A stretch of DNA of 62,698 bases, the filler included, from Pseudomonadota bacterium (GTDB lineage Bacteria; Desulfobacterota; Desulfobacteria; Desulfobacterales; JBDRRP01), in NCBI GenBank assembly GCA_043825735.1. It is 4 parts of 4 records of this genome, joined end to end, with 100 filler letters (N's around TTAATTAATTAA, not from the genome) between each part and the next. Parts side by side here need not be neighbours in the genome. Positions count along the whole stretch, not along the records: positions 24,353 to 45,407 come from JBDRRP010000060.1; 3 more parts are not named here. The stretch is one strand, 5' to 3'. Below, piece by piece: positions 1 to 62,698 of this stretch. Made by a program: the position numbers and the translations under genes. How positions within the stretch are numbered: position 1 is the stretch's first letter; each line of letters starts with the position of its first letter. The notes beneath the pieces were generated by a model. It was not told the DNA's origin. It made no database searches and saw only the letters and a program-made list of their open reading frames with translations.

Positions 1-79
1 TGTGTTGCGCAGTACTTCCTATTTGACGTTTCGTTGGCGAGTAGGGGTTATTCACCCCCATTTTAGCACTAAACGTCAA

Positions 80-206
80 GTGGCCTCATTACGGCGATCA
101 CAAGGTGGCTCGATTGCGCCGATCATCAGGTGGCCTCATTGCGGCGATCACAGGGTGGCTCGTTTACGGCGATCACGGAATGGCTCTATAGCGCCGATCA
201 CTAACA
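80..206. mobile_element. IS21-family-like element end with five 25-bp subterminal repeats
   Basis: Five tandem 25-bp units (GTGGCYY...RCGSCGATCA) at 80, 105, 130, 155 and 180, ending ...CACTAACA at 206 (TG..CA terminus). Multiple subterminal repeats are typical of IS21. No transposase in the window. Confidence 0.65.
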
Positions 207-468
207 AAAATGAACGATTTCCAACTTTTTTGAAATCAACTTGGTTTTTGTCTTGTAAATAGCGGGCGATCGTTGAAAACAACCAACCTGTCTCATTATC
301 AATTTTATTGCCGAGCGGATATGCTGACATTTTCAGCCCAAGCTAATCTTTGATGTAAATCGCAGGCACCCAACCGTTAGAAAAATCGTTTTCAACTGAT
401 TGGATATACGACAATACCTCGGCAGACATTAAGCCAATCAATTCGTGAATTTGCCGTTTATGGTCCAT
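207..468 (-). pseudogene. Hypothetical gene remnant with internal stop, truncated by the IS end
   Basis: ATG at 468 reads MDHKRQIHELIG...YIKD*LGLKMSAYPLGNK...GNRSF, with an in-frame TAG at 343-345; the frame runs into the IS end at 206. Confidence 0.55.
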
Positions 469-493
469 TCAACCATCTCATAATCATTGCACA

Positions 494-570
494 GTCGCAG
501 TAGGGATACCGGTTACCCGGCACCCCCCGCACAGATCCCGGCGTGCAGTATTACTGCACTCGGCTCCTCA
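494..570 (-). ncRNA. Group II intron 3' remnant (domains V-VI)
   Basis: Minus strand reads GAGCCGAGTGCAGTAATACTGCACGCCGGGATCTGTGCGGGGGGTGCCGGGTAACCGGTATCCCTACTGCGAC: DV hairpin, DVI hairpin and terminal AC. No RT ORF upstream. Confidence 0.85.
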
Positions 571-679
571 ATGGTACTCGCTTCCGTGATCCTTACCTGT
601 CAATCGCCTAAATTGGGAGTCCACTTCATCCACCAAGCTCTCGGTGGTGCATTTTGATCTGAAAGTGAAACTCACCAAA

Positions 680-1576
680 TCAGTTCGGCAGTTCCCAAAA
701 CCAAATTTCTTTCGCTCTGCTAAACGAATAGCCCGACCCGGTCAGAGCTCCGTCCCACACGTCAATGTGGTCTCCGGATAACCGCAAGGTACTCAGTCGG
801 AAGTCTGCGTCGCGGAAAAAGATCACTCCCTTATGCCCCCCGAGCTTGGCTCGAGCCGTGTGCCAATCATCGTATCGTTTCATTTGATGCCAATCCCTAG
901 CCAATCGATCAGCGAGTTGCTGTGCCTGCACATAGAACCGCTCCAGTACCTCTGTGCCACGAAAAGCCGGTTCGATAATGTTAGTGTCAATGTCTGCAAG
1001 ACTCTTTTCTTTCAATTTCGGGTCTGGCCGCAAATCAAGGGCTGCACTAAGTACCACAGCACACCGCGCACGAAAGTGCTCTTTGCTTGCGAACAATGTC
1101 TCTGCGAACTTACGTTTCTCTTGATAAGCTTCTGAAACATCGCGAAATAATGGATTGTCTAATTCTTTTTTTAAACTTTCCCGGACTTCCTCTTGATTTT
1201 CTTGATTATCGAGCTCTTCCTTCAAGTAATTTCGGGTTTCACCTTGCATCTCTCTATCGTCGATCATATCCTTCAAGCGATTCCTGCCGCCCTCTTGCTT
1301 CTTTTCAAGCTCCTCCTTGCTGCGCAATCCCTCATCCATCTTTTCCTTCAGCTTTTCCCTGAACTCCTTTTGCCTTTTCTCTTTATCTTCTAGCGACTCG
1401 CCGGGTGTTGGACAACCTCCGGGGCCACACCTGAAACACTCTTCATTACAATAACAGGGCGGATTTGGCTCGCATACGCCCCTTACAGAAGAAATTTCCG
1501 CATGGATTTGCCATGGACAAAGGGCTGAACACAATACCGTTACAATGACTGTCTCGAAAAACCGTAAAACATTCAT
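680..1576 (-). CDS. Secreted protein with C-terminal Tae4-like (papain/NlpC-P60 fold) peptidoglycan amidase domain
   Basis: Signal peptide, Cys-rich segment, charged coiled coil, then RCAVVLSAAL ... KGVIFF ... GDHIDVWDG ... IWFWEL, matching the Tae4 Cys/His motifs. Confidence 0.65.
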   Translation of the reverse strand: MNVLRFFETVIVTVLCSALCPWQIHAEISSVRGVCEPNPPCYCNEECFRCGPGGCPTPGESLEDKEKRQKEFREKLKEKMDEGLRSKEELEKKQEGGRNRLKDMIDDREMQGETRNYLKEELDNQENQEEVRESLKKELDNPLFRDVSEAYQEKRKFAETLFASKEHFRARCAVVLSAALDLRPDPKLKEKSLADIDTNIIEPAFRGTEVLERFYVQAQQLADRLARDWHQMKRYDDWHTARAKLGGHKGVIFFRDADFRLSTLRLSGDHIDVWDGALTGSGYSFSRAKEIWFWELPN

Positions 1577-1605
1577 GGTTTTTTAAACCATCGATATTAT
1601 GAACG

Positions 1606-2037
1606 TTACTTTAGCTTATCATCCGGCACATCAACGCGGTATGATTTCCCCGATTTCCATTTCGTTGGGCAGACGCCGCATATTTTTGTACACCTTGTTT
1701 GAGTGTCTAAAAATTCTTTTTCAGTTAAGTTTATCTTCTTATCTTCCGACGAAGGATAGGTTTCCTTACATTCAATCAGCGTCGATCCGGCCTCTTCCCG
1801 TGACATACATTCAAAAATTCTGCATATCACACAAGCTTCAGGGTATACCCTACATTGCACAGATATTCTGTCGCCAATGTTCATATGACAATCACCATCC
1901 ATGGATGGAAAAAGCGAATCGCGGTACCTGCTGTCTTCACAACTTGCGGGGTAATTCATAATCTCTAACGCATACCCAGAGCTTGTAATGAAGGCAATCG
2001 TGGCAAACACTATTAAAGATACAGTCAGTAATCGCAT
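1606..2037 (-). CDS. Cys-rich exported hypothetical protein
   Basis: AGGAGG RBS, signal peptide, about 10 Cys; 29 bp upstream of the amidase gene. Confidence 0.7.
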   Translation of the reverse strand: MRLLTVSLIVFATIAFITSSGYALEIMNYPASCEDSRYRDSLFPSMDGDCHMNIGDRISVQCRVYPEACVICRIFECMSREEAGSTLIECKETYPSSEDKKINLTEKEFLDTQTRCTKICGVCPTKWKSGKSYRVDVPDDKLK

Positions 2038-2303
2038 TTACTGCACCTCCTTTTTCAATACAATGCCTATAATTCTGGTTTTCAACTCACATAATACGCA
2101 ATTGTTCCAAAGATTATAGGACCAATATGATTTTTCAAATATCATTCGTAATAATTTATTTGGAGTATTTGTCATTGCATCAAAGTCCACCGACTTTACT
2201 GTAAACGCCACCCGGCCAAATTTGATTACATGTTTATAGATCCTCGTCGTTTCGAAATTTCTATAGATGAGAACTGATTTAAATATTCATCCGTCATTCG
2301 AAA

Positions 2304-2348
2304 GCACCGCCAATTGCAGAATGATAGGCGTAGTGTGCAGGTTGTAAC
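2304..2348 (-). repeat. Conserved post-attC element, copy D (partial)
   Basis: GTTACAA...CGCCTATCATTCTGCAATTGGCGGTGC, shared with copies at 5427, 7464 and 8488. Confidence 0.85.
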
Positions 2349-2427
2349 GTCTGGGTTAAGCTGAAGCCGAGAACAGCGAGGGAATTTGGCCGTATGCCAA
2401 ATTTTCAGCTTGACCCCTTTGTTATCC
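2342..2427 (-). other. Integron attC site (86 bp)
   Basis: R'' GGATAAC overlaps the stop codon; GGGTCAAGCTGA / TCAGCTTAACCC stem; R' GTTACAA. Confidence 0.85.
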
Positions 2428-3186
2428 TTTTGCTTGCTTTCTTATAGAATAAGGGTTTGCAGCTTGGGAAAACTGAAAATCAATTTTTTCAACCTCGAAA
2501 AGGTAGCAGTTGACTAACCGAGCTGCTTCAACGTTAAATAACGCTACGTTGTGTCCTTTTCCCAATAGGCTCTTGTAAATAATCCCGTCAAATCCATTTG
2601 TTTTAAATAATTCTGCTATAATTTGTGTTGGAACATAATCCGCATTCCGATCAGTGTTTGTTGTCGGTCTTGAAAAAGCTTGGTCAATATGCGACCAAAC
2701 AGCTTGTTCTCTTTCTTCTGGAATCGGCTCTTCAATGTATATCGGAGTTAAATTTTGGTGCAATGAACAATCAATTAATTTCTGCCTTTTTGTAATTTTG
2801 AATTGCCCAAGCGAAACAAATGTTCCTAACCATGGCCGCACTTCCGCCATGGCTGTATTTTTGTCATTCCCTAAATATAAATAAGGAATGCCTTTTGGAT
2901 TTACTCTACCTTCTTCAGCCTCATATTTCAGGGGGAGCATTCTTTCTGGTGGGTAGGGGGATGGTTCGTCAGCAATATGTTCATATTCGTGTAAAATTGG
3001 ACGCCAGGAATGCCCGAGCTGCGCCCTCCATAAATATTTATCTTGTGGCAGGTCAACGATCCTACTTGTGCATGTCGACAGAACAGTATCTAAAAACTGA
3101 TTAATCTCAGGCGAGCGGAAATATCTATTTTCTTTCCTTACAATGCTTTCAAATTTCCAATAGTCTTGCCATGATACAAATTGCAT
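2422..3186 (-). CDS. RES-domain (NAD+-consuming) protein, gene cassette
   Basis: GRVNPKGIPYLY, TAMAEVRP and YVPTQ...GFDGIIYKS motifs; cassette starts GTTATCC (3205-3211) and ends GGATAAC. Confidence 0.85.
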   Translation of the reverse strand: MQFVSWQDYWKFESIVRKENRYFRSPEINQFLDTVLSTCTSRIVDLPQDKYLWRAQLGHSWRPILHEYEHIADEPSPYPPERMLPLKYEAEEGRVNPKGIPYLYLGNDKNTAMAEVRPWLGTFVSLGQFKITKRQKLIDCSLHQNLTPIYIEEPIPEEREQAVWSHIDQAFSRPTTNTDRNADYVPTQIIAELFKTNGFDGIIYKSLLGKGHNVALFNVEAARLVNCYLFEVEKIDFQFSQAANPYSIRKQAKG

Positions 3187-3204
3187 GATTAATAATTCTT
3201 TATA

Positions 3205-3232
3205 GGATAACGTTCATTTTTATTAGAGGTCG
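3205..3232 (-). other. attI-like cassette entry site
   Basis: CCTCTAATAAAAATGAAC|GTTATCC; the core is the complement of the cassette's inverse core, and no attC stem lies upstream. Confidence 0.55.
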
Positions 3233-3427
3233 TGTTCAATTAATTTTGGGCCAACGTCAAACTGATTCGGTTTATTCCATACGAGGGCTATTTGCCAGGT
3301 TACTATATCGCCCTGATTCGCCTCCGGCTGCACAATAATTGGCGTAGTACCTCGGCAAATTCGGGAACTGAGAAGAGGGAAATGTATTAGCCTTTTCCAG
3401 CCGACTCTCCAACGACTTATCAGGTGA

Positions 3428-4144
3428 CTATAATTCGTGAAGCCTAGGAATATGATCGTTAGATTTTATATCATTATGCATGACAATATCATAAATTGCA
3501 GTGTTATAATCGGATATTAACGCCAAAAGAAGTTCAAAGTCAAAAAACCGAATTAGTTTCCCATCCTCGAAGAGATACGGTTTCCCTCTGTATTCTATGG
3601 TTTGATTTTGCCTATTGGGTGGGCTATAAACTCCATTTGTATGAATTGTGTTTCTTATTAGCCTGTGAAATGTAAAAATGCGTTTATATTGTTTTCTATC
3701 AAGCTGATTTAAAGTATAATCACAGATGCTGCTGAAATTTGCCCGTCCAGAATTACATGCGTCAGGATCTATTGAAATGACTAAGCTTCTAAAAAGCTCT
3801 TCAGTAATTGTGAAGGTAATATTTGATGTCCCGAAGAGAATAATTGCGAAAAACTCCTTAATATGTCCTGAAATATGGTTTTCATTGAATTCTGCAGTTT
3901 TCGATCGCCACCAGTCTGGAAAACAAAGTTGATCTCGCGTAAAAATAAACGATGTCTGAGCAACTTGTAGGACTTTTTTAGCCCCAGTAAACCAAGCCCA
4001 TCTAACATCGTTTTCTTGTTCCCAAGCAGGGAACTCCTTTCTTATATTTGATATGCTGACTCTTATTTCATCTTTAACTTTTTCGCTTGGGTTTAGTCGA
4101 GAGTCTGCCAATTGACTCCAATATTGCATATTCATAATCTTCAC
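3428..4144 (-). CDS. Hypothetical protein, possible HEPN-like domain
   Basis: 238-aa AT-rich ORF; IRNTIHTNG resembles the HEPN RNxxxH motif but is one residue shorter. Confidence 0.55.
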   Translation of the reverse strand: MKIMNMQYWSQLADSRLNPSEKVKDEIRVSISNIRKEFPAWEQENDVRWAWFTGAKKVLQVAQTSFIFTRDQLCFPDWWRSKTAEFNENHISGHIKEFFAIILFGTSNITFTITEELFRSLVISIDPDACNSGRANFSSICDYTLNQLDRKQYKRIFTFHRLIRNTIHTNGVYSPPNRQNQTIEYRGKPYLFEDGKLIRFFDFELLLALISDYNTAIYDIVMHNDIKSNDHIPRLHEL

Positions 4145-4215
4145 CTATCCCATACGCATACACCGTTATCAATTCTAATATCTAATTATTAGACGCTATA
4201 AGATATGTATCAACG

Positions 4216-5271
4216 TCACCCACGGGTATCCCATTTACCAGCCCTTATTTCTTTAATTCTTTCCAATACAAATTCCGCATACTTTCGGTGATCATCTTTT
4301 TCTAAATGGACCTCAATGAACCTTTTAAAATTCTCCTCTGCCCTATCTAACAGTTCTAATTCAGCATAGATCAACCCCAAATTATACAGGCTCATTTTCG
4401 ATATTTCTTCTTCGTCATTCTTGGTGCGTTCTAAGGCTTTTTCATAAAAAACAGCAGCTTCCGGCAATGCATTAGCCTTAAATTTAAGTTGTCCGTAATA
4501 TATATATACTTCCGGATTTCTTGGCTCAATTTCAATAGCTCTTTTTGCATAATATTCAACCTTATCATCGTTTTCACTCTTTAAATATACTTCAGCAGCA
4601 GCCATACATGATCTCGAGAATTCTTCCACATAATTTAATCCTTCGATAATCTTTACTGCGCCATCGATATCGCCACTATCCTTTAATCCATTAGCCTCTT
4701 GTATTTTCTTTTCAAATTCACTGGGATTGAATCCGTAAAAACCTTTTTTTACTATATACTTTCTTTCATCATTCAAAGTTATTGAATCCAGCGATCCCCA
4801 TTCAGCGCGCCACTCAAAAAAAGGTGGGCTGAAATCACCAGAATAGTCAGGCATCTCAACATTCAAGCCACGAACTTTAGATAGTGCTTTAAAGTATTCC
4901 TGCATTCTTTGTATTGCTGCTCTCTTTTTCGCCTCTAATTCTACGCTACTCTTGGCTTTTAAACCTTTCATTTCATTAAAAACAACTCGCGTGAAGCTAT
5001 CCAGGTCTGACTTTAATATTTCGGTATTAATATTAGTTTTCTTTGCGCTTTCTTTTGTCTCTTCCATGCTTTTTGAAATCTTCGACTGCTCAATATGGTC
5101 GACAATAATTATTCCGATATTTATAATAAATATTAAAACCAGAAAATACAAAATGACGGAAGTTATATTGTGCCCAGCACTTGTTTTGACTTGGTTAATG
5201 TTATCTCTGTATATTTGTAACACAGATAGAGTTAATCCAACAAGCGTTGCTACAATTTTAAGATATAACAT
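4216..5271 (-). CDS. Membrane-anchored TPR protein
   Basis: Two N-terminal hydrophobic helices; C-terminal TPR-like repeats (AKRAIEIEPRNPEVY, YNLGLIYAEL). Confidence 0.75.
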   Translation of the reverse strand: MLYLKIVATLVGLTLSVLQIYRDNINQVKTSAGHNITSVILYFLVLIFIINIGIIIVDHIEQSKISKSMEETKESAKKTNINTEILKSDLDSFTRVVFNEMKGLKAKSSVELEAKKRAAIQRMQEYFKALSKVRGLNVEMPDYSGDFSPPFFEWRAEWGSLDSITLNDERKYIVKKGFYGFNPSEFEKKIQEANGLKDSGDIDGAVKIIEGLNYVEEFSRSCMAAAEVYLKSENDDKVEYYAKRAIEIEPRNPEVYIYYGQLKFKANALPEAAVFYEKALERTKNDEEEISKMSLYNLGLIYAELELLDRAEENFKRFIEVHLEKDDHRKYAEFVLERIKEIRAGKWDTRG

Positions 5272-5426
5272 ATTTAGAGCCCATATTTTAGGTAGCTATG
5301 ACAACCTCAACATTTATACTTCCTCACACATATTTAAAATGTTTAGGATGCCCATAATTCCATCCCAATTATTTCCTCGTGTGGCATTTTACTGAAGCCC
5401 GAAGGTGGTTCTCGGTCTTGAATACA

Positions 5427-5508
5427 GCAGAATGTTTGCCATGTTCCTCTATCAACCTGACGCACCCCCATTTGCAGAATGATAGGCGTATAGGGCGCGG
5501 TTTGTAAC
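5427..5508 (-). repeat. Conserved post-attC element, copy C
   Basis: GTTACAA...CGCCTATCATTCTGCAAATGGGGGTGCGTCAGGTTGATAGAGGAACATGGCAAACATTCTGC. Confidence 0.9.
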
Positions 5509-5564
5509 GTGAAGTTGAGGGGCGGTGCGCTTTTGTGCCGCCCCGCTCGAACGTAAGGTTAGAC
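5502..5564 (-). other. Integron attC site (63 bp)
   Basis: GTCTAAC-CTTAC-GTTCGAGCGGGGCGG...CCGCCCCTCAAC-TTCAC-GTTACAA; classic R''/L''/L'/R' layout with an extrahelical base. Confidence 0.92.
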
Positions 5565-5867
5565 ATGGCTACCAGAACCAATTGCAGCATTTGGCACAAC
5601 ATTTGTGATGCCAGCCTCTTTTACTATCTGGCCGACAATAGTGCCCGATATATTAAGCTCACCACCTTTGTTGATTGCATCACCAGATACCATACCCGGA
5701 ATATTTGCGACGCCACCAGGTTCTACAATCAGATTTTTGGATACCATCCCATGTAGATGTAAAACGCCGCCGTTTTTAACTATGGCATTACCAGTAATCA
5801 TTCCGTGCAACTTTAATTCAGAGGAGATTTCAATATCACCTTCTAACTTTCCGTGTTCAGTGTTCAT
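5559..5867 (-). CDS. Small beta-helix (bactofilin-like) protein, gene cassette
   Basis: Repeated LxGMVxGNxxV motifs; AAGGAG RBS; stop codon inside R''. Confidence 0.7.
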   Translation of the reverse strand: MNTEHGKLEGDIEISSELKLHGMITGNAIVKNGGVLHLHGMVSKNLIVEPGGVANIPGMVSGDAINKGGELNISGTIVGQIVKEAGITNVVPNAAIGSGSHV

Positions 5868-5888
5868 TTGCTCTCCTTGATGATTAAT

Positions 5889-5954
5889 GTCTATCGGCCA
5901 GCTTAAGCGGCGCGGCGCAATTTGCCGCGCCCGTTCTTAAAGCTGTTGTTTTGC
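5889..5954 (-). other. attC site with both cores mutated (66 bp)
   Basis: GCAAAAC (expected GCATAAC) ... CAGCTTTAAG-GGGCGCGGC / GCCGCGCC-CTTAAGCTG ... GATAGAC (expected GTTAGAC). Confidence 0.8.
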
Positions 5955-7097
5955 TATTTTTTTAACCATTTCTATTACTTTAGGCAAATTGATTTCAAAC
6001 CCCTTTCCCTTGTACGGCTTTAGTTTAATCAAATCATCAAAAAAACTAACCCCATCCGATTCCTTCTCTTTTTCTACAACCTTTACAAGGGAGCCAACCA
6101 AAACATTTGTGTTGTAATCTTTTAAAGTAACAATATGGTCTTGCTGGACTAAGATTGTTGCCTCTGCTAACCTGAGCTGAGATTTCAGGTGGTGTATCGC
6201 AGCTTCCATACGCTGAAACTTAATTTGATTTTCGACGCCAGTCGAAATAGGTTCAATTTGTGAGTTGTGTAAGGCTGGAATTGTTAAAAATATTGAAAAC
6301 GCCTGACTAATTCTTTCTATAGCTTCGTTTTTATCTTTAGGCGCCACCGAAAAAAGTATTTCTTTCCCTTTTCGATTTATTTCCGTATCTGTTTCTATAC
6401 CAATATCTGATAAAAATTGCCCGAAATAACCTAAGTATTGTTCACACTCATGTTTTAAGTGATCTGGAAAAATAAATTGCGCTTTGAACGGATATTCATA
6501 AAAGATGTTCCTTATATTATCTAATGCCTTTTGATGTAACTCATTTGCCCTTGGCAATAAGGAATTGTAAAGATCCCTAATTTTGAAACTCTCACTGGGC
6601 TTATGGCAAAGGTAAATGGCTGAGTATTCGTCCTGCAAATCTTCCTCATATTCATTAAACATAGAATATTCATCAGTTTTATGCAGTCTTTTAAGCTCAT
6701 CAAATAGAGCCTTAATGCTCCAATTATATGGCCATTCAAAATGGCTATACCAAACCCTAAACCCAATACCTTCCCTGTAGAGCTTTATTACATCGATATT
6801 TCTTTCACTCTCAGGGTTTTCTACGGAAAGAACCGTATTGCCTGGTATATCGGTAATGTTGAAATCCAAAAAATCGTTTAAGGACAATCTCCCTGTTTCA
6901 ATTATTTCAAGTGGCTTTTCCCCTGGCCAGTTATTCCAAATTGTTTTCGACTTAATTTTGGGAAGAATATCACCAACCAATTCGTAATAAAGATGAATGT
7001 TTTCAATCTTTCTGTTCCCAAGGATAAGATTGACATTAACAAAAGTTTGCGCCTCTTTGAGATCTCTTTCCCCATCCAATTCTAATTTTATCATCAT
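5937..7097 (-). CDS. Hypothetical protein, gene cassette
   Basis: AT-rich ORF of about 386 aa beginning after core GTTATGC (7109-7115); start placed at ATG 7097. Confidence 0.75.
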   Translation of the reverse strand: MMIKLELDGERDLKEAQTFVNVNLILGNRKIENIHLYYELVGDILPKIKSKTIWNNWPGEKPLEIIETGRLSLNDFLDFNITDIPGNTVLSVENPESERNIDVIKLYREGIGFRVWYSHFEWPYNWSIKALFDELKRLHKTDEYSMFNEYEEDLQDEYSAIYLCHKPSESFKIRDLYNSLLPRANELHQKALDNIRNIFYEYPFKAQFIFPDHLKHECEQYLGYFGQFLSDIGIETDTEINRKGKEILFSVAPKDKNEAIERISQAFSIFLTIPALHNSQIEPISTGVENQIKFQRMEAAIHHLKSQLRLAEATILVQQDHIVTLKDYNTNVLVGSLVKVVEKEKESDGVSFFDDLIKLKPYKGKGFEINLPKVIEMVKKIAKQQL

Positions 7098-7108
7098 GTT
7101 TTCTCTAA

Positions 7109-7130
7109 GCATAACAGTTATTAGACGGCA
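7109..7130 (-). other. attI-like cassette entry site
   Basis: TGCCGTCTAATAACT|GTTATGC, with no attC palindrome upstream. Confidence 0.6.
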
Positions 7131-7463
7131 ATCGCCATGTAGTTCGGAAACCTAAGTCGAAAAACTAACCGAACCGATATGAAATCAATCGGTTACGATT
7201 ACGGCCCTTATCGGGTTAGGCGGTGATTGCCGCCGGTCTCAGTTTAGGCCGCAAACACTTGATCGTTGACCGCTTAACTTCGGCGTGACGATGGCAGAAG
7301 CTGTAAAATTGGCTTATAAAAACGAGCAATTGGGTAGCGTTCTGATTATTTAAATTTTCTGCCGCAAAGTCGACGTATTTAGGATTGTTTTAAACTCAAC
7401 CCACTAATATCCCATAGTGGCATTTCTGCTTAGATCCGTGAGTCGTCTCCGGACTTGTAAACC

Positions 7464-7542
7464 GCAGAATATTTGCCATGTTCCTCTTTCAACCTGTTGA
7501 ACCGCCAATTGCAGAATGATAGGCGGAATGCGCGATTGTAAC
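7464..7542 (-). repeat. Conserved post-attC element, copy B
   Basis: GTTACAA...CGCCTATCATTCTGCAATTGGCGGTTCAACAGGTTGAAAGAGGAACATGGCAAATATTCTGC. Confidence 0.9.
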
Positions 7543-7583
7543 GCTGAGCTGAGGGGGCGGGCAACTTCACCCTAAAGCCTTCA
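7536..7583 (-). other. Deleted-cassette remnant (right half of an attC only)
   Basis: ...GCCCGCCCCCTCAGCTCAGCGTTACAA resembles L'/R'; only about 40 bp separate it from the previous attC. Confidence 0.6.
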
Positions 7584-7642
7584 AAATAACGTTTGAGCTG
7601 TTGGGCGCGGCTTTTTGCGTCCCCACCAGCGATATGTTAAGT
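7584..7642 (-). other. Integron attC site (59 bp)
   Basis: ACTTAAC-ATATC-GCTGGTGGGGACGC...GCGCCCAACAGC-TCAAAC-GTTATTT. Confidence 0.9.
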
Positions 7643-8374
7643 AGCCTTTTTATATATTTCAGCTTCGTAATCAACTTTTGGATCCAAACAATAATATACA
7701 AATGGTTTGGCTAATTCAGTTGTTTTGTAAACAGCGCTTTTGGTGATAGGATCGTCAGACATACCCATGGGTTTTACCAACCCCACATTAGACAGTGAAG
7801 AATACAAAACGACTAATTCTTTCCAACGAATATTTGCTGGGGCGCCACAAGATTCTTGGATTTCACCTGCAGGCACAACTTTATTCACTAATTCATGAAG
7901 GTTTAATTCCTCATCACCCATTACAACGGAAAAATCGTATAGATCCAAATCATTATGGGCAATATGCGATAAAAATTCTTCAATATGACCTGAAGGGAGC
8001 GATTCAAAAACTTTTAAAACCGCTTCTTCAATCACGTTGCTTTTCCCTGGGCTCTTAAGTCGATGCCGAATAAAGTTCCTTATTCGATTCAATTTTTCCC
8101 TTGGCTCGTTTTTGAAAATCGACAGGCATAATTGAGAAATTCCTCCCCGGAATATTGAATCGTTTAGCAAACTTTCTATAGGAACCTTTAAATCTTGAAT
8201 ATCTTTTTCAATGGATTTGATGATTTCATTAAATTTTTTCGTGTTATCTGCCTGAATAGCAGCCGTAAGGGTGCTTGAAATTGCTGGCCCAACAATCGGC
8301 ACGACGCCTACGATGGTTGATGTAAATGCCTTGACTGCTTCTTTGCCTGGAGAGGATAGTTTTATATTACTCAT
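7637..8374 (-). CDS. Hypothetical protein, gene cassette
   Basis: 245-aa ORF bounded by core GTTAAGT (8403-8409) and inverse core ACTTAAC containing the stop. Confidence 0.8.
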   Translation of the reverse strand: MSNIKLSSPGKEAVKAFTSTIVGVVPIVGPAISSTLTAAIQADNTKKFNEIIKSIEKDIQDLKVPIESLLNDSIFRGGISQLCLSIFKNEPREKLNRIRNFIRHRLKSPGKSNVIEEAVLKVFESLPSGHIEEFLSHIAHNDLDLYDFSVVMGDEELNLHELVNKVVPAGEIQESCGAPANIRWKELVVLYSSLSNVGLVKPMGMSDDPITKSAVYKTTELAKPFVYYCLDPKVDYEAEIYKKAT

Positions 8375-8402
8375 TTTTCCGACACAATCATATTGCTAAA
8401 GC

Positions 8403-8427
8403 ACTTAACATTCATATTAATAGACTT
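8403..8427 (-). other. attI-like cassette entry site
   Basis: AAGTCTATTAATATGAAT|GTTAAGT. Confidence 0.55.
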
Positions 8428-8487
8428 CTCATTCGACATGGATTAGGCCGACGTCGGCCTAATTCTGTAGCAATTGTCATGAGGGTT

Positions 8488-8559
8488 GTTTGCCATGTTC
8501 CTCTTTCAACCTGGTGCACCGCCAATTGCAGACTGATATGCGTAATGCACTGGTTTAAC
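8488..8559 (-). repeat. Conserved post-attC element, copy A
   Basis: GTTAAAC...CGCATATCAGTCTGCAATTGGCGGTGCACCAGGTTGAAAGAGGAACATGGCAAAC. Confidence 0.88.
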
Positions 8560-8612
8560 GCATTTCACAGTGGCAGCGGAACCGAGCTCGCTGAAGGCTG
8601 AATCGGTTATGA
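8553..8612 (-). other. Degenerate attC-like site (60 bp)
   Basis: TCATAAC at the stop codon and GTTAAAC 60 bp away; internal symmetry is weak. Confidence 0.45.
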
Positions 8613-9053
8613 TTTCTGCAATTTCAAAGTGACTGAATCGAGCAGGTATCTGGTCGGGATGATCGGAAAGCCCCCTTCTATTCCGGCCCTTAACCATTCT
8701 GAAATCTGGTCGACATATTTTTGATCTACGGCATAGAGCGACACCAGGAATAGATCAGACGCTCCGCCTTCATATATGTTTGTTCTGAACTGGACGTTTG
8801 GTTGGATCCACGGGAGTTTCGGCCAGCAGAGGCGGAGTTCTTCGACGTCGACCGCCATAATTACCTTGTACCCTTCCGGGATCCTGCTTGTCTTGCCGAC
8901 GATGGTGAAAGTGCGCGGGACAGATGTGCCGGCGGCTGGAGAGGTGATTTGCCCCCAAGGGGCATTTGGATCTTTTTTATCCGATAGCTTTGAATAGACA
9001 GCGGTACCGGTGCCCCTCAATGTTCTTAAATCCGAATTTGTTGATTTCGTCAA
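8607..9053 (-). CDS. Hypothetical protein with Ig-like strand pattern (possibly 5'-truncated)
   Basis: QITSPAAGTSVPRTFTIVG motif; TTG start uncertain. Confidence 0.55.
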   Translation of the reverse strand: MTKSTNSDLRTLRGTGTAVYSKLSDKKDPNAPWGQITSPAAGTSVPRTFTIVGKTSRIPEGYKVIMAVDVEELRLCWPKLPWIQPNVQFRTNIYEGGASDLFLVSLYAVDQKYVDQISEWLRAGIEGGFPIIPTRYLLDSVTLKLQKS

Positions 9054-9146
9054 TGACTAAAAGGAAGGCCGAAATTTAGAATTCAGTACGAAGTCATTTA
9101 CATAATATACTGGACCGGTTTCGGGACCCCAATGTTCCTGAGATAA

Positions 9147-9174
9147 CTGGATCCCGGCCATCGCCGGGATGACG
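9147..9174. repeat. REP-like palindrome
   Basis: CTGGATCCCGGCCATCGCCGGGATGACG; related copies near 16636, 25080, 51826-51893 and 56801. Confidence 0.75.
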
Positions 9175-9241
9175 GGACCTCTGGGCACAGCAACTCCAAC
9201 CGGATCGACCGGTTTAGTCGGCATCCTTCAGGCTTTAAAAC

Positions 9242-9282
9242 AAAACAGGCGTCTGCGCGGTGTTTGCGCAGACGCCTGTTTT
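9242..9282 (-). terminator. Intrinsic terminator after tRNA-Phe
   Basis: AAAACAGGCGTCTGCGC / GCGCAGACGCCTGTTTT hairpin. Confidence 0.85.
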
Positions 9283-9285
9283 AAC

Positions 9286-9361
9286 TGGTGCCGAGGGACA
9301 GAATCGAACTGCCGACACGGGGATTTTCAGTCCCCTGCTCTACCGACTGAGCTACCTCGGC
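9286..9361 (-). tRNA. tRNA-Phe(GAA)
   Basis: GCCGAGGTAGCTCAGTCGGTAGAGCAGGGGACTGAAAATCCCC...GTTCGATTC...CTCGGCACCA, 76 nt. Confidence 0.98.
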
Positions 9362-9432
9362 ACACAGTGTGTTCTCGAGCGCGGTTTCCCGTGCTCAAGA
9401 CGAAAGCGTATATATCGCCCCCCCGATTTTTG

Positions 9433-10194
9433 TCAAGGAGTTTTTGGCCGCCCGTCGGCCATGTCGCCGTAGCGGTATTGGACCAGTGCGCAGGCGGCAA
9501 GGGCTGCAGTCTCGGCACGCAGGATGCGGGGGCCCAGCGAAACGATGGCAAAACCGGCATCGGCCGCGCGCGCTGCCTCATGCTCGTTGAAACCGCCTTC
9601 GGGCCCCAGGACGGTGAAAACCGATAAGGGGCCGGCCTTCTCGCTGGCAGGCCGGCCCGGCAGGCCGGCATCGGCCTGCTCCCAGAAAAACAGCTTTAAC
9701 GAATAGCCTTCTGCCGCGGTAATCATATCAGCGAAACTCACCACGGAGCCGACCTGCGGCGGGCGACTGCGGCCGCATTGTTTCAGTGCCTCACGGGCAA
9801 TCTTTTCCCAGCGCTCGCCGTGGGCTCGGCGCTTTTTTTCATCCTGTATAGGGATGGACCGGTCCGCTTGAAACGGCACCCAGCGGGTCATGCCCAGTTC
9901 GGTCAAATGCCGGATCAGACCATCCATTTTCTTGTCTTTGAGAAGTCCCTGCGCTACGGCCAGATTCAGGGGCGATTCCAGAGAGGCGCTGAAACGCTTG
10001 ACCACCCGGACGCTGACGGCATCACCGGAAACGGCCGTGATCTTTGCCTCATGCTCTTCCCCGGTGCCGTCGAACAAAATCACATGATCGCCGGCCGTCA
10101 TTCGAAGCACATTTCGGATGTGCCTGGCATCATCGCCACGGATCTCCACATCCGCAGCGCTCATATTGGCTGGTTCTATATAAAACCGACGCAT
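9433..10194 (-). CDS. rsmE: 16S rRNA m3U1498 methyltransferase
   Basis: HIRNVLR, LTELGM, EALKQCGR, GPEGGF and LGPRILRAETA motifs. Confidence 0.95.
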   Translation of the reverse strand: MRRFYIEPANMSAADVEIRGDDARHIRNVLRMTAGDHVILFDGTGEEHEAKITAVSGDAVSVRVVKRFSASLESPLNLAVAQGLLKDKKMDGLIRHLTELGMTRWVPFQADRSIPIQDEKKRRAHGERWEKIAREALKQCGRSRPPQVGSVVSFADMITAAEGYSLKLFFWEQADAGLPGRPASEKAGPLSVFTVLGPEGGFNEHEAARAADAGFAIVSLGPRILRAETAALAACALVQYRYGDMADGRPKTP

Positions 10195-10209
10195 AGCGCC
10201 TCCTGAACA

Positions 10210-10352
10210 GGGACTGTTTCCAAATTGTCTGTTGGCCCGATCACGGGCGTTGGCCGTTCAGTTTCAATCCTCGGGATACTGGCGTATTGCTTCCGTTGAA
10301 ACCTGACGGCCGCCGTGACCTTTAACCAAAACCCCAATTTGGAAACAGCCCC
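10210..10352. repeat. MITE-like palindromic element
   Basis: Terminal inverted repeats GGGACTGTTTCCAAATT / AATTTGGAAACAGCCC. Confidence 0.65.
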
Positions 10353-10583
10353 TGAGGTCCATCCACAATATGGAAGAATGTGCCTCTCGGCCCTCAATAG
10401 CCGGCCCTGAATCCGATTTTCTATACGAATGTTCGGCCAAAGGCAACTGCCGCCGATAGGACAACGGACCGGGAAAAGCGCCTGCAAAGCGGCTCTGCAC
10501 TTGACACCGAAAAAGCACTTGTGCTAAATTCCCAGAGATTATAAAGGGTTGTTTACCCTTTCCCTTTTCAAATCAAACTCAGG

Positions 10584-11600
10584 ATGGCGAGCATCGATAT
10601 GGCTGGAAAAGATGGCATCATCGACCTCACCGACGAAGTTTCGGAGTCCGCACCGGAGGATGACGCGGTCATTGAATTGACCGACGCCTTGACTGATGGT
10701 GAAGACATCATCGATTTGACCGAACCGGTGGAAACCGATTCCGACGCTGATTCCGTCATCGATCTTACCGATGAAGTGGCGCGGGACGAGGAAGAAGTCA
10801 TCTCTCTTGTTGACGAGGTCGTCGAGGACGACATTATCGACCTCGCAGACGAAGCCGCCGAGGAAGACATCATCGATCTCGTGGACGAAACCGATGGCGC
10901 GGCGGTCGTCGATCTCTCTGAAGATATCATCGATCTCACTGAAACCGTCGTGGAAGCCCCGGTCGCTGCGGCCGCCCCCCTCGAAAACGAAGTCCTCGAT
11001 ACCGAAGCTGTGCCTCCGACCGCAATTGCGGATGATGAGATGCAGCCCGATGCCGCGGAAGACATGGCCGGGGCTGATGACGCCGCCGGCATTTCGGAGC
11101 CCCCCATGGAACCTATCGACATCACTCCGGAACAATCCACGCCAGAAAACGAGCCGCCTCCCGCACCCGAAGTCGCAAGCAGCAAGTCAGAACCTGACTT
11201 GGGAGAAGTGGTCTATTTCGACGATGAACTGGAGCAATCGCTGGAAGAAGAGCCGGAAGACGATTTTGTGGAATCTCTGGGCATGGTCATCGAGGATAGC
11301 TCCGGCGAAGATAGTGGTGAAAATGACTTCGAGTCCGATGCCATGGCCGCCGAGATTATTGAAACGGCACCCGAACCGACGCCCCCGCCGGCCGCCCCTG
11401 AATCACCCGCCGAAGCTGAGATCACCGCTGCGCCGCCCTTGACGATTCCGGAAGATCAATTGGCGAGCGCTCTCGAAAAAGCCATCGGAAAGGCCGTATC
11501 CGGGAAGATCGAGGCCATTTTGATCCAAGTGGTGGAAAAAGCCGTTACCCGGGAAATCGAAAAGATCAAAAAAGCCATGCTGGACGATATGGCTGACTGA
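10584..11600 (+). CDS. Highly acidic disordered protein with (D/E)IIDL(T/S)D repeats and helical C-terminus (PopZ/RomR-C-like)
   Basis: About 9 IIDLTD-type repeats, Pro/Glu/Asp-rich linker, C-terminal VVEKAVTREIEKIK; candidate TTGACA promoter at 10501; lies directly upstream of valS. Confidence 0.75.
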   Translation: MASIDMAGKDGIIDLTDEVSESAPEDDAVIELTDALTDGEDIIDLTEPVETDSDADSVIDLTDEVARDEEEVISLVDEVVEDDIIDLADEAAEEDIIDLVDETDGAAVVDLSEDIIDLTETVVEAPVAAAAPLENEVLDTEAVPPTAIADDEMQPDAAEDMAGADDAAGISEPPMEPIDITPEQSTPENEPPPAPEVASSKSEPDLGEVVYFDDELEQSLEEEPEDDFVESLGMVIEDSSGEDSGENDFESDAMAAEIIETAPEPTPPPAAPESPAEAEITAAPPLTIPEDQLASALEKAIGKAVSGKIEAILIQVVEKAVTREIEKIKKAMLDDMAD

Positions 11601-11890
11601 CCACGGAAGAACCGCCCCACTTGAGTTAACTTTCGGGGAGCCTGCACGGCTCCCCGTCTTTATTTTCCGCAGCACCCTCCCCCCGCCTGGGGCGTACCCC
11701 GCTCTCGTCACCCGCCCAGGCATGAAACTCTCGATGACTTGGATTTAGTGCATAACCAGATTAGGGTTTTTATGAAGTCGTCACGCTTGCTTTACGGCAC
11801 TGGTGAAATGCTATATGGTACCCATTTACAAAATAGGGCCCGCATCCGGCGGCCAGCCTGCTGATCATAGGACACGAAGGAGCGATAACA

Positions 11891-14545
11891 ATGTGCGCGG
11901 ATATACTCGACAAGGGATATGAACCGGCTGAAGTGGAAAAACGCTGGTATGAATTCTGGCAGCGTGAAGGGCTCTTTCATGCAGACGACACCGGCGATGC
12001 CCCGGCTTATGCCATTGTTATCCCGCCGCCCAATGTCACCGGCGTCCTGCACATGGGCCATGCCCTGAACAATACCCTTCAGGACATTTTATGCCGATAC
12101 CGGCGGCTCAAGGGCGATAACGTGTTGTGGATGCCGGGCACCGACCATGCCGGCATCGCCACTCAAAACGTGGTGGAACGTCAACTTGCCGCTGAAGGCC
12201 TGACCCGTGACGAAGTCGGCCGGGAAAAATTCATCGAACGCGTGTGGGAGTGGAAGCACCAGTCGGGCAGCGCCATCATCAATCAGCTCAAACGCCTTGG
12301 CGCCTCCTGCGACTGGGACCGCGAACGCTTCACCATGGATGCCGGCCTTTCCACCGCCGTGCGTAAAGTGTTCGTGGACCTCTTTGACGCCGGCCTCATC
12401 TACCAGGGCAACTACATCATCAACTGGTGCCACCGGTGCCACACCGCCCTGGCCGATCTGGAAGTCGAGCATGAGGAAAAAGACGGCGCGCTCTACCACA
12501 TCCGCTATCCGTTTGCCGATGGCGCGGGCGGCATCGTCGTGGCGACGACCCGACCCGAGACCATGCTGGGCGATACGGCAGTGGCCGTCCATCCAGACGA
12601 TGCACGCTACAGCGATGCGCCTTCCAATGAAGTGGTGCTGCCGCTCATGGACCGGCGCATCCCCATCATCCGGGATACCTATGTGGACATGAGCTTCGGA
12701 ACAGGCGGACTCAAAGTCACCCCTGCGCACGACCCCAACGATTTCGAGATCGGGCGGCGCCACCATCTGCCCGAGCTGAAGGTCATCGGCGATGACGGCC
12801 TGATGAGCGCCGAGGCCGGCCGGTTCGCCGGCATGGACCGCATCGAATGCCGCAAAGCCGTTGTGGAGGCCCTTAAAGCCGGCGGCTACCTGGTCAAGAT
12901 CGAACCCTACAAGCACAGCGTCGGGCACTGCTACCGCTGCAAGGAAGTGGTGGAGCCGAACCTGTCCAAGCAATGGTTTGTAAAAGCAAAACCGTTGGCC
13001 GATCAGGCCATGGCCGCCGTGAAAGACGGCAAGACCCGCATCATCCCCGAAATGTGGGCGAAAACCTATTTCGAATGGCTGGAAAACATCCGCGACTGGT
13101 GCATTTCCCGCCAGATCTGGTGGGGCCATCAAATCCCGGCGTGGACGTGCGCGGGCTGTGAGAAGATGGTGGTGGCCATGGAGGCCCCCGTGAGTTGCCC
13201 GCAGTGCGGCAGCAGCGAAATGATCCAGGATACCGACGTTCTGGACACCTGGTTTTCTTCCGCCCTGTGGCCCTTTTCCACCATGGGCTGGCCGGAAAAA
13301 ACCCCGCTGTTGAAGACGTTTTACCCCACTACCTGCCTGATCACCGGCTTTGACATCCTCTTTTTCTGGGTGGCACGCATGATGATGATGGGCATCCAGT
13401 TCATGGGGGATGTGCCCTTCAAGGACGTGTACGTCCATGCCCTGGTGCGCGACGAGGAAGGCAAGAAGATGAGCAAATCCAAGGGGAACGTCATCGACCC
13501 CCTGGTTGTCATCGACCAATACGGCACCGACGCCTTCCGCTTCACCCTGACTGCCTTTGCGGCCATGGGACGCGACGTGAAAATGAGCGAAAAACGGGTG
13601 GAAGGCTACCGCAACTTTGTCAACAAGCTGTGGAACGCGGCCCGGTTCTCGCTCATGCACCTCTCCGAGCCCGGTGGCGACATTGCCGCTGCCGCCGCCC
13701 TGTCGCTGCCCGACCGGTGGATCCTCTCGCGGCTGAGGCAGGTCATCGATGCGGTCGATTCGACGCTGACGGCTTACAAATTCAATGAAGCCGCCGCCAC
13801 CCTGTACAGCTTCGTCTGGCACGAATTCTGCGACTGGTATCTGGAAGCCATCAAGCCGGCCCTCTACAGCGAGGAAAGCGCCCAGCGTCAGTCCACCCGC
13901 AACGTTCTGTGGCGGGTGCTCCGGGACAGCCTCATTTTGCTTCACCCTATCATGCCGTTCGTGACCGAGGAGATCTGGCACAAACTGCCCGGAACCGAGG
14001 GCTCCATCATGCGCACCCGGTTTCCTGAAATCGGCGACGCCGTGACGGCGGACCCGGCGTCCGAAGCAGACATGCAGCTGGTCATCGACCTTATCACCGC
14101 GGTGAGAAACATCCGCGGCGAGATGAACCTACCACCGGGCCGCGCGCTCAATGTCCGGTTGCAGTCTCCCGATGCCGGTCAGCGAGAAACCGTCGCGCGT
14201 CACGCAGCGCTCATTCGAAACCTGGCAAAAATCGACGGCTTTCAGATCGAAGCGCCCGGTGAGAAGCCAAAATCCGCCGCCGCTGCCATCGTAGCCGGCG
14301 CCACCCTTCTGGTCGATCTTCACGGCATCATCGACTTTGATATGGAAGCCGCGCGTCTGGAAAAAGAAATCGCCAAGATCGAAAAAGAACTGGGCGGGCT
14401 GGACAAGAAACTCGCCAACCCGGGCTTTCTCGGAAAGGCCCCTGACGATGTGGTAACCGGGGTGCGCGAAAAACACACCGCGCTCGATGAAAAACGCACC
14501 AAGCTGCAGCACAATCTGGACATGATCCGCGACATGGCCAACTGA
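11891..14545 (+). CDS. valS: Valine--tRNA ligase
   Basis: PPPNVTGVLHMGH and KMSKS motifs, C-terminal coiled coil. Confidence 0.99.
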   Translation: MCADILDKGYEPAEVEKRWYEFWQREGLFHADDTGDAPAYAIVIPPPNVTGVLHMGHALNNTLQDILCRYRRLKGDNVLWMPGTDHAGIATQNVVERQLAAEGLTRDEVGREKFIERVWEWKHQSGSAIINQLKRLGASCDWDRERFTMDAGLSTAVRKVFVDLFDAGLIYQGNYIINWCHRCHTALADLEVEHEEKDGALYHIRYPFADGAGGIVVATTRPETMLGDTAVAVHPDDARYSDAPSNEVVLPLMDRRIPIIRDTYVDMSFGTGGLKVTPAHDPNDFEIGRRHHLPELKVIGDDGLMSAEAGRFAGMDRIECRKAVVEALKAGGYLVKIEPYKHSVGHCYRCKEVVEPNLSKQWFVKAKPLADQAMAAVKDGKTRIIPEMWAKTYFEWLENIRDWCISRQIWWGHQIPAWTCAGCEKMVVAMEAPVSCPQCGSSEMIQDTDVLDTWFSSALWPFSTMGWPEKTPLLKTFYPTTCLITGFDILFFWVARMMMMGIQFMGDVPFKDVYVHALVRDEEGKKMSKSKGNVIDPLVVIDQYGTDAFRFTLTAFAAMGRDVKMSEKRVEGYRNFVNKLWNAARFSLMHLSEPGGDIAAAAALSLPDRWILSRLRQVIDAVDSTLTAYKFNEAAATLYSFVWHEFCDWYLEAIKPALYSEESAQRQSTRNVLWRVLRDSLILLHPIMPFVTEEIWHKLPGTEGSIMRTRFPEIGDAVTADPASEADMQLVIDLITAVRNIRGEMNLPPGRALNVRLQSPDAGQRETVARHAALIRNLAKIDGFQIEAPGEKPKSAAAAIVAGATLLVDLHGIIDFDMEAARLEKEIAKIEKELGGLDKKLANPGFLGKAPDDVVTGVREKHTALDEKRTKLQHNLDMIRDMAN

Positions 14546-14592
14546 TCCAGCGCCGGCACCAGGCACTGCCGGAGCCGGATAAAAGGAGCACC

Positions 14593-15447
14593 ATGAATCC
14601 AGAAGACGGCCTGATCACGCTGGCGCTGGCCGAAGACATCGGCACCGGCGATATCACCACCGACGCCCTCATCGCCAAAGAGCAAACGGGCCGGGGCGTC
14701 ATCGTGGCCAAGGAAGACCTGATCGTGTGCGGGATAGAAACTGTCCGGCGCGTCTTTCATGCCGTCGATCCGGATATCCGCATCGACGGCGCCTGCCGCG
14801 ATGGGGACCGGATCGCTGCCGGCGCCACCGTAATGAGTGCGTCCGGCCGCATGGGGTCACTGCTTAAAGCCGAGCGCACCGCGCTGAACTTCCTCCAGCG
14901 CCTGTCCGGGATCGCCACACATGTGCGCACTTATGTGGATGCCCTGCCGGGGGAAACCAGCACCCGGCTGGTGGACACCCGCAAAACGACACCCGGGTGG
15001 CGCGCCCTTGAAAAATACGCGGTCCGCATCGGCGGTGCGGCCAACCACCGGATGGGTCTCTACGACGGCGTGCTTATCAAAGACAATCACATTGCCGCCT
15101 GCGGGGGCGTCGCCGACGCGGTGGCCCGCGCGCGCAGCGGCGTTCACCATCTGGTCAAGGTGGAAGTGGAGGTGAGTGACTTCGCGCAATTGGCCCAGGC
15201 ACTTGACGCCGGCGCCGACGTCATCATGCTGGACAACATGCCCATTGCGGACGTCAGAGAGGCTGTCAGGCGCATTGGCGGCAGGGCACTGTCGGAAGTT
15301 TCCGGCAATGTGTCCTTGAAAAATCTGTCAGCGCTGGCCGCCACCGGAGTGGACATCATATCGGTGGGCGCACTGACGCACCAGGCCCGATCGGTGGACT
15401 TGAGCATGCGCATCGCCGCTGCCGACCAAAATTTGACAAACTCGTAA
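14593..15447 (+). CDS. nadC: Nicotinate-nucleotide diphosphorylase (carboxylating)
   Basis: DTRKTTPG, NHRMGL, IKDNH, MLDN motifs. Confidence 0.97.
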   Translation: MNPEDGLITLALAEDIGTGDITTDALIAKEQTGRGVIVAKEDLIVCGIETVRRVFHAVDPDIRIDGACRDGDRIAAGATVMSASGRMGSLLKAERTALNFLQRLSGIATHVRTYVDALPGETSTRLVDTRKTTPGWRALEKYAVRIGGAANHRMGLYDGVLIKDNHIAACGGVADAVARARSGVHHLVKVEVEVSDFAQLAQALDAGADVIMLDNMPIADVREAVRRIGGRALSEVSGNVSLKNLSALAATGVDIISVGALTHQARSVDLSMRIAAADQNLTNS

Positions 15448-15565
15448 AAAGTCTGAATTCACCACAGAGGACGCAGAGAGCGCAGAGATAACTAATTATT
15501 CATAATATTCTCTGCGGTCCTCTGCGCTCTCTGTGGTTCGAAATAATTTTCTACGGTTTCATCAA
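15432..15565. repeat. MITE-like element (GTAAAAAGT shell, CACAGAG-type core)
   Basis: TTTGACAAACTCGTAAAAAGTC...CACAGAGGACGCAGAG / CTCTGCG..CTCTGTG...TACGGTTTCATCAA; contains the nadC stop codon. Confidence 0.8.
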
Positions 15566-15594
15566 CACTTGAACCTTTAACATACTTACCCCCC

Positions 15595-16572
15595 ATGTTC
15601 CCCATACGCGATACCGTTCCTTCCCGTAACTACCCCATCGTCACCATGGCGTTGATTGCCGTCAACGTCTCGGTATTCCTCTACCAGTTGGCCCTGGGGC
15701 CGAATCTGGACAAGTTCATTTACATCTTCGGTCTGGTCCCGGCGCGCTATTCGGTGGACTATTACGCCCACTACTCCTCCACAGGCCAGCAGGTGTTTTC
15801 CTTTGTTTCCTTCATGTTCCTCCACGGCGGATTCATGCACCTCATCGGAAACATGTGGGTGCTCTACATCTTCGGCGACAACGTTGAAGACCACCTCGGC
15901 GCGCTGCGCTATTTGGAGTTCTATCTGCTTTGCGGGATCGCACCCGGGGTGAGCCACCTGCTGCTCAACACCGGCTCCAACATCCCCACGATCGGCGCCA
16001 GCGGCGCCATTGCCGGGGTCATGGGGGCCTACTTTCTGCTTCATCCCCGCTCTAAGATTTTGACCCTCATCCCGATTATCTTCATCCCCTGGTTCGTTGA
16101 GATCCCGGCCTTTTTCTTCCTGGGGTTCTGGTTTGTCCTTCAATTTTTCAATGCCGCGGGAAGCGGCGGCGGGGGCGTGGCATGGTGGGCCCATGTGGGC
16201 GGGTTTCTCTTCGGAATGGTGTTTCTCAAGGCATTCGACCTGCTGCCGAAAACATCCCTGTCTGACGGCATTCGGAGGGCGACCGAAAAACGACGCACCA
16301 GCCGGATCCAGGTCATGCGGCCGCAGGGCCCTTCAGAAGATTTCAACCTCTATGGTGTTGTCGATGTCACCCCTTACGAGTCGCTCACCGGCACGCGGAA
16401 ACTGATCAGCGTACCCTGGGGATTTCAGCAGAAGATGGTCCGCGTCACCGTACCGCCAGCGGTTGTCGAAGGCACCAAACTGCGCCTCCAGAACCTGGGG
16501 AAACCCACCCCCGACGGTCACCGCGGGGATCTTTTTCTCAAGGTCCGCATCATCTCGCCGCGGTCTCGGTGA
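15595..16572 (+). CDS. Rhomboid intramembrane serine protease with C-terminal DnaJ_C-like domain
   Basis: HGGFMHLIGN, GASG and AHVGG motifs; tail VTVPP...KLRLQNLG...GDLFLKV. Confidence 0.9.
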   Translation: MFPIRDTVPSRNYPIVTMALIAVNVSVFLYQLALGPNLDKFIYIFGLVPARYSVDYYAHYSSTGQQVFSFVSFMFLHGGFMHLIGNMWVLYIFGDNVEDHLGALRYLEFYLLCGIAPGVSHLLLNTGSNIPTIGASGAIAGVMGAYFLLHPRSKILTLIPIIFIPWFVEIPAFFFLGFWFVLQFFNAAGSGGGGVAWWAHVGGFLFGMVFLKAFDLLPKTSLSDGIRRATEKRRTSRIQVMRPQGPSEDFNLYGVVDVTPYESLTGTRKLISVPWGFQQKMVRVTVPPAVVEGTKLRLQNLGKPTPDGHRGDLFLKVRIISPRSR

Positions 16573-16599
16573 CCCCGGCGTATCGAACCGACCACTATA

Positions 16600-16883
16600 T
16601 ATAAAACCGTATAAAGTCGAATTTTTCCTTCTTTCGTCATCCCAGACGAGTGAAACGAAATCCGGGATCCAGTGATTTCAAGCACTTCCGGACCCCGCCC
16701 TCCGCCGGGGTGACGGACTTTGGGACTTTTTACAAGGGCATCAACTTTGATGGATCCGTAAAAAGTGATTTTGAACCACAGAGGACGCAGAGAACCGCAG
16801 AGAATATGATTAATATTCAGTCAGATATCTCTGCGCTCTCTGCGTCCTCTGTGGTTATTTCGGACTTTTTACATGGCCATCAA
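16600..16883. repeat. Two tandem MITE-like elements (REP core and CACAGAG core)
   Basis: Each ends GACTTTTTACnnnnCATCAA; they join at CATCAACTTTGATG (about 16739-16752). Confidence 0.8.
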
Positions 16884-16983
16884 CTTTGATTGCAGCGGTT
16901 TTCAGGCTCGCCTTCTTCTGCGTCCCTGCGGCTCTGCGCAAGAACGGGTTTTCGGTCCTTTTGAGGGAACGCTCCGAGGCAGA

Positions 16984-17895
16984 TTACTTCAGGGTGAGCT
17001 TGTAGCTTTTAACCATATCGGCGGGATGGTAGGATTTTTTGGCTTTGGCAAGGCCGGGGATGCTCATATCGCTTTCCTTGTTGATGAAGGCGAAATTGCC
17101 GAACAGCTGCCGGGCGCAGAGGCTGTCCAGGTACTGATAGAGGCCCTTGGTTTCGGGGTAGGCTTTTTCAAAATGCAGCACGCCCATGGATTCGGTGAGG
17201 CGGGCCCCGATCCCGAACGCGCTGACCTCGCCATCGATGCGGATCACCACCCCCCGGATGTCAAAAATGCGCAGGTGCTTTAAGGTATTGAGAACAGCGA
17301 TCTTCTCGCAAGCCAGATCGTTTTCGGTATCCATGCCGCAGCTCATGATCTCGCACCATCGCTCGAGAAACACGGCGCATTCTTCGGTATTGGCCTCGGT
17401 CAGGGGCTCTACGAGCGCACGCCCGGTGTCCACATAGCTCGCAGTGAACTGGTTGATCAGGTTTCGCTTCTTCGCGTAGCGGTTTCCCTTGAGATCGGCC
17501 AGATCGCCGGTCCGGTAGACATAGTCGTCCCACCCTTTCTGGGGCGCCACGCGGAAAACCCGCCGGACCGCATCTTTTCCCCACGTGTCCAGGTAGCATT
17601 CCGGTACAAACCAGTATTGGTCGTAACCGCTGCGCGCCGCCATTTGAGCCAGCTCTTCGGGGGCGTGGCCCCGGCGGGAAGACACCGGCAGAATCAGATG
17701 GCGCTTGTCCGGATCGTTTTCATAATCGGCACCGATCAACACCGTGTCACCGTCGGCATAGGCCTGGGGTCGGTATTTGTCGTTTTGCCAGACGATAATG
17801 GCCACCAGCGAATAGCAGCAAAGACGATACGGCTGATTCTGAAAATAGGGCTGAAGGCGGTGGTAGTCGTCCACCGTGATGGGTGTCAAATTCAT
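16984..17895 (-). CDS. DUF2156 / phosphatidylglycerol lysyltransferase-domain protein
   Basis: LKGNRYAKKRN, HFEKA, INKESDMSIPGLAKAKKSYHP motifs. Confidence 0.9.
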   Translation of the reverse strand: MNLTPITVDDYHRLQPYFQNQPYRLCCYSLVAIIVWQNDKYRPQAYADGDTVLIGADYENDPDKRHLILPVSSRRGHAPEELAQMAARSGYDQYWFVPECYLDTWGKDAVRRVFRVAPQKGWDDYVYRTGDLADLKGNRYAKKRNLINQFTASYVDTGRALVEPLTEANTEECAVFLERWCEIMSCGMDTENDLACEKIAVLNTLKHLRIFDIRGVVIRIDGEVSAFGIGARLTESMGVLHFEKAYPETKGLYQYLDSLCARQLFGNFAFINKESDMSIPGLAKAKKSYHPADMVKSYKLTLK

Positions 17896-18317
17896 GATGA
17901 TGTTTTCACAAGCGGCGTTGCATCCGCCATGGGGGAAAACCCGAGCCGGGTGTAAAAGGCCTCAGAGTGGCGCTCCGCGATTAGTCCAATCCAGCCGAGC
18001 CCATCGGCTTCCAGGCGCTCGGCCACTGCCGATACGATGGCCGTTCCGACGCCCTTGCCGCGGCAGTCGCGGCTGACTGCCACATCCTGGATATAGGCAT
18101 CGCTAAACCGGTCGCTGATGGCGCGGCCCATGCCGATAATTCGCCCGTTCATGTCTGCGACGGCGAAGCAGTGGCTGCCGTTGATGATGCCGGACAGGCG
18201 AAACGCGTCCTGATCGCTGCTCTCGTCCGGATACCACCAGCCTTCAGCCCGGTAAAGGGAAACGATCTGGTCTTTTTCCACACCGCTGGCTGAGTCTATG
18301 AATCGGATGATCGGCAT
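17892..18317 (-). CDS. GNAT-family N-acetyltransferase
   Basis: IQDVAV...RGKGVG, FYTRLGF; start reset to ATG 18317. Confidence 0.88.
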   Translation of the reverse strand: MPIIRFIDSASGVEKDQIVSLYRAEGWWYPDESSDQDAFRLSGIINGSHCFAVADMNGRIIGMGRAISDRFSDAYIQDVAVSRDCRGKGVGTAIVSAVAERLEADGLGWIGLIAERHSEAFYTRLGFSPMADATPLVKTSS

Positions 18318-18339
18318 AACAGAAACTGGCGAGGGCGGG

Positions 18340-19299
18340 TCAATAGTTGGCCACCAACGAAGAGACGCGGTTTCGGCCGTTTTCCTTTGAAACGTACATG
18401 GCTTTGTCTGCCCGCTGGACAAACTCCGTGACTGCTTCTCCGGGATGGTACTCGGTAACACCGATACTGATGGTGATGCGGATGCTTTCGTTCGGTGTCG
18501 GGTTAAATCTTTCGGCCTCCAGCGCCGTACGGATACGCTGGGCCACGTTAAGGGCCTCCTCACCACTGGTCTCCGGCAAGATGATGGTGAACTCCTCGCC
18601 TCCGTAGCGGTAGGCCGAATCCATGGAGCGCAGGCAGAACTGGATGACTTCGCCGATACGCACCAGCACCTTGTCCCCCTCGAGGTGACCGTAGGTGTCG
18701 TTGTAATTCTTAAAATGGTCCAAATCCAGCAACAGCAAGGCGAGCAGGTGCTGATATCGGCGGCTTCGCCCGATTTCGACTTCGAGCTGGTTGTAGAAGT
18801 GCCGTGAGTTGTAAAGCTTGGTCAGGCCGTCGGTGATGGCCAGATTCTGCAGCTTATCGAGCATCCGGGCTTTTTCCCGCGTCAGGCGTCTTTCTTTAAG
18901 CACGCGCCTGAGGCGCAGCAGCAATTCTTCAAAACGAACCGGTTTGAAAACGAAATCGCTGGCGCCCTTCTGGATGGCTTCCTCGTAGGAATAATCACCG
19001 CTGTAACCGGTCATCACGATGACATCGATATCATAGTTATTTTTGATGATATCGGTAAGCTCCAAGCCGTCCTTGCCGGGGAGGATGATATCGGTGATGA
19101 CCACATGGATCTCTTCCTTGTGGAGCAACTCAAGCGCTTCTTCGGCACTGGCAGCGGAAAAGGCATTGAACCCCGAACGCCGAATGAACTCGTTCATGGA
19201 ATCACGGATCGCGTCGTCATCGTCCACGATGAGGATGGGATCTCCGGTCTCTCCGTTGGTTGAATCAGCGGCGTCGGCTTTTGTGGCTCTCGGATTCAT
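18340..19299 (-). CDS. Response regulator diguanylate cyclase (REC-GGDEF)
   Basis: Receiver domain plus RYGGEEF with an RxxD I-site. Confidence 0.95.
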   Translation of the reverse strand: MNPRATKADAADSTNGETGDPILIVDDDDAIRDSMNEFIRRSGFNAFSAASAEEALELLHKEEIHVVITDIILPGKDGLELTDIIKNNYDIDVIVMTGYSGDYSYEEAIQKGASDFVFKPVRFEELLLRLRRVLKERRLTREKARMLDKLQNLAITDGLTKLYNSRHFYNQLEVEIGRSRRYQHLLALLLLDLDHFKNYNDTYGHLEGDKVLVRIGEVIQFCLRSMDSAYRYGGEEFTIILPETSGEEALNVAQRIRTALEAERFNPTPNESIRITISIGVTEYHPGEAVTEFVQRADKAMYVSKENGRNRVSSLVANY

Positions 19300-19599
19300 G
19301 CCATTCCAGAGTTGACAGGGTGAAAACCAATTTGGTAGTTATCCTGTTTTCGTTAAATATCGGGTGACTATACTCTCAAACCGGTATAGTGTCAACCAAC
19401 GCTGACAGCGCTAAAGCCACTGAATCACGTGCCAAAGCGACTTCAATGGTGCATTATGCAGCGGGCATGCGCCGAGTGTTGACGGTGCGCGCAAACACCG
19501 TCCCACTGAGCCGGTGTCTATTACCTGCGGCCCCCAATGGGGTCTCAGAAACAACCGTTATCGTTTCACATGTAACGCTTAAGGTTTATAACTCATTTT

Positions 19600-21396
19600 A
19601 TGAATAACATCCGCAATTTTAGTATCATCGCCCACATCGACCATGGCAAGTCCACCCTCTCGGACCGCCTCATTCAGCACACCCATATCGTTTCCGACCG
19701 CGACTTCAAGAACCAGATCCTTGACAGCATGGACATCGAACGCGAGCGGGGCATCACCATCAAAAGCCAAACCGTGATGCTGCCCTACACGGCGGCCGAT
19801 GGCCGGGAGTACCTGCTGAACCTCATTGACACTCCGGGGCACGTGGATTTCAGCTACGAGGTGTCACGGGCGCTGGCTTCCTGTGAAGGGGCGCTGCTGC
19901 TGGTGGACGCCAGCCAGGGCGTGGAAGCCCAGACCCTGGCCAATCTTTACCTCGCGCTGGAGCACAATCTGGACGTCATCCCGGTCATCAACAAGATCGA
20001 TCTGCCGTCGGCGGATATCGACCGGGTGAGATCGGAAATCGAGGAAGAACTGGGACTCGATGCCGCTGGGGCCATCCTCACGTCGGCCAAAGAGGGCATC
20101 GGGATCACGGATATCCTGGAGGCGGTGGTCAACAGGCTGCCGGCACCCGCCGGCGATCCGGAAGCCCCGCTGCGTTGCCTGATCTTTGACAGCCATTATG
20201 ATGCCTTCAGGGGCACCATCGTTCATTTCCGCGTCTTCGACGGCCGCATTCGCGCCGGTGACCGCGTAAGGTTCATGTACAACAACACCGTACACAAAGT
20301 GGAAGAGGTCGGTGTCTTCCAGATCGCCCGAATTCCCAAAAAATCGTTGGAAGCCGGCGAAGTGGGCTATCTCATCGCCGGGATAAAAACCGTCAGCGAC
20401 ACCCGCTGCGGCGATACCATCACTCACCAGGACAGGCCCTGTGCAACGCCCAAGTCCGGGTTCAAGGAGGCCAAGCCGGTGGTGTTTTCATCCATCTACC
20501 CCGTCGCCTCCGACGAGTACGAAGACCTGGCCGTCGGTCTGGAAAAGCTCAAACTCAACGACGCCTCACTGATCTATGAAAAAGATTCATCGGCGGCGCT
20601 GGGCTTCGGGTTTCGCTGCGGGTTTCTCGGGCTGCTGCACCTGGAGGTCGTGCAGGAACGCCTTGAGCGGGAATACGACCTGTCGCTGATCCTGACGGCG
20701 CCGTCGGTGCGCTACATCATCGGTCTTCAGGACGGCACCGAAACAATCATCGACAACCCCGCCCTCTACCCGGACCCCTCCCTTATCGCCTATACCAAGG
20801 AGCCCTTCATCAGGGCGGCCATCATGGTGCCGGACCGCTATATGGGCGCAGTGATGAAGCTTTGTCTGGACCGGCGCGGAATCAATAAAAATTACCAGTA
20901 CCTTGGCGGCAGCCGGCTTGAGATGATCTTTGAGCTTCCCCTGGCGGAAGTCATCTACGACTTTTACGACAGGCTCAAGTCCGTCACCCAGGGCTACGGC
21001 TCCTTTGACTATGACATCATCGACTACCGCGATACCGACATGGTTCGGGTCGACATCCTCATCAACGGCGAAAAAGTGGACGCCCTGAGTATGCTGGTCC
21101 ACCGTGAACGCTCAGTGGAGCGCGCCCGCCATGCGTGCGAAAAACTTAAAGAAGAGATCCCCCGGCAGATGTTTAAGATCGCCATCCAGGGGGCCATTGG
21201 TGGCCAGATCATCTCCCGCACCACCGTGTCGCCGTTTCGAAAAGACGTCACTGCCAAATGCTACGGCGGGGATATCACCCGAAAGCGCAAATTGCTGGAA
21301 AAGCAAAAACGCGGCAAGAAACGGATGAAGATGGTCGGCCAGGTGGAAATCCCGCAATCGGCCTTTCTTTCGGTATTGAAAACCGATACGGATTAA
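19600..21396 (+). CDS. lepA: Translation elongation factor 4
   Basis: AHIDHGKST, DTPGH, NKID and LepA C-terminal motif. Confidence 0.99.
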   Translation: MNNIRNFSIIAHIDHGKSTLSDRLIQHTHIVSDRDFKNQILDSMDIERERGITIKSQTVMLPYTAADGREYLLNLIDTPGHVDFSYEVSRALASCEGALLLVDASQGVEAQTLANLYLALEHNLDVIPVINKIDLPSADIDRVRSEIEEELGLDAAGAILTSAKEGIGITDILEAVVNRLPAPAGDPEAPLRCLIFDSHYDAFRGTIVHFRVFDGRIRAGDRVRFMYNNTVHKVEEVGVFQIARIPKKSLEAGEVGYLIAGIKTVSDTRCGDTITHQDRPCATPKSGFKEAKPVVFSSIYPVASDEYEDLAVGLEKLKLNDASLIYEKDSSAALGFGFRCGFLGLLHLEVVQERLEREYDLSLILTAPSVRYIIGLQDGTETIIDNPALYPDPSLIAYTKEPFIRAAIMVPDRYMGAVMKLCLDRRGINKNYQYLGGSRLEMIFELPLAEVIYDFYDRLKSVTQGYGSFDYDIIDYRDTDMVRVDILINGEKVDALSMLVHRERSVERARHACEKLKEEIPRQMFKIAIQGAIGGQIISRTTVSPFRKDVTAKCYGGDITRKRKLLEKQKRGKKRMKMVGQVEIPQSAFLSVLKTDTD

Positions 21397-21402
21397 AGCG
21401 GC

Positions 21403-21585
21403 AGGGTTCAAGGGTTCGAGGGGCCAAGGGGTCGAGGGAAAACGACATCAACGGCAAAAACCGCCAGAAGTATATGCCGGACCGGATTGAGGGTGTTGGT
21501 GTTGCCGTTCACTTGACCCCTTGACCCCTCGAACCCTTGGCCCCTTGGCCCCTTGGCCCCTTGAACCCTTGAATTCTTGAATCCT
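21403..21585. repeat. Inverted arrays of an 8-bp tandem repeat
   Basis: (GGGTTCAA-type)n at 21403-21438 and complementary (CCCCTTGR)n at 21511-21585. Confidence 0.8.
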
Positions 21586-21618
21586 TTGCAAACTCAAACA
21601 GTCAACAGGCAAATAGTT

Positions 21619-22905
21619 ATGAGCCTTACCATCGCACAGAAAATCTTCGACGCCCACCGGGTGGACTCCCCGGCCGATGGCATCGATGTCATTCGCCTTG
21701 ACGCCGTCTTCTGTCATGAAATCACCACCCCCATAGCCATCAACGATCTGGTGGCCCGCGGCAAGGACAGGGTCTTCGATGCCAACCGCATCAAAGCAGT
21801 CATCGATCACGTGACACCGGCCAAGGATTCAAAGACGGCGCTCCAGGGAAAGATCCTCCGCCAGTGGGCACGCCGCCACGGGATCGCTGATTTTTTCGAC
21901 ATCGGTCAAAACGGCATCTGTCATGCCCTGTTTCCGGAAAAGGGATTCGTGAGGCCGGGCTACACCATTATTATGGGCGACTCCCACACCTGCACCCACG
22001 GCGCTTTCGGGGCATTCGCCGCTGGCGTCGGAACCACGGACCTGGAGGTCGGCATTCTCAAGGGGGTGTGCGCCTTTCACTGCCCGGAGACCTTGCTGGT
22101 GAGCATCACCGGCACCTTGCGCGCGGGCGTATTTGCCAAGGATGTCATCCTTTCGGTGATCGGTCGCATCGGGGTGGGCGGCGCCACCAACCGGGTCATC
22201 GAATTCGCCGGTCCGGTGGTGGCCGCCATGAGCATGGAAGAGCGCATGACACTGTGCAACATGGCCATTGAAGCCGGCGGCACCTGCGGCATCTGCGCTG
22301 CGGATGCCACCACGGTGGATTACCTGTGGCCATTCATCCACACCGATTTCCCGGACAAAGCCGCGGCGCTGGCCGCCTACCGGGAGTTTGCCCCGGATAC
22401 CGATGCCGCCTACGTCGATGTCATTGAGCACGATATCAGTGCGCTGACACCGGTCACGACCTTTGGAACCAAACCCGACCAGGTCAAACCGGTTGCTGAA
22501 ATGGCCGGCACACCCGTCGACCAGATCTACATCGGCTCGTGCACCAACGGCCGGCTCAGCGACCTGCGGATCGCCGCTCAGGTAATCCGCGGCAAGACGA
22601 TCGCCCCGACACTGCGGGCCATCGTCTCGCCCGCCACACCGAAAGTATTTCGGGAGGCGCTTGCCGAAGGCCTCATCGCCGACTTCATGAATGCCGGCTT
22701 TTGCGTAACTAACCCCACCTGCGGGGCCTGCCTTGGGATGAGCAACGGGGTTCTGGCCGAAGGCGAAGTCTGCGCAGCCACCACCAACCGCAACTTCAAC
22801 GGCCGTATGGGCAAAGGCGGCACGGTGCATCTGATGAGCCCGGCCACGGCGGCGGCCACGGCCCTGGCCGGTCACATCGCCAATTCGGATCTTTTTACAG
22901 AATGA
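21619..22905 (+). CDS. leuC: 3-isopropylmalate dehydratase large subunit (aconitase family)
   Basis: DSHT, IGSCTNGR, CGACLG, NRNFNGRMG motifs. Confidence 0.88.
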   Translation: MSLTIAQKIFDAHRVDSPADGIDVIRLDAVFCHEITTPIAINDLVARGKDRVFDANRIKAVIDHVTPAKDSKTALQGKILRQWARRHGIADFFDIGQNGICHALFPEKGFVRPGYTIIMGDSHTCTHGAFGAFAAGVGTTDLEVGILKGVCAFHCPETLLVSITGTLRAGVFAKDVILSVIGRIGVGGATNRVIEFAGPVVAAMSMEERMTLCNMAIEAGGTCGICAADATTVDYLWPFIHTDFPDKAAALAAYREFAPDTDAAYVDVIEHDISALTPVTTFGTKPDQVKPVAEMAGTPVDQIYIGSCTNGRLSDLRIAAQVIRGKTIAPTLRAIVSPATPKVFREALAEGLIADFMNAGFCVTNPTCGACLGMSNGVLAEGEVCAATTNRNFNGRMGKGGTVHLMSPATAAATALAGHIANSDLFTE

Positions 22906-22953
22906 TTCCGCTGCTATTGGGGCCGGCAGCGGTTGAGCGTACCGATGTGATAT

Positions 22954-23097
22954 TCACCACGAAGCGCACGAAGGCCACGAAGAAAGCCGTGAATTAAGAC
23001 CACCATGGGAAGACACGAAACATGTCTTACCGACAGGGGCACGCAGCATCAGTGTTTTTCTTTTTCTGCCTTCGTGCTCTTCGTGATCTTCGTGGTT
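22954..23097. repeat. Palindromic intergenic repeat (CACGAAG core)
   Basis: CACCACGAAGCGCACGAAGGCCACGAAG ... CTTCGTG x3; second copy at 27484-27574. Confidence 0.75.
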
Positions 23098-23165
23098 CAA
23101 TCGCTTTTTTTGCAACCGGCCTGTATCAGCGAGTACAGGCGCGAATGTGACCGAGAGGAGAATTC

Positions 23166-23690
23166 ATGAAATCATTTGACGGCGCCGTTCTGTTTCTGGA
23201 CCGGGCCGACATCAATACCGACGAAATCATACCGGCCAAGTATCTCAACGAAAACGCCAAAGAGGATCTCAAACCATTTCTTCTGGAAGACCTCTCGCTG
23301 GAAGAGTTCGATCCGGCCCTTGACTGCCCTGGCAAACGCGTCATTGTCAGCCGTGAGAACTTCGGGTGCGGCTCATCGCGGGAGCATGCCGCCTGGGTGT
23401 TTGAAGTCAACGACATTAACCTGGTCATCGGGATAAGCTTTGCCCGAATTTTCCGCCAGAACATGTTTAACTGCGGCATGATGGCCGTTGCATTGCCCCC
23501 TGAAGACATCGATCTGATTTTTCGACGCTTCGGCGGCTGCGCCACCCACGTCACCACGGATATGCACGCCGGGCAGTTCACCTTCAAGACCGACGGCGAC
23601 ACCCTGACGGTGCCCTTCACCATCGGCGACTTTGACCGTATCCTGGTGGAATCCGGCGGCTGGGTCAACTACGCTGACGCGAACTACTGA
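23166..23690 (+). CDS. leuD: 3-isopropylmalate dehydratase small subunit
   Basis: DINTDEIIP, NFGCGSSREHA, SFARIF motifs. Confidence 0.9.
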   Translation: MKSFDGAVLFLDRADINTDEIIPAKYLNENAKEDLKPFLLEDLSLEEFDPALDCPGKRVIVSRENFGCGSSREHAAWVFEVNDINLVIGISFARIFRQNMFNCGMMAVALPPEDIDLIFRRFGGCATHVTTDMHAGQFTFKTDGDTLTVPFTIGDFDRILVESGGWVNYADANY

Positions 23691-23704
23691 TCACCGCGGA
23701 TTTT

Positions 23705-24160
23705 GAGAACGGGCGGCCTACGGCCGGGAACTGCCAGACGACAGATGACAGAAACTGCAACTGCAAAATGGGACGCCGATGACCGCAGATAAACGCTGAT
23801 AGGGATTAGCGGCCTGAGGCCGAAGGGCAACGGCAACAGCGAATTAACCGCAGATTACGCGGATGACGCAGATGGGCGGCCTGCGGCCGAAAAAGCAACG
23901 GCAAAGGGCATTTCACCACAGAGAAACGGAGAACACGGAGAAAAGCAGGTTTTGTGCGCTTTGCGCGGAACAGCAACAACGGTCTCTCGCGGAGTCCGCA
24001 GAGAGCGCAGGGGAAAAACAATTTTACGCGCTGCGCGATGAAGGGCAAAATGGGACGCGGATGAACGCAGATAAACGCCGATAGGGATGGGCGGCCTGCG
24101 GCCTAAAGGCTACTGCAAAAAAATATTTGGCACGGGTTGCACGGATTACACGGATGAAGG
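23705..24160. repeat. Mosaic of short repeat modules
   Basis: Recurrent GGCGGCCTRCGGCC, CGCAGAT triplets, and a duplicated AAAATGGGACGC.GATGA.CGCAGATAAACGC.GATAGGGAT; reverse-complement relatives at 59200-59385. Confidence 0.7.
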
Positions 24161-24252
24161 CCGCGACACCAAGAGCCAAGAGCTAAAAAAACTGTGGTGG
24201 TGGGGGGGGGGGGGGGCCCCCCCCGGTGTTTTGTGTATTACAGGGCAGGACA

Positions 24253-24352
24253 NNNNNNNNNNNNNNNNNNNNNNNNNNNNNNNNNNNNNNNNNNNNTTAA
24301 TTAATTAANNNNNNNNNNNNNNNNNNNNNNNNNNNNNNNNNNNNNNNNNNNN
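24253..24352. other. Assembly linker (contig join)
   Basis: N run + TTAATTAATTAA + N run. Confidence 0.99.
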
Positions 24353-24928
24353 GGTGTTGATGTAAGCGCCGTCATTGATCTGCTGGATCCGGGTCACCCG
24401 GCCCAGGCTATCACGAATGTACTCGGTTGCCTTCGACAGCGCATCGATGACCATGCTCACGTTGCCGTCGGCGTCGTAGCGGTATTCCACGAAGGAGTTG
24501 TCGGCGTTGATCTCCTTGTAGAGAAGACCCGGCACCGCGCCGGTGTATTCGTAAACCCGGCTGCTGCTCACCGCGCCCTCGGGATCCAAATAGCTCTTCT
24601 GGGTGAGATCGCCCTGCGCGTTGTAGGTGTGGAAGATGGCGTTGCTGCGGTGATCCACGATCTTGTCCAGCCGGCCGTAAACGTCCTCGTAGATGAAGTT
24701 GCGGGTGATACCGTCTTCATCGATGGTCGTCTCCTGAAGGCCGGCCGCGTTGTAGTAAATATTCTTTACCGAGCCGTCGGCCGTGTTGGTGATCTGCGTG
24801 AGCCGACCTGTTTTGTCGTAATCCAACTCAGTGGTGCGGCCGTTGACATCGGTGACACTGCCCACATTGCCGGCGGCATCGTGCCCGGCAAAGGTGGTGG
24901 TGCCCACCACGGGCCGGGTGATGGACAT
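24353..24928 (-). CDS. RHS/YD-repeat protein fragment (cut by the gap)
   Basis: YDxxGRL / YDADGNV repeats; the ORF begins directly within the repeat region. Confidence 0.8.
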
Positions 24929-25113
24929 TAATTGTCAGAAATGAAAAAAATGGCGGTGTGGATCCCACAGGTGGCTGGGCAACCGGTGCGATGGGGAGTA
25001 ACATCACCCTAAAATTTCTGTCAACAATTAAATTTTAGGGCGACTATAATACCTGCATAGACGAATTTCTCTTTTTTATGTCATCCCGGCAAAAGCCAGC
25101 AGTCTCGGCGGGC

Positions 25114-25704
25114 TTACCACAGCTTCAACTCGGCATGCCGAAAGCAGTCCGTCAGGTGGTCGTTGACCATACCCACGGCCTGCATGAACGCGTAACAGAT
25201 GGTGGGACCAACGAAACGGAATCCGCGGGATTTCAGATCCTTGCTCATGGCCAGGCTCTCAGCCGTCTGGGCCGGGACCGCATCCTGACGGGTCCAATGG
25301 TTATGGCGAGTCCGGCCGTCCACAAATTGCCAGATATATCTGTCGAAGCTGCCGAAGGCGGTCTGCACTTCCAGAAACCGCCGGGCATTGGACACCGCCG
25401 AAGTAATCTTGAGTCGGTTTCTGACGATACCGGGATTGGACATCAAAGCGTCGATCTGACGCGCATCGAAGGCCGCCACCGCATCCGGCCGAAACCGCGC
25501 GAATGCCAGGCGATAAGCCTCACGCTTTTTTAAAATGGTGATCCAGCTCAACCCGGCCTGGGCACCCTCTAAAATCAGAAACTCAAACAGGCGCCGGTCG
25601 TCATGAACGGCAACGCCCCATTCCCTGTCGTGGTAGGCCACGTAGAGCGGGTCATCCCCGGCCCAGGGGCAGCGGTGTTTCAGGTCATTGGCATTCATGG
25701 GCAA
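25114..25704 (-). CDS. tag: DNA-3-methyladenine glycosylase I
   Basis: RCPWA, YHDREWG, QAGLSW, GMVNDH...C motifs. Confidence 0.96.
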   Translation of the reverse strand: MPMNANDLKHRCPWAGDDPLYVAYHDREWGVAVHDDRRLFEFLILEGAQAGLSWITILKKREAYRLAFARFRPDAVAAFDARQIDALMSNPGIVRNRLKITSAVSNARRFLEVQTAFGSFDRYIWQFVDGRTRHNHWTRQDAVPAQTAESLAMSKDLKSRGFRFVGPTICYAFMQAVGMVNDHLTDCFRHAELKLW

Positions 25705-25840
25705 ACCTCATCAACTGGGACGCCGTCACCGGTGGACTTCACCGGCAAATGCATATAAAGGGAACATTACCCTGTGCCTAAAGTCAAGGAGTAATATAGA
25801 TAACCATCTATAATTGCATTGAAAATATGTTTTTTAGTCT

Positions 25841-26956
25841 TTGAGAACGCCTCACCGCGAAGCCGCGGCGGCTGCGCCGGAAATGGAATCCGCCGACATG
25901 GACGAATGGCAGCGCCAGATCACCGAGAGTATAACCACGAGCGCGGGGCTGACCCGGTATTTTCCGATTTCCGCACAAGCGGTGGACCCGGTGGCGGCCG
26001 AATATCCAATGCGGATCCCTCCCTACTGGCGCGCGCTCATGCGCGACCCTGACGACCCGTTTTACCGGCAGGCCGTACCCGATGCTATCGAGATGGCCGC
26101 AGGGCCCTGCGGCGCGGACCCGTTCAATGAAGCCGGGTTATCTCCGGCGCCCGGGCTCGTTCACCGATACCCGAACCGGGTATTGCTCCTGGTGACCCGG
26201 CAGTGCGCCATGTTCTGCCGTCACTGTATGCGCAAGCGGCGCACTGCGGATCCGGCGGAATCCTTCGACCCCGAAAGCGCCGTCGCCTATATCCGCTCCC
26301 GGCCCGAAATCCGGGAAGTCATCTTATCGGGCGGTGACCCGCTCATGCTGACCGATGCGCAGCTCGACCGGCTGCTGGCGGCGTTACATCGCGTGGAGCA
26401 TATTGCGGTCCGCCGCATTCATACCCGCATGCCCTGCACCCTGCCACACCGGGTGACGGCGCCCCTGGTTGACATGCTCCGCGGATACGCCCCACTGGTG
26501 GTGGTGACCCAATTCAATCACCCGGCGGAAATCACTCCGATCGCGGCGGCGGCCTGCGCCCGACTGGTGGACGCCGGCATACCCGTACTTTGCCAAACGG
26601 TGCTGCTCAAAGGGATCAACGACGATCCGGAAACACTGGCGCAGCTCATGAACGCGCTTCTGGCCATCCGGGTGCGTCCGTATTACCTTCACCACCCCGA
26701 CCCTGTCCGCGGGGCCCGTCATTTCCGGATCCCGGTTCGTAGCGGACTCGCCATTTACGGTGCGCTGCGCCGCCAGGTCTCGGGCATCGGTCTTCCCCAG
26801 TATGTGATGGACATCCCCGGTACGGACGGCAAGGTGCCGCTGCTGCCCGACTATGTCGCGCTCGCCGGTGACGGCGCCCTGATCGTTGTGCGTGCGGACG
26901 GTACGAAAACCACCATCCCGCTGGATGAATCAGAACCGGAGACAATGGGTGATTGA
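25841..26956 (+). CDS. KamA-family radical SAM aminomutase (lysine 2,3-aminomutase/EpmB-like)
   Basis: HRYPNR, CAMFCRHCMRKR, SGGDPL, GKVP motifs; start uncertain. Confidence 0.9.
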   Translation: MRTPHREAAAAAPEMESADMDEWQRQITESITTSAGLTRYFPISAQAVDPVAAEYPMRIPPYWRALMRDPDDPFYRQAVPDAIEMAAGPCGADPFNEAGLSPAPGLVHRYPNRVLLLVTRQCAMFCRHCMRKRRTADPAESFDPESAVAYIRSRPEIREVILSGGDPLMLTDAQLDRLLAALHRVEHIAVRRIHTRMPCTLPHRVTAPLVDMLRGYAPLVVVTQFNHPAEITPIAAAACARLVDAGIPVLCQTVLLKGINDDPETLAQLMNALLAIRVRPYYLHHPDPVRGARHFRIPVRSGLAIYGALRRQVSGIGLPQYVMDIPGTDGKVPLLPDYVALAGDGALIVVRADGTKTTIPLDESEPETMGD

Positions 26957-27416
26957 TCGCAACGGGGTGAGCGCCGTGGACGGATATGCCGGCAGCGTCG
27001 AAGCACTGCTCATTTCCATCTACGCCCGCCATGGCCAGATAGCGTCCATTCAGAACGCGCCATTCGTGGCGTTCAAGGAGTTGCCGGACAGCGGGCCCTA
27101 CGCCGGCGCCTTTGCCCGTCATGCGCAGCAGGCCTTGGCGCCCCATGTGGCGCTCATGGCAAAAAGGATGGATTTTCTGTGCGCGACCCTTGACAGCAGG
27201 GCAGTGAACCGCCCCACGGCAGGCGATGTTGCCTTTACCGTCCGCCCGTTGCCAAAGATTGCCCTGCATTACATCTGCTACCACGCCGACGATGATTTCC
27301 CGGCATCCGTGACCAGCCTGTATTCCCGGAACGCATCGGCGTTCATGCCCACCGATGCCTTGGCCGATGTGGGTGAATACACGGCCAAAGCCATCATCGA
27401 TCGGCTGGAAAAATAG
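26949..27416 (+). CDS. DUF3786-like protein
   Basis: FKELPDS.PY, PLPKI, DDDFPAS, DALADV motifs; overlaps the kamA stop. Confidence 0.7.
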   Translation: MIDRNGVSAVDGYAGSVEALLISIYARHGQIASIQNAPFVAFKELPDSGPYAGAFARHAQQALAPHVALMAKRMDFLCATLDSRAVNRPTAGDVAFTVRPLPKIALHYICYHADDDFPASVTSLYSRNASAFMPTDALADVGEYTAKAIIDRLEK

Positions 27417-27483
27417 AAGCGCTCAAAAGAAATTGCCCGCGGTTGCACAATTCTCAAGCCGACTTTACCCGCGGAACTGCGAG

Positions 27484-27574
27484 TTCACCACGAAGGCCAC
27501 GAAGCGCACGAAGAATATCTTAAAAAACGAGTGCGTTAGAAAACCTTCGTGTCCTTCGTGAACTTCGTGGTGAA
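27484..27574. repeat. Palindromic intergenic repeat (CACGAAG core)
   Basis: TTCACCACGAAG...CTTCGTGGTGAA between convergent genes. Confidence 0.75.
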
Positions 27575-27622
27575 TAAAAAACATCGGGGGCAACGAGGCA
27601 GCGGCGCCGTGCCCGGGCGGCA

Positions 27623-27820
27623 CTAACCGACGATGGTTTTGACCAACACAGCAAGGACGGGGACGGCGACGCTGGCAATGAACAGCAGCCCCTCGTTGGT
27701 TTTCCAGGCTTCAAGAGAGGGCCGGCCCTGCCGCCGCATGTCTGCGTATTTGGATAGGAATCCGAGCCCCATGACCAGCCAGAGCGTCAGTATGGTCACA
27801 ATCATGGTAATGGTGTTCAT
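27623..27820 (-). CDS. Small two-TM membrane protein
   Basis: 65 aa, two hydrophobic helices, GAGG RBS. Confidence 0.65.
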   Translation of the reverse strand: MNTITMIVTILTLWLVMGLGFLSKYADMRRQGRPSLEAWKTNEGLLFIASVAVPVLAVLVKTIVG

Positions 27821-27908
27821 TGCCCGCCTCTTTCTATAACTTGGTGAGGTGAACCGGACATACTATGACAGCCGCTGGTTATCAAGAGCCTGACCGGAAA
27901 ATAACTCC

Positions 27909-28895
27909 CTACTCGGCCGCAATACTCGCCGGCCACAGGTAGTAAAAACCCGGGGTCATGTCAGGGAGCCACTCGCTGCCGCCTACCGACACCAGCGCCT
28001 GTGGCGGGCCTGCGCTCGCACCGGTGCTCAGCGGGTTGTAGATATTGTCGTCGGGAAACCCGCTTCGCCGGTAGACCACCACCCGCGCCCCTGGCGCCAG
28101 CCCCGCCATCTTTCGAGCCGCCGCGAGCGCATCGGGCAGGTAACCGATCTCGTCGATCAATCCCAGGGAGCGCGCATCGCCGGCTACGTAAATCCTTGCC
28201 GTTTTCACATCCGCCATGGCCTCGGGGGAAAGCGAGCGATGAGCGCTCACCGCGTCATAAAACCGCCGGGCCATGTCGTCGGTGACCGCCTGCAGCATCT
28301 GTTCTTCATCCTGGGTGGCCGGCCGGAAAGGCGAGCCCATGTCCTTGTAAGTTCCGGACTTACTGACCGCCACACCGACGCCGATTTTTTCCATGAGGCC
28401 GGTGAGCTTTGGCCGCATGAAAATGACCCCCACCGAGCCGGTCACCGTTGTGGGATGGGCGTAAATGGCGTCGGCGGCAAGGGCGACATAATAGCCCCCC
28501 GATGCCGCCACATCCATCATGACGGCCACGATTTTTATTCCGGTGCGCTGCTTGAAGGCATTGATCTCGCTGTAAAGAACGTCACTGGCCGTGGCCGTTC
28601 CGCCGGGGCTGTTGATCTTGAGCAAAACGGCCTTGATGTCCTTATCTTTTTCTGCGCGGCGCAGGTGTGATACCACCTCCTGCACCTTTCCGGGCAGCAC
28701 CCGGATAAACCCGCTTTTGGGCGTATCGGTGATGACACCCTGGATGGAGATCACCAGTACCTTTTCCGCGCCTTCGCCTTCCAGGGTATATTCTTTCAGC
28801 GGGTCCCTGGCGTCGGAGATCAACTTGATGCTGGGTGCTGCGCACCCGCCCGCCAGCAGCGCCGCTGCCAGCACGATGACACCGGTGATTTTCAT
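27909..28895 (-). CDS. sppA: Signal peptide peptidase SppA (S49), lipoprotein
   Basis: INSPGG, AASGGYY and GSVGV motifs; lipobox AGGC. Confidence 0.93.
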   Translation of the reverse strand: MKITGVIVLAAALLAGGCAAPSIKLISDARDPLKEYTLEGEGAEKVLVISIQGVITDTPKSGFIRVLPGKVQEVVSHLRRAEKDKDIKAVLLKINSPGGTATASDVLYSEINAFKQRTGIKIVAVMMDVAASGGYYVALAADAIYAHPTTVTGSVGVIFMRPKLTGLMEKIGVGVAVSKSGTYKDMGSPFRPATQDEEQMLQAVTDDMARRFYDAVSAHRSLSPEAMADVKTARIYVAGDARSLGLIDEIGYLPDALAAARKMAGLAPGARVVVYRRSGFPDDNIYNPLSTGASAGPPQALVSVGGSEWLPDMTPGFYYLWPASIAAE

Positions 28896-29209
28896 AGTAT
28901 GCCTCCCTCAGCGGCCATCCCAACAGGCGTTTAAAATATTTGTCAGAATAATGTTCCATTTCATCCCAGGCCCCTCTCGGGATCGGGATCGATATCGGGA
29001 TCGATATCGATTATTTCTTCCGCTATGGCCAATAGCGATACCGATAGCGATTTCGATGGTCACCCGGCATCGTTGTTTAAGCGAAATGACTCATTCTTGT
29101 TCGCGCCGGCGCCTTTGTCAAACGGCAAGCCGGCGGCATCACCGCAGGACACAGCGTGCTGTGATCCCGGCGGTCCCACCGGTCGATGACTGATGCCGCT
29201 ACTCCGGTA

Positions 29210-29238
29210 TTGACATCAATTGTTCGACACTCTATATT
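29210..29238 (+). promoter_or_regulatory. Sigma70-type promoter
   Basis: TTGACA-N17-TATATT upstream of the sigma54 activator gene. Confidence 0.6.
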
Positions 29239-29318
29239 TTTCAGCATAATAATCAAAAATCATTAGATTTTTCGGGCACTTTTCTTAACCTTTGACGACA
29301 GACGGTCCGGATCCCAGC

Positions 29319-30320
29319 ATGAGCGCCAGACTACAACTCGACGGCATAATCGGTCGAAGCGATGCCATTCGTCGCGTGTACGCCGTCATCGAGAGGATCG
29401 CCCCGACCGACAGCACCATCATGATCACCGGTGAAACCGGCACGGGAAAGGGCATTATCGCCAAAGCGATCCATCAAAATTCAAACCGGCGAGACAAACC
29501 CTTCGTGGCGATCAATTGCGGCGCCATACCGGAAAACCTGCTCGAAAGCGAACTGTTCGGCCATGTCAAAGGCGCATTTACCGGCGCGGTCAACGCCAAG
29601 ACGGGCAAATTCGAACTGGCTGCCGGAGGCACCATTTTTCTCGATGAAATCGGAGATATGAGTCCGGATCTCCAGGTGAAGATTCTGCGTGTGCTGGAGG
29701 AAAATCAATTCGAGCGTGTCGGTGGCAACAAGACGATCACCGTGGATATCCGGGTCATCGCCGCCACCCATCGCAATCTCAAACAACGTGTGGCGCAAGG
29801 GCTGTTCAGGGAGGATCTGTTTTACCGTCTCTATGTCATCCCGCTGGCGCTGCCGCCGCTTCGCGAGCGCATACCGGACATCCCTGTACTGGCCGATTTC
29901 TTCAGAGAAGAAGTCAGCCGGCGAAACGGCGTTCACGTAGAAGGATTTTCCGTCGACGTTCTGGCGGCCCTGAAGCATCATCCCTGGCCGGGCAACATCC
30001 GGGAACTCAAGAACCTGGTGGAGCGGTTGGTGGTCATCCGGCAGATCGGCACTATCGACATGGGGGATCTTCCTGAAGCCATCCGCGGCGCTGCACCGCT
30101 TCCCGTTGAACAGCCCCCTGAGATCTCACTGACCGATGACGGCATCTCCCTCAACTCGGCTGTCACCGAATACGAGAAGGCATTGATCCTGCAGTCGCTG
30201 GAAAAAACCAAATGGGTCAAAAATAAAGCGGCCAAACTGCTCCAACTCAACCGGACGACGCTGGTTGAAAAAATCAAGCGCTACCAGTTGGAGCCCACCG
30301 ATATGGCCGCGGAGGCGTAA
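29319..30320 (+). CDS. Sigma54-dependent activator (AAA+ and HTH, no N-terminal sensor)
   Basis: [27 protein letters not shown] and Fis-type HTH. Confidence 0.95.
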
Positions 30321-30433
30321 CGGAGGGATTTCACAAAGACCGGTCGAATGCCGTGGGCAGGCTAAAACCGAGGGTTAACGGCACTGCGGCCAGCGCAGGC
30401 GCGGTGACCACGTCAATGAGGACACCATTACCA

Positions 30434-31138
30434 ATGGAAATGCCGATGGATGTTCATATTCTCGTAGCAGACGATGATGAAAATATTCGGGAGATGCTTT
30501 CCACCTTCCTGGGGAAATTCAACTACCAAGTGGACACCGCCGCCAACGCCGACGAGGCCATGGGGCTGATGCAGACCCGCAATTACGACATCGTCCTGAC
30601 CGACAAAAACATGCCCGATGACATTGGCGATACCGAGGCCGGTATGCAGGTGCTAAAATATGCCAAGGACCACATGCCGGGCGCAGAAGTGATCATGATT
30701 ACCGGCTACGCAACCATTGAAACCGCCATCGAAGCGATGAAAATCGGCGCTTTCGATTACATCATGAAACCGGTACCCTTGGAGGAGTTGAAGGAAAAAA
30801 TCGACCGTATCCTGAATTACCGGCGGTTCATGAACGCCGACAACAACGTTCGGATATACAAAGTACTTCACCAGCAAGTGCTCGAACTGCTGCGCAACCA
30901 GGAAAAACTGCCAGAGGACCAAGTTCAGCGAATGCTCAAGCAGATTGGCGGTCGCATCGATCACGTCTTCGGCCTCCAGCGGGAGTATGAAGACATCATA
31001 CAGGGACAGGCCGATGCACTGAAGAAAATTGAGCAGTATACGGACTTGCTGGCCGACGCCATTCCCACCGACAGCCCCTACGTTGAAGTGCTGGGTCGTA
31101 TCCGCACCGAATCGAAAAAACGGCTGCTCAACAATTGA
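30434..31138 (+). CDS. Response regulator receiver protein
   Basis: ILVADDD, TDKNMP, ITG, DYIMKP motifs; start approximate. Confidence 0.88.
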   Translation: MEMPMDVHILVADDDENIREMLSTFLGKFNYQVDTAANADEAMGLMQTRNYDIVLTDKNMPDDIGDTEAGMQVLKYAKDHMPGAEVIMITGYATIETAIEAMKIGAFDYIMKPVPLEELKEKIDRILNYRRFMNADNNVRIYKVLHQQVLELLRNQEKLPEDQVQRMLKQIGGRIDHVFGLQREYEDIIQGQADALKKIEQYTDLLADAIPTDSPYVEVLGRIRTESKKRLLNN

Positions 31139-31212
31139 CTCACGGAGTCTGGCCGCCCGGCGCTGCTTCGGCGGCCCGGATTTGTTTACCGCCAACCGTG
31201 ACGGAGGCTTCC

Positions 31213-31437
31213 ATGAGCACCCACCGCGTAATCCAGTTCCAACCGTACCCGTTTTCCCCCGGGCAAAAAATCCACATCTCCGACGGTCCCCGTCACGGCG
31301 ACTGGGAAGTAATCTCCGTGACCGACCACAAACTGACACTGCGCTGCCCGGTGAGTCATCGAGAATTCACTTGGGAGCGCTTTTGTTATTTCGCCAAGGA
31401 AACCGAGGTATCGGTATGGCCCACGCCTGAGGGATGA
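31213..31437 (+). CDS. Small hypothetical protein
   Basis: GGAGG RBS before ATG 31213; 74 aa. Confidence 0.65.
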   Translation: MSTHRVIQFQPYPFSPGQKIHISDGPRHGDWEVISVTDHKLTLRCPVSHREFTWERFCYFAKETEVSVWPTPEG

Positions 31438-31570
31438 TGGCGCGGCGGGTGTATCCAGCGGGCGAATGCAATATTCGCCCCAATCGCATGCTCTGCCTGG
31501 AACGGTTCCCCACGGCATCCGTGAGATGGATCCCCTGCCGATGCTATCAATCGGTGCGTTTACACCGGTG

Positions 31571-32239
31571 TCACCGCACCGGGTCGCCGGGAGCCAGGGC
31601 CCTGCGGATAAATTGCATGATCCCGGCGGCGATGCGTTCGTCATCAACCAGCGCGCCCTCTCCGATAAACACCTTCATGCGCTCCATAAAATAATCCGAC
31701 GTGTAGGAAAACTGGAGCATCAATATAAGGTTGTCCAGGCAGAAGGCGGCCACTGCCGGATCCATGTCGCCGGCGATATGCCCGTCGGCAGCAGCCTCTG
31801 CTATCAAGTGTTGGTAAAGATGGGCGGAGATGGACTCCAGTTTGCCGGACAGCTGCCTGGAGAGGTGGGCAAGGCCTTCGGATGTCATATCCAGGTAGAT
31901 CTGGTTGAGCTGGGGGTATCGCCGGCTGTAGTCCTGGGCGGCGCGGATCATACGCTCGATTTTATCGAAAAACCCGCCGCTGTCGCCCGCAATGTCGGAG
32001 AGCACCTGCTCGAGCACGCCGTAGGCCCTGTCGATGACCGTTAGAAATAAATCGTCCTTGCGTTTGAAGTACTTGTACATGGCCCCGATGCTGATACCGG
32101 CGCCAAGGGCGATGGTGTTGATGTTGGCGGCGCTGAAACCCTTGGCGGCGAACTCGGAGACGGCGGCGCCGAGGATGCGCTCCTTCTTATCGGCTGGCAG
32201 CCGATCAAAGGCCGGGGTATAGTGGGGCTGGGAGTCCAT
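31571..32239 (-). CDS. TetR/AcrR-family regulator
   Basis: HTH IALGAGISIGAMYKYF.KDDL; divergent from the adjacent operon. Confidence 0.93.
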   Translation of the reverse strand: MDSQPHYTPAFDRLPADKKERILGAAVSEFAAKGFSAANINTIALGAGISIGAMYKYFKRKDDLFLTVIDRAYGVLEQVLSDIAGDSGGFFDKIERMIRAAQDYSRRYPQLNQIYLDMTSEGLAHLSRQLSGKLESISAHLYQHLIAEAAADGHIAGDMDPAVAAFCLDNLILMLQFSYTSDYFMERMKVFIGEGALVDDERIAAGIMQFIRRALAPGDPVR

Positions 32240-32288
32240 GGATGGTCACCTTACCGGCCGGTGTTTGCCGGACCGGGTTTTTGCTGGC

Positions 32289-32304
32289 GAGTGATTATTC
32301 ACTC
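32289..32304. promoter_or_regulatory. Putative TetR operator 1
   Basis: GAGTGA-TTAT-TCACTC, overlapping the likely -10 of tetR (minus-strand TTGACA at 32315-32320). Confidence 0.75.
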
Positions 32305-32367
32305 ACCCCGATCCTGTCAACACTTTTCTGTTGACTTTTGAAGCGGATGAGGTAGGTTGCGCCAAGA

Positions 32368-32383
32368 GAGTGAGCGTTCACTC
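32368..32383. promoter_or_regulatory. Putative TetR operator 2
   Basis: GAGTGA-GCGT-TCACTC, just after TTGACT...TAGGTT. Confidence 0.75.
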
Positions 32384-32422
32384 ACTACCTTTCATCACCC
32401 TAACGCCCCGGAGGCACAAACC

Positions 32423-33184
32423 ATGGAAACCGCATGGGTCAAGGCACGCCTCAACCTTTACGCCGTTATGCAAAACTTTGAAGAACTTGTCCGTTACGAC
32501 CCTGAATCGGCGGCCATGACCGCGGATTGGGATATCAGCCTCCAGTTTGCCATCCGGGGCGGCGACAGCGCCCATCTGGAATTCAGAAACGGACGGTGCC
32601 GGTTTTCCCGGGGGCCTCACCCGTCAGCAACGATCAGTCTATATTTCCTAACCCCCGGTCATTTCAATGCCATGATGGACGGCAAGGCGCCGCCAGTGCC
32701 GCTGCGGGGGCTGTTTCACATCCGGTTTCTCACCGGCGATTTCCAGCGTCTTTCCGACCGACTCGAATACTACCTGAAACCGACTGAAGAACGCATGGCC
32801 GATGCGGCTTACCGGGAACTCAACACCCGGATGAGCCTCAACTCAGCGGCCTTCAGCGTGCGGGAAATCGCTCTGGGAGATCCCATCGGCCGTCTCAACG
32901 CCGCCCATATGCCGCCCGGCGCCGTTGTTCTCAATATCCTCCCCGATGGACCGAGCGTGCATATCCGCTTCACCGTTGACGATATCATTGTGGAAAAAAC
33001 CGGAACGGACAACCCGATGGCACGACTTGAAATGAAAGACATGACCGTGGCCAGCGATTTTCTAAACGGCAAGCTGGACAGTTTTGCCGCCATCGCAGCC
33101 GGCGAAGTGGCCATCCGGGGGCAGATCCCCATGCTCGATGCCTTAAGTAACATCCTCGACCGCATCCCGCACTACCTGGGGTAA
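32423..33184 (+). CDS. Tandem SCP2-like (lipid-binding fold) protein
   Basis: C-terminal FLNGKLDSFAAIAAGEVAIRG is SCP2-like; GGAGG RBS. Confidence 0.65.
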   Translation: METAWVKARLNLYAVMQNFEELVRYDPESAAMTADWDISLQFAIRGGDSAHLEFRNGRCRFSRGPHPSATISLYFLTPGHFNAMMDGKAPPVPLRGLFHIRFLTGDFQRLSDRLEYYLKPTEERMADAAYRELNTRMSLNSAAFSVREIALGDPIGRLNAAHMPPGAVVLNILPDGPSVHIRFTVDDIIVEKTGTDNPMARLEMKDMTVASDFLNGKLDSFAAIAAGEVAIRGQIPMLDALSNILDRIPHYLG

Positions 33185-33210
33185 GGTCAACGCCCGAAAG
33201 GATCGACCCA

Positions 33211-34461
33211 ATGGAAACCTATTCGTTCAGTCGCTCTCAGGAACTTTTCTCCCGTGCGGCAAAGGTGATCCCCTGCGGCATCTACGGTCATTTCAGTCCT
33301 GCCCCCCTGGTGCCGCCCACCGACTACCCGTTTTACACGGAAAAAGCCGACGGCGCGCGCTTTTGGGATGTGGACGGTAACGAATTCATCGATTACATGT
33401 GCGCCTACGGCCCAATGGTGATGGGCTACAATCACCCGGAGGTGGACGGCGCCGCCATGGCCCAGCTCAAGCGCGGCAACTGCACCACCGGCGCACCGGC
33501 GGTGATAGTGGAACTGGCGGAAACCCTCGTGGATCTGATCCCGTCGGCCGACTGGGCCTTTTTCGCCAAAAACGGCGGTGATGTCACCAACTATGCCACT
33601 ATGGTGGCCCGCGATGCCACTGGCCGGCAAAAAATTGTCATGATCCAGGGGGGGTACCACGGCGTGGCGCCATGGATGCAGGCGCCGGGTCATCATGGGC
33701 TCATCGCCGCCGACGCCGAACACATCATCCGAATCCCCTGGAACGATGTGGCGGCCTTCCGGGAGGCCATTGACCGGCATCCGGGCGACATCGCCGGATT
33801 TATCGCCACCCCCTACCACGTACCGGCCTTTACCGACAGCATTCTGCCGGCGGACGGATACTGGCCCGCCATCGAAGCCCTGTGCCGGGAAAACGGCATC
33901 GTCCTCATCGTCGATGACATCCGCCACGGTTTTCGCCTCCACATGGGCGGCTCCTGCGAGTACTTCGGTTTCACCCCCGATCTGGTCTGCTTCTGCAAGG
34001 CCCTGGCAAACGGATATCCCATCTCCGCGCTCACGGGCCGCGAATCATTGAAAGCCGTGGCCGCCCGGGTGTTCTACACCGGCAGCTACTGGTTTTCAGC
34101 CGTTCCCATGGCGGCCGCGGTGGCGAACCTCCGGCTCATGGCCGCCATGGACGCCCCCCGACGCATGCTGGACATCGGTGAAAAATTATGCACAGGCATG
34201 GCCGATATCGCCCGGGGTTTCGGTTACACGCTGAAAGTTACCGGGGCCCCGTCCATGCCCTATCTGAGGATCACCAACGATCCCTCTCTGATGCTTCACC
34301 AGGACTGGTGCGGCGAGTGCACGAAACGGGGCGCCTTTTTCACCAGCCACCACAACTGGTTTGTCTCCACGGCCCACTCCGAAGAAGACATCCGCAAGAC
34401 CCTGGACATCGTTGAAGACGCTTTTTCAGCAGTGAAACGCAAATACGGAGACGCTTTTTGA
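33211..34461 (+). CDS. Class III PLP aminotransferase (GSA-aminomutase-like)
   Basis: WDVDGNEFIDY, GGYHG, DDIRHGFR, CKALANGYP motifs. Confidence 0.92.
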   Translation: METYSFSRSQELFSRAAKVIPCGIYGHFSPAPLVPPTDYPFYTEKADGARFWDVDGNEFIDYMCAYGPMVMGYNHPEVDGAAMAQLKRGNCTTGAPAVIVELAETLVDLIPSADWAFFAKNGGDVTNYATMVARDATGRQKIVMIQGGYHGVAPWMQAPGHHGLIAADAEHIIRIPWNDVAAFREAIDRHPGDIAGFIATPYHVPAFTDSILPADGYWPAIEALCRENGIVLIVDDIRHGFRLHMGGSCEYFGFTPDLVCFCKALANGYPISALTGRESLKAVAARVFYTGSYWFSAVPMAAAVANLRLMAAMDAPRRMLDIGEKLCTGMADIARGFGYTLKVTGAPSMPYLRITNDPSLMLHQDWCGECTKRGAFFTSHHNWFVSTAHSEEDIRKTLDIVEDAFSAVKRKYGDAF

Positions 34462-34530
34462 ACCGCGCGCCGGCCGCCGGCCGGCGGTGGTATCCGTCAA
34501 GCACTTTACCGATTGGATGGAGGACCGACA

Positions 34531-35373
34531 ATGCCCCTGACAGATGACGACCGAAGGCTGCTTTGCGAAAGGGCCCGTCAAAACCGGCTGGACATCATCG
34601 ACATCACGGCCTGGTCGGGCGGCGCCCATATCGGTGGCGCCCTCAGCATGGTGGAAATGCTCACCCTGCTTTATTACAACACCGCGCGCATCGACCCGGC
34701 CGTCCCTCAGGCACCGGACCGGGATCGCATCATCGTGAGCAAGGGTCACGGCGGTGTGGGTTACGCGGCCATGCTGGCGCGGCGCGGATACTTTGAATTC
34801 GATCTGCTCAAGCAATTCAACAAGTTCAAATCCCCTTTCGGCATGCATCTGGACAGCTGCAAGGTGCGCGGCGTGGATGTCTCCACCGGCTCCCTGGGAC
34901 ACGGGCTGCCAATGGCCGTGGGATTGGCGCTGGGGGCCCGGGTCCAAGGCAAAAAATGGCGCACCTACTGCATTCTGGGTGACGGCGAGTGCAACGAAGG
35001 CTCCGTCTGGGAGGCGGCCATGGCCGCCAGCCATTTCAACACCACCAACCTGATCACGTTCGTTGACCGCAACCGTCTCATGATCGATGGCACCACGGAG
35101 CAGGTGATGGGGCTCGAACCTTTTGCCGACAAGTGGCGGGCGTTCGGCTTTCACGTGGCCGAAGTTGACGGCCACTGCTTTGATGCCCTGGCGGATGCCG
35201 TCGCCTCGGCCCACGGGCGCACCGACGCCCCGGTGGTCATCATCGCCGACACCGTCAAGGGAAAAGGCGTCGACTTCATGGAAAACGAGGTCAAATGGCA
35301 CTACGGCGGGCTCGACACCGATCTCGCGGCAGCCGCCAGGGATTCTGTGAACCGCCGTTACGCCACCGCATGA
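34531..35373 (+). CDS. Transketolase N-terminal subunit
   Basis: SKGH, TGSLGHGL, GDGE...N ThDP motif, KGKG..WH. Confidence 0.93.
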   Translation: MPLTDDDRRLLCERARQNRLDIIDITAWSGGAHIGGALSMVEMLTLLYYNTARIDPAVPQAPDRDRIIVSKGHGGVGYAAMLARRGYFEFDLLKQFNKFKSPFGMHLDSCKVRGVDVSTGSLGHGLPMAVGLALGARVQGKKWRTYCILGDGECNEGSVWEAAMAASHFNTTNLITFVDRNRLMIDGTTEQVMGLEPFADKWRAFGFHVAEVDGHCFDALADAVASAHGRTDAPVVIIADTVKGKGVDFMENEVKWHYGGLDTDLAAAARDSVNRRYATA

Positions 35374-35430
35374 CCCCATCGCAGCGGGCCGCGCGCCACC
35401 GGGCGCCCCGCCGCCACAGGAGAGACCACC

Positions 35431-36441
35431 ATGAGTGAAGGATTGACCTGGACCGTTTACGATGCCGACGCCATGACCCAGGCGGAAATCTACGGAAGGG
35501 TGCTCTGCGAGTTGGGCGAGCGGCACCCGGACATCGTGGGGCTGTCGGCCGATCTGGCCAATTCCACCAAGATCGGCGCATTCGGGAAGAAGTTTCCGGA
35601 GCGGTTTTTCAATGTGGGCATCGCCGAACAGAATCTCTTCGGCATCGCCGCAGGCCTGGCCAAGTCGGGGCTAAAACCCATTGTCTCGACCATGGCCGTG
35701 TTCAGCGCCATGAGGGCCTGCGAACAGGTGCGCACCGACATCTGCTACCAGAATCTGAATGTGAAGATCATCGCCACCCACGGCGGCGCATCTTTCGGGC
35801 AGGCCGGCACCACCCACCACTGCACCGAAGATCTGGCCATCATGCGCAGCTTCGCCAACATGACCGTCATCGTGCCGGCCGACGGCATCGAAACGGCCAA
35901 TGCCGTGCGGGCCGCCGTCGACTGGCCCGGCCCCGTGTATATCCGCATCGGCCGGGGATTCGAGCCCCGGTATTATGACACCGAAGACTACGGGTTCGCC
36001 ATCGGCCGCGCCGTCGAGATCCACCCGGGCACCGATATCACCCTCATCTGCTGCGGGGTCACGGTGCTCCAGGCCGCCGAGGCCGCCCGCCACCTGGCCG
36101 ACACCGATGGTCTGAGCATACGAGTGATCAACATGCACACCATCAAGCCGCTGGACACCGAAGCGGTCATGCGCGCCGTCACCGACACCCGGCGCATCAT
36201 CACCTTGGAAGAGCACACCACCCAGGGCGGTCTGGGCAGCGCGGTGGCCGATGTCATCGCCACCAGCGGCAAGGGCTGCGCGTTCACCAAAGTGGGGATC
36301 CCCGACTGCTTCTGCGAAGTGGGCTATCCCGAAGATCTCTACAGCCACTACGGACTGGACGCCGACGGGATCATCGCAAAAGTACGGGAGATCATGCAGC
36401 GCGACTTTGAAGAAGACGACGACTGGGAGGATGAGATCTGA
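35431..36441 (+). CDS. Transketolase C-terminal subunit
   Basis: NVGIAEQN, RACEQVR, GTTHH, EEH...GGLGS motifs. Confidence 0.93.
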   Translation: MSEGLTWTVYDADAMTQAEIYGRVLCELGERHPDIVGLSADLANSTKIGAFGKKFPERFFNVGIAEQNLFGIAAGLAKSGLKPIVSTMAVFSAMRACEQVRTDICYQNLNVKIIATHGGASFGQAGTTHHCTEDLAIMRSFANMTVIVPADGIETANAVRAAVDWPGPVYIRIGRGFEPRYYDTEDYGFAIGRAVEIHPGTDITLICCGVTVLQAAEAARHLADTDGLSIRVINMHTIKPLDTEAVMRAVTDTRRIITLEEHTTQGGLGSAVADVIATSGKGCAFTKVGIPDCFCEVGYPEDLYSHYGLDADGIIAKVREIMQRDFEEDDDWEDEI

Positions 36442-37217
36442 TGACGGCCATCGATCGCGACCGGATGGCCGCCCGCCTCTTTCTCAGGGCGGTGCTGCCG
36501 GTAATGAAAATTCTGTTGACCGAGGATGCGAAAATGGCGTCCCGCTTTGCCGAGGCCAACTTTCGCATCTCCTTTCACGCTCCTGACGAACGCGGGCCGG
36601 TGGGGGCCTGCGTTAAATTGGATCACGGCGCCTTCAGCATCGCTTTCGCCCCCTGCGAGGACGCCGAAATTGTCTTTCGGTTTTCCAGCCTGGCCAAAAT
36701 GAACGCCTTTTTCGCCGGGAAACCCGTGGTGCCGGCCATCCGCGGATGGTGGCGCCTGGGCTTGCTCATAAAGGCCGTCTCCCTGCTCATGGGGCTTAAA
36801 ATCCTTATGCCCACTGCCGACCCCAAGGACGCCGGCCGCCGCCGGCTCAAGGTGAAGATGACCTTTTACATGATCACCACGGCCTTGAGCCAATACAACA
36901 AGGGGGAAGACCCTGAAATGGCCCAGTGGACGGCCCGGCAGCCCGAGCGGATCTACCAGATCACCGTGGATGAGGACATCGCCGCCTACCTCCGGGTCAA
37001 GGCGGGAAAGACCAAAGCGGGCCGCGGTGTCTACGGCCGGCGAAAACCCTTTGTCCACATGTGCTTTAGCGGCGTGGAGGGCGCCTATCCAATTGTTATG
37101 AACCAGGTCAACATGGTGGACGCGGTGCGAGACGGATTGCTTCGAATCGATGGCTCCCCGGAGTACGCCCGGGACATGGGCGATTTCATGATGCGCATCC
37201 AGGAACTGATCACCTAG
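36441..37217 (+). CDS. Hypothetical protein, SCP2-like fold
   Basis: Similar size and pattern to 32423-33184 (MNAFFAGK; DAVRDGLLRIDG); translationally coupled. Confidence 0.6.
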   Translation: MTAIDRDRMAARLFLRAVLPVMKILLTEDAKMASRFAEANFRISFHAPDERGPVGACVKLDHGAFSIAFAPCEDAEIVFRFSSLAKMNAFFAGKPVVPAIRGWWRLGLLIKAVSLLMGLKILMPTADPKDAGRRRLKVKMTFYMITTALSQYNKGEDPEMAQWTARQPERIYQITVDEDIAAYLRVKAGKTKAGRGVYGRRKPFVHMCFSGVEGAYPIVMNQVNMVDAVRDGLLRIDGSPEYARDMGDFMMRIQELIT

Positions 37218-37362
37218 CGTCCATCCAGAAACGGCATCTTTTGGCCCAGAGCGGCGTTTTCGCACTTTTCGAAATCCTCAAAATAGCGCCGCTATTCCTC
37301 CGGTTTCGAAAATGCTCAAGCCTTGCTCTGAACCAAAATCTACCATTTCTGGACGGACACTG
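37215..37362. repeat. MITE-like palindromic element
   Basis: GTCCATCCAGAAA...TTTCTGGACGGAC; homologous partial copy at 52829-52940. Confidence 0.75.
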
Positions 37363-37382
37363 TATATCGGAGACTAACAGCA

Positions 37383-38999
37383 ATGCACAGTCAGCACCGA
37401 CCGACCCTGCTCAAGAACGCAACGATCATCGACGGCACCGGTGCACCCGGATTTCCCGGAGACGTCCTGATTGTCGGCGGCAGCATTGCCGATGTGGCCC
37501 CCAAGATAATGGCAACAGAGGCCGAAACCGTCGATTGCGGCGGCAGGGTCGTTGCGCCGGGCTTTATCGACATGCACTCCCACAACGACTGGTTTCTGCC
37601 GTCGCCCGACCAGGAGATTTTCACCCGGAGTTTTCTGGATCAGGGCATCACGGCATTCGTCGGCGGCAACTGCGGATTCAGCGCGGCCAGCCTTGATCCG
37701 GAAAGCACCCATCACCGGACGGCGGCAGACAATCTGTTCCGCTCGGCCGGCATCACGCCGGACTGGCAGGGACTGCCCGGCTATGCCGCACGGCTGGCAG
37801 ATGCCGGCGCCACGACCAACATGGCGCTCCTGGCCGGCCACGGTACGGCGCGGGCCAACATCTGCGGATTCCAGTCCGCACCGCTTGACGGCGATCAGCG
37901 AAATAGACTGCTCTACACGCTGGAAAAAACCATGGACGACGGCGCCGTCGGGGTTTCCCTGGGCCTTCAGTACGAACCGGGCATCTTCGCCGGCCGGGAA
38001 GAGCTCCTGGCCGTGGCGCGTCTGGTGAAGCAAAAAGACAAAATCCTCACCGTCCACGCCCGGGCCCTGTCGGCCCTTTCCGGCACCTACCCCCTCAAGC
38101 CGTTCGGCCGGGCCCACAATCTGCTCGCCATCGAAGAGATGCTGTCCATCGCCCGCGAGACCGGGGTGCGGCTCCAGTTCTCACACCTCATCTTCGTCGG
38201 CAAAAAGTCATGGTCGACCCTCGATGAAGCGCTGTCGATCTTCGATGGCGCCATCGCCGACGGGGTGGACGTCAAATTCGACACCTACTCCCACCACTGC
38301 GGGGCGTCGCTCATCCACGTGGTGCTGCCCGGGTGGTTTCTGGCAAAGGTGCCCGAAGCCTACCACCGGACGGCGGACCGCCTTCGCCTGTGGGCAGAGA
38401 TGCAGGCCATGTCGCCGCTGCTGGGATTCGGCTATGGCGACATCTTGCTCACCTTTGCCGACGACGACGCATTCAACGCCCACAACGGCCGTTTCGTCAC
38501 CGATATCGCCGCCGCCCGGGGCACGTCCAATTTCCGCACCTTCATGGACATCACCATTGCCAGCCACGGACTGGCGCGGGTGCTCATGTTCCGCTACAGC
38601 ACACCCGAAATCGTCGGCGAGTTGATGCGCCAGCCGGCGTCCCTGTTCATGACCGATGCCTGGATCGAGCGACGCGGCATCCAGAACCCGGCCGCCTTCG
38701 GCGCCTTTCCCCGGTTTCTCCAGCGCGTGCGCGAGGAGAAGATCATCTCCCTGGAAGCGGCGGTCCACAAAATGACCGGAGCGGCTGCCGACCGGTTCGG
38801 TCTCACCGGCCGGGGCGTTTTAAAGCGGGGCAACGCCGCGGACGTCGTCGTTTTCGACGCCGGCGCCGTAGCCGATGGGACATCGCTGACTGCCACCGAC
38901 CGCGCCCCCACTGGCATCAACCATGTCTTCGTCAACGGCGTCCCCATGGCCGGCGACCTTGCGACGCCGGGAAAACGTCCCGGCAGTCTATTGATGTAA
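37383..38999 (+). CDS. N-acyl-D-amino-acid deacylase family amidohydrolase
   Basis: PGFIDMHSHND, GNCG, FPRFL, AVHKMTG, ADVVVFD motifs. Confidence 0.9.
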   Translation: MHSQHRPTLLKNATIIDGTGAPGFPGDVLIVGGSIADVAPKIMATEAETVDCGGRVVAPGFIDMHSHNDWFLPSPDQEIFTRSFLDQGITAFVGGNCGFSAASLDPESTHHRTAADNLFRSAGITPDWQGLPGYAARLADAGATTNMALLAGHGTARANICGFQSAPLDGDQRNRLLYTLEKTMDDGAVGVSLGLQYEPGIFAGREELLAVARLVKQKDKILTVHARALSALSGTYPLKPFGRAHNLLAIEEMLSIARETGVRLQFSHLIFVGKKSWSTLDEALSIFDGAIADGVDVKFDTYSHHCGASLIHVVLPGWFLAKVPEAYHRTADRLRLWAEMQAMSPLLGFGYGDILLTFADDDAFNAHNGRFVTDIAAARGTSNFRTFMDITIASHGLARVLMFRYSTPEIVGELMRQPASLFMTDAWIERRGIQNPAAFGAFPRFLQRVREEKIISLEAAVHKMTGAAADRFGLTGRGVLKRGNAADVVVFDAGAVADGTSLTATDRAPTGINHVFVNGVPMAGDLATPGKRPGSLLM

Positions 39000-39136
39000 A
39001 CCAACCTGAGCGATACTGGCCAACCTCAGCAGGCGCCGCTCTCCCGCCCCAACCGAACCGACTGAACCGGTGCTATCGGGCGGTATCGGGCGGGTGCGTT
39101 TTGCGCTTAGATGTCCCCACCGCCGATACGCTGCCG

Positions 39137-42100
39137 CTATTTTGTCAGGGCCAGCGGAAAGTCCATTCCCCGTGAGTCGACCACCGGATATTGCGCCTCT
39201 TGTTTGTATTTCTTCGTCAGATCCGGAAGGTGTTCCTCCACATACCCCATGAGCTTTCGGACCGTGACAACCCCCGTCCCCCCCGCGGCCTTGCCGCGGA
39301 GCCCCTCCAGAAGCGTGTAGGTGAAGACACCGTGGCCAAGCGCCTGAACTTCCGCGGCATACTGATCCTTTGCCGAGGCTGCGATGACGTGCACCCCGGT
39401 GGCCCGCGAGAGTTGAGACAATGATTTCCTGTCCTCGAACCCCCTTAAGGCCACCAGCACGGCGCCCGACTTGCAGGCATCGATCAGGACCAGGATCTTT
39501 TGTGCGGGAATGGTTTTGATATGCTCCGAAATCGTATCCGATGATATCCCTTTTGCCTGGATATCTTCCGGTCGCTCCGGATACGTGAGGTCATGTGGAA
39601 TGAAATACCACTTATCGTCCAAGCTCTCCCCGTGCCCGGCGAGATAGATCAGCACTGCATCCTGGAGTTGGGTGTTTTGAAGCTGTTTGAACGTCGCGAT
39701 CACGTTTTCTTTTGTGGCCTGCTCGTTGTAAACCTCGATGACGGCCACCTTCTTGAATATCCTCTGGCCGCTGTGAGCGAAAAACCCGCTGATCCCTCTG
39801 GCGTCGGGCTCTGCGTAGTTAAGATTCAAGGCCGGGTTGCGATAGCGGTTGATCCCTACGACGAGCACATACAGCGACACATCTGCCGGCGGCGCGGAAA
39901 GCGTCAGGGCGAGTTCTGCGGGATTAGATTCAGTCCTGTCCTTGCTGAAACCGATGGCACGGAAATAATTGGCCCCCTCCACCAGCGTAACGGTGTAGGT
40001 CTTCGTTACGACATCCCCCCGTGGAACAAGCGTGATCGCCCTGCGGTCTTCGCCGATCGCCTTCTCATTGTGATAGAGCCTGATCTCATCGATGCCGCCA
40101 CCGGTGTCTTTGGCGGACACGGTGACCGAAATGGTATCCGTTGATACGGGTGCATCCGGCACCGGAGCAGTAATGGTCACCGCCGGCGGCGTCATAAACC
40201 CTTTGCGGATATCGGCAACCGCTGCGCTCTCCCTGCCCTGAAGCGCCAAGGCGACACGAACCGGATTGAAAAAGGTTTCGTAGAAATTGTCGATGGCCAA
40301 GGCCTGATTGCCGACACGCACATTCAGATGCCTTGCCCCGTTCGGCGAGGCATTGAAGTACCCTGCCGGGGTGACGACGATCCATTCGCCGTCGGAGAAA
40401 CCGGCGAACTGGGCGATCTCTTTCCCGGTGGCCAGGTTCCAGAGCCGGGTCGACCCGTCGTGGCTTGCTGAGACCACGCTCTTGCCGTCCGCAGTGACGG
40501 CGACCGCCTTAACCCAGCCCGTATGCCCACTCAGCACCCGGATCTCCTCACCGCTCGCAACATCCCAGACTCTGAGCACATCATCGCTGCCCCCGGTGAT
40601 GGCAACCCTGCCGTCCCGGCTAAAGGCAATGGCATCGAGCCACGAGAGCGGTGTAATCGTTTTTCTCCCGAAGGCCCTGATCTGCTCGCCCGTCGCCATG
40701 TCCCAGAAACGGATCGGGTCGTCCATCGAGTCCATGCCCGCGGAAATGACGAACCGGCCGTCCGGACTGATGGCGACGGATGTAACGGCGCCCGTGTGTC
40801 CCTGGAGGGTCCTGATCGCCGTACCTGTGCCGATGTCCCACAGTTTGATTGTCTTATCGTTGCTGCCGGAGGCGGCATAACGGCCGTCCGGACTGACGGC
40901 GATGGCATTCACGGGCTTCGTGTGCCCAGTGAAACGCCGTAGAATCGAATCCCCCCCCTGCCCGATCCCCACACGTCCGACGGTTCGCGTCTTCCCATCG
41001 TCGTCCTCTAGCTTGGCCGCAGCGGGCACAATCGCGATATCGAGCGCCTGTTCGTTGCGGCGGATGGTGAACGTGAGGCGTTTACCGGCGTTTTTCTGAA
41101 CGATGCCGACAAAATCGTCCCAGAAGAACACCGGCGCGCCATCTATGGCGACGATGAGATCCCCTGTCAGCAGGCCGGCTTTTTCGGCCGACGAGCCCTT
41201 GCCGATCTGACCCGCGAGGATGCCCCGGAGGGCGCGCGAGATGTCCCACAGTTTCAGGGTGGAATCGCCCCCGCCGGTAATGGCAAACCGGCCGTCCGGC
41301 GTGAACGCCACCGCGTTGACCGTGCCCGATTCACCATAGAGGGTCTTTTCGGCCCTGCCGCTCGCCGCATCCCAGAGTTTCAGCGTCAAGTCGCCGTCTT
41401 GCAGCAAGACATACCGGCCATCCGGACTGACAGCGACAGACCGGCTCGAGCCGGAAAAGCCTTCCAATGATCCTATTTCCCGGCCGTTAACGATATCCCA
41501 GCGCCTCACGCCGGCGACGGCAAATCTCCCGTCACCGCTGACGGCCACCGAGGAGACAGAATCGGTATTTCCTTCAAACGCCCGGATCTGCCTGCCATCT
41601 GTGATATCCCAGAGTTTGAGGGTCCTATGGCTGCCCGAAACGGCATGCCGGCCGTCCGGACTCATGGCGACCGCGGTCACCCAATTGCGATGGCCTTCGA
41701 ATCTTCTGACCTCCCTTCCGGTGTCGGCATCCCAGAGCCTCAGCGTATCGTCGACGCTGCCGGAGAGAACATACCGGCCATCGGGGCTGATGGCCGCGGC
41801 CAGCACCCTTTCCCCGTGCCCTTTGAGCGTCGTGATTTCCCGGCCGCTGGCGACATCCCAGACTTTGACGCTCTTGTCATCACTGGCTGAAACGATGCGT
41901 TTGCCATCTGCGCTGATGGCGATGGTTCCGATGCTGCGTGAATGCCCCGCGAACACCCGGATCTGCCTGCCGGTGGCCACTTCCCAAAGACTCAGGACAT
42001 GACCGTCACCGCCGCTGTTTGAGACGACAAACCGGCCGTCCGGCGTAATTGCCAAGGCATTGACTCCACGATAATCACCAAAGGCCCTGATGATCCTGCC

Positions 42101-42631
42101 GGTGGCAATTTCCCACAAGGTCAATGTCTTGTTTTTCACATCCCACGAGCCGTCCGACCCGGTGATCAGATGCCGCCCATCCGGTGTGAAAACCACGGAC
42201 TTCACCGGCTGCGAATGCCCCGTAAAGGATCTGAGTTCCCGGCCGCTGGTCAACTCCCAGAGAATGAGGTTTTTGCCGGTATTGCCACCAAAGAACCTGC
42301 AGGCGGAAGCGGCGTAGCGCCCATCCGGACTGACAGCCACAGACACGACATTATCAGGATGCCCTTTGAATGTCCGAATTTCCCTGCCGCTGTCGATATC
42401 CCACAGCTTCAGGGTTCTGTCGTCACTGCCGGAAATGACAAATTTGCCGTCGGCGCTGATGGCGATGGCGTTGATGCTGCTGGAATGCCCCAGTTGCAGG
42501 AATAGCTCCGGCGGCTCGGCGGCCGGGCACGTGGTGGACAGGAGGATAAACAAAAAAAGAATTACGGAAATCAAGCAAACGGCGGCGGGTCGATTCGGAA
42601 ATGAAAACGCACTTTGTGGCATGCTTGTCAC
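39137..42631 (-). CDS. WD40-repeat / PDZ / caspase-like (C14) protein
   Basis: Signal/TM segment, about 15 GH...WD repeats, PDZ (SSAEKAGLLTGDLIVAIDG), caspase AGHG and DACKSG. Confidence 0.92.
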   Translation of the reverse strand: MTSMPQSAFSFPNRPAAVCLISVILFLFILLSTTCPAAEPPELFLQLGHSSSINAIAISADGKFVISGSDDRTLKLWDIDSGREIRTFKGHPDNVVSVAVSPDGRYAASACRFFGGNTGKNLILWELTSGRELRSFTGHSQPVKSVVFTPDGRHLITGSDGSWDVKNKTLTLWEIATGRIIRAFGDYRGVNALAITPDGRFVVSNSGGDGHVLSLWEVATGRQIRVFAGHSRSIGTIAISADGKRIVSASDDKSVKVWDVASGREITTLKGHGERVLAAAISPDGRYVLSGSVDDTLRLWDADTGREVRRFEGHRNWVTAVAMSPDGRHAVSGSHRTLKLWDITDGRQIRAFEGNTDSVSSVAVSGDGRFAVAGVRRWDIVNGREIGSLEGFSGSSRSVAVSPDGRYVLLQDGDLTLKLWDAASGRAEKTLYGESGTVNAVAFTPDGRFAITGGGDSTLKLWDISRALRGILAGQIGKGSSAEKAGLLTGDLIVAIDGAPVFFWDDFVGIVQKNAGKRLTFTIRRNEQALDIAIVPAAAKLEDDDGKTRTVGRVGIGQGGDSILRRFTGHTKPVNAIAVSPDGRYAASGSNDKTIKLWDIGTGTAIRTLQGHTGAVTSVAISPDGRFVISAGMDSMDDPIRFWDMATGEQIRAFGRKTITPLSWLDAIAFSRDGRVAITGGSDDVLRVWDVASGEEIRVLSGHTGWVKAVAVTADGKSVVSASHDGSTRLWNLATGKEIAQFAGFSDGEWIVVTPAGYFNASPNGARHLNVRVGNQALAIDNFYETFFNPVRVALALQGRESAAVADIRKGFMTPPAVTITAPVPDAPVSTDTISVTVSAKDTGGGIDEIRLYHNEKAIGEDRRAITLVPRGDVVTKTYTVTLVEGANYFRAIGFSKDRTESNPAELALTLSAPPADVSLYVLVVGINRYRNPALNLNYAEPDARGISGFFAHSGQRIFKKVAVIEVYNEQATKENVIATFKQLQNTQLQDAVLIYLAGHGESLDDKWYFIPHDLTYPERPEDIQAKGISSDTISEHIKTIPAQKILVLIDACKSGAVLVALRGFEDRKSLSQLSRATGVHVIAASAKDQYAAEVQALGHGVFTYTLLEGLRGKAAGGTGVVTVRKLMGYVEEHLPDLTKKYKQEAQYPVVDSRGMDFPLALTK

Positions 42632-42812
42632 TCCTGACCATGAGATCGATATGAGGTATCTGCCACACCCGGGATTTCAGCATCTAAATACCTAATCGCT
42701 TTAGAAAAGTTTTTCAACCGTCTGGCAAGTCCGGCAGTCGTAGGCTTGTGAGCACACAACGAATGAGTCCGGCATACCGTGGAATGACTTCAGAAAAAGC
42801 TGTATTTAAATT

Positions 42813-45227
42813 TCAAGGATTCAATTGCCCCTTAGCTTCATCCAGCACTTTTCTGATTTTCTGTGAAAGCTCAGAAATATTATACGGTTTTTGAATGAAG
42901 CCGTTGCAGCCCCTGCGAATAATTTTTTCCGCATGGCCGTTGATCGCATATCCGCTGGAAAGAAGAACCGGCATGGTCGAATGGATCTGGCGAATGCAAT
43001 CGAATGTCGTGCCGCCGTCCATTCCCGGCATGATCATGTCAAGAATCACCAGATCGATTTCCGCTGTCATGTCCGTGATCACCTTGACGGCCTCCTGACC
43101 GCCCATGCAAGCCACGACACGATAGCCCAGACGCTCCAGCATGGCCTTGCCGACATCAATGATCAACGCTTCATCGTCAATGAGAAGAATGGTCGCCGAT
43201 CCCTTGATGAGTGCGCCTTCGATGGGAACCTCCGGATGCGCTTCTTTATCGGATACCGGCAGGTAGATGTTGAATGTGGTTCCGTGGCCCACTTCACTGT
43301 ATACAGTGATCATACCGCCGTGATTCTTGATGATTCCGTACGCTGAAGCCAGCCCCAAACCGGTTCCGCGGCTCTTTTCCTTGGTTGTGAAAAACGGATC
43401 GAAAATTTGCAGACGGACTGCTTCGCTCATGCCGGCGCCGGTATCCGTGATCGAAACCTTGACATAACGCCCCGGTGTTGCCTGATGGGGTTTGCAGTAC
43501 GCCTCATCCAGCGTGACGATCATTGTCTCCAAATACAATTCACCGCCTACCGGGGGCATGGCCTGCCAGGCATTGATATACATGTTCAAAAGCACCTGCT
43601 CGATCTGTCCCCTGTCGGCCTCCACCACCAGGGGGAATGCCTGACACTTGGTGTGGATGCGCACTTCCTTTTTCGTCCGGCTGAACATGGCGGAACTGCC
43701 GTGAACCAATTCATTCATATCGACGGGTTTGACTGTATATTTGCCGCCCCTGGCAAAGCCAAGCAGTTGCTGGGTGAGGTTTGTCGCGCTGCGGATGTAT
43801 TCTTCTATGGCACGGATTTGTTCCCGATGCGGATGGGAAGCATCCAGATCCAGTGACATCAGTGAAGCACGGCCCTGAATGCCCATGAGCAGGTTGTTGA
43901 AATCATGGGCAACCCCGCCGGCAAGCGTGCCGATCGCTTCAAATTTTTGCGCCTGTTGAAGTTTTGCTGCAACCAGTTTGTTTTCACTAATGTCCCGTGT
44001 GATGGAGATAATGTGCGGGACGCTTTTCAGCGAAATGACCCTGGCAGACATCAATCCCGTAATGAGGCTGCCGTCTTTCCGCCGGAATTGCGCTTCGAGG
44101 TTTTCGTAGTACCCTTTTTCTTGAAGACCTTGAACCAACTTTTGCCGGTCGGCGGGATCATGCCATATGTTGATTTCCAAAGACGTTCTGCCGATAATCT
44201 CTTCACGGGTATAGCCAATCGCCCGGATGAACCCTTCATTGACATCCACATATAGGCCGTCTTCAAGACGATTGATGTTCACTGCATCTGGGCTGGAACT
44301 ATACGTCAACCGGAATTTTTCCTCGCTTTCTCGAAGCGCCGCTTCTGTTCGTTTGCGGTCGGTAATGTCCCGGGACACGGCAAGAATTTCAACAGCGTTG
44401 CCGTCCTTGTCGCGCAAATAAGAAAAGCTGACTTCCAGCCAGACCGTCGAGCCATCCTTTTTGTATTCTTCCAACTCCATGGTCAGCGTTCTATCGGGGT
44501 CAGCCGTTCCGCTGGCCTCCAGCAGCATTTCTTTTTCAAAGACAGCAAGGGCGGTTTTCATGGATTCAGGGGTTAAAACCTGCTCCACGCTTTGCGCCAT
44601 GGCCTCCTCGACAGTGAATCCACGAATACGCTTGCTGGCAGGACTAACATAGGTAAAGCGCAGATTCATATCCAGGATCGATATCAGGTCAACCGTGTTT
44701 TCCGCAATCAACCGGAATTTTTCCTCGCTTTCCCGAAGTGCCTCTTCCGCTCGCTTTTGATCCGTCATATCTATCAGAATTGCCATGGCGCCGATAACGT
44801 TGCCGTGACTATCACGAATAGGGTTTATCCTGTAATGCAGATAGGCCTTTTTACCCCATTTCGATACGTAGTAATTTTCGGTAGTGGTCGATCTGTTTTT
44901 TTCGATACATTGCTTTATTGCCGCCGCCACACCCGCCTTTTTAAGCGGTTCGTATTCAAAAGCATTGATGACCTTTTTGGTTGCTTCCTCGGAGGGAGAC
45001 CCATAAATTTCTAAGGCCTTGCTGTTGATGCTTAAAACATTTCCGCTCACATCAACGGAGACAACACCGGTGGGAGAGTTTTCGACAATACCGCGATACT
45101 TCTCCTCACTTTCTCGGAGAGCTGCCACGGCTTTATCCCGCTCGTGATCGACGCGCTCTAATTCCTGAACCCTTTGTGCCAGCTCTTCATAAGTAGGCTT
45201 ATCCGGCGATATCATTTTTTCCGCCAC
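42813..45227 (-). CDS. PAS-domain hybrid sensor histidine kinase / response regulator
   Basis: Three PAS domains, AHDFNNLL, FFTTK..GTGLGL, C-terminal receiver. Confidence 0.95.
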   Translation of the reverse strand: MAEKMISPDKPTYEELAQRVQELERVDHERDKAVAALRESEEKYRGIVENSPTGVVSVDVSGNVLSINSKALEIYGSPSEEATKKVINAFEYEPLKKAGVAAAIKQCIEKNRSTTTENYYVSKWGKKAYLHYRINPIRDSHGNVIGAMAILIDMTDQKRAEEALRESEEKFRLIAENTVDLISILDMNLRFTYVSPASKRIRGFTVEEAMAQSVEQVLTPESMKTALAVFEKEMLLEASGTADPDRTLTMELEEYKKDGSTVWLEVSFSYLRDKDGNAVEILAVSRDITDRKRTEAALRESEEKFRLTYSSSPDAVNINRLEDGLYVDVNEGFIRAIGYTREEIIGRTSLEINIWHDPADRQKLVQGLQEKGYYENLEAQFRRKDGSLITGLMSARVISLKSVPHIISITRDISENKLVAAKLQQAQKFEAIGTLAGGVAHDFNNLLMGIQGRASLMSLDLDASHPHREQIRAIEEYIRSATNLTQQLLGFARGGKYTVKPVDMNELVHGSSAMFSRTKKEVRIHTKCQAFPLVVEADRGQIEQVLLNMYINAWQAMPPVGGELYLETMIVTLDEAYCKPHQATPGRYVKVSITDTGAGMSEAVRLQIFDPFFTTKEKSRGTGLGLASAYGIIKNHGGMITVYSEVGHGTTFNIYLPVSDKEAHPEVPIEGALIKGSATILLIDDEALIIDVGKAMLERLGYRVVACMGGQEAVKVITDMTAEIDLVILDMIMPGMDGGTTFDCIRQIHSTMPVLLSSGYAINGHAEKIIRRGCNGFIQKPYNISELSQKIRKVLDEAKGQLNP

Positions 45228-45407
45228 CGTGACCTTGTCGTGTTTTAATTACAATCCGTGAAAATAAAACCTAAATTGATCGATTCTGGTTTTTAACAGA
45301 GCTATGCCCGGCAAACGAAGCCTTGCAATAGAAATTTGCTGGCCAGTTTCGCAAATTCCCCAGAAAATTATGGGCAAACAGTAATTTCGAGTGCCGGTTG
45401 TTCCTGG

Positions 45408-45507
45408 NNNNNNNNNNNNNNNNNNNNNNNNNNNNNNNNNNNNNNNNNNNNTTAATTAATTAANNNNNNNNNNNNNNNNNNNNNNNNNNNNNNNNNNNNN
45501 NNNNNNN
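45408..45507. other. Assembly linker (contig join)
   Basis: N run + TTAATTAATTAA + N run. Confidence 0.99.
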
Positions 45508-45630
45508 GGGTTTGACGGCGCAGCGTGCTTTTGATGCCGGAATGAATCGTGTCCGGCGTTTTCCAAGCACAGCGCCCGGTTTTTCGATACCGATAGCGAT
45601 CCCGATTTCGAGGTCACAGCCCAAACGGAT

Positions 45631-45659
45631 AAGTTAGCGCATATGGGGATAAACCCCGC
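45631..45659 (+). repeat. Inverted repeat, left copy
   Basis: AAGTTAGCGCATATGGGG-N5-CCCCGC; reverse-complement copy at 57755-57783. Confidence 0.7.
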
Positions 45660-45841
45660 ATCCTACATGGTTGAGTGGTCTCCGGTATCCATATGGAATG
45701 CCGCGATGGACGCTTCGTTGCAGCGACGAATTTCATATGTCCAATCTGCGTCTGCCCATTCATTGGAGAATGGTGCATAACCATGTTCAGGAATTCAGGG
45801 ATTGAGGTCGAAAGACGTTCTTTATTTGCTTGCCCAAATAA

Positions 45842-45946
45842 GACAAACTCGTAAAAAAGCAATTGTCTCGCCAAGGCGCCAAGCGCGCCAAGAAAAATTT
45901 ATTTAGTATTAATGTGTTAGCTTTGCGATCGTTGCGGTTTTGCGAG
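45842..45946. repeat. MITE-like element (CGCCAAG/CGCAAAG core)
   Basis: GACAAACTCGTAAAAAAGC...; reverse complement of the element at 62062-62196. Confidence 0.75.
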
Positions 45947-46062
45947 CTACGGCGGGCTCAAACAGGCAACCCCCCAATGCAGCGTGGCGACGCCGGAGCG
46001 TCGCCACGAGTTGCTTTTTCATAAAAACGCTGGGCGACCGACAGGTCGCCCAGCGTTTTTGG

Positions 46063-47463
46063 TTATTTGCCGAAGATCTTCACCGGGCGGGTGGTGTCGC
46101 CCGTGGCATTGGGAAAGTCCTTGGCAATATAGGCCTTCTGGCCCGTTTCGATCAGGTGGTTAGCTTCTTCCATGTAGTTGTTGAAGCGCAGCTTGCATTC
46201 ATAAAAGCCGTGCCACCAGGCGTAGTCGGGCGCCATCATCATAGTCCCCATGCGGGCGCGGCGGCCTTCATGGTGCCAGAGTTCGTAGAACTCCACTTCA
46301 AGGCGCTCGTCGAAGTACTTGGTCTTGTCCAGAAGCCCCTTTTCGTAGAGTTCGTCGAGTTTGGCCTTGGCCGGTTTGTAGTAAACCTCGTTATACTCAC
46401 CGATGGCCTTGTCATAGCTGCCGTAGAAATCATCAATCCAGGAATCACCGTGGCAGGAGCGGCAGACGTTTTTCATTTTTTCGCGCTCTACCTGCCAGTC
46501 GGTCCCTGACGGGAATGGCTTGAAGTCCTGGGGGCGCACGGTCAACGGTGCCTGAGTTTCCCAGGAAATGCGCTCTGTGACATCATGGGTCCCCATGACC
46601 TTGCCGGTGCCTGACATGTGACAGGCCGCGCAGGTGGGCGCGCGGTAGTCGGTGCCGGGCGTCCAGGCGCCGGGAGCCGACTTGAAGTTGGACTCATTTT
46701 TAAAGGCGCTGTGGATCGTTCCGTGCTTGGACTCCTGGTAGATTTCAATCTGGGGATGATCCGGCCCCAGGTGGCACGAGTCGCAGGCCTCGGGTTGACG
46801 GGCCTCGGCCACAGAGAACCGGTGGCGGGTGTGGCAGGAGGTGCACGATCCCTTGCTGCCGTCCAGGTTCAGACGCCCCACACCAACATTGGGCCAGGTG
46901 GCCGGGTCGAGTTTGCCCTTGTCGTCGATGGCAACCACGGTGCCGTGACAGTGCAGACAGCCGACCTTTCGCTCAGTGTCGGAGTTCATCCCCTTGTTCA
47001 GCCAGGGGTCGAGCTTCCACATGATCTCAATGGTATTGGCGTGCTTGCTCTTGCTGTACTGGGTCACCTCGTCGGGATGACAGCGGGAGCAATCCTTGGG
47101 CGTCACGATGGCGGCGATGGGCACTTTGTATTTTTCTTCACCGTAGGGCAGGTCCTTTCGGGCATAATACTTTTCGTGTCCCAGGGCGACGTCCTTGTCG
47201 CCGGGCTGCGCCAAATGGCAGTCCAGGCAGGTAATATTGGCGCTGGCATGGCGGCTCATGGACCAATCTCCGAAGAGCCCCGGGTTGGTGGCCTTGTGAC
47301 ATTCGATGCAGGCGACCGCTTCCGGGGGAATACTTCTTTCGATGCGGTATTCCTTCACCTTGGGGAAATTGGGCTGCTGAGCCTGGGCGCCGATCATCGT
47401 GCCGGAAAGCATCAAACCGGCCGCCAGCAACCCAACGCTCATCAACAACGGGTATCGCCTCAT
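46063..47463 (-). CDS. Octaheme cytochrome c, hydroxylamine oxidoreductase family (epsilonHao-like)
   Basis: Eight CxxCH motifs, HLGPDHPQIEIY, WHHEGRRARMG...APDYAWWHG; signal peptide from ATG 47463. Confidence 0.88.
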   Translation of the reverse strand: MRRYPLLMSVGLLAAGLMLSGTMIGAQAQQPNFPKVKEYRIERSIPPEAVACIECHKATNPGLFGDWSMSRHASANITCLDCHLAQPGDKDVALGHEKYYARKDLPYGEEKYKVPIAAIVTPKDCSRCHPDEVTQYSKSKHANTIEIMWKLDPWLNKGMNSDTERKVGCLHCHGTVVAIDDKGKLDPATWPNVGVGRLNLDGSKGSCTSCHTRHRFSVAEARQPEACDSCHLGPDHPQIEIYQESKHGTIHSAFKNESNFKSAPGAWTPGTDYRAPTCAACHMSGTGKVMGTHDVTERISWETQAPLTVRPQDFKPFPSGTDWQVEREKMKNVCRSCHGDSWIDDFYGSYDKAIGEYNEVYYKPAKAKLDELYEKGLLDKTKYFDERLEVEFYELWHHEGRRARMGTMMMAPDYAWWHGFYECKLRFNNYMEEANHLIETGQKAYIAKDFPNATGDTTRPVKIFGK

Positions 47464-47521
47464 CTCTTGCGCTCCTTTCGGTTGTTTTGCAGTCAGCCGG
47501 AGGGATTTTCCCCCCCGTCTA

Positions 47522-48088
47522 TTACAATTGACGCAACCCCTTGGCCTGATAAGGGGTCTTTCGGTACTGTTTGTACATGACGCTGCCGCGGTCGGTGTGA
47601 ACCAGGTCGTAGTGGCAGTCGATGCATTTTTTCTCATAGCCCGGCCTGGCATAGATTACAGTACGGTGGGCCAGCATGGCACCGCGCTTGTCGGGCATGT
47701 CGAGAATGTTGCGGTGGCATTTCTGGCATTCGGCATTGCTGAAGGCGGCGTAGGCTTTGGCGCGCTGCTCGGCACGGTCGTAGGTGCCCGGCTTCAGGAA
47801 GTGTACCGCCACGTCTTTGATGCCGTGGTAGGTTTTGGCGAAAAAGAAGTTGAACGTGTCATGGGGGGGCGGCAGGTGGCAGTCCATGCAATCGGCCACA
47901 AACCCCTGCGGATTGTTGACATGGGTCGAGGTCCGCCACGCCATCACCGCTGGTTGAATTTCATGGCAGGAGGCACAGAACTCCGGCGTGGAGGTGCGTA
48001 CCATCGTGTAGTAGGTCATGCTGAACAGGGGAAAGGCGATGGCAACGCCGAATGCAACCAGGGCCGAAGCCAGCAGGACTTTTTTCAT
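47522..48088 (-). CDS. NapC/NirT-family tetraheme cytochrome c
   Basis: N-terminal TM helix, TSTPEFCASCHE, four CxxCH. Confidence 0.92.
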   Translation of the reverse strand: MKKVLLASALVAFGVAIAFPLFSMTYYTMVRTSTPEFCASCHEIQPAVMAWRTSTHVNNPQGFVADCMDCHLPPPHDTFNFFFAKTYHGIKDVAVHFLKPGTYDRAEQRAKAYAAFSNAECQKCHRNILDMPDKRGAMLAHRTVIYARPGYEKKCIDCHYDLVHTDRGSVMYKQYRKTPYQAKGLRQL

Positions 48089-48184
48089 GGGGTTTCCCCG
48101 TACTGGGATGAAATGCAATTGAGATTAAATGGCCGGACAGACCGATAATATTGCCAAATATACCAGGGAAGGCTATTAAGGGGC

Positions 48185-48211
48185 TGTAAAAGCCTGTAAA
48201 GAAAATGTAAA
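48185..48211. promoter_or_regulatory. Direct-repeat site (putative OmpR-family binding)
   Basis: TGTAAA at 48185, 48195 and 48206 in the divergent intergenic region. Confidence 0.5.
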
Positions 48212-48259
48212 ATATTTCACTCCGGCTGCCTTCTCACCATTTTTCCGGGAGGGGCGCGA

Positions 48260-49909
48260 ATGCTCAAACTGATCCGCCAGCATGTGTCCTACAAGTATCT
48301 GCTGATAACCGCCGGCACCATCGGAGGGGTGTTCACGCTGCTGTATTTCTGGGTTTCCCACCGCCAGGAGCAGCACATCCTCGAACAGGTCCGGCAGCAG
48401 GCGGTGATTTTGCACAAACAGATCATTTTGACCCGCCAGTGGGTATCAGACCACAACTACATTCTGGTGGCCGGTTCGGCGGCCGGTGCCGGCACCGTGG
48501 TATCGGCAGATTCGGGCGGAGCGGTATACACAAAAATTACCCCGGCAGAGCTCACACGGCAATTGTCTGACTATGCCAGTCGGGGCAACCAATACTCCTT
48601 CAACATCACTAACTTGAATGGCAAGAACCCGCGCAATGTGCCCGACGCCTTCGAGGCCCAGGCGCTGCGCCTGTTTGCCGCGGATCAGGCTGACAACCTC
48701 AGCCGTGTCGAAATGCATGGGGGCCGGCATGTCTACCGCTACGCGGCCCCCCTGCGCATCACGGCCTCCTGCCTGGACTGCCATCAGCGTCAGGCGCTCA
48801 AGATCGGCGACATCGGCGGCTGCATCAGCGTGTTTTTGCCTTTCGAAGAAACCCGGCAGGCCATCCGCAACGAAAACGCCTATCTGTTTGCGGCCATGTT
48901 CGGCCTGACCGGGACGGTGGTGATTGTCCTGTTTTTCTTCGCCCAGCGATTGATGTTTCGGCCGATAAGGGAAATTCGACAGGCCACCCGGCGCCTCTGG
49001 CGCGACGAGATCGAAAGCGATCACCAGCCGGCCGGCGACGAGCTCAAGGATTTTGCCGCCTTGTGTTATCTGGTCGACGAAAAACTCAAGAACCAGCACG
49101 ACCAACTCGAGGATAAAATCCGGGCGGCCACCGAGGATCTTCATCGGACCAACCGTGAACTGGGGCAGCTCAACGCGGAGCTCATGGCCCTGAACCAATC
49201 AAAGAGCGAGTTCTTTTCCGACATTTCCCACGAGTTGCGCACGCCGCTGACCGCCATCAAGGGGGCGGTGGATACGCTCCGGCGGAAGAACGCCTGCAGC
49301 GAGCCCGGCTACATCGACATTATCGGGAAAAACACAGACCATCTCATCGTTACCATCGTCGATTTTCTCGACTATTCCAGACTGGAAACAGGCAACCTGG
49401 AACTGGAGGTGGCGGCTGTTTCCCTGCCGGAGATCATCACCGACGTTATCGCCGCGCAGAACCCCATTGCTGAAAAAGCAGGGGTTCGGATCGTCTTCAG
49501 TTGGCAGGCGGATCTCGTCATGCAACTGGATCGCCGCCGCATATTCCAGGTCATCACCAATCTTACGGCCAATGCCATCCGGTTTTCTCCGGAGGGCGGC
49601 TGCATCGCCGTCACCATGGCGGCCGACGAAGACGGCGCCACCGTCAGTATCCGGGATGAAGGTCCGGGCATTCCGGCCGTCTATCATGAGGCGATCTTTC
49701 AGAAATTTTTCAGAACGCCCGAAGGAAAACGCCGGGGCAACCTGCACCAGGGCTCCTCCGGGATCGGCCTGGCGATCTGCAAGGGGCTGCTTGAAGCACA
49801 CGCTGGCCGCATCTGGGTTGAGAGCACCCCGGGGGAAGGCAGCCAGTTTAGTTTTTATCTGCCGGTGGCCGGCGCAACGTCAAACGCATCTCACAGGAAG
49901 ACGCCATGA
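48260..49909 (+). CDS. Sensor histidine kinase with periplasmic c-heme (DUF3365-like) domain
   Basis: NPRNVPDAFE...CLDCH between TM helices; SHELRTPL; GIGL. Confidence 0.92.
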   Translation: MLKLIRQHVSYKYLLITAGTIGGVFTLLYFWVSHRQEQHILEQVRQQAVILHKQIILTRQWVSDHNYILVAGSAAGAGTVVSADSGGAVYTKITPAELTRQLSDYASRGNQYSFNITNLNGKNPRNVPDAFEAQALRLFAADQADNLSRVEMHGGRHVYRYAAPLRITASCLDCHQRQALKIGDIGGCISVFLPFEETRQAIRNENAYLFAAMFGLTGTVVIVLFFFAQRLMFRPIREIRQATRRLWRDEIESDHQPAGDELKDFAALCYLVDEKLKNQHDQLEDKIRAATEDLHRTNRELGQLNAELMALNQSKSEFFSDISHELRTPLTAIKGAVDTLRRKNACSEPGYIDIIGKNTDHLIVTIVDFLDYSRLETGNLELEVAAVSLPEIITDVIAAQNPIAEKAGVRIVFSWQADLVMQLDRRRIFQVITNLTANAIRFSPEGGCIAVTMAADEDGATVSIRDEGPGIPAVYHEAIFQKFFRTPEGKRRGNLHQGSSGIGLAICKGLLEAHAGRIWVESTPGEGSQFSFYLPVAGATSNASHRKTP

Positions 49910-50604
49910 CCCATTACACCATTCTGGTCATCGATGACGACCCGGATATCCGCGCCATCCTCCGGGATAACCTGGAGCTCGACGGGTACGCTGTGCTCAT
50001 CGCGCCGGACGGAAAGGCCGGGCTGGATAATTTTCATCGGGAAATGGTCGATCTGGTGATTCTCGATCTCATGCTCCCGGACATGGACGGCATCCAGGTC
50101 TGCCGCGCCATCCGCTCCCGGTCCACCGTCTCCATCATCATGCTCACGGCCAAGGACGGTGTTTCTGACAAGGTGCTGGGGCTGGAGCACGGCGCCGATG
50201 ACTACATCGTCAAGCCCTTCGATTACCTGGAACTGGCGGCCCGGATCAAAGCGCGGCTGCGCCGGAGCAAGCAGATCTACTCCCATGACAGCGCCCGTCA
50301 GTGCGGTCCGCTAAGGATGTTTTCAGCCACTTACGAAGTGGAGCTCAACGGTCGGCTGATCCGTTTAACGCCAAAAGAGTTCGAGCTGCTCGGACTGCTG
50401 GTCCGGTTTGCCGGCCAGCCCCTGGACCGTGAAGACATCCGCAAGGAGATCTGGCCCAAGGCAGACATCTACCGCTGGAGCCGTACCATCGATGTCCACA
50501 TCCAGCACCTCAGGGCCAAGCTGACCATCCCCGAGGACTGCCCCGAACTGATCCGGACGGTGCCGGGGATAGGCTACATGCTTTCAGTTCCCGCGCCGCG
50601 ATAG
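49906..50604 (+). CDS. OmpR-family response regulator
   Basis: Receiver plus LTPKEFELL, RTIDVHI..LRAK, IRTVPGIGY. Confidence 0.95.
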   Translation: MTHYTILVIDDDPDIRAILRDNLELDGYAVLIAPDGKAGLDNFHREMVDLVILDLMLPDMDGIQVCRAIRSRSTVSIIMLTAKDGVSDKVLGLEHGADDYIVKPFDYLELAARIKARLRRSKQIYSHDSARQCGPLRMFSATYEVELNGRLIRLTPKEFELLGLLVRFAGQPLDREDIRKEIWPKADIYRWSRTIDVHIQHLRAKLTIPEDCPELIRTVPGIGYMLSVPAPR

Positions 50605-50789
50605 CCGAAGCGTCTGTCCCAATGTCTTTTTGACAACGATTTGACGTGACCTTACCTTGGACAACCATAGCAACTGTATTCCCCGGTGATGGCGGCCGGG
50701 GATCGTCTGTCGATATCGGCACCGCGGTGGTGCCCCAAAAAAAGTCGGTCTCCGTATGACCGTTTTTACTGGGATCCAGTGGAGGAATC

Positions 50790-51767
50790 ATGACTGAAGG
50801 AATGGTGATTGCTGAAGATGTGTGCAAAACGGATGCGGCTTCGAGCGCCGAGTACAAGGCGCAGTTGCCGGCGGTGGCCGAGGAGATTATCGGTCACTGC
50901 CAGGATGCCGCCTGTTTCACGCATGTCGACTACGAACCCATCGCTTCTGAAGGTGACGTGGTGCAGATCGTGGGCCGCCTGCGGGAGTTGATTTTTCCCG
51001 GCTATTTTTCCCGAGACAAGATCGACCCCATGAGCGTTAAGTACACCATCGGCAAGACGGTGTCCGTGGTCTACGACATGCTCGTGGAGCAGATCAGCCA
51101 TGCCATCCGGCACGACTGCTTTCGCTACAGCCTGCCCTGCAGCCACTGCGAAGCCAAGGGCCACGAAGCGGCGCTCAGCATGCTTTCCGCCGTGCCGGAA
51201 ATCCGTCGCATTATGGCCAAGGATGTCCGAGCGGCCTATGACGGGGATCCGGCCGCCAAGAGCCACGATGAGATCATTTTCAGCTATCCGGGCGTCATGG
51301 CCATTTCGGTCTACCGGCTGGCCCACACACTGTTCAACCTGGGGGTGCCGCTGTTGCCGCGCATGATGACCGAGTACGCCCATAGTGTCACTGGTATCGA
51401 CATCCACCCCGGCGCCACCATCGGCGAGCGGTTTGTCATCGATCACGGCACCGGCGTGGTGGTCGGCGAAACAACGGTGATCGGAAGCAACGTGCGGATC
51501 TACCAGGGGGTGACCCTGGGTGCCCTGTCGCTGCCCAGGGATGCCGGCAATCAGCTCCGGGGTAAAAAACGGCACCCCACCATCGAGGACGACGTGATCA
51601 TCTATTCCGGGGCTACGATTCTGGGCGGTGATACCGTCGTCGGCGCCCGATCGGTCGTCGGCGGCAACGTGTGGCTGACCGAGTCGGTGCCACCGGATAC
51701 GAAAGTGCTCATCGAGTCGCCGCGGCTGATCTACAAATACGGCAACGGCAGCGATGACACGGCGTAG
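50790..51767 (+). CDS. cysE: Serine O-acetyltransferase
   Basis: [26 protein letters not shown] motifs. Confidence 0.93.
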
Positions 51768-51795
51768 CCATACTTCAAATGGTCAGCGTCCAAAG

Positions 51796-51895
51796 TTGGT
51801 GAAACCGTAAAAAGTCCCAAATCCTGTCACCCCGGCGAAGGCCGGGGGCCAGAAGTACTGAAATCACTGGATCCCGGCCTTCGCCGGGATGACAG
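51796..51895. repeat. MITE-like element with paired REP core
   Basis: CGTAAAAAGTCCC...GTCACCCCGGCGAAGGCCGGG...GGATCCCGGCCTTCGCCGGGATGAC. Confidence 0.75.
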
Positions 51896-51910
51896 AAAAA
51901 GGAGAAATCC

Positions 51911-52831
51911 ATGACCATACTCAACAGTATTATCAACGTAGTGGGCTGCACGCCGCTCGTTCGCCTCAAACGTATGGCTGACGGCGTGGGGGCGGAAATC
52001 CTCGCCAAACTCGAGTTCCAGAACCCGCTGGGCAGCGTCAAAGACCGCATCGCGGCCGGAATGATCGCCCAGGCGGAGGCCGATGGGCGCATCGGGCCGG
52101 AAACGCTCATCGTGGAGGCAACCAGCGGCAACACAGGCATCGGACTGGCGTTCATCTGCGCGGCCAAGGGCTACCGGATCTGTCTGACCATGCCCGACAC
52201 CATGAGTCAGGAGCGCCGCAAGCTGCTCACCCACCTGGGGGCCGAGTTGGTGCTCACCCCCGGGGCACAGGGCATGGGCGGCGCCATCGCCGCGGCAGAG
52301 AAGATCCTCGCCGAACGGGGCGACGCCTTCATGCCCAATCAGTTCACCAATCCGGCCAATCCGGAAGCGCACCGGAAAACCACCGCCGAGGAAATCTGGC
52401 ACGATACCGATGGGCAAGTGGACGCCGTGGTTTCCGGCGTAGGCACCGGCGGAACCATTACGGGGGTGGGCCAGGTCATCAAGGGGCGCAACCCGGGCTT
52501 CAAGGCCATCGCCGTTGAGCCCAGCGCCTCGCCGGTGCTCTCGGGCGGGCAAAAAGGCCCCCATAAAATCCAGGGGATCGGGGCCGGTTTCATTCCTCAG
52601 GTGCTCGATACCGCGATCATCGACGATGTGGTCACCGTCTCCAACGACGATGCCTTTGAAACGGCGCGCCGCCTGGCAAAGACTGAAGGCATTCTGTGCG
52701 GGATTTCATCCGGGGCCGCTGTCTGGGCCGCGCTCGAGGTCGGCCGCCGCCCGGAATACAAAGGAAAACGCATCGTGGTGATCCTGCCTAGCACCGGCGA
52801 GCGTTATATCAGTACGGAGCTATTCGTCTAG
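51911..52831 (+). CDS. cysK: Cysteine synthase A
   Basis: [31 protein letters not shown] motifs. Confidence 0.96.
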
Positions 52832-52940
52832 TGCCCATCCACAAGCGGCATCTTTTGGCCCCTGGCGGCGTACTCACACTTTTTGAAATCCTCGACGTAG
52901 CTCCGCTACGCCTCCGGTTTCAAAAATGCTCGGGCCTTCC
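52829..52940. repeat. MITE-like element (homolog of 37215-37362)
   Basis: TAGTGCCCATCCACAAGCGGCATCTTTTGGCCC...GAAATCCTC...CCTCCGGTTTC. Confidence 0.7.
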
Positions 52941-52987
52941 GCCGTCGCTGCGCTGGCCCGGAAGTCGGCGGGGAAGGGGCGAACTCT

Positions 52988-53548
52988 ATGAGTGACGGTG
53001 CGGCCGGGGCGGCAAATACAGCCCTGGTGGATGCCTCCTCGGCAATCCTCCTCCACAGGGCGGGGCTCTTTGCCACCGTGACGGCGGCCTACCGGGTGGT
53101 GATGGCCGCATCCGTGTACACGGAGGTGACGGCGCCGGGCCACCACGGGGCAGTGGCCTTTGGCCGGTTTTATCGGGAAGGGCGGTTCGTCTTGGAGCGC
53201 CCTGCCCAAGCTGGGATATCCGATGAAGGCCTGCCAGGCGGTCTACATGCCGGCGAGCGCGACACCCTTCTGCTCTACCGTGGCGGATGCGGCGACTTTA
53301 TCGTCATCGACGATGGAAAGGCCGCAGCTCATTGCCGGGACGCCGGCATTCCCTACCTGAACGCCCTGCTCATGCCGCGAGTGCTCCATCTGTCGGGCTG
53401 CTTATCCGCGGAAGCCGGCGCCAGGGCTGCAAAAACCATCACCGATGCCGGGCGCTACGCCGACTGGGTGGTGCGCTACGCCCGTGAGGCGGCCGAGGCG
53501 GTGCTCACGCCCTTTCTCCCTGCCGGACCCGTCGATTTCAGCCGGTGA
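52988..53548 (+). CDS. PIN-domain-like hypothetical protein
   Basis: LVDASS, VYTEV, LHAGE, IDDGKA acidic pattern. Confidence 0.6.
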   Translation: MSDGAAGAANTALVDASSAILLHRAGLFATVTAAYRVVMAASVYTEVTAPGHHGAVAFGRFYREGRFVLERPAQAGISDEGLPGGLHAGERDTLLLYRGGCGDFIVIDDGKAAAHCRDAGIPYLNALLMPRVLHLSGCLSAEAGARAAKTITDAGRYADWVVRYAREAAEAVLTPFLPAGPVDFSR

Positions 53549-54566
53549 TCCACACTCCCCAGCGCCAGTGCCACACCAGGGCCGGTGCTGCTGAGGTACC
53601 TACGAAAACCACCACCGCCGCTGCAACTCGGCGGCCGGCCCGCCCGGCCCGCTGTCGCACTGCCGTTTCCAGGACGGATTTGCCGGCAGCGACCCGCCAC
53701 AGAGCCGGTGCCGTCAAGGCTTCCAGCAGGATTACGGCGGCAGCGAGCAGGAGCGGAAATCCCATCCAGGCGCCGGACTCGGTGAACAGGCACCAGGGGC
53801 AGTGATGATGGAGCACGCCGTAAAGGTAGGCACTCAGGGTTCGGGTGAGGGTGACGCCGGCAGCCGGGGTCCAGGCCAGGGCGAGGACCCCCATGGCGGC
53901 CATTCCCAGGGGGGCCGGCCGGCGATAAACGGCGATGCCGGACCCTGCCAGCATCACGCTGAGAATACCGTAGGCCGCAGTCCACCCCGTATTGGACACG
54001 CCGGCGGTATGCCCTGCTTGTTCCAGGTTTTGAAACTGATCGTAGAGCACCATGCAGCAGTCCACAGGCCTGTGGCTGTCCATACCGGCCAGGGTGGCTG
54101 CGGCTGCGACGATACTCAGGGTCGCCAGCGGCAACAGCAGGAGCATGATACCGGCGCCGGGCCGGGTGAGCGGCCCCATGGGGTGGCTGCGGTTCAGGCG
54201 ATCCACAGCGGCCCACAGGTAGAAAACGCCGACGGCCGTCAGCCGGTACATGATGGCGTGCGCCCCTGCCGGGCCGCTCGCTTGAAGGACCCCGGTGCCG
54301 CACATGGCGCCGGGTACCAGGGCGGGCATCACCGAGCTGAGCGTCACCAGCCACAGGGCTGTTGCCGCGGCAAACAGAAACAGGCCAAGCCGGCCCAGGA
54401 TCGATGCGGCCTCGGCCTGCGATTCCAGAAGAAGCTGACCGGCGCCGGCGGACGCCGGGTTCCAGGCGGCGGCGATGCGAAAGGCGCCGAACCCGCTTGC
54501 GGCCGTAGTCGCCAGTGCAGACAGATCGAGCACCATGGCGGCCATGATGAGGGGGTGGCTGATCAT
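53538..54566 (-). CDS. Multi-pass membrane protein with conserved Cys motifs
   Basis: VPGAMCGTG, VDCC, HHCPWC; ATGA overlap with the ABC ATPase gene. Confidence 0.75.
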   Translation of the reverse strand: MISHPLIMAAMVLDLSALATTAASGFGAFRIAAAWNPASAGAGQLLLESQAEAASILGRLGLFLFAAATALWLVTLSSVMPALVPGAMCGTGVLQASGPAGAHAIMYRLTAVGVFYLWAAVDRLNRSHPMGPLTRPGAGIMLLLLPLATLSIVAAAATLAGMDSHRPVDCCMVLYDQFQNLEQAGHTAGVSNTGWTAAYGILSVMLAGSGIAVYRRPAPLGMAAMGVLALAWTPAAGVTLTRTLSAYLYGVLHHHCPWCLFTESGAWMGFPLLLAAAVILLEALTAPALWRVAAGKSVLETAVRQRAGRAGRRVAAAVVVFVGTSAAPALVWHWRWGVWITG

Positions 54567-55252
54567 GGTTGGCGTTCCAGACGGCCGCTGTCCAGTCGGT
54601 AGGCTGTCGTCACGGCCGGATGCTGTGCTACCCGGGGATCGTGGGCTGTCATCACCACTACGGCCTGGCGCGCCCGGGCGTTTTCGGCCAACAGCGCCAT
54701 GATCCGCTCTGCCTGGCAATCATCCTGGTGGGCGGTGGGCTCGTCGGCAAGAATCACCGCGGGGGCGGACGCCAGTGCCCTGGCGATAGAGACCCGCTGG
54801 CGCTCTCCCGTGCTCAGCCGGTTCACCGGAATGCGGGCCATCGCTGTCAGATCCGTCAGCGCGAGCATCTCGTGGCATCTCAGTGTCATTTCCGTGGCGG
54901 GCATCTGTCGCGGCACCAATGGTACCAGCACGTTTTCAATGGTATTGAGGTCTTCCAGAAAGAGGCCCGTCTGGAAAACGAAGCCCACCCGGCGACGCCA
55001 CCGGTCACGGTAGGCCGGTGTCCAGCGCGACACGGGATCATTGCCGAAGAGCACCTGGCCGGCGCTGGGGCGCTGAAGGCAGGCCAGCACGCGGAGCAGG
55101 GTGGTTTTGCCCGCCCCCGTGTTCCCGGTGATCAGGGCGACTTCCCCGCCGGTGAAGATCGCCGACACGTCGACCAGAATGTCCGGGTGGTGCGCTCGCC
55201 CCCGGGTGGCGGCGACGCTGATACGATCGCAGGTGATCCGATCGGTGGTCAT
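54563..55252 (-). CDS. ABC transporter ATP-binding protein (LolD-like)
   Basis: GNTGAGKT, LSTGERQR, LADEPT, H-loop. Confidence 0.92.
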   Translation of the reverse strand: MTTDRITCDRISVAATRGRAHHPDILVDVSAIFTGGEVALITGNTGAGKTTLLRVLACLQRPSAGQVLFGNDPVSRWTPAYRDRWRRRVGFVFQTGLFLEDLNTIENVLVPLVPRQMPATEMTLRCHEMLALTDLTAMARIPVNRLSTGERQRVSIARALASAPAVILADEPTAHQDDCQAERIMALLAENARARQAVVVMTAHDPRVAQHPAVTTAYRLDSGRLERQP

Positions 55253-56403
55253 GGAAGGCCTCCGGTGTCTTTCGGCCAGTGCAGCGCCGATCGTGCGGAG
55301 GCGTTGACGCCGGCCAGCACCACGGACACGAGGTACGGTATCAGCACCAGGGCCGATATTTCCACCAGGACGATCGCCAGATCGGCAGTGACCGCCATCG
55401 ACGTGTCCGCCGGCAGTGCGCGGCCCCACAGGAGGGCGCCGAGGGCGGCCAGATCGGGCATTGCGACCAGTGCGTATGCCGCGGCGGCTCCCAGGGCAAC
55501 GGCGGGCAGTCCCACCCAGAGCGCGGCATAAAGGCGCCGGCGATACATATCGGCTGCTGACCAGCCCATGGCCCTGAGCAGATAAGTCTCTCCGGTATTG
55601 GCGTGCTGTTGGCGAACGGACACCAGAACCAGCAGGGACAGGGTCAGCACCGCGGGGAAAAACCGGGCGATTCGGGTCCCGCCGGCGGCCGCCAGAGACG
55701 CATAATACCTGCCGGCGGCCGAGATCCGGTCATCAATGTGTACCGGAAACGGCAAGCGCGAGATCAATTCCGTCGAGATGGCGGAGATTTCGGTTTCGTG
55801 GAAGGCATCTACCGTGAGATCGGTGGCATGGCCTTCGGGAATATCCAGAAGCGAACGCGCTTCGTCCGGTCGCAAGATGAGCAGGTCGGTGGCCGGAAGG
55901 CCCGCATCGGGGGGCACGAGCCCGGAGACGGTGAAAACGGCCGGCGTACCGTCGGTATGAAACAGGGTTATCCGGCCCTCTGGAGCCAAGACCCCGGCAC
56001 CGGCGGCCAGGGTCCCGGGGGCGGGCGGCTGCAGGGGCCATGCCGGCAGGGCGGTTGCCGGCGGCATCCAGGCGATGACGGTCACCGGGCCCGATGCCGA
56101 TGCCACACGACCCCAGATGCGCGCTCGTACGGATATGGCGCCGGGGATTTTTGAGGCACTCTCCGCGGCGCTCACGGGGATGGGGCGCCAGCCGGTGGGA
56201 TCTGTTCTGCGCACGACCATGGCCGGAGACGCCGCCAAAATGGCGCCCATGGTTCGTGACAGGCACTGTGAGATCAGCAGCGGTGTGCCGATGGACAGTG
56301 TCAACAGCGCCAGCACCCCTGCAGTGAGCAGGGCTTCACCCGGTCGCTGCAGAAGATCGCGCAGGGCCCACAGGGCCATGTTCCGGTGTGTTTGCAGGGT
56401 CAT
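55249..56403 (-). CDS. ABC transporter permease (FtsX/LolE-like)
   Basis: One TM, large periplasmic loop, LLRAMGWS, further TM helices. Confidence 0.8.
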   Translation of the reverse strand: MTLQTHRNMALWALRDLLQRPGEALLTAGVLALLTLSIGTPLLISQCLSRTMGAILAASPAMVVRRTDPTGWRPIPVSAAESASKIPGAISVRARIWGRVASASGPVTVIAWMPPATALPAWPLQPPAPGTLAAGAGVLAPEGRITLFHTDGTPAVFTVSGLVPPDAGLPATDLLILRPDEARSLLDIPEGHATDLTVDAFHETEISAISTELISRLPFPVHIDDRISAAGRYYASLAAAGGTRIARFFPAVLTLSLLVLVSVRQQHANTGETYLLRAMGWSAADMYRRRLYAALWVGLPAVALGAAAAYALVAMPDLAALGALLWGRALPADTSMAVTADLAIVLVEISALVLIPYLVSVVLAGVNASARSALHWPKDTGGLP

Positions 56404-56690
56404 GGTTGATTTCCCCACGGTTCACGCCCTCCGGCGGTGCTGATTTCATGCAGTGCCATGGGCACCATCGGTCCGTAACGTGTATCGCTGCCGATCATGT
56501 CGACGGCCGGGGCGGGCAGGGCGGCAGCCATGCGCCGGATGGCCGTGCTTCGCTCGCCGGCCGTTGGGCGGCAGACCAGGTCCGTGCTCACGGCGACGAC
56601 CAGCGCGGCCGTCAGCAATGACAGGACCGTCGCTGCAATCCGGCAGGTGCGAAACGGGTCGGTCAACCCGATGGGGGGCTCTTCATTCAT
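56400..56690 (-). CDS. Small membrane-anchored hypothetical protein
   Basis: One TM helix; ATGA overlap with the permease gene. Confidence 0.55.
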   Translation of the reverse strand: MNEEPPIGLTDPFRTCRIAATVLSLLTAALVVAVSTDLVCRPTAGERSTAIRRMAAALPAPAVDMIGSDTRYGPMVPMALHEISTAGGREPWGNQP

Positions 56691-57009
56691 TGGACCAGCT
56701 CAGCGTGCGCATGTAAAAACAACCAGAAGTGGTGACTTATAGCCATTGTCGTAAATACGTTCCGTTTGCACAACAGCGCCGTGTAAAAAGTAAGTATCAC
56801 GTCATGCCGGCGAAGGCGGCATCCAGAAATATTTGAATTGACTGGACTCAGATCTTTGACCCGCGCTTACGTGCCAGTCTTGACAGCCGGCGAATATCTG
56901 TACCTAATATCCATCCAGAGCCGGTGGATTTTGTTCAGAATAATCGGGACGAGTGTATGGCAACATATTTCAAATCGCAAGATACCTCCGCGCCGCCGAC
57001 AGCGGCGCC

Positions 57010-57705
57010 ATGACCATGCCCACCGCAGACTGGCTGTCCATGGTGCTGCTGGGGATTTTCGGTACCGGGCATTGTATCGGGATGTGCGGGCCGCTGGTGG
57101 TGGCTTTTCCCGGCAGGCACCGCCGGCTGTGGCCCCACATCGTCTACCATCTGGGCCGTGTGAGTGTCTACACCGTCATCGGCGGACTTCTGGGCGGGGC
57201 CGGTCTGGTCGTGGCAGCGCTCACTGCCGGTGATCCGGTCCAGCGGGTGCAGGTGCTCGGTCGGGTCCAGGTATTGCTCTCTTTGGCCGCCGGTGGCGGC
57301 CTCATTTATATGGCGCTGGCGCAATTGGGGTTGCTGCGTCTTTCGGAACGGCTCACCGTCGCCGCGCCCCAGGGGCAGTTCGGTTTTGGCGCCATGATCG
57401 CCGCTGCCCGCCGCTGGCCGCCGGCGGCGGGGATGCTGGCCCTGGGGGCTGTCAACGGCATGCTGCCTTGCGGGTTGTCCTATGCCGCTTTCATGCGGGC
57501 GGCCGCCGGGGAGGGCATTCTCGAGGGAATGACGCTGTGCGCCGCATTTGGCATTGGTACGCTGCCCGGATTGTTGCTGCTGGGAACCGGCACCGCCCAT
57601 CTCCTCCGGCGCTACCGGCGTCAGGCGGATATCCTTTCGGGCATGATCATGGCCGCCATGGGCGTGATGCTGCTGGTCAAGGCGCTGGGAGTGGTATTCT
57701 TGTGA
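57010..57705 (+). CDS. TauE/SafE-like (DsbD_2) membrane protein
   Basis: HCIGMCGP, YHLGR, GMLPCGLSY, FGIGTLP motifs. Confidence 0.88.
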   Translation: MTMPTADWLSMVLLGIFGTGHCIGMCGPLVVAFPGRHRRLWPHIVYHLGRVSVYTVIGGLLGGAGLVVAALTAGDPVQRVQVLGRVQVLLSLAAGGGLIYMALAQLGLLRLSERLTVAAPQGQFGFGAMIAAARRWPPAAGMLALGAVNGMLPCGLSYAAFMRAAAGEGILEGMTLCAAFGIGTLPGLLLLGTGTAHLLRRYRRQADILSGMIMAAMGVMLLVKALGVVFL

Positions 57706-57754
57706 CCGGTTTTTGCGCGAACCTGCCGCGCCGCTCGCGTCAGGAAGATACCGG

Positions 57755-57783
57755 GCGGGGATAAACCCCATATGCGCTAACTT
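57755..57783 (-). repeat. Inverted repeat, right copy
   Basis: GCGGGG-N5-CCCCATATGCGCTAACTT. Confidence 0.7.
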
Positions 57784-57834
57784 GTCAGGCGCTATTGCAA
57801 TCTGGCAAGTAACGGTAACAGCGCAAAACGAACG

Positions 57835-57905
57835 TTGATGGCAATGTAAAAAGTCTGAAATCACCACAGAGGACACAGAGAGCGCAGAGATGACTTATTA
57901 ATTAT
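57835..57905. repeat. MITE-like element (CACAGAG core), cut by contig end
   Basis: TTGATGGCAATGTAAAAAGTCTGAAATCACCACAGAGGACACAGAG. Confidence 0.75.
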
Positions 57906-58005
57906 NNNNNNNNNNNNNNNNNNNNNNNNNNNNNNNNNNNNNNNNNNNNTTAATTAATTAANNNNNNNNNNNNNNNNNNNNNNNNNNNNNNNNNNNNNNN
58001 NNNNN
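57906..58005. other. Assembly linker (contig join)
   Basis: N run + TTAATTAATTAA + N run. Confidence 0.99.
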
Positions 58006-58051
58006 CAACGGCGCGTCATTGAGAAAATCACCGTTAGGGCTTGAAATTTTA

Positions 58052-58088
58052 GGTAGCGGGGGCAGGATTCGAACCTACGACTTTCGGG
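58052..58088 (-). pseudogene. 3' half of a tRNA (initiator Met-like), probable att-site scar
   Basis: CCCGAAAGTCGTAGGTTCGAATCCTGCCCCCGCTACC; no D arm or 5' acceptor strand. Confidence 0.7.
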
Positions 58089-58252
58089 CGCAGTCTTTTG
58101 AGTCTCAAAAAGAGGCGTTGCCGTAAACCTAAAAACTGGAATGCAAAAGATGAGAAATCTGGACTGTGGGTGGGAAATGCGGTGGGGAAGTGGGTTTCTA
58201 AGAAATGAAAAAGGGGTTGCACAATTGACCGCAACCCCTTGATTTTATTTAG

Positions 58253-58327
58253 TGGTGATCCCACCGGGAATCGAACCCGGGTTACCGGCGTGAGAGGCCG
58301 ATGTCCTGACCGCTAGACGATGGGACC
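58253..58327 (-). tRNA. tRNA-Glu(CTC)
   Basis: GGTCCCATCGTCTAGCGGTCAGGACATCGGCCTCTCACGCCGG...GTTCGATTC...GGGATCACCA, 75 nt. Confidence 0.97.
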
Positions 58328-58379
58328 ACGAGAAATTAATCCTGCCTCCCATAGCGAACCCCTGCCGGAATGTCAAATC

Positions 58380-58414
58380 AAAAAGGCAGAGCCCCGGAGG
58401 GCTCTGCCTTTTTT
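58380..58414 (-). terminator. Intrinsic terminator after the peptide gene pair
   Basis: AAAAAGGCAGAGCCC / GGGCTCTGCCTTTTT hairpin. Confidence 0.85.
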
Positions 58415-58473
58415 GCGATGGGTTACAGCGGTTTGAACTGTTGCCCTTTTATGGTTTTGAGGCTCTGCCTTTT

Positions 58474-58605
58474 TCAGCCGGCGACATCGATCCCGGGATC
58501 ACAGCCCAGATTCGGGTCTTTGTTTTCGCATTCGAAGTTGGCTTCACGGGTATCCACATGGCCCTCATCGCGGCTATCTGCGTAGTCCTGAATTCTGTTT
58601 TCCAT
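58474..58605 (-). CDS. 43-aa acidic peptide, copy 2 (not in ORF track)
   Basis: MENRIQDYADSRDEGHVDTREANFECENKDPNLGCDPGIDVAG; GGGGTG RBS-like sequence. Confidence 0.85.
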   Translation of the reverse strand: MENRIQDYADSRDEGHVDTREANFECENKDPNLGCDPGIDVAG

Positions 58606-58675
58606 ATCACACCCCCATTAAGTCGGAGTTAGAGTTTAATCTGCATTCACTGGTCAAAGATCTTGTATCAGTCCA

Positions 58676-58807
58676 TCAACCGGCAACATCGATTCCCGGG
58701 TCGCAGCCCAGATTGGGATCCTTGTTTTCGCACTCGAAGTTTGCTTCGCGGGTATCGACATGCCCTTCGTTACGATCTTCCGTGTAGTCTTGTTCACGAT
58801 TTGCCAT
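58676..58807 (-). CDS. 43-aa acidic peptide, copy 1 (not in ORF track)
   Basis: MANREQDYTEDRNEGHVDTREANFECENKDPNLGCDPGIDVAG; GGAGGTG RBS. Confidence 0.88.
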   Translation of the reverse strand: MANREQDYTEDRNEGHVDTREANFECENKDPNLGCDPGIDVAG

Positions 58808-58965
58808 GATTCACCTCCGATGTTCGATGCGTATTCGCATTGTGTTTTTTGGTTGCGGCGAGTGGTTCGTTCGCCGTGTTAGAGACAATATGCGTATGCA
58901 GGATCAGATTGCAACGGTAGTGAAGTGATGAAAGAATGAGGGGCGATAACTGCTAATATGCGAAA

Positions 58966-59092
58966 TTTAGGGATTTAGGGATTGAGGGATTGAGGGATTG
59001 AGGGATTGAGGGATTGAGGGATTGAGGGATTCAGGGATTGAGGGATTCAGGGATTCAGGGATTCAGGGATTGAGGGATTCAGGGATAGAGGG
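58966..59092. repeat. 8-bp tandem repeat (TTGAGGGA/TTCAGGGA)n
   Basis: About 15 units visible directly. Confidence 0.9.
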
Positions 59093-59393
59093 ACGATGGG
59101 CGCCCATGGCGCGTTCCAGGTTCTGGGTTCCGGGTTCAAGGTTCCAGATCCAACCGCTTTGGTTGACGTTTTCCTGCCGAAGGCCACTCACATTGGATGT
59201 TAATCTGTGAAAATCTGCGAAATCTGTGGATAAACTCGCTTTTCGCCGTTGCCCTCCGGCCGCAGGCCGCCTTTCATCTGTGTAATCTGCGTAATCTGTG
59301 GTTAATTCGATCTCGCAGTTGCTTTCAGGCCGGCTTGTCCGCCGTGGCCTGAGCCTTCGCGGAGGCGGAAGGCCGCAAACCCCCTATCCGCGG

Positions 59394-59642
59394 TCAATCA
59401 CCTGCGTCTGGCTTTTTGCTTTTGCGCAGGCCAACGGCAAGATAGATGAAAAATCCGATGAAGGGGATGCCGGCCACGAGAACCCAGAGCATTTTCTGGC
59501 CGTCGGTGGCAAACTCGCGGCCGGCGGCGTGGACGATGCATCCGAGAGAGAGTGCCACAAAGGGGATGGTGAGCCCCACCACCACGGCAATGGTGTTGAG
59601 ATCGAAGCCAAAGGCGGCGGCCACCTGGTTTAAAGATTCCAT
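59394..59642 (-). CDS. Small membrane protein (PLDc_N-like)
   Basis: KMLWVLV..IPFIGFFIYL..G motif. Confidence 0.75.
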   Translation of the reverse strand: MESLNQVAAAFGFDLNTIAVVVGLTIPFVALSLGCIVHAAGREFATDGQKMLWVLVAGIPFIGFFIYLAVGLRKSKKPDAGD

Positions 59643-59644
59643 GA

Positions 59645-60520
59645 CTATTTCCTGAGTTGGTCCGCCACCGCCAACACGGCATCGGCGTAGTAGGTGCTGT
59701 TGTTGTAGTGGCGGATCACGCGGTGGGCCTTGCTCTTGCTGATGCCCTTTTTCCACCCGTGGTATTTCAAATAGTAGGCGATGCTGAAAATGGCATCGTC
59801 GTCCTCAAAGAGGTCCACCCGTCCGTTGCCGTTGCCGTCGACCCCCAGCTTGATGGCGTTGCTGGGCAGAAACTGAGCCAGCCCCATGGCCCCGGCATAT
59901 GAGCCCTTGATGGCGACCGGATCCATACCCTGAGCATCGGCGTGTTCGATGAGTGCCTTGAGCTCCTTGTAGGCCCAGCCGGCCTTAGCCCTGGCTTTTT
60001 TTTCATAATCCCGCGAATCCATGCGTTTTTCTTTTGGCATCTTGCGGTAGAGGGTATCCCGGGCCTTGGCATCGCTCAGGGCTGCCATGGTGGACAGCGT
60101 GTTGATTACGACGCTGCGGCCCACGTATTTGCCCAGTTGAGTCTCCACCAGGAGGATGGCCGTGATGACTTCCTTATCGACCCCATAGGCGGTCTGAGCC
60201 TTGTCGAGGACGGCCTTATGGCGCTTCATATAGGCTCGGGCCCGTTTGACGGGCTCAGGTTTGCTGAACTGGCCATAGTCCAGACTGGCTTCGTTGTGGA
60301 TGAAAAACAGGGATACGGCATCCACTTCGAAATTTACCCCCGGTTCGGCGTATAGCTTGTCGATGGCCGCCTTGTCGAAACCGTCGCGGACCAGGCGCTC
60401 TTTCAGCTCTTTAAACAGATCGGGCGTAGACGTCGCACCCGATACCGCCGGGAAATTTGCCCATAAAAAAATGGCCCCGAGGGCCACCACCCACAGTGCT
60501 TTCCGGATTTGTTCGCCCAT
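59645..60520 (-). CDS. Lytic murein transglycosylase (MltB family)
   Basis: ILLVETQLG, GSYAGAMGLAQFLPS, YNNS..Y motifs. Confidence 0.92.
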   Translation of the reverse strand: MGEQIRKALWVVALGAIFLWANFPAVSGATSTPDLFKELKERLVRDGFDKAAIDKLYAEPGVNFEVDAVSLFFIHNEASLDYGQFSKPEPVKRARAYMKRHKAVLDKAQTAYGVDKEVITAILLVETQLGKYVGRSVVINTLSTMAALSDAKARDTLYRKMPKEKRMDSRDYEKKARAKAGWAYKELKALIEHADAQGMDPVAIKGSYAGAMGLAQFLPSNAIKLGVDGNGNGRVDLFEDDDAIFSIAYYLKYHGWKKGISKSKAHRVIRHYNNSTYYADAVLAVADQLRK

Positions 60521-60626
60521 AAATCCGTTTTTGCTCCTTTATTGCCGGGTTGCCGCGTCAGCGTTTCTTGATACCAGTAAAATGGCATGCTATTGTCCTG
60601 CCTGTCAATGAATCGTGAAGGAATCG

Positions 60627-62000
60627 ATGAGCGCAAAGAAATCGCTGAAGACCGTTTTCGTCTGCCAGTCCTGCGGGTACCAGGCGCCCCGGTGGATGGG
60701 TAAATGCCCCGACTGTGACCAGTGGGACTCCCTGGTGGAGGAGCGCAGCGAGTCCGGCACCGGAAAAGGCGGTGCACGGGCCGGGATCTCCCTGAAGGCG
60801 ATGCCGGTGCCGATCGACACCGTGGTGGTCGATGCCGAGTTCCGGCTCATGACCGGTATTGCGGAATTTGACCGGGTGCTGGGCGGCGGCCTGGTCCCCG
60901 GCAGCCTGGTGCTCATCGGCGGAGATCCGGGCATCGGCAAATCCACCCTCATGCTCCAGGCCCTTTACGGGCTCGCCGCCCGGGGGCGCCGGGTGCTCTA
61001 TGTGAGCGGTGAGGAATCGGTCAAGCAGATCCGCATCCGCAGCGAGCGGCTCTCGGCCATCGCCCCGGATCTGCTGGTGGTCTCCGAAATCGATGTCGGC
61101 CGCATCCTTGAGATGACCATGGCCACGACCCCCGACGTACTGGTGGTGGATTCCATCCAGACGCTCTTCAATGCGGAGCTTTCCTCGGCGCCGGGCAGTG
61201 TGAGCCAGGTGCGCGAATCCACGGTTCAGCTCATGCTCATGGCAAAGCGCACCGGCATTCCGGTGTTTCTGGTGGGGCATGTGACCAAGGACGGGGCCAT
61301 CGCCGGCCCGCGGCTTCTCGAGCATATGGTGGATGCCGTGCTCTACTTCGAGGGAGACCGCGGCCACGTGTTCCGATTGCTCCGGGCGGTGAAAAACCGT
61401 TTCGGCTCCACCAACGAGATCGGTGTTTTCGAGATGCATGAGCAGGGCCTGGTGGAGGTCGCAAACCCCTCGGCCCTGTTTTTAAGTGAACGCCCGCCGC
61501 ATGCGCCCGGTTCGGTGGTCACCTCCAGCATGGAAGGCACGCGCCCCATTCTGGTGGAGCTTCAGGCCCTGGCCAGCGCCACCAGTTTTGGCAACCCCCG
61601 GCGGACCATTCTCGGGCTGGACCGAAATCGGGTGGCGCTTCTGGTGGCTGTCATGGAAAAAAAACTCGGCATGCAGATGATGGGGCATGATATTTTCATG
61701 AATGTGGCCGGCGGAGTCAAGGTGGAGGAGCCAGCCGTGGATCTGGCCGTGGTGGCCGCCGTGGCCTCCAGCTTTCTCGATCGGCCGGTGGCTGAAGACA
61801 CCCTGGTTCTGGGTGAGGTGGGGCTCACCGGTGAGGTGCGGGCCATCGGGCAGATGAGCGCCCGGCTGGCCGAAGCGGCCAAAATGGGCTTTTCGCGCTG
61901 CGTGATTCCGGAGACCAACCTCAAGCAGGCCATTGAAAAAAACGGACTGCGGCTGATCGGGGTCAGCACGGTGGCGGCCGCGATAGAGGCCCTATTCTAG
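60627..62000 (+). CDS. radA: DNA repair protein RadA/Sms
   Basis: C4 zinc finger, GDPGIGKST, KNRFG. Confidence 0.98.
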   Translation: MSAKKSLKTVFVCQSCGYQAPRWMGKCPDCDQWDSLVEERSESGTGKGGARAGISLKAMPVPIDTVVVDAEFRLMTGIAEFDRVLGGGLVPGSLVLIGGDPGIGKSTLMLQALYGLAARGRRVLYVSGEESVKQIRIRSERLSAIAPDLLVVSEIDVGRILEMTMATTPDVLVVDSIQTLFNAELSSAPGSVSQVRESTVQLMLMAKRTGIPVFLVGHVTKDGAIAGPRLLEHMVDAVLYFEGDRGHVFRLLRAVKNRFGSTNEIGVFEMHEQGLVEVANPSALFLSERPPHAPGSVVTSSMEGTRPILVELQALASATSFGNPRRTILGLDRNRVALLVAVMEKKLGMQMMGHDIFMNVAGGVKVEEPAVDLAVVAAVASSFLDRPVAEDTLVLGEVGLTGEVRAIGQMSARLAEAAKMGFSRCVIPETNLKQAIEKNGLRLIGVSTVAAAIEALF

Positions 62001-62061
62001 CGACCTGGGCCAGAGCCAGTTCTTTCGCAGAGACCCAGAAGATTTTTTGAAAAGCCCAAAA

Positions 62062-62196
62062 TTTGATGGACCGGTAAAAAGTCGGGATCTCTCGCAAAGC
62101 CGCAACGATCGCAAAGGCAACACACTAATATTAATGGAGTTTTTCTTGGCGTGCTTAGCGTCTTTGCGAGAAAATTGCTTTATACGGTTTTATCAA
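62062..62196. repeat. MITE-like element (CGCAAAG core)
   Basis: TTTGATGGACCGGTAAAAAGTC...CTCGCAAAG / CTTTGCGAG...TACGGTTTTATCAA. Confidence 0.78.
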
Positions 62197-62260
62197 GATT
62201 CAATCCTCAATAGGTTCAACCGATAATCCGTCATCGCGGCGGCGACAAAGGAAACCCCTC

Positions 62261-62698
62261 ATGATACTCACACCGCTCAGTGCCATCTGTCCGGTAGACG
62301 GCCGTTACCGCAAGGCCACCGAACCCTTGGCCGATTATTTCAGCGAAGGCGCTCTGATCCGTTACCGGGTGGCCACGGAGATCGCCTATTTTATTGCCCT
62401 TTCCGAAATCCCGCTGCCGCCGCTGGCAGCCGTCAGCGACGCGCAGCGCGAGGCGCTTCGGCAGATCCCCGCCGCGTTTACCGAAGACGATGCCAGTGCC
62501 GTCAAGGCCATCGAGCGGACCACCAACCACGATGTCAAGGCCGTAGAGTATTTTCTCAAAGAGCGTTTTGACGCCCTGGGACTGGGCGCTTCAAAGGAGT
62601 TCATCCATTTCGCCTTGACCAGCCAGGACATCAACAACACCGCCGTTCCGGCATCGCTCCGGGACGGGTGGCGGCAGGTCATGCGCCCGAACCTTGTG
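62261..62698 (+). CDS. purB: Adenylosuccinate lyase (partial, runs off window)
   Basis: MILTPLSAICPVDGRYR...FSE...IERTTNHDVKAVEYF...HFALTSQDINN. Confidence 0.95.
   Translation, partial: MILTPLSAICPVDGRYRKATEPLADYFSEGALIRYRVATEIAYFIALSEIPLPPLAAVSDAQREALRQIPAAFTEDDASAVKAIERTTNHDVKAVEYFLKERFDALGLGASKEFIHFALTSQDINNTAVPASLRDGWRQVMRPNLV

What the first reader, a model, noticed from the sequence alone, without database searches (positions are those of the whole stretch)
2304..8559. The same non-coding element follows the attC crossover four times
Seen: directly after R' GTT at 8559, 7542, 5508 and 2348 comes one conserved sequence, GTTACAA-N~12-CGCCTATCATTCTGCAATTGGCGGT, continued in three copies by CAGGTTGAAAGAGGAACATGGCAAA. 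A degenerate fifth copy (17/20 match) is at 3329-3348, and copies B and C stay similar for roughly 130 bp. In ordinary arrays the DNA after each attC is an unrelated cassette. The element has a -10-like TATCAT and an AGAGGA-ATG start, but the frames after ATGGCAAA diverge or stop quickly, so it does not encode a conserved protein. Inference: it is a repeated ORF-less promoter cassette, a structured RNA, or the 3' conserved segment of a mini-integron unit repeated in tandem. This is my best candidate for an undescribed system.
Basis: partly seen in the sequence, partly recalled or inferred. Interest (0 to 1): 0.85.

Follow-up and report, generated by a model that had tools for sequence, protein, structure and literature searches.

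The report
Reused non-coding leader heading integron cassettes
A roughly 65-base non-coding sequence that opens several integron gene cassettes also sits in front of ordinary chromosomal genes in the same bacterium, so it looks like a reused expression leader rather than a part of the recombination site.

Summary
The repeat is real. Four good copies and one decayed copy lie on the minus strand of the window, four of them starting right after an attC-type GTT.

It is not tied to attC. The whole genome holds 13 copies. Five or six follow attC-like sites. Six lie in plain chromosomal DNA, three of them upstream of PAS/Cys-motif sensor genes.

All 13 copies point at a same-strand ORF. In 11 that ORF starts 153-408 nt downstream.

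The core shows no conserved fold, no covariation and no Rfam match. A 1-nt indel breaks any frame through it.

The only relatives found elsewhere are 2 copies in a Desulfobacterales MAG and 1 in a same-genus genome.

In two chromosomal copies the element continues a separate ~175-nt repeat, "U", that follows signalling genes.

Best reading, about 45%: a portable promoter-proximal leader (TATCAT, AGAGGAA-ATG) reused in front of unrelated genes. In cassettes the attC R' box (GTTACA) stands where a -35 would be. Transcription was not shown. The structured-RNA and mini-integron readings are rejected.

The parts
8480..8559 (-). Copy A: GTTAAAC, 14-nt spacer and core (CGCATATCAG...AGAGGAACATGGCAAAC).
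   Evidence: nhmmer E 6.8e-21; pattern matches.
8387..8482 (-). Type-A tail of copy A: perfect palindrome ATTAGGCCGAC/GTCGGCCTAAT, then GTCTATTAATATGAATGTTA. A 22-codon small ORF here ends in an ATGA overlap with the start of ORF 7637-8374.
   Evidence: The tail also occurs at C115, C90, C112 and C79; palindrome; small-ORF overlap; no consensus fold.
7463..7542 (-). Copy B: GTTACAA, spacer and core.
   Evidence: nhmmer E 7e-21.
7190..7475 (-). Type-B tail: 286 nt shared at 81% with C115:69053-69338, where the 5' half of the core is missing.
   Evidence: blastn; sequence view.
5427..5508 (-). Copy C: GTTACAA, 17-nt spacer and core.
   Evidence: nhmmer E 1.4e-20. The scan reports GTTACA-N18-TATCAT as promoter-like.
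3282..3351 (-). Decayed copy E, type A. SD and ATG are lost and no foldable attC lies upstream.
   Evidence: nhmmer E 2.4e-7; Infernal E 4.6e-14; upstream fold z -0.02.
2268..2348 (-). Copy D: GTTACAA, spacer and the 5' half of the core only. Homology ends after TTGGCGGTGC.
   Evidence: nhmmer E 2.4e-16; alignment; GTTACA-N16-TATCAT promoter-like hit.
2342..2427 (-). attC-like site after ORF 2422-3186 (RES domain).
   Evidence: DNA fold -17.9 kcal/mol, z -5.39, ends paired; also recovered by an independent scan.
5502..5565 (-). attC-like site after ORF 5559-5867; the stop codon lies in GTCTAAC.
   Evidence: Fold -11.8 kcal/mol, z -1.98.
7536..7643 (-). Long attC-like site after ORF 7637-8374; the stop codon lies in ACTTAAC.
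   Evidence: Sequence; fold no better than shuffles, z -0.05.
8553..8612 (-). Weak attC-like site after ORF 8607-9053; the stop codon lies in TCATAAC.
   Evidence: Fold z -0.70.
680..9053 (-). Co-oriented ORFs headed by the copies: 8607-9053, 7637-8374, 5937-7112, 5559-5867, 4216-5271 (TPR), 3428-4144, 2422-3186 (RES), 1606-2037, 680-1576 (Tae4-like).
   Evidence: ORF list; Pfam.
9289..9361 (-). tRNA gene next to the start of the cassette cluster. No integrase or attI lies between them.
   Evidence: Rfam; sequence; integrase search.

Best explanation
The element is a lineage-specific, reused cis-regulatory leader. It has a short spacer, a ~65-nt unstructured core that begins with CGCCTATCAT (a TATCAT -10-like box), and AGAGGAA-N2-ATG, a ribosome-binding-site-like start of a short, unconserved ORF. 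It stands in front of unrelated genes and always points at them. In chromosomal copies, other conserved upstream DNA precedes it: module U, or a 395-nt shared region. In cassettes that DNA is replaced by the attC, and the attC R' box (GTTACA) lies 15-18 nt before TATCAT, where a -35 box would be. On this reading each cassette carries its own start of expression and does not depend on a distant integron promoter. Shown: the repeat, its copy number, its orientation and distance to ORFs, its mosaic borders, and its lack of fold and of coding capacity. Inferred: promoter and leader function. Not shown: any transcript or protein binding.
For: There are 13 copies in the genome, all co-oriented with a downstream ORF. 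In 11 of 13 an ORF of at least 143 aa starts 153-408 nt after the anchor. The downstream genes whose products I read or scanned fall in different families or match none. Three of the 12 Cys-motif sensor genes found by a strict pattern have a copy upstream, which suggests a native regulatory role. The core has no consensus structure (-2.4 kcal/mol forward, -0.36 reverse). Eleven copies fold with z from -0.93 to +1.44 against mononucleotide shuffles, which suits an open leader or a DNA signal. A 1-nt indel in TTGAA(T)AGAGG rules out coding through the core. The start triplet of ATGGCAAA is ATG in 10, GTG in 1 and TTG in 1 of the 12 genome copies that keep the core's 3' half; it reads CTG in the 12th, decayed copy. 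The scan calls GTTACA-N16/18-TATCAT promoter-like at 2348 and 5508. U-linked copies read TTGAAT/TTGAAA/TTGTAT-N17-TAT... at the same place (by eye). The tRNA gene beside the cluster has TTGACA-N16-TATATA, so ordinary sigma-70-type boxes occur in this genome (by eye). Diverged copies are kept in two other genomes, one upstream of what reads by eye as a Phd/YefM-type antitoxin gene. Precedents: gene-less Vibrio cassettes have sense promoter activity (PMC11014356, abstract and section list read), and similar promoters are reused in front of different genes (PMC3575422, abstract in the search listing).
Against: There is no expression evidence. Promoter-like hits in 2200-8700 are no more frequent than in shuffles (21 found against 18.9 +/- 3.9). 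The spacer from GTTACA to TATCAT varies from 14 to 18 nt, and the box is TATCAG in copy A. The -35 position is poorly conserved among U copies (alignment). Related modules behind U have TATGGA/TATGAA, which lack the T that usually ends a -10 box. A promoter alone does not explain about 50 conserved bases downstream of TATCAT. The G018:C96 copy and the decayed copy have lost both SD and ATG. The Vibrio paper has a section titled to say that such promoters cannot be identified in silico (PMC11014356, section list only).
Confidence: 0.45

Rival explanations
1. Recombination scar or extended recombination site. The conserved 25 nt after GTT (ACAAACCGCGCATTC-CGCCTATCAT) belong to what the integron integrase needs or prefers. 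One version is an accessory flank of attC in the circular cassette. The other is a secondary GTT site at the edge of a host module, through which chromosomal units were captured as cassettes.
For: In G000 seven junctions carry GTT (GCT in one) plus this spacer plus CGCCTATCAT, and three different sequences follow: the core in 5, a hairpin module at C6:32032, and another at C90:64194. G018:C96 has the same layout after a good attC. G018:C8 has GTT plus a like spacer, but its upstream DNA does not fold as an attC. Homology to chromosomal copies stops at or near the GTT. Some U copies read GGTTGAAT (= GTTRRRY) at the matching position. Type-A units also end at GTTA, where homology stops.
Against: Six of 13 copies have no attC. 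The spacer resembles the end of U only weakly: 8.47 of 20 matches against 7.5 in controls. No left-hand junction (left part of U, then GTT, then a cassette) was found. By eye, nothing resembling the element lies in the DNA printed next to the two integrase genes. All attC sites here were found through the element, so the '7 of 7' count is circular. My independent attC scan was insensitive.
Confidence: 0.15
2. Operator region without a promoter of its own. The core is a set of protein-binding sites, for instance for the PAS/Cys-motif sensor proteins or a response regulator, and so ties the downstream genes, cassettes included, to one sensory regulon.
For: Three of 12 Cys-motif genes have the core upstream and 5 of 12 have U downstream. 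Of 14 U copies, 5 follow Cys-motif genes and 5 follow genes whose C-termini look like receiver domains by eye. Neither core nor U has an RNA fold. The core holds loosely repeated ATCAnnnTG(n)AAT-like units about 20 nt apart (by eye).
Against: No DNA-binding role is known for the Cys-motif domain: Pfam and NCBIfam find only PAS, and the Atlas gives hypothetical proteins only. The internal repeats are weak and their spacing is not a helical multiple.
Confidence: 0.13
3. Neutral or selfish repeat. On this reading the sequence has been copied with neighbouring DNA by duplication and recombination, or is a MITE-like mobile repeat, and has no function.
For: It is nearly confined to one genome. Its borders are mosaic, and there are recent long duplications: 456 nt at 93% between C112 and C11.
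Against: There are no terminal inverted repeats. All 13 copies have the same orientation towards an ORF. Copies in three genomes keep the same blocks at 60-75% identity. No transposase is associated with it.
Confidence: 0.15
4. Translation leader only. Transcription comes from upstream, and the element supplies an open ribosome landing site and short upstream ORFs that are coupled to the cargo gene.
For: AGAGGAA-N2-ATG/GTG/TTG is kept in 11 of the 12 genome copies that keep the core's 3' half. The core is unstructured. In type-A copies a second small ORF (MNV...) ends in an ATGA overlap with the main start at C59_8537 and C115, and overlaps the main start by 23 nt at C90. By eye, most cargo genes lack a strong SD (upstream strings).
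Against: The first small ORF stops about 70-310 nt before the main start in the 9 copies where both are defined (C115, 93 nt, to C59_7520, 283 nt). Peptides are not conserved and the frames differ between copies. The palindrome region is read in two frames.
Confidence: 0.09
5. Structured cis-regulatory RNA or small RNA.
For: Variable hairpins follow the core in some copies.
Against: There is no consensus structure in the core or the type-A unit on either strand. Only 1 of 13 predicted pairs has a double change. z-scores are near 0. There is no Rfam match even at E up to 5.
Confidence: 0.03

Closest known systems
Promoter-carrying gene-less cassettes of Vibrio sedentary chromosomal integrons (Blanco et al. 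2024, PMC11014356; abstract and section list read)
   Same: Non-coding DNA inside a cassette array, in the sense orientation, proposed to switch on cassettes far from the integron promoter.
   Different: Here the module is the 5' part of gene-bearing cassettes, not a cassette of its own: I found no attC between it and the gene. The same sequence recurs in 4-5 neighbouring cassettes. It also occurs upstream of non-cassette chromosomal genes. Promoter activity is untested here.
Promoter reuse / putative mobile promoters (Nijveen, Matus-Garcia, van Passel 2012, PMC3575422; abstract in the search listing only)
   Same: Highly similar upstream regions in front of non-homologous genes within one genome.
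   Different: Some copies here start exactly at an integron crossover site, which suggests a route of spread. I did not read that paper's criteria in full.
attC sites and their conserved flanks, such as the repeats of chromosomal integrons (recalled knowledge)
   Same: A repeated sequence at every cassette border.
   Different: The element lies after the R' crossover, so by the usual definition it belongs to the next cassette. It does not fold, and it also occurs without any attC.
Leader-peptide and translational-coupling leaders of class 1 integron cassettes, such as the attI1 short ORF (recalled knowledge, not checked in a paper)
   Same: A short ORF with a good SD ahead of cassette genes with poor ribosome-binding sites.
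   Different: The first small ORF ends far from the cargo start. Coupling is seen only for a second small ORF, in 2-3 type-A copies.

Membership tests
Integron cassette array (attC sites) | Imperfect palindrome bounded by R'' (..AAC) and R' (GTT....), foldable as a single strand, directly after a gene | tested here: met
   Met for 2342-2427 (z -5.4) and 5502-5565 (z -2.0). Plausible for 7536-7643. Weak for 8553-8612. Stop codons lie in the R'' boxes.
Integron cassette array (attC sites) | Integron integrase and attI next to the array | tested here: not met
   No TIGR02249 match on C59. The two full matches are on C139 and C64. The cluster is therefore attC sites without an integrase, next to a tRNA gene.
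The element as part of attC | Always adjoins an attC and takes part in its fold | tested here: not met
   Six of 13 copies have no attC upstream. There is no consensus fold in the core or the type-A unit.
Gene-less promoter cassette | A cassette without an ORF, bounded by its own attC | tested here: not met
   No foldable attC lies between the element and the next ORF. The type-A tail has no consensus structure. Homology does end at a GTTA, which remains unexplained.
Gene-less promoter cassette | Measured promoter activity | not testable with these tools
   No run that holds this stretch was listed: the three RNA runs listed, added from the same study, hold next to none of its words. No reads were laid.
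Structured cis-regulatory RNA / riboswitch / sRNA | Conserved secondary structure with covariation, or an Rfam model match | tested here: not met
   RNAalifold gives -2.4 kcal/mol with a covariation term of +0.9, and 1 of 13 pairs has a double change. Reverse strand -0.36; z -0.93 to +1.44. No Rfam hit.
Sigma-70-type promoter | -35 and -10 hexamers 16-18 nt apart, kept across copies | tested here: inconclusive
   The TATCAT-type box is kept in most copies, and GTTACA-N16/18 is found at two. The spacer runs 14-18 nt, the -35 is not conserved, and scan hits do not exceed shuffles.
Sigma-54 promoter | GG-N10-GC (TGGCAC-N5-TTGC) kept across copies | tested here: not met
   By eye on alignment A1, TGGCAAATATTCTGC fits at C59_7520 and C59_5483 only. 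In type-C copies the GC lies 2 nt too close, and type-A copies lack it.
MITE / insertion-sequence end | Terminal inverted repeats, target duplications, both orientations | tested here: not met
   No terminal inverted repeats. All 13 copies are co-oriented with the next ORF. Target duplications were not assessed.
Protein-coding gene or conserved leader peptide | An open frame kept across copies, conserved at protein level | tested here: not met
   A 1-nt indel lies inside the core. Small ORFs of 9-43 codons have unrelated sequences and shifted frames.
Reused promoter region | Similar upstream DNA before non-homologous genes, same orientation | tested here: met
   Thirteen copies; the downstream products I read or scanned fall in different families or match none. 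That the DNA acts as a promoter is not tested.

The most novel reading that the evidence does not exclude
The shared border at the attC crossover is a footprint of how cassettes are made. In this reading the integron integrase recombines an attC with a GTT at the edge of a host regulatory module. That cuts out chromosomal units of leader plus gene as new cassettes, which arrive with their own expression signals. Three different modules (the core, a hairpin module and a third) each occur both behind an attC GTT with the same 25-nt lead-in and, for two of them, behind host module U. This would mean several independent captures.
Probability: 0.12. Interest if true: 0.85.

Novelty: new variant of a known kind. 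Interest (0 to 1): 0.5.

Why it matters
Cassettes far from the integron promoter are usually thought to be silent unless a promoter happens to lie nearby. Here one and the same leader heads 4-5 neighbouring cassettes and also heads host genes, sensor genes among them. If it drives expression, these cassettes are expressed on their own and may be tied to a host sensory regulon. The exact border at the crossover site also gives a concrete, testable case for the open question of how cassettes acquire their 5' ends. If it proves to be only duplicated DNA, it is a minor lineage-specific repeat.

Tried and rejected
- **RNA evidence.** No run that holds this stretch was listed: the three RNA runs listed, added from the same study, hold next to none of its words. 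I laid no reads.
- **Collection scans.**
  - The first genome contigs pattern gave 4 loci, all chance.
  - The second gave 16 loci with 1 real one, the Desulfobacterales MAG.
  - The metagenome pattern gave 22 loci, none real; 18 belong to one unrelated repeat of a single assembly.
  - Plasmids and phages gave no match.
- **Weakest model hits.** The three weakest Infernal hits (E 0.005-0.009 in G084, G122, G011) look unrelated by eye.
- **attC census.** Three home-made scans failed.
  - The first found none of the known sites.
  - The second recovered parts of 2 of 7 among 2063 raw hits.
  - The third gave 1791 raw and 157 filtered candidates and recovered 2 known sites.
  - A MAFFT alignment of 7 attC sites was too poor for a covariance model.
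  - The number of attC sites in the genome is therefore unknown.
- **Sigma-54, sigma-32 and ECF readings.** I considered these by eye. The fits hold in only a few copies or at the wrong spacing.
- **Type-A tail as a hidden attC.** No consensus fold on either strand.
- **Module U as RNA or as coding.** The consensus structure is empty on both strands. By eye on the sequences, the only long frame through U is closed by a TGA in most copies.
- **attI origin.** By eye, nothing like the element lies in the DNA printed next to either integrase gene.
- **Rfam on the modules behind U.** Only terminator-like chance hits.
Full report
**1. What is in the window**

On the minus strand, four good copies of one non-coding sequence begin just after GTT triplets whose G lies at 8559, 7542, 5508 and 2348.
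- The 25-mer CGCCTATCATTCTGCAATTGGCGGT matches 4 times at up to 3 mismatches; none was expected in shuffles.
- Its continuation, CAGGTTGAAAGAGGAACATGGCAAA, matches 3 times.
- A profile search adds the decayed copy at 3351-3282 and shows that the copy at 2346-2268 keeps only its 5' half.

The ORFs between the copies all lie on the minus strand. Pfam finds RES, TPR and Tae4-like domains in three of them and nothing in the rest.

The sites before the GTTs vary in quality as attC sites:
- 2342-2427: fold z -5.4, good.
- 5502-5565: fold z -2.0, good.
- 7536-7643: plausible.
- 8553-8612: weak.

The cluster starts beside a tRNA gene and has no integrase. Only bases 1-24252 of the window belong to this contig, C59.

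**2. The element is not bound to attC**

The genome (6.8 Mb, 160 contigs) holds 13 copies: C59 x5, C112 x4, C11 x2, C115 x1, C90 x1 (the same 13 by Infernal).

| Context | Copies |
|---|---|
| attC-like site directly upstream | four C59 copies, the C115 copy |
| ambiguous: a GTT, but no foldable attC | C59_3339, C90_62565 |
| plain chromosomal DNA | C112 x4, C11 x2 |

The chromosomal copies stand upstream of these genes:
- three PAS or membrane proteins ending in a Cys motif (GLLPICxxCKKIRDDxGYWNQIE...C..C);
- an operon whose products read by eye like a small heat-shock protein and a carbohydrate-binding module;
- a membrane transporter-like protein;
- a 626-aa membrane protein.

By a strict pattern the genome has 12 such Cys-motif genes, and 3 of them have the element upstream.

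All 13 copies point at a same-strand ORF. In 11 an ORF of at least 143 aa starts 153-408 nt after the anchor; in the other two the first such ORF lies about 750-1100 nt away.

**3. Anatomy**

The part shared by all copies runs from about -6 to +57 around the ATCAT anchor. Its consensus is CGCCTATCATTCTGCAATTGGCGGTGCATCAGGTTGA(A/T)AGAGGAACATGGCAAACAGTCCTC, with 82% mean column identity. Beyond that the copies are mosaic.
- **Type A tail** (to about +140): a palindrome, then GTCTATTAAATATGAATGTTA. It is found in six copies and partly at C79.
- **Type B tail:** 286 nt shared with C115:69053, a place that lacks the 5' half of the core.
- **Type C:** two copies share 456 nt, from -395 to +60, at 93%.
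- **Upstream, attC-linked copies:** these share a spacer, ACAAACCGCGCATTC.
- **Upstream, C112_53985 and C112_42020:** these continue a separate repeat, module U.

**4. Module U**

U is about 175 nt and has 18 profile hits in the genome, 14 of them strong.
- It begins about 140-165 nt after the stop codon of an upstream co-oriented gene in 9 of the 14 strong copies. That gene is a Cys-motif gene in 5 of the 14. In another 5 it ends in what looks by eye like a receiver domain.
- It ends in ...GACAACGCCTAT.
- Different short modules follow it: the core described here; a two-hairpin module (ATCATTGGTCTATGCC...); or an sRNA-like module, with a terminator in one G000 copy and in its G018 counterpart.
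- It has no consensus fold on either strand.
- It also occurs in G018 (4 places) and G042 (1 place).
- The hairpin module and a further module also occur directly after attC sites, with the same GTT-spacer-CGCCTATCAT lead-in, at C6:32032 and C90:64194.
- The spacer resembles the end of U only weakly: 8.47 of 20 matches against 7.5 in controls and at most 7.98 in 200 shuffles.

**5. What the core is not**

- **Not a structured RNA.** RNAalifold gives -2.4 kcal/mol with a positive covariation term, and 1 of 13 pairs has a double change. The reverse strand gives -0.36, and single copies fold like shuffles. Rfam finds nothing even at E up to 5.
- **Not coding.** A 1-nt indel lies inside the core. 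The ORFs opening at its ATG are 9-43 codons long with unrelated sequences, and the palindrome region is read in two frames.
- **Not MITE-like.** It has no terminal inverted repeats and only one orientation.
- **Not a mini-integron segment.** The integrases lie on other contigs, and by eye neither an array nor anything like the element lies in the DNA printed next to them.

**6. Distribution**

- BLAST over 61 related genomes found it only in G000 and G018.
- A sequence-only Infernal model over 151 genomes of the order found 13 copies in G000, 2 in G018 and 1 in the same-genus G001; three weak hits look unrelated.
- Of the G018 copies, C96 follows a good attC. C8 follows GTT plus a like spacer, but its upstream DNA does not fold as an attC.
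- The G001 copy stands upstream of what reads by eye as a Phd/YefM-type antitoxin gene.
- Pattern scans of genome contigs and metagenomes, and BLAST against plasmids and phages, added nothing.
- The record title of the one outside hit places the lineage in Desulfobacterales.

**7. Most likely function**

The orientation, the distance to ORFs, the lack of fold, the TATCAT box and the SD-like AGAGGAA before ATG together point to a promoter-proximal leader reused in front of unrelated genes.
- In cassettes the R' box GTTACA lies 15-18 nt before TATCAT; the scan lists two such pairs.
- In U-linked copies TTGAAT-type hexamers lie 17 nt before the same TAT (by eye).
- In type-A copies a second small ORF (MNV...) overlaps the cargo start: by ATGA at C59_8537 and C115, and by 23 nt at C90. 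This suggests translational coupling.

All of this is inference. Promoter-like hits are not enriched over shuffles, the -35 is not conserved, and no transcript data exist. I put this reading at about 45%.

**8. Rivals**

- A recombination-related role for the 25-nt lead-in.
- An operator for the sensor proteins.
- A neutral repeat.
- A pure translation leader.

The recombination reading carries the boldest version. The same lead-in joins attC to three different modules, two of which also follow U. This would fit repeated integrase action at one GTT at the edge of a host module, and so the capture of host units as cassettes. Against it: the spacer-U similarity is weak, no left-hand junction was found, and my attC census failed. 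Every attC counted here was found through the element.

**9. Comparison and verdict**

The closest known things are promoter-carrying gene-less cassettes in Vibrio (PMC11014356) and reused promoters (PMC3575422).
- This case differs from the first in that it is the head of gene-bearing cassettes and is shared with non-cassette genes.
- It differs from the second in that it starts exactly at an integron crossover.
- My two literature searches were narrow. They do not show that such an element is unreported.

The 'attC-coupled undescribed system' is only partly supported. Function remains to be shown.

Noticed in passing
G000 contigs C112 (42016-42190, 45573-45743, 72150-72323, 80058-80231, 53981-54100), C37:9190-9360, C144:563-736, C11:744-915, C107:103853-104025, C80:6076-6242, C40:24758-24929, C69, C89, C4; also G018 (L096, L099, L100, L103): Module U: a ~175-nt non-coding repeat with 14 strong copies and no RNA fold. 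It starts about 140-165 nt after the stop codon of an upstream gene in 9 of the 14, mostly a signalling gene, and ends in GACAACGCCTAT. Different short modules follow it. It is kept in a second genus. No Rfam match was found in the three U-bearing stretches scanned.
   Followed up: partly
G000, 12 genes, for example C112:80203-80970 (-), C11:905-3652 (-), C112:47237-48250 (-): A C-terminal Cys-motif domain (GLLPICxxCKKIRDDxGYWNQIExYI..HS.A.FSHxICxxC) ends PAS or membrane sensor proteins. Pfam and NCBIfam see only the PAS part. The Atlas lists only hypothetical-protein clusters, commonest in Thermodesulfobacteriota. It is strongly linked to U (5 of 12) and to the core (3 of 12).
   Followed up: partly
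G000 C112:45480-45573 (-) and G018 L100: An sRNA-like unit behind U, about 90 nt long and ending in a GC-rich hairpin plus a T-run. It is conserved between the two genomes, with base changes in the upper part and loop of the terminator hairpin. Related units at C11:742, C112:72150, C144:737, C40:24758 and C6:30120 begin alike (TATG..AGTATTCC). Only terminator-like chance hits appear in Rfam.
   Followed up: partly
G000 C80:6233-6320, C6:32032-32120, C4:74799, C107:103853, C69:58089, C9:123866, C15:21378: A two-hairpin module (CGCCTATCATTGGTCTATGCC...ATAGACCAAT...CATTCC..GGTGCAC...GTGCATC). It is found both behind U and behind an attC; the C80 and C6 copies are 93% alike over 88 nt. GTGCAC/GTGCAT motifs also lie next to both integron integrase genes.
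   Followed up: no
window 7130-7245 (-) and C115:69250-69400: Inside the type-B tail, about 95 nt are flanked by inverted CGGCAATC(A/G)CC arms, with GCCTAAC / GGTTAG-like boxes inside. It resembles a small or broken attC and is conserved at both loci.
   Followed up: no
window 5890-5945 (-): A strong palindrome (AGCTTTAAGAACGGGCGCGGC...GCGCCGCGCCGCTTAAGCT) lies between ORFs 5937-7112 and 5559-5867. It has no GTT box and is not followed by the element. It may be a terminator or a decayed attC.
   Followed up: no
window 76-200: A tandem array of 25-nt units (about five copies, 72-88% alike) lies at the contig end beyond the last cassette.
   Followed up: no
G000 C115:69447-73482 and 73752-76900: A single attC plus element separates two gene groups that look like defence genes by eye: a 590-aa ATPase-like protein with a 389-aa partner, then a methyltransferase-like 331-aa protein and a 364-aa protein with an HNH-like end. 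None was run through Pfam.
   Followed up: no
G000 C58:27701-27805, C68:104116-104220, C86:33577-33681, C129:2845-2903: Another repeat family built of GTTCAACGTTCGATGTTGGAC-type units. It turned up as false positives of my attC scan.
   Followed up: no
window 24253-62698: The rest of the window does not lie on contig C59, so the window joins DNA that is not contiguous in the assembly.
   Followed up: no

Follow-up and report, generated by a model that had tools for sequence, protein, structure and literature searches.

Gene content and setting of the locus

The window (the whole stretch of 62,698 nucleotides that was analysed) holds at positions 1–9285 an AT-rich island that can be read from its sequence as a probable integron cassette array on the minus strand, adjoining tRNA-Phe on a contig without an integrase gene. 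The tRNA gene forms the upstream border of island and array, and to its left the GC content falls from ~0.58 to 0.36–0.45. A single contig of an independent assembly (run X1) spans 2306–9315 with zero differences. The genes, in the direction of reading, are:

9286..9361, minus strand, tRNA-Phe (GAA) (ARAGORN; Rfam tRNA 70.4 bits)
8607..9053, minus strand, 148-aa ORF, the first of the island, no family match
7637..8374, minus strand, 245-aa cassette ORF, no family match
5937..7112, minus strand, 391-aa cassette ORF, no family match
5559..5867, minus strand, 102-aa cassette ORF, directly behind the hairpin at 5887..5957 with no intervening repeat element
4216..5271, minus strand, 351-aa ORF, membrane-anchored TPR protein (Pfam TPR families)
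3428..4144, minus strand, 238-aa ORF, no family match
2422..3186, minus strand, 254-aa cassette ORF with a RES domain (Pfam PF08808, E 2.1e-17)

The 245-aa ORF is present in one of 401 genomes of the order, i.e., in this genome only. An earlier note had described a shared AT-rich motif at four sites between these genes, three of them leading into GTT, and had proposed attI-like entry sites of tandem mini-integrons. All four motifs are present and read on the minus strand; a fifth site had been missed:

8403..8426, minus strand, motif (c), AGTCTATTAATATGAAT|GTT, 3′ joint of a type A repeat element, G of G|TT at 8409
7109..7127, minus strand, motif (a), CGTCTAATAACT|GTT, 3′ joint of a type B element, G of GTT at 7115
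5266..5279, minus strand, fifth site, CTCTAAATATG|TTA, end of a type D element
4182..4196, minus strand, motif (d), GCGTCTAATAATTAG, in the 71-nt spacer separating two ORFs
3205..3229, minus strand, motif (b), CCTCTAATAAAAATGAAC|GTT, 3′ joint of a diverged type A copy, G at 3211

The ATG of the fifth site is the start codon of the ORF at 4216–5271. Motif (d) has no GTT within 11 nt and lies inside an inter-ORF spacer, and thus has only the left half of the motif in common with the others; it overlaps the best promoter-like match of the minus strand (TTGATA-17-AATAAT at 4213–4185).

The pattern TCTAWTHA-N0-11-GTTA matches three times in the 62.7-kb window against 0.12 ± 0.33 expected, a number reached in 0 of 100 shuffles; for the island alone (1–9285), the first-order Markov mean is 0.13 and three matches were reached in 0 of 2000 simulations. 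A slightly stricter pattern matches nine times genome-wide (6.8 Mb, both strands): six matches are ends of one repeat family, half of them in the studied stretch, and the others lie at C68, C115:13786 and C155. The excess reflects common descent of the repeat copies, and the occurrences are not independent. Likewise, 11 of the 20 minus-strand island matches to the half-site-like word [GC][CT]CTA[AT][ACT] are within 1038 nt of repeat elements, copies that are homologous and hence not independent counts.

A non-coding repeat family ending in the motif

Judged from sequence alignment, the motifs are not free-standing, each being the 3′ end of a non-coding repeat. An element consists of a shared 75-nt head, a variable body (type A, B, or D) and the motif; it starts at the G|TT of the attC before it, or of what remains of one, and runs to a G|TT of its own. 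The head carries a strong ribosome-binding site and an ATG, with no supported fold, while the terminal motif comprises an R″/L-box-like word (G/C)TCTAWT, 4–10 A/T-rich bases and G|TTA. The following copies lie in the window:

8409..8556, minus strand, type A element, copy w8 (nhmmer 8557–8380, E 1.2e-52; alignment; folds)
7115..7544, minus strand, type B element (nhmmer head match 7535–7465; second copy at C115:69058–69415)
5269..5499, minus strand, type D element, 75-nt head and single-copy body (nhmmer head match 5504–5428)
3211..3351, minus strand, diverged full-length type A element, copy w3 (nhmmer 3351–3201, profile positions 14–165, E 1.2e-18)
2255..2339, minus strand, partial repeat head directly after an attC (nhmmer 2345–2261, E 4e-9)

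In copy w8, the head is followed by the palindrome TTAGGCCGACGTCGGCCTAA and the unpaired end GTCTATTAATATGAATG|TT. The type B element has a leader-like body of ~140 nt behind its head, then a 137-nt stem-loop region and the end GCCGTCTAATAACTG|TT; no second copy of the type D body was found. Further copies in the same genome (C115, C90, C112, C79) share the same end point. All copies belong to one metagenome-assembled genome, together with weak relatives in G018, G036 and G075.

The left ends are tied to attC sites. In seven copies (w2, w5, w7, w8, C115, C11:4013, G018), the repeat begins 14–19 nt past the GTT of an attC-type R′ box, which reads TTACAA in three of the window copies. Within this genome, the units stand behind differing attC sites in three arrays; in another genus, the 75-nt head follows an attC too. 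Along 1–9285, coding cassettes alternate with these non-coding, cassette-like repeats of one family, and an element precedes almost every gene cassette. In contrast, two other arrays of the genome (C57 and C48) contain no copy of the repeat, and there the next ORF starts ≤50 nt from the attC at 7 of 9 sites. The repeating unit of conserved element, spacer, site, one to two cassettes and attC described in the earlier note is real. Its term "tandem mini-integrons" is overstated for a single array that has no integrase and consists of gene-less cassettes in alternation with coding ones.

Right-hand ends of the copies

GTT is the end point of five full type A copies and of two copies of type B. 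The ends read GTTA (GTTC in one copy), and the full GTTRRRY consensus is present in 3 of 8. Among the type A pairs (n = 6; w8 was omitted because of its 1-nt deletion), ungapped identity is 20–26 of 30 positions upstream of the joint vs 7–9 of 30 downstream, and the type B pair gives 28/30 vs 8/30. The two type B copies (window and C115) share 83% identity along 358 nt, with divergence setting in directly behind the shared GTT. Past the GTT stands an unrelated cassette that brings an attC of its own. These attC sites, each behind the cassette following the repeat, lie at 7583–7645, 5887–5957 and 2340–2430 in the window, at 63318 in C90, and in C115 at 76401 (behind a methylase/restriction cassette) and at 73483 (behind an HNH-DUF4297-HerA cassette). 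Three copies (w8, C90, C112_54k) and a locus in G036 retain weak similarity for ~18 nt past the GTT (w8 vs C90 15/30), so the break there is not exactly at G|TT. Contigs from three runs compared with the locus showed no variant joints at the motif sites.

The sites thus behave as recombination joints, since similarity stops at G|TT and gives way to a different cassette that carries its own attC. The earlier note had left open whether each module captures cassettes independently or whether site-bearing units are themselves mobilised as cassettes; the second alternative fits best, as every unit starts at the G|TT of the attC before it, and these attC sites differ.

The repeat is not confined to arrays and so is not only a cassette. 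On C112 it has ordinary-looking genes on both sides at two positions (54 kb and 42 kb), where it is joined not to an attC but to a different 110-nt repeat module; in G075, which belongs to another genus, the head and type B leader stand upstream of an ordinary sensor-kinase-like gene. These copies, a second family of sharp breakpoints at CGCCTAT| that lack a GTT, and a tyrosine recombinase fragment near the C112 copies would suit a dispersed promoter/leader or small element moved by another enzyme, with no integron recombination and with GTT either incidental or an attG-type hot spot; attG sites need little beyond GWT, according to the excerpt of bioRxiv 10.1101/2022.09.11.507474. We consider this very improbable: three independent comparisons break at most 1–2 bases from GTT, and array copies have both ends at G|TT with downstream units that carry attC sites of their own.

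attC sites, remnants and folds

An attC covariance model (R1), derived from 15 attC sites of this genome and run with filters off, gave no match at any motif site. Motif sites are not canonical attC, and the earlier statement that the cassettes behind them are not preceded by an attC holds for the ORFs at 7637–8374, 5937–7112 and 2422–3186. The attC sites and attC-like structures of the array are:

8557..8612, minus strand, possible decayed attC, read from sequence, R″-like CATAACC and R′ GTTAAAC
7583..7645, minus strand, canonical attC of the 245-aa cassette, R′ GTTATTT (R1 72.6 bits, E 1.1e-17)
7545..7582, minus strand, half attC (L′–R′ arm only) ending in GTTACAA, by reading a direct repeat of the L′ arm
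7113..7250, minus strand, long attC-like stem CGGCGGCAATC(A/G)CCG...CGGCGATTGCCG, closing 10 nt before GTT
5887..5957, minus strand, attC-like hairpin (weak model score, 7.3 bits; fold z-score −2.38)
5500..5567, minus strand, canonical attC GTCTAAC...GTTACAA (R1 34.6 bits), with the ORF stop codon inside R″
2340..2430, minus strand, long attC of the RES cassette, R′ GTTACAA (weak model score, 9.9 bits; fold z-score −4.46, 0 of 200 shuffles equally stable)

The R′ box of the hairpin at 5887–5957 is GATAGAC, which corresponds to GTT changed to GAT. The candidate at 8557–8612, in front of copy w8, has neither a stable stem (fold z-score −0.88) nor an attC-model match, and the half attC at 7545–7582, which does not fold, is probably a remnant. 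Neither the stretch preceding copy w3 nor the one behind the ORF at 3428–4144 (fold of 3350–3430, z +0.47) contains a detectable attC.

The R′ box changed to GAT and the half attC show decay elsewhere in the array. The motif sites could themselves be decayed or atypical attC of gene-less cassettes, eroded in type A or unusually long in type B, which would recombine, or once did, as folded single strands. In type B, a 12–13-bp stem closes 10 nt before the GTT, with two fold z-scores per copy (window −1.9 and −2.6; C115 −4.5 and −4.9), and an R″-like GCCTAAAC at 7243–7250 lies within the stem region, 137 nt upstream and inside the known length range of attC; this long stem right beside motif (a) speaks against the earlier attI reading of that site. 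In type A, a GGCAAAC/T word precedes the GTT by 84–85 nt in 5 of 5 copies, and this word also occurs in type C copies, ~48 nt apart from a GTT and accompanied by a short CTCGG/CCGAG stem, with similarity ending at that GTT. Cassettes with an attC truncated to R″ alone are among the unusual classes described in the excerpt of PMC12901181. However, model R1 matches neither the motif sites nor the type B stem at 7113–7250, the stems of type A lack both conservation and compensating changes, and R″/R′ pairing amounts to only 3 bp. The last 18–20 nt are unpaired in all five type A copies, GTT is not paired in the consensus fold, and the sequence of the unpaired 3′ end (18 nt) is conserved across types A and B, which points to recognition of sequence and not of structure. 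We therefore regard an attC origin of the sites as distinctly improbable.

Comparison with integrase genes and attI sites

No intI was found on the array contig; this contig begins inside the array, so an intI may lie further along. An integrase is available in trans: two intact intI genes on other contigs of the genome score 415.9 and 393.8 bits (cut-off 265) and have no stop codons. The motifs could be true attI-type sites, i.e., double-stranded copies or fragments of an integron attI (delta-attI-like) that act as independent internal capture points. Their layout of an L-like word, 4–10 nt and an R box, and the unpaired type A end, would suit this, and GCCTAAC/GTCTAAT-like words also occur in related attI regions (e.g., GTCTAATAAC in L174, 92 nt behind intI). 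Over its last 11 nt, (c) agrees at 8–9 positions with the junction assigned beside the intI on C64, and a 16-nt weight matrix of 8 related attI joints ranks (c) third among 315 GTT sites, but (b) only 84th and (a) 177th. In-array delta-attI-type cassettes are documented as functional in the excerpt of PMC12901181, and the published delta-attI2 core AATAAAATGTTRRRY resembles (b); a mini-ORF that crosses the type A joint resembles ORF-11 of attI1 as given in the excerpt of PMC8876359. On the other side, no intI adjoins any copy, the repeat is absent downstream of related intI genes (0/31 at E 0.1), and a 43-nt profile of attI joints from nine related platforms matched no motif site at E up to 100, the joints having been assigned by eye in 9 of the 31 loci. 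The repeat also lacks the AAAA-GC-GC block that is conserved in the attI sites of the clade. The earlier identification of the motifs as attI is thus not borne out, and we judge an attI identity unlikely.

Interpretation

The sharp ends of similarity together with the attC-linked starts lead us to read the motifs as integron-integrase crossover joints, which would have been made by IntI, and the repeats as gene-less cassettes whose 3′ recombination site would not be a canonical folded attC. In type A, the unpaired end resembles a double-stranded "simple site" such as attI or attG, and in type B the same end lies beside a long, attC-like stem. We put the probability of this explanation at about 0.55.

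The following cassette may also receive its promoter or translation start from the element. One sign of such a role is that the head and type B leader stand before an ordinary gene in G075. Another is the type A mini-ORF ATG-AAT-G|TT, which crosses the joint as ORF-11 spans attI1; in two of the four occupied type A copies, its end forms an ATGA overlap with the cassette start codon. Promoter-like sites number 28 vs 21.3 ± 5.2 expected, and no prediction stands out.

Comparison with known systems

The closest known systems are promoter-bearing gene-less cassettes, delta-attI-type cassettes and attG sites. Gene-less promoter cassettes of integrons were reportedly described by Tansirichaiya et al. 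in 2019. Like these, the present elements are non-coding, lie between cassettes upstream of coding ones and are bounded by integron crossover points. Here, however, one paralogous family stands before nearly every coding cassette and also occurs outside arrays, and its promoter role is putative. The array also resembles a CALIN, which Cury et al. are said to have defined in 2016 as a cluster of attC sites lacking an integron integrase, in being an attC-bounded cassette array on a contig without intI; the interleaved repeat family falls outside that definition, and the contig starts inside the array. ORF-less promoter cassettes are known from chromosomal integrons (Blanco et al. 2024, excerpt of PMC11014356), but they end in a classical attC according to the available part of PMC8876359, whereas the present elements lack a canonical attC at their 3′ end.

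In the attI1/ORF-11 leader, as excerpted in PMC8876359, a short ORF begins just before the crossover and takes its stop codon from the inserted cassette, as the mini-ORF does here; unlike ORF-11, the latter has no clear Shine-Dalgarno sequence before it, in a sequence reading of n = 4 cases. attG sites are genomic positions, other than att sites, at which integron integrases act and, in the excerpt of bioRxiv 10.1101/2022.09.11.507474, are likewise double-stranded and unstructured, with the cassette inserted at G|WT; they are very many and loosely defined there, whereas here an extended sequence of 15–20 nt is reused across the copies of one repeat. Delta-attI-type cassettes share an internal non-attC recombination site within an array and an A/T-rich core followed by GTTRRRY (published cores AAACAAAGTTRRRY and AATAAAATGTTRRRY), and such sites have been shown to be functional (excerpt of PMC12901181). 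As presented there, they are identifiable fragments of the integron's own attI that replace the attC of a coding cassette. In the present array, the site forms the end of a non-coding repeat, and descent of the site from a cognate attI was not apparent in sequence comparison; the host is a groundwater Desulfobacterales-like genome rather than a clinical mobile integron.

Genomic setting of the array

The contig that occupies positions 1–24,252 of the window (C59) is one of 160 contigs of a 6.8-Mb genome, the remainder of the window being further contigs joined by N, and the run containing the stretch is labelled as a groundwater metagenome. Positions 1–9285 form an AT-rich island (GC 0.36–0.49 versus ~0.58 in the flank) that abuts a tRNA-Phe gene (9286–9361) and whose sizeable ORFs are all encoded on the minus strand. 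Since the contig begins within the island, position 1 truncates the array, which may continue beyond this point and may have an intI there; no TIGR02249 match, i.e., no intI, was found on the 24-kb contig. For the detection of attC sites, a covariance model (R1) specific to the short attC type of this genome was built from 15 of its own sites, with 13 pairs, eight of which show compensating changes. Genome-wide, 21 sites were found at E up to 1 among 150 candidates scored; these mark arrays on contigs C48, C57, C150, C50, C115, C90, and C41, together with one site adjoining intI on C139. The sites in the island are as follows.

attC and attC-like sites in the island (R1 scores)
7583–7645, minus strand: attC, 72.6 bits with filters off
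5500–5567, minus strand: attC, 34.6 bits with filters off
2340–2430, minus strand: attC, weak in the model (9.9 bits), good fold (z −4.46)
5887–5957, minus strand: attC-like, weak in the model (7.3 bits), fold z −2.38, R′ box GAT instead of GTT

Within 2340–7645, two attC sites are backed by the model and two by their folds; as the 24-kb contig lacks a recognizable intI, the array corresponds to a CALIN (at least two attC, no intI nearby). A further stretch at 8557–8612, initially read as an attC, does not fold (z −0.88), and no attC was seen after the ORF at 3428–4144.

Several other features lie in or near the island. On the minus strand at 680–2037, two ORFs lie in succession with no attC between them: a cysteine-rich one of 143 aa, whose N-terminus is hydrophobic, and behind it one of 298 aa that has a Tae4-type amidase domain (E 4e-9). 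The duo may be an effector/immunity pair carried as a single cassette. Positions 494–568 (minus strand) weakly match the group II intron domain V/VI model (21.8 bits, under the gathering score of 40), and contigs from the RNA libraries of two sequencing runs (X2 and X3) match 494–546 at 90–95%; this may be the 3′ remnant of a group II intron within the array. At the very start of the contig (76–200, plus strand), a 25-nt unit (GGTGGCTCGATTGCGCCGATCACAA-like) is repeated in tandem four to five times, and the sequence behind it, at 195–222, shows 82% complementarity to motif (b), described below, at 3205–3232 (inverted repeat I1). A GC-rich, hairpin-bearing stretch on the minus strand (9140–9220, fold z −2.81) with GACTAAAC...GTTATCT ends separates the tRNA-Phe terminator from the first ORF of the island and could be the place where the array was first seeded. 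Outside the island, a very abundant repeat of ~130–280 nt (15,444–15,569, 16,747–16,882, and many contigs; hundreds of BLAST hits genome-wide at 75–97% identity) looks like a miniature transposable element with no relation to the integron elements.

The motifs are the ends of a repeated non-coding element

Four AT-rich motifs had been proposed in the earlier note as attI-like entry sites, three of them in front of cassettes that lack a directly preceding attC. All four were recovered on the minus strand, at 7109–7127 (a), 3205–3229 (b), 8403–8426 (c), and 4182–4196 (d), although (d) consists of the left half of the motif only and has no GTT; both the attC model and the folds bear out the three cassettes. 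A fifth site at 5266–5279 reads CTCTAAATATG|TTA, with its ATG forming the start codon of the ORF at 4216–5271. The pattern TCTAWTHA-N0-11-GTTA occurs three times in the window versus 0.12 ± 0.33 expected, a count reached in 0 of 100 shuffles and, for the island alone, in 0 of 2000 Markov simulations. A slightly stricter pattern has nine matches in the whole genome, six of which are ends of one repeat family.

This family consists of non-coding elements with a common 75-nt head and a variable body, and the conserved element comes after each attC on the minus strand. A profile from four full copies detected five full-length type A copies, namely 8557–8380 (ending in motif (c)) and 3351–3201 (ending in motif (b)) in the window, C90:62544–62728, C112:54005–53821, and C115:73543–73724, as well as partial copies on C112 and C79. 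Motif (a) ends a longer type B element (7544–7115), of which a second copy with the same GTT end lies at C115:69058–69415 (83% identity over 358 nt). A type D element (5499–5269) combines the common head with a single-copy body, and the head alone is found at 7535–7465, 5504–5428, and 2345–2261 in the window and at four more places on C11 and C112. The elements contain only short ORFs (8–27 codons), conserved in neither frame nor length, and Rfam models found nothing at the repeats either at gathering thresholds or at E up to 5. Beyond this genome, type A gave weak partial matches in two (G018 and G036) of 61 relatives, and type B a single partial match (69%, in genome G075) among 401 genomes of the order with two candidates scored per genome. 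A 16-mer of the head occurs at no fewer than 121 loci across the whole collection, which we dismissed as chance matches because nhmmer similarity ends at the seed; a 20-mer search of metagenome contigs was likewise set aside, as all five loci lie within unrelated sequence (L164 has 24 nt in common). On the arrays of C57 and C48 there are zero repeat copies and the next ORF lies within 50 nt of the attC at seven of nine sites, so only some arrays show the alternating layout. The earlier proposal of several independent mini-integrons found no support.

The boundaries of the elements behave like joints. In arrays, left ends lie 14–19 nt past the GTT of an R′ box (GTTACAA being common to three window copies), and at the right ends similarity stops at GTT: for six pairs of type A copies, ungapped identity is 20–26 of 30 positions upstream of GTT versus 7–9 of 30 downstream (window copy w8, with a 1-nt deletion, was left out), and for the type B pair 28 of 30 versus 8 of 30. 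Each joint is then followed by a different cassette closed by its own attC. Behind the window joints these are 245-aa, 391-aa, and RES-domain ORFs, and behind the joint on C90 a 162-aa ORF, while at C115:69447–76465 (L029) two multi-gene defence-type cassettes follow repeat copies, the first with HNH, DUF4297, and HerA, and the second with an EcoRI-like methylase, an ORF without assigned identity, and a GmrSD_N/HNH nuclease. PADLOC returned no match for nine window ORFs, and the 245-aa protein, sought behind a plain attC in 401 genomes of the order, was matched in this genome only. Counter to a clean break, w8 and the copies on C90 and C112 (the one near 54 kb) are weakly alike for ~18 nt beyond GTT (w8 versus C90: 15 of 30), and the G036 locus also spans this stretch. 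When contigs of three sequencing runs were aligned to the stretch, no joint came to light and the repeats had no RNA coverage; no RNA run is listed as containing the stretch. As in gene-less cassettes, there are G|TT crossover points at both ends and no plausible protein ORF; unlike published ORF-less cassettes, the repeat element lacks a classical attC at its end. On balance we favor the reading that the motifs are integrase crossover joints ending gene-less, cassette-like repeats, to which we assign a probability of roughly 0.55.

Are the ends attC-like or attI-like?

In an attC site, the R″–L″ and L′–R′ arms pair and so place AAC opposite GTT. Reconstructable stems had been named in the earlier note as evidence against attI-like sites, and one could be found for site (a) only, in the type B element. 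Type B has a 12–13-bp stem closing 10 nt before GTT and an R″-like GCCTAAAC 137 nt upstream, with fold z scores of −1.9 and −2.6 in the window and −4.5 and −4.9 on C115, but its spacers are unequal in length (6 versus 10 nt) and R″ is not conserved from one copy to the other. In none of the five type A copies do the terminal 18–20 nt pair, the consensus fold leaves GTT free, candidate stems have no compensating changes, and the GGCAAAC/T word 84–85 nt upstream in every copy can pair with R′ over 3 bp only. With filters off and E up to 10, R1 matched none of the motif sites except for a stem-less local match at 7106–7125. That the sites in general act as atypical or decayed attC sites is improbable; the type B end leans in that direction.

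The other alternative is that the sites are attI-like, as the earlier note had suggested, and act as double-stranded DNA. Boxes of the attI layout (an R box GTTRRRY at the crossover and, a short way upstream, a degenerate inverted L box) can be assigned to them: R-type words (GTTAAGT, GTTATGC, GTTATCC, and GTTATAT) have, 4–10 nt upstream, words that match an L box by resemblance only (GTCTATT, GTCTAAT, CTCTAAT, and CTCTAAA). Also in common with attI, several R″-like words lie inside the element (11 of 20 island matches fall within the 1038 nt of repeat, counts that are not independent because the repeat copies are homologous). In type A, a mini-ORF spans the joint (ATG-AAT-G|TT), and its stop overlaps the cassette start as ATGA in two of four occupied copies. 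A dif/Xer-like reading of motif (c) was abandoned, since by eye only the GTTA arm is alike. None of the motif sites adjoins an intI on C59, which is cut at position 1; the genome has two intI genes above the TIGR02249 cut-off, on C139 and C64, both with cassettes downstream of the intI 3′ end. Of 401 genomes sampled from the order, 178 encode a homologue of the 414-aa IntI. A search at E 1e-40 gave no intI match in genomes G018, G036, G001, and G002, which says little because the control genomes matched nothing at that threshold either.

For comparison, the DNA downstream of intI was examined at 31 loci, 30 from the search for IntI homologues plus C139. A junction could be assigned by eye at nine, 209–237 nt after intI and with the layout AAAA-GC-GC...ATAAT-TA-A-G|TT; the remaining 22 were unused, having ordinary genes downstream or no clear junction. 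Within the clade of L166–L182 and C139, IntI (~414 aa) has an N-terminal extension of ~90 aa and points toward the cassettes, and a block repeated near the intI stop codon recurs at the presumed joint 209–237 nt from the gene. The comparison was divided in outcome. The box layout is shared. A 16-nt matrix from reference joints assigned by eye ranked site (c) third among 315 GTT sites of the island, with the 5269 site at rank 19, (b) at 84, and (a) at 177. A 43-nt profile of eight by-eye junctions had no match at any motif site up to E = 100, and the repeat is absent from all 31 regions downstream of related intI genes. A delta-attI has a 3′ site identical to the last 8–12 nt (or more) of a known attI; site (c) agrees with the by-eye C64 attI junction at 8–9 of 11 positions, in A/T-rich sequence read by eye, and for (a) and (b) the 16-nt matrix gave no such match. 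Action of the sites as double-stranded attI-like sites seems rather unlikely overall, with the type A end leaning in that direction.

Expression signals and copies outside arrays

The 75-nt head is conserved in sequence in 14 copies, and an RNA or single-strand structure is unsupported, with a consensus fold energy of −2.1 kcal/mol and one covarying pair. The head carries a strong ribosome-binding site and ATG, behind which short ORFs vary in frame and length. A predicted promoter-like match to GTTACA-N16-18-TATCAT is present at two attC/repeat joints, and promoter-like sites were not enriched overall in a sigma-70 scan. A sigma-54 reading of TGGCAAATATTCTGC was dropped because its spacing, judged by eye, fits three to four copies only.

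The head stands behind an attC in G018, a genome from a different family within the order. In G075, head and type B leader stand upstream of an ordinary sensor-kinase-like gene, and on C112 two repeat copies lie between ordinary-looking genes, fused to an additional 110-nt module (CCAATC..TTGACGGT.CAATACAGTC..GACAACGCCTAT). Five copies of this module occur, at L031 (C112), L035 (C80 region), and L033 (C11:761–821); two pass over into the integron-associated repeat and the other three break off abruptly at CGCCTAT. One of the module copies has a fragment of a tyrosine recombinase beside it. From the G075 and C112 copies it follows that the element also lives outside arrays, which favors a part in expression or as a leader and counts against a purely integron-specific origin.

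Relation to known integrons

In the current integron model, a single entry site (attI) and a single promoter are both located at the head of the array, which leaves the expression of distal cassettes and the growth of arrays without integrase or attI to be explained. Here, one paralogous non-coding element that ends in a reused non-attC crossover site precedes almost all coding cassettes, among them two with defence systems on a different contig. A more far-reaching scenario, to which we give low odds, is that the repeat is a mobile, cassette-borne "dock and express" module, gene-less and with its own double-stranded attI-like capture site and a leader mini-ORF across the crossover. With an integrase acting in trans, new cassettes, multi-gene defence systems included, could enter an integrase-less array at many internal points and be expressed there, and the module would spread by hitch-hiking with captured cargo. 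If active, the site would offer concrete material on which to study capture points inside arrays and expression signals tied to cassettes, in the chromosomal arrays of an environmental lineage in which intI is common. If inactive, the locus would still illustrate clearly, in a natural setting, both attC decay and the repetition of gene-less cassettes.

A full-text literature search found no account of an array interspersed with copies of a single paralogous non-coding element that has a reused non-attC site, although such an account may exist. Gene-less cassettes with promoter activity reportedly occur in oral Treponema integrons (PMC6557892). In Vibrio superintegrons, gene-less cassettes with promoter activity are described in PMC11014356. 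Double-stranded genome sites with a GWT core (attG) are described in bioRxiv 10.1101/2022.09.11.507474, and cassettes of class 1 and 2 integrons in which an attI fragment replaces attC were shown to recombine (PMC12901181). The ORF-less cassettes discussed in PMC8876359 carry classical attC sites, in contrast to the repeat described here, whose 3′ site is not a canonical attC, and the type A mini-ORF over the joint recalls ORF-11 of attI1 as presented in the same review (PMC8876359).

Follow-up and report, generated by a model that had tools for sequence, protein, structure and literature searches.

In the available text of a 2018 review, sphingolipid breakdown requires a long-chain-base phosphate lyase, and sphingoid bases are given the 2S,3R configuration (PMC6148460). 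The aminotransferase FumI, encoded by the Sphingopyxis fum cluster, uses pyruvate to convert a sphinganine analogue to 2-keto-HFB1 (PMC3136697); no report of its assay on sphinganine was found in the literature searched, the original fum cluster paper being outside that search. For Pseudomonas SphBC, the product formed from sphingosine is still unidentified (PMC11398299).

The locus described here lies in a 62,698-nucleotide stretch of DNA, filler included (the window), from a bacterium of the Desulfobacterales (GCA_043825735.1), and joins a FumI-family aminotransferase to a split transketolase and two SCP2-fold proteins, SCPa and SCPb (Table 1). The literature searched, which excluded most subscription papers and supplements, contained no account of this cassette or of sphingoid catabolism by a transaminase and a transketolase.

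Conservation of a five-gene cassette

All seven open reading frames were confirmed, six of them co-oriented and the TetR gene divergent, in agreement with the count in the initial annotation. The starts chosen for SCPa and the transketolase N subunit are probably the true ones. A scan for promoters and terminators returned signals at chance level only.

Table 1. Features of the locus, in window coordinates.
Feature	Coordinates	Strand	Match or remark
TetR-family repressor	31571..32239	-	PF00440 (TetR_N); divergent
Operator-like palindrome, site 1	32289..32304	.	GAGTGA-N4-TCACTC
Operator-like palindrome, site 2	32368..32383	.	40 bp before SCPa start
SCPa, tandem SCP2-fold protein, partner gene of aminotransferase	32423..33184	+	PF02036
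Class III aminotransferase, FumI family, not HemL	33211..34461	+	Aminotran_3; closest PDB match 6HBS
Split transketolase, N-terminal (ThDP-binding) subunit	34531..35373	+	PF00456 (Transketolase_N)
Split transketolase, C-terminal subunit, remodelled pocket and acidic tail	35431..36441	+	Transket_pyr + Transketolase_C
SCPb, tandem SCP2-fold protein, predicted transketolase partner	36441..37217	+	Start overlaps upstream stop
Dispersed palindromic repeat (MITE/REP-like) in spacer before deacylase	37215..37361	.	blastn
D-aminoacylase-family metallo-amidohydrolase, accessory candidate deacylase	37383..38999	+	Amidohydro_3/1

Of 80 related loci in several phyla, 52 have the full order SCPa, aminotransferase, two transketolase genes, SCPb, as do 46 of the 57 with sufficient flank; it is conserved beyond chance. 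The initial annotation had counted the deacylase gene as a sixth member of this cluster, but it is present at none of the 80 loci, which reduces the conserved unit to five genes. SCPa stands immediately 5' of the aminotransferase gene at 73 of the 80. Where the operon is split, the aminotransferase keeps SCPa and the transketolase keeps SCPb; some genomes carry the transketolase module elsewhere. At nine of the 80 loci no transketolase occurs within at least 6.5 kb downstream of the aminotransferase, and seven of these nine keep SCPa. Cultured strains that carry the cassette include Desulfosarcina widdelii, Desulfatibacillum alkenivorans, Draconibacterium aestuarii and Lutispora saccharofermentans.

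Twenty of the 80 loci have a TetR homologue near the cassette, either upstream and divergent or downstream. The palindrome GAGTGA-N4-TCACTC occurs twice in the window against 0.04 expected; when up to one mismatch is allowed, 30 of the first 80 loci have it, most often directly 5' of the first SCP2 gene. It also precedes alanine dehydrogenase (L006, L007) and pntA (L015, L024, L304, L308). A position weight matrix scan of this genome revealed no additional convincing regulon member. The motif is common to numerous unrelated TetR genes, the majority in actinobacterial TetR-ABC pairs, and for this reason was dropped as a clue to the substrate.

The deacylase aligns with the amidohydrolase fold, including the His, Cys and Asp motifs that we take to be its metal ligands, and its closest solved relatives are D-aminoacylases; it has no Pfam match to the neutral/alkaline ceramidases (PF04734), although it may act in the manner of one. 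The family assignment made initially thus stands, with the gene accessory rather than core: among deacylase loci the cassette accompanies 0 of 13 at order level (1.5 kb flanks) and 1 of 79 from metagenomes. In L462, from a distant lineage, the cassette, a Zn alcohol dehydrogenase, an OYE reductase and the deacylase form one tight row, and the genome profile of the deacylase subfamily tracks S1P-lyase-like genes (18 of 20 genomes). The repeat in the spacer before the deacylase has 53-nt terminal inverted arms and gave 90 blastn matches on 45 contigs, self and reverse self-matches counted, 50 of them of at least 120 bp.

Folds, active sites and a predicted complex

Both flanking proteins have the SCP2 fold by profile and model, as first proposed. 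SCPa matches Pfam SCP2 directly (E 1.8e-7), PF02036 is found in 48 of 50 family members, and its AF2 model (pLDDT 94.9) retrieves SCP2 domains in Foldseek. SCPb has no Pfam match of its own, and 35 of 46 aligned members of its family match SCP2 at E<=0.05; its AlphaFold model (pLDDT 95.4) likewise matches SCP2 folds in Foldseek and, in VIA, with a best Z of 10.9 (rmsd 2.7, 109 aligned). The two are full-length paralogues (hhalign 99.8%), and an ESM Atlas search returned unnamed or SCP2 clusters only. Foldseek found no solved structure spanning the whole chain of either (best TM by query <=0.36). L091 has, next to SCPa and the aminotransferase, a fusion of an SCP2 domain with a different ThDP enzyme, and L036 encodes an 844-aa protein resembling this fusion.

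The class III assignment of the aminotransferase held, and the enzyme is not a true HemL: its TIGR00713 score of 210.5 bits lies below the equivalog cut-off of 527.3, and contig C127 carries a separate gene, presumably HemL-like from its motifs, that falls outside the SCP2-linked clade. The top PDB match is FumI (6HBS) at 340 bits, whereas the best HemL reaches 192; of the 118 clade-conserved positions, 93 agree with FumI and 64 with HemL, and identity to the FumI-like protein of L221 is 40.6%. In a tree built with FastTree only, all 84 SCP2-linked aminotransferases fall within one 95-leaf clade (support 0.909), with FumI outside it in a sister clade of 106 leaves (support 0.935). By analogy with FumI, we infer that the cassette enzyme acts on a sphingoid base with pyruvate as acceptor.

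The two-subunit nature of the transketolase was borne out by its domain matches, and the closest structure to the N subunit is 6YAK. Residue equivalences were carried over from the human enzyme and the genome's own transketolases, a mapping that we in part assume. In E. coli numbering, taken from the available text of PMC11387542, the ThDP motif, the catalytic Glu and the array His26/66/100/261/473 are all present; equivalents of His26, His66 and His100 occur in 63 of 63 sequences, His261 in 61 of 63, and the Glu in 59 of 59 C-terminal subunits. His100 marks donors with a C1 hydroxyl (PMC13663882). The Asp469 equivalent is Ala in 58 of 59 sequences and Gly in the other, never Asp. At the phosphate site the equivalent of Arg358, residue 18 by alignments, is retained in 8 of 59, with Ser385 and His461 in 59 of 59 and Arg520 in 58 of 59, so the combination of a canonical sugar-phosphate enzyme (Asp469 with the full Arg358/Ser385/His461/Arg520 site) is not found; the two other transketolases of this genome retain the Asp and Arg. 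In the E. coli enzyme, D469A raises the ratio of propanal to glycolaldehyde activity from 0.04 to 0.20 (PMC3657141). Asp469 is also lost in 10 of 10 non-SCP2 transketolases adjoining FumI-family genes, so its loss is not lipid-specific.

The tail of the C-terminal subunit contains W332, D334 and E335, invariant in 47 sequences, and the transketolase is predicted to dock on SCPb through this acidic segment (interface residues 331-336). The predicted complex scored 0.67 against 0.01 for the best control, a mark attained by 116 of 157 solved pairs and 2 of 215 mismatched ones. One of three runs scored 0.17; the runs share at least 58% of contacts, with a partner pLDDT of at least 87.

A candidate pathway and its alternatives

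The reading that we favour, at a probability of roughly 55%, is the breakdown of sphingoid bases to a fatty aldehyde by deacylation, transamination and ThDP-dependent cleavage. It draws on gene content, conservation, modelled folds, residue changes, co-occurrence and the predicted complex. The operon would be a TetR-repressed unit for the catabolism of long-chain 2-amino-1,3-diols, among which sphingoid bases are the likeliest substrates. An accessory first step would remove the N-acyl group, by the amidohydrolase or by a ceramidase encoded elsewhere. As in FumI, the aminotransferase, served by SCPa, would transfer the amino group at C2 to pyruvate; the products would be a 1,3-dihydroxy-2-ketone and alanine, the latter recycled by alanine dehydrogenase. 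The residues of the split transketolase suggest that, with its acidic tail tethered to SCPb, it would cut between C2 and C3, releasing the fatty aldehyde and handing the glycolaldehyde unit on to an aldose phosphate. Judging from neighbouring genes, an aldehyde dehydrogenase, aldehyde oxidoreductase, ene-reductase or alcohol dehydrogenase may then process the aldehyde, which would enter beta-oxidation or be reduced.

Accessory genes at the 80 loci include alanine dehydrogenase (seven, with PntA in two more), a class 3 (fatty) aldehyde dehydrogenase (two), OYE reductases, an aldehyde oxidoreductase, acyl-CoA dehydrogenase and FadL; a candidate epimerase of the VOC fold occurs in seven only. When 17 cassette genomes were compared with 134 others, neutral ceramidase was found in 7 against 3 (4 of 11 against 3 of 67 when counted by family, p 0.006), and the control lipid genes, lipase and wax synthase, showed no enrichment. 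PF04734 has no match in this genome and is absent from 10 of the 17; ten hand-picked cassette genomes from other phyla gave one strong match, two weak ones above the cut-off and seven below it or none. The endoglycoceramidase marker PF18564 occurs in 1 of 151 genomes and was uninformative.

The transketolase residues, accessory genes and genome co-occurrence fit the conversion of a lipid amino-diol to a fatty aldehyde and so support in part the initial proposal of sphingoid-base catabolism, which had made the deacylase a core step and left the C3 stereochemistry unaddressed. Since sphingoid bases are 2S,3R, the sphinganine-derived ketol would be 3R by CIP assignment, and transketolases, split ones included, have been S-selective (3S) in nearly every tested case, which counts against the sphingoid-base reading. 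So do the position of FumI, at 41% identity in a sister clade, the apparent use of polar substrates by other FumI relatives, and the S1P-lyase-like gene that this genome also carries.

A 3S ketol would fit the usual selectivity if the same chemistry served another lipid, some long-chain vicinal amino alcohol outside the canonical D-erythro sphingoid bases, such as a capnine-type sulfonolipid backbone, a threo or 1-deoxy base, or a fungal or algal sphinganine analogue. The known FumI substrate is a 1-deoxy analogue, the SCP2 folds and aldehyde-handling neighbours indicate a lipid without identifying which, and alkylsulfatase, a non-sphingolipid marker, is also enriched (11 of 17 against 28 of 134). 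The invariant His100 and His66 equivalents nevertheless favour a C1 hydroxyl, and the ceramidase enrichment is kept among alkylsulfatase-positive genomes (6 of 11 against 2 of 28); we consider a different lipid rather unlikely.

A role in degrading a polar compound, either an amino sugar or an aminopolyol, in which the SCP2 proteins would be structural partner subunits and not carry lipid, appears improbable. Many FumI-family relatives do adjoin peptide-type ABC transporters, class II aldolases and four-carbon acid sugar kinases, L013 has a row of divergent FGGY kinase, aldolase II and aminotransferase, and the phosphate-binding Ser385, His461 and Arg520 equivalents are retained. SCP2 genes, however, are missing from most of the polar-looking loci (not from L093; neither gene occurs in any of 47 FumI-proximal loci), sugar kinases and sugar ABC transporters do not recur next to the five-gene cassette, and Asp469, the selector of sugar-like aldehydes, is absent in 59 of 59.

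Both enzymes catalyse reversible reactions, and anisomycin biosynthesis, in the available text of PMC11387542, couples an aminotransferase to a transketolase-like enzyme, which would suit a biosynthetic role: C2 addition to a fatty aldehyde and amination of the ketol, yielding a sphingoid-like base or a small natural product with no need for serine palmitoyltransferase. Catabolism is indicated instead by the TetR control, by the co-regulation of alanine dehydrogenase and transhydrogenase, by the aldehyde-oxidising and beta-oxidation neighbours, and by the lack of any acyltransferase, carrier protein or exporter that recurs next to the cassette; we regard biosynthesis as very improbable. Least probable is a role mainly in detoxification, with SCPa and the aminotransferase neutralising antimicrobial long-chain bases (bacteria are inhibited by sphingoid bases; PMC11398299) and the transketolase module as optional salvage, which the loci without a nearby transketolase would suit but the predominance of the full cassette and the presence of the module elsewhere in some genomes speak against. 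Such a role is compatible with, not opposed to, sphingoid-base catabolism.

Comparison with described systems

If sphingoid-base catabolism is correct, anaerobes of sediments, digesters and the gut would use a second sphingolipid route bypassing the sole textbook pathway, many genes annotated as HemL and transketolase would be misnamed, and FumI would acquire a natural-substrate context. Transketolase-transaminase cascades to amino-diols are hand-engineered, and a natural C16-aldehyde transketolase with a docking lipid-carrier subunit would help biocatalysis. Its occurrence in cultured strains makes the cassette directly testable. As a tentative proposal, at somewhat less than even odds, the whole would be a pathway by which anaerobes degrade sphingolipids without phosphorylation, combining a ceramidase of the D-aminoacylase type, a transaminase of the FumI type and a lipid transketolase tolerant of (3R) ketols; every lipid-facing enzyme would have a tandem-SCP2 subunit to itself, and the transketolase would recruit its subunit by an acidic docking peptide at the C terminus.

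With the sphingosine kinase/S1P lyase pathway, as given in the available text of PMC6148460, the cassette route would share the C2-C3 cut and the long-chain aldehyde product. It would differ in needing neither phosphorylation nor a PLP retro-aldol step, with nitrogen leaving as alanine and the C2 unit entering sugar-phosphate metabolism. None of the seven operon genes is a kinase or fold-type-I lyase of the S1P pathway; an S1P-lyase-like gene does lie on another contig of this genome, so the route would be an addition and not a replacement. Across genomes such genes occur in 8 of 17 with the cassette and 32 of 134 without, and mutual exclusion was not found in these counts.

The fum cluster (PDB 6HBS; PMC3136697) shares the aminotransferase family, and the fum-like cluster of L221 also has a TetR gene, a Zn alcohol dehydrogenase and a ThDP enzyme. 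The last of these resembles acetolactate synthase, whereas that of the cassette is a transketolase, and the cassette has neither the carboxylesterase nor the TonB receptor of the fum cluster. The deacylase shares the amidohydrolase fold and aligned metal-ligand motifs of the D-aminoacylases (1M7J, 3GIP) and PpOngB (9KB1), but as a distant, separate subfamily (~160 bits). Human SCP2, UbiJ and the alkylsulfatase C-terminal domain resemble SCPa and SCPb in fold; here two SCP2-like domains occupy each chain of 253-258 aa, and the operon has two paralogues, one tied to each enzyme.

The split transketolase of Carboxydothermus hydrogenoformans (6YAJ/6YAK) has the same two-gene architecture and, with canonical transketolases, the same ThDP motif, Glu and His array, but the cassette enzyme has Ala for Asp469, mostly lacks Arg358 and carries an extra invariant acidic tail. 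AniP/AniQ of anisomycin biosynthesis likewise pair an aminotransferase with a transketolase-like enzyme without Asp469; in the available text of PMC11387542 that enzyme is single-chain and biosynthetic, uses an aromatic keto-acid donor, lacks the His array present in the cassette and is described with no SCP2 proteins.

Conservation of the gene row

All seven genes of the initial annotation were found as described, the TetR gene divergent on the minus strand, and their family labels were upheld. The operon lies on C60, second of the four contigs in the window. An aminotransferase-based scan confirmed 590 relatives, and the best 80 loci were kept. The nearest come from Desulfobacterales (aminotransferase identity 77%), and by record label the 80 range over Desulfobacterota, Spirochaetota, Bacteroidota, Bacillota, Hydrogenedentota, Myxococcota and Actinomycetota. 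The cassette (in order: SCPa, aminotransferase, transketolase N, transketolase C, SCPb; SCPa and SCPb are tandem SCP2-fold proteins) is complete in 52 of these best 80 of 590, and in 46 of the 57 loci with enough flank. Even sampling placed SCPb in 17 of 151 genomes from the own order; of 399 genomes scored from a clostridial class, 7 had a match.

A literature search found no account of the cassette in the portions of papers it returned; the sequence table of PMC13663882 may hold a related transketolase, and excerpts of PMC9858248, PMC7711896 and PMC11398299 gave background only. We conclude that the operon is real, conserved and undescribed, and that it probably serves deamination and ThDP-dependent cleavage of a lipid amino alcohol (probability for that class about 0.8). 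Sphingoid bases are the substrate we favour, by a modest degree.

A palindrome occurs twice between the TetR and SCPa genes and has matches at 30 loci among the first 80. In cassette loci it also lies upstream of alanine dehydrogenase and pntA, in keeping with catabolism and with pyruvate taking up the amino group, although the motif is common to many TetRs. Accessory genes include alanine dehydrogenase and a VOC protein (7/80 loci each), class 3 aldehyde dehydrogenase (2/80), OYE reductases adjoining the cassette (loci L009, L011 and L078) and, in further genomes, aldehyde oxidoreductase, acyl-CoA dehydrogenase, hydroxyacyl-CoA dehydrogenase and FadL. Sphingosine would be expected to yield a 2-enal, for which an ene-reductase would be apt.

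Coordinates of features in the window and in related loci (L, loci from other records; G000, own genome; C, contig)
Feature	Location	Strand	Remarks
Low-GC region	2001-8000		GC 38%; genome 57%
N spacers between contigs	24253-24352, 45408-45507, 57906-58005		
Lysine-2,3-aminomutase-like radical SAM gene, then DUF3786	25841-27416		
TetR	31571-32239	-	
Palindromic element, MITE- or REP-like	37215-37361		146 bp; dozens of genome-wide copies, up to 97% identity
Deacylase (D-aminoacylase-family amidohydrolase)	37383-38999	+	
Multi-WD40 protein	39137-42631	-	1164 aa; converges on deacylase; Pfam matches all WD40-type among 25 matches listed
Multihaem cytochrome, NapC/NirT partner	46063-48118	-	
S1P-lyase-like gene, L388	G000:C15:36360-37553		with divergent TetR and membrane protein
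Glycyl radical enzyme	L004:4641-7058		converges on cassette-adjoining alanine dehydrogenase; also in close relatives L002, L005
FGGY kinase, class II aldolase, class III aminotransferase (491 aa), MFS	L013:3584-8735		divergent from cassette
Variant clusters, SCPa-aminotransferase with 844-aa E1 alpha-beta fusion	L036:4277-11744; L091:3400-9224		L036 adds acyl-CoA-lyase-like ThDP enzyme and Zn-ADH
Amino-acid permease, SCPa, aminotransferase, TetR (Paenibacillus)	L038:7811-12038		no transketolase nearby
S1P-lyase-like gene, amidase-like ORF, alanine dehydrogenase, different split transketolase, FumI-family aminotransferase, aldolase-like ORF (Blastococcus)	L122:1869-9999		one neighbourhood

The SCP2 proteins and a predicted complex

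SCPa and SCPb (253-258 aa each) are paralogues over their full length, and their confident models, with two alpha/beta repeats each, match SCP2 structures. SCPa lies directly 5' of the aminotransferase in 73 of the 80 loci, three of the seven exceptions being contig ends, and SCPb keeps with the transketolase in split operons (L470, L471, L474, L478, L483, L485 and L488). In L091 the ThDP enzyme near SCPa-aminotransferase joins an N-terminal SCP2 domain (E 3e-4 for that domain by itself) to a dehydrogenase-E1 fusion; L036 encodes a similar 844-aa protein, for which Pfam returned nothing in the part equivalent to that domain. In L081-L090, from Pseudohongiella-like gammaproteobacteria, the aminotransferase falls inside the SCP2 clade yet SCP2 genes are absent, and a POT-family transporter precedes it.

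The C-terminus of transketolase C is an acidic tail in which three residues are invariant across 47 sequences; it is retained even in sequences without SCPb close downstream. This tail was singled out before the complex was modelled, and the model places transketolase C residues 331-336 on SCPb residues 190-195 and their neighbours. The complex scored 0.67 (runs 0.67, 0.73 and 0.17) against 0.01 for the best control; the runs share at least 58% of their contacts, and partner pLDDT is 87 or higher. Of 157 solved pairs 116 attained the score mark, as did 2 of 215 mismatched ones, and these counts apply only roughly to the present pair. The prediction supports binding of SCPb by transketolase C through the tail.

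The deacylase and genome co-occurrence

The deacylase had been annotated as part of the unit, a placing that conservation contradicts: none of the 80 aminotransferase loci carries it, and 43 complete loci have at least 1.9 kb beyond SCPb. The 165-bp spacer 5' of it is almost entirely dispersed palindromic repeat, with about 20 bp left without it. Among 79 metagenome loci with a deacylase, the whole cassette was found in one, L462 (aminotransferase 44% identical), where Zn-ADH, OYE and deacylase follow tightly. Close homologues (above 300 bits, a cut set after the score gap was seen) occur in 20 of 151 genomes; their co-occurrence with the cassette is weak (5/20 versus 12/131, p 0.053).

Genes termed S1P-lyase-like from their likeness to solved S1P lyases (S1P, sphingosine-1-phosphate) are present in 40 of the 151 genomes of the own order: 18 of the 20 with a close deacylase and 22 of the 131 others (by family, 11/13 versus 12/65). 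The alkylsulfatase control gave 14/20 versus 25/131. A distance of 2.3 kb separates the close deacylase gene from the S1P-lyase-like gene in genome G125.

Neutral ceramidase occurs in 7 of 17 cassette genomes and 3 of 134 without the cassette; the controls gave 6/17 versus 43/134 (lipase), 4/17 versus 20/134 (wax synthase) and 11/17 versus 28/134 (alkylsulfatase). Either ceramidase or a close deacylase is found in 11/17 versus 18/134. Related genomes are not independent, so the p-values of such co-occurrence comparisons overstate the association.

Transketolase chemistry and relation to FumI

The transketolase keeps the catalytic Glu and the histidine array, including the equivalent of His100 (E. 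coli numbering), a marker of hydroxylated donors in the excerpted text of PMC13663882. At the Asp469 position, 58 of 59 sequences have Ala and one has Gly; the counterpart of Arg358 is retained in 8 of 59, with the other three phosphate residues kept (residue roles after the excerpt of PMC11387542). Asp469 and Arg358 are both present in the own genome's two other transketolases. In E. coli, D469A moves preference towards propanal (PMC3657141, in part). Such a residue pattern is consistent with a reaction in which one partner is phosphorylated and the other is an aldehyde lacking a 2-hydroxyl. Asp469 loss is not lipid-specific, since it extends to 10 of 10 aligned non-SCP2 transketolases.

The main difficulty for sphingoid bases is stereochemical. 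They are 2S,3R (excerpt of PMC6148460), so that by our CIP assignment the derived ketol is 3R, and normal transketolase selectivity is the opposite (excerpts of PMC13663882 and PMC3657141). Reversal through position 469 is known for D469Y, with none found for Ala in the texts consulted. An epimerase or spontaneous ketol isomerisation, both hypothetical, could offer a way round.

Rows of FGGY kinase, aldolase, aminotransferase and MFS related to that of L013 occur in L312, L319 and L320, linked to related TetRs; this type of row could encode a route by way of transaminase, kinase and aldolase, with an aminopolyol or phytosphingosine as substrate.

The closest solved relative of the aminotransferase is the aminopentol aminotransferase FumI. 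This likeness alone names no lipid, because many relatives look polar in context and are without SCP2 genes. A FastTree phylogeny was built from 205 sequences, with two duplicates dropped, and every one of the 84 SCP2-linked aminotransferases falls in a single 95-leaf clade, sister to the clade containing FumI; a Sphingopyxis fum-like cluster was recovered by motif scan as L221 (40.6% identity to the window aminotransferase). ThDP enzymes repeatedly adjoin the wider family, as other split transketolases, E1 fusions or acetolactate-synthase-like proteins, and we infer a shared logic in which a vicinal amino alcohol is converted to a ketol and then cleaved by a ThDP enzyme. FumI itself, with pyruvate, yields the 2-keto form of the sphinganine analogue HFB1 (PMC3136697, in part).
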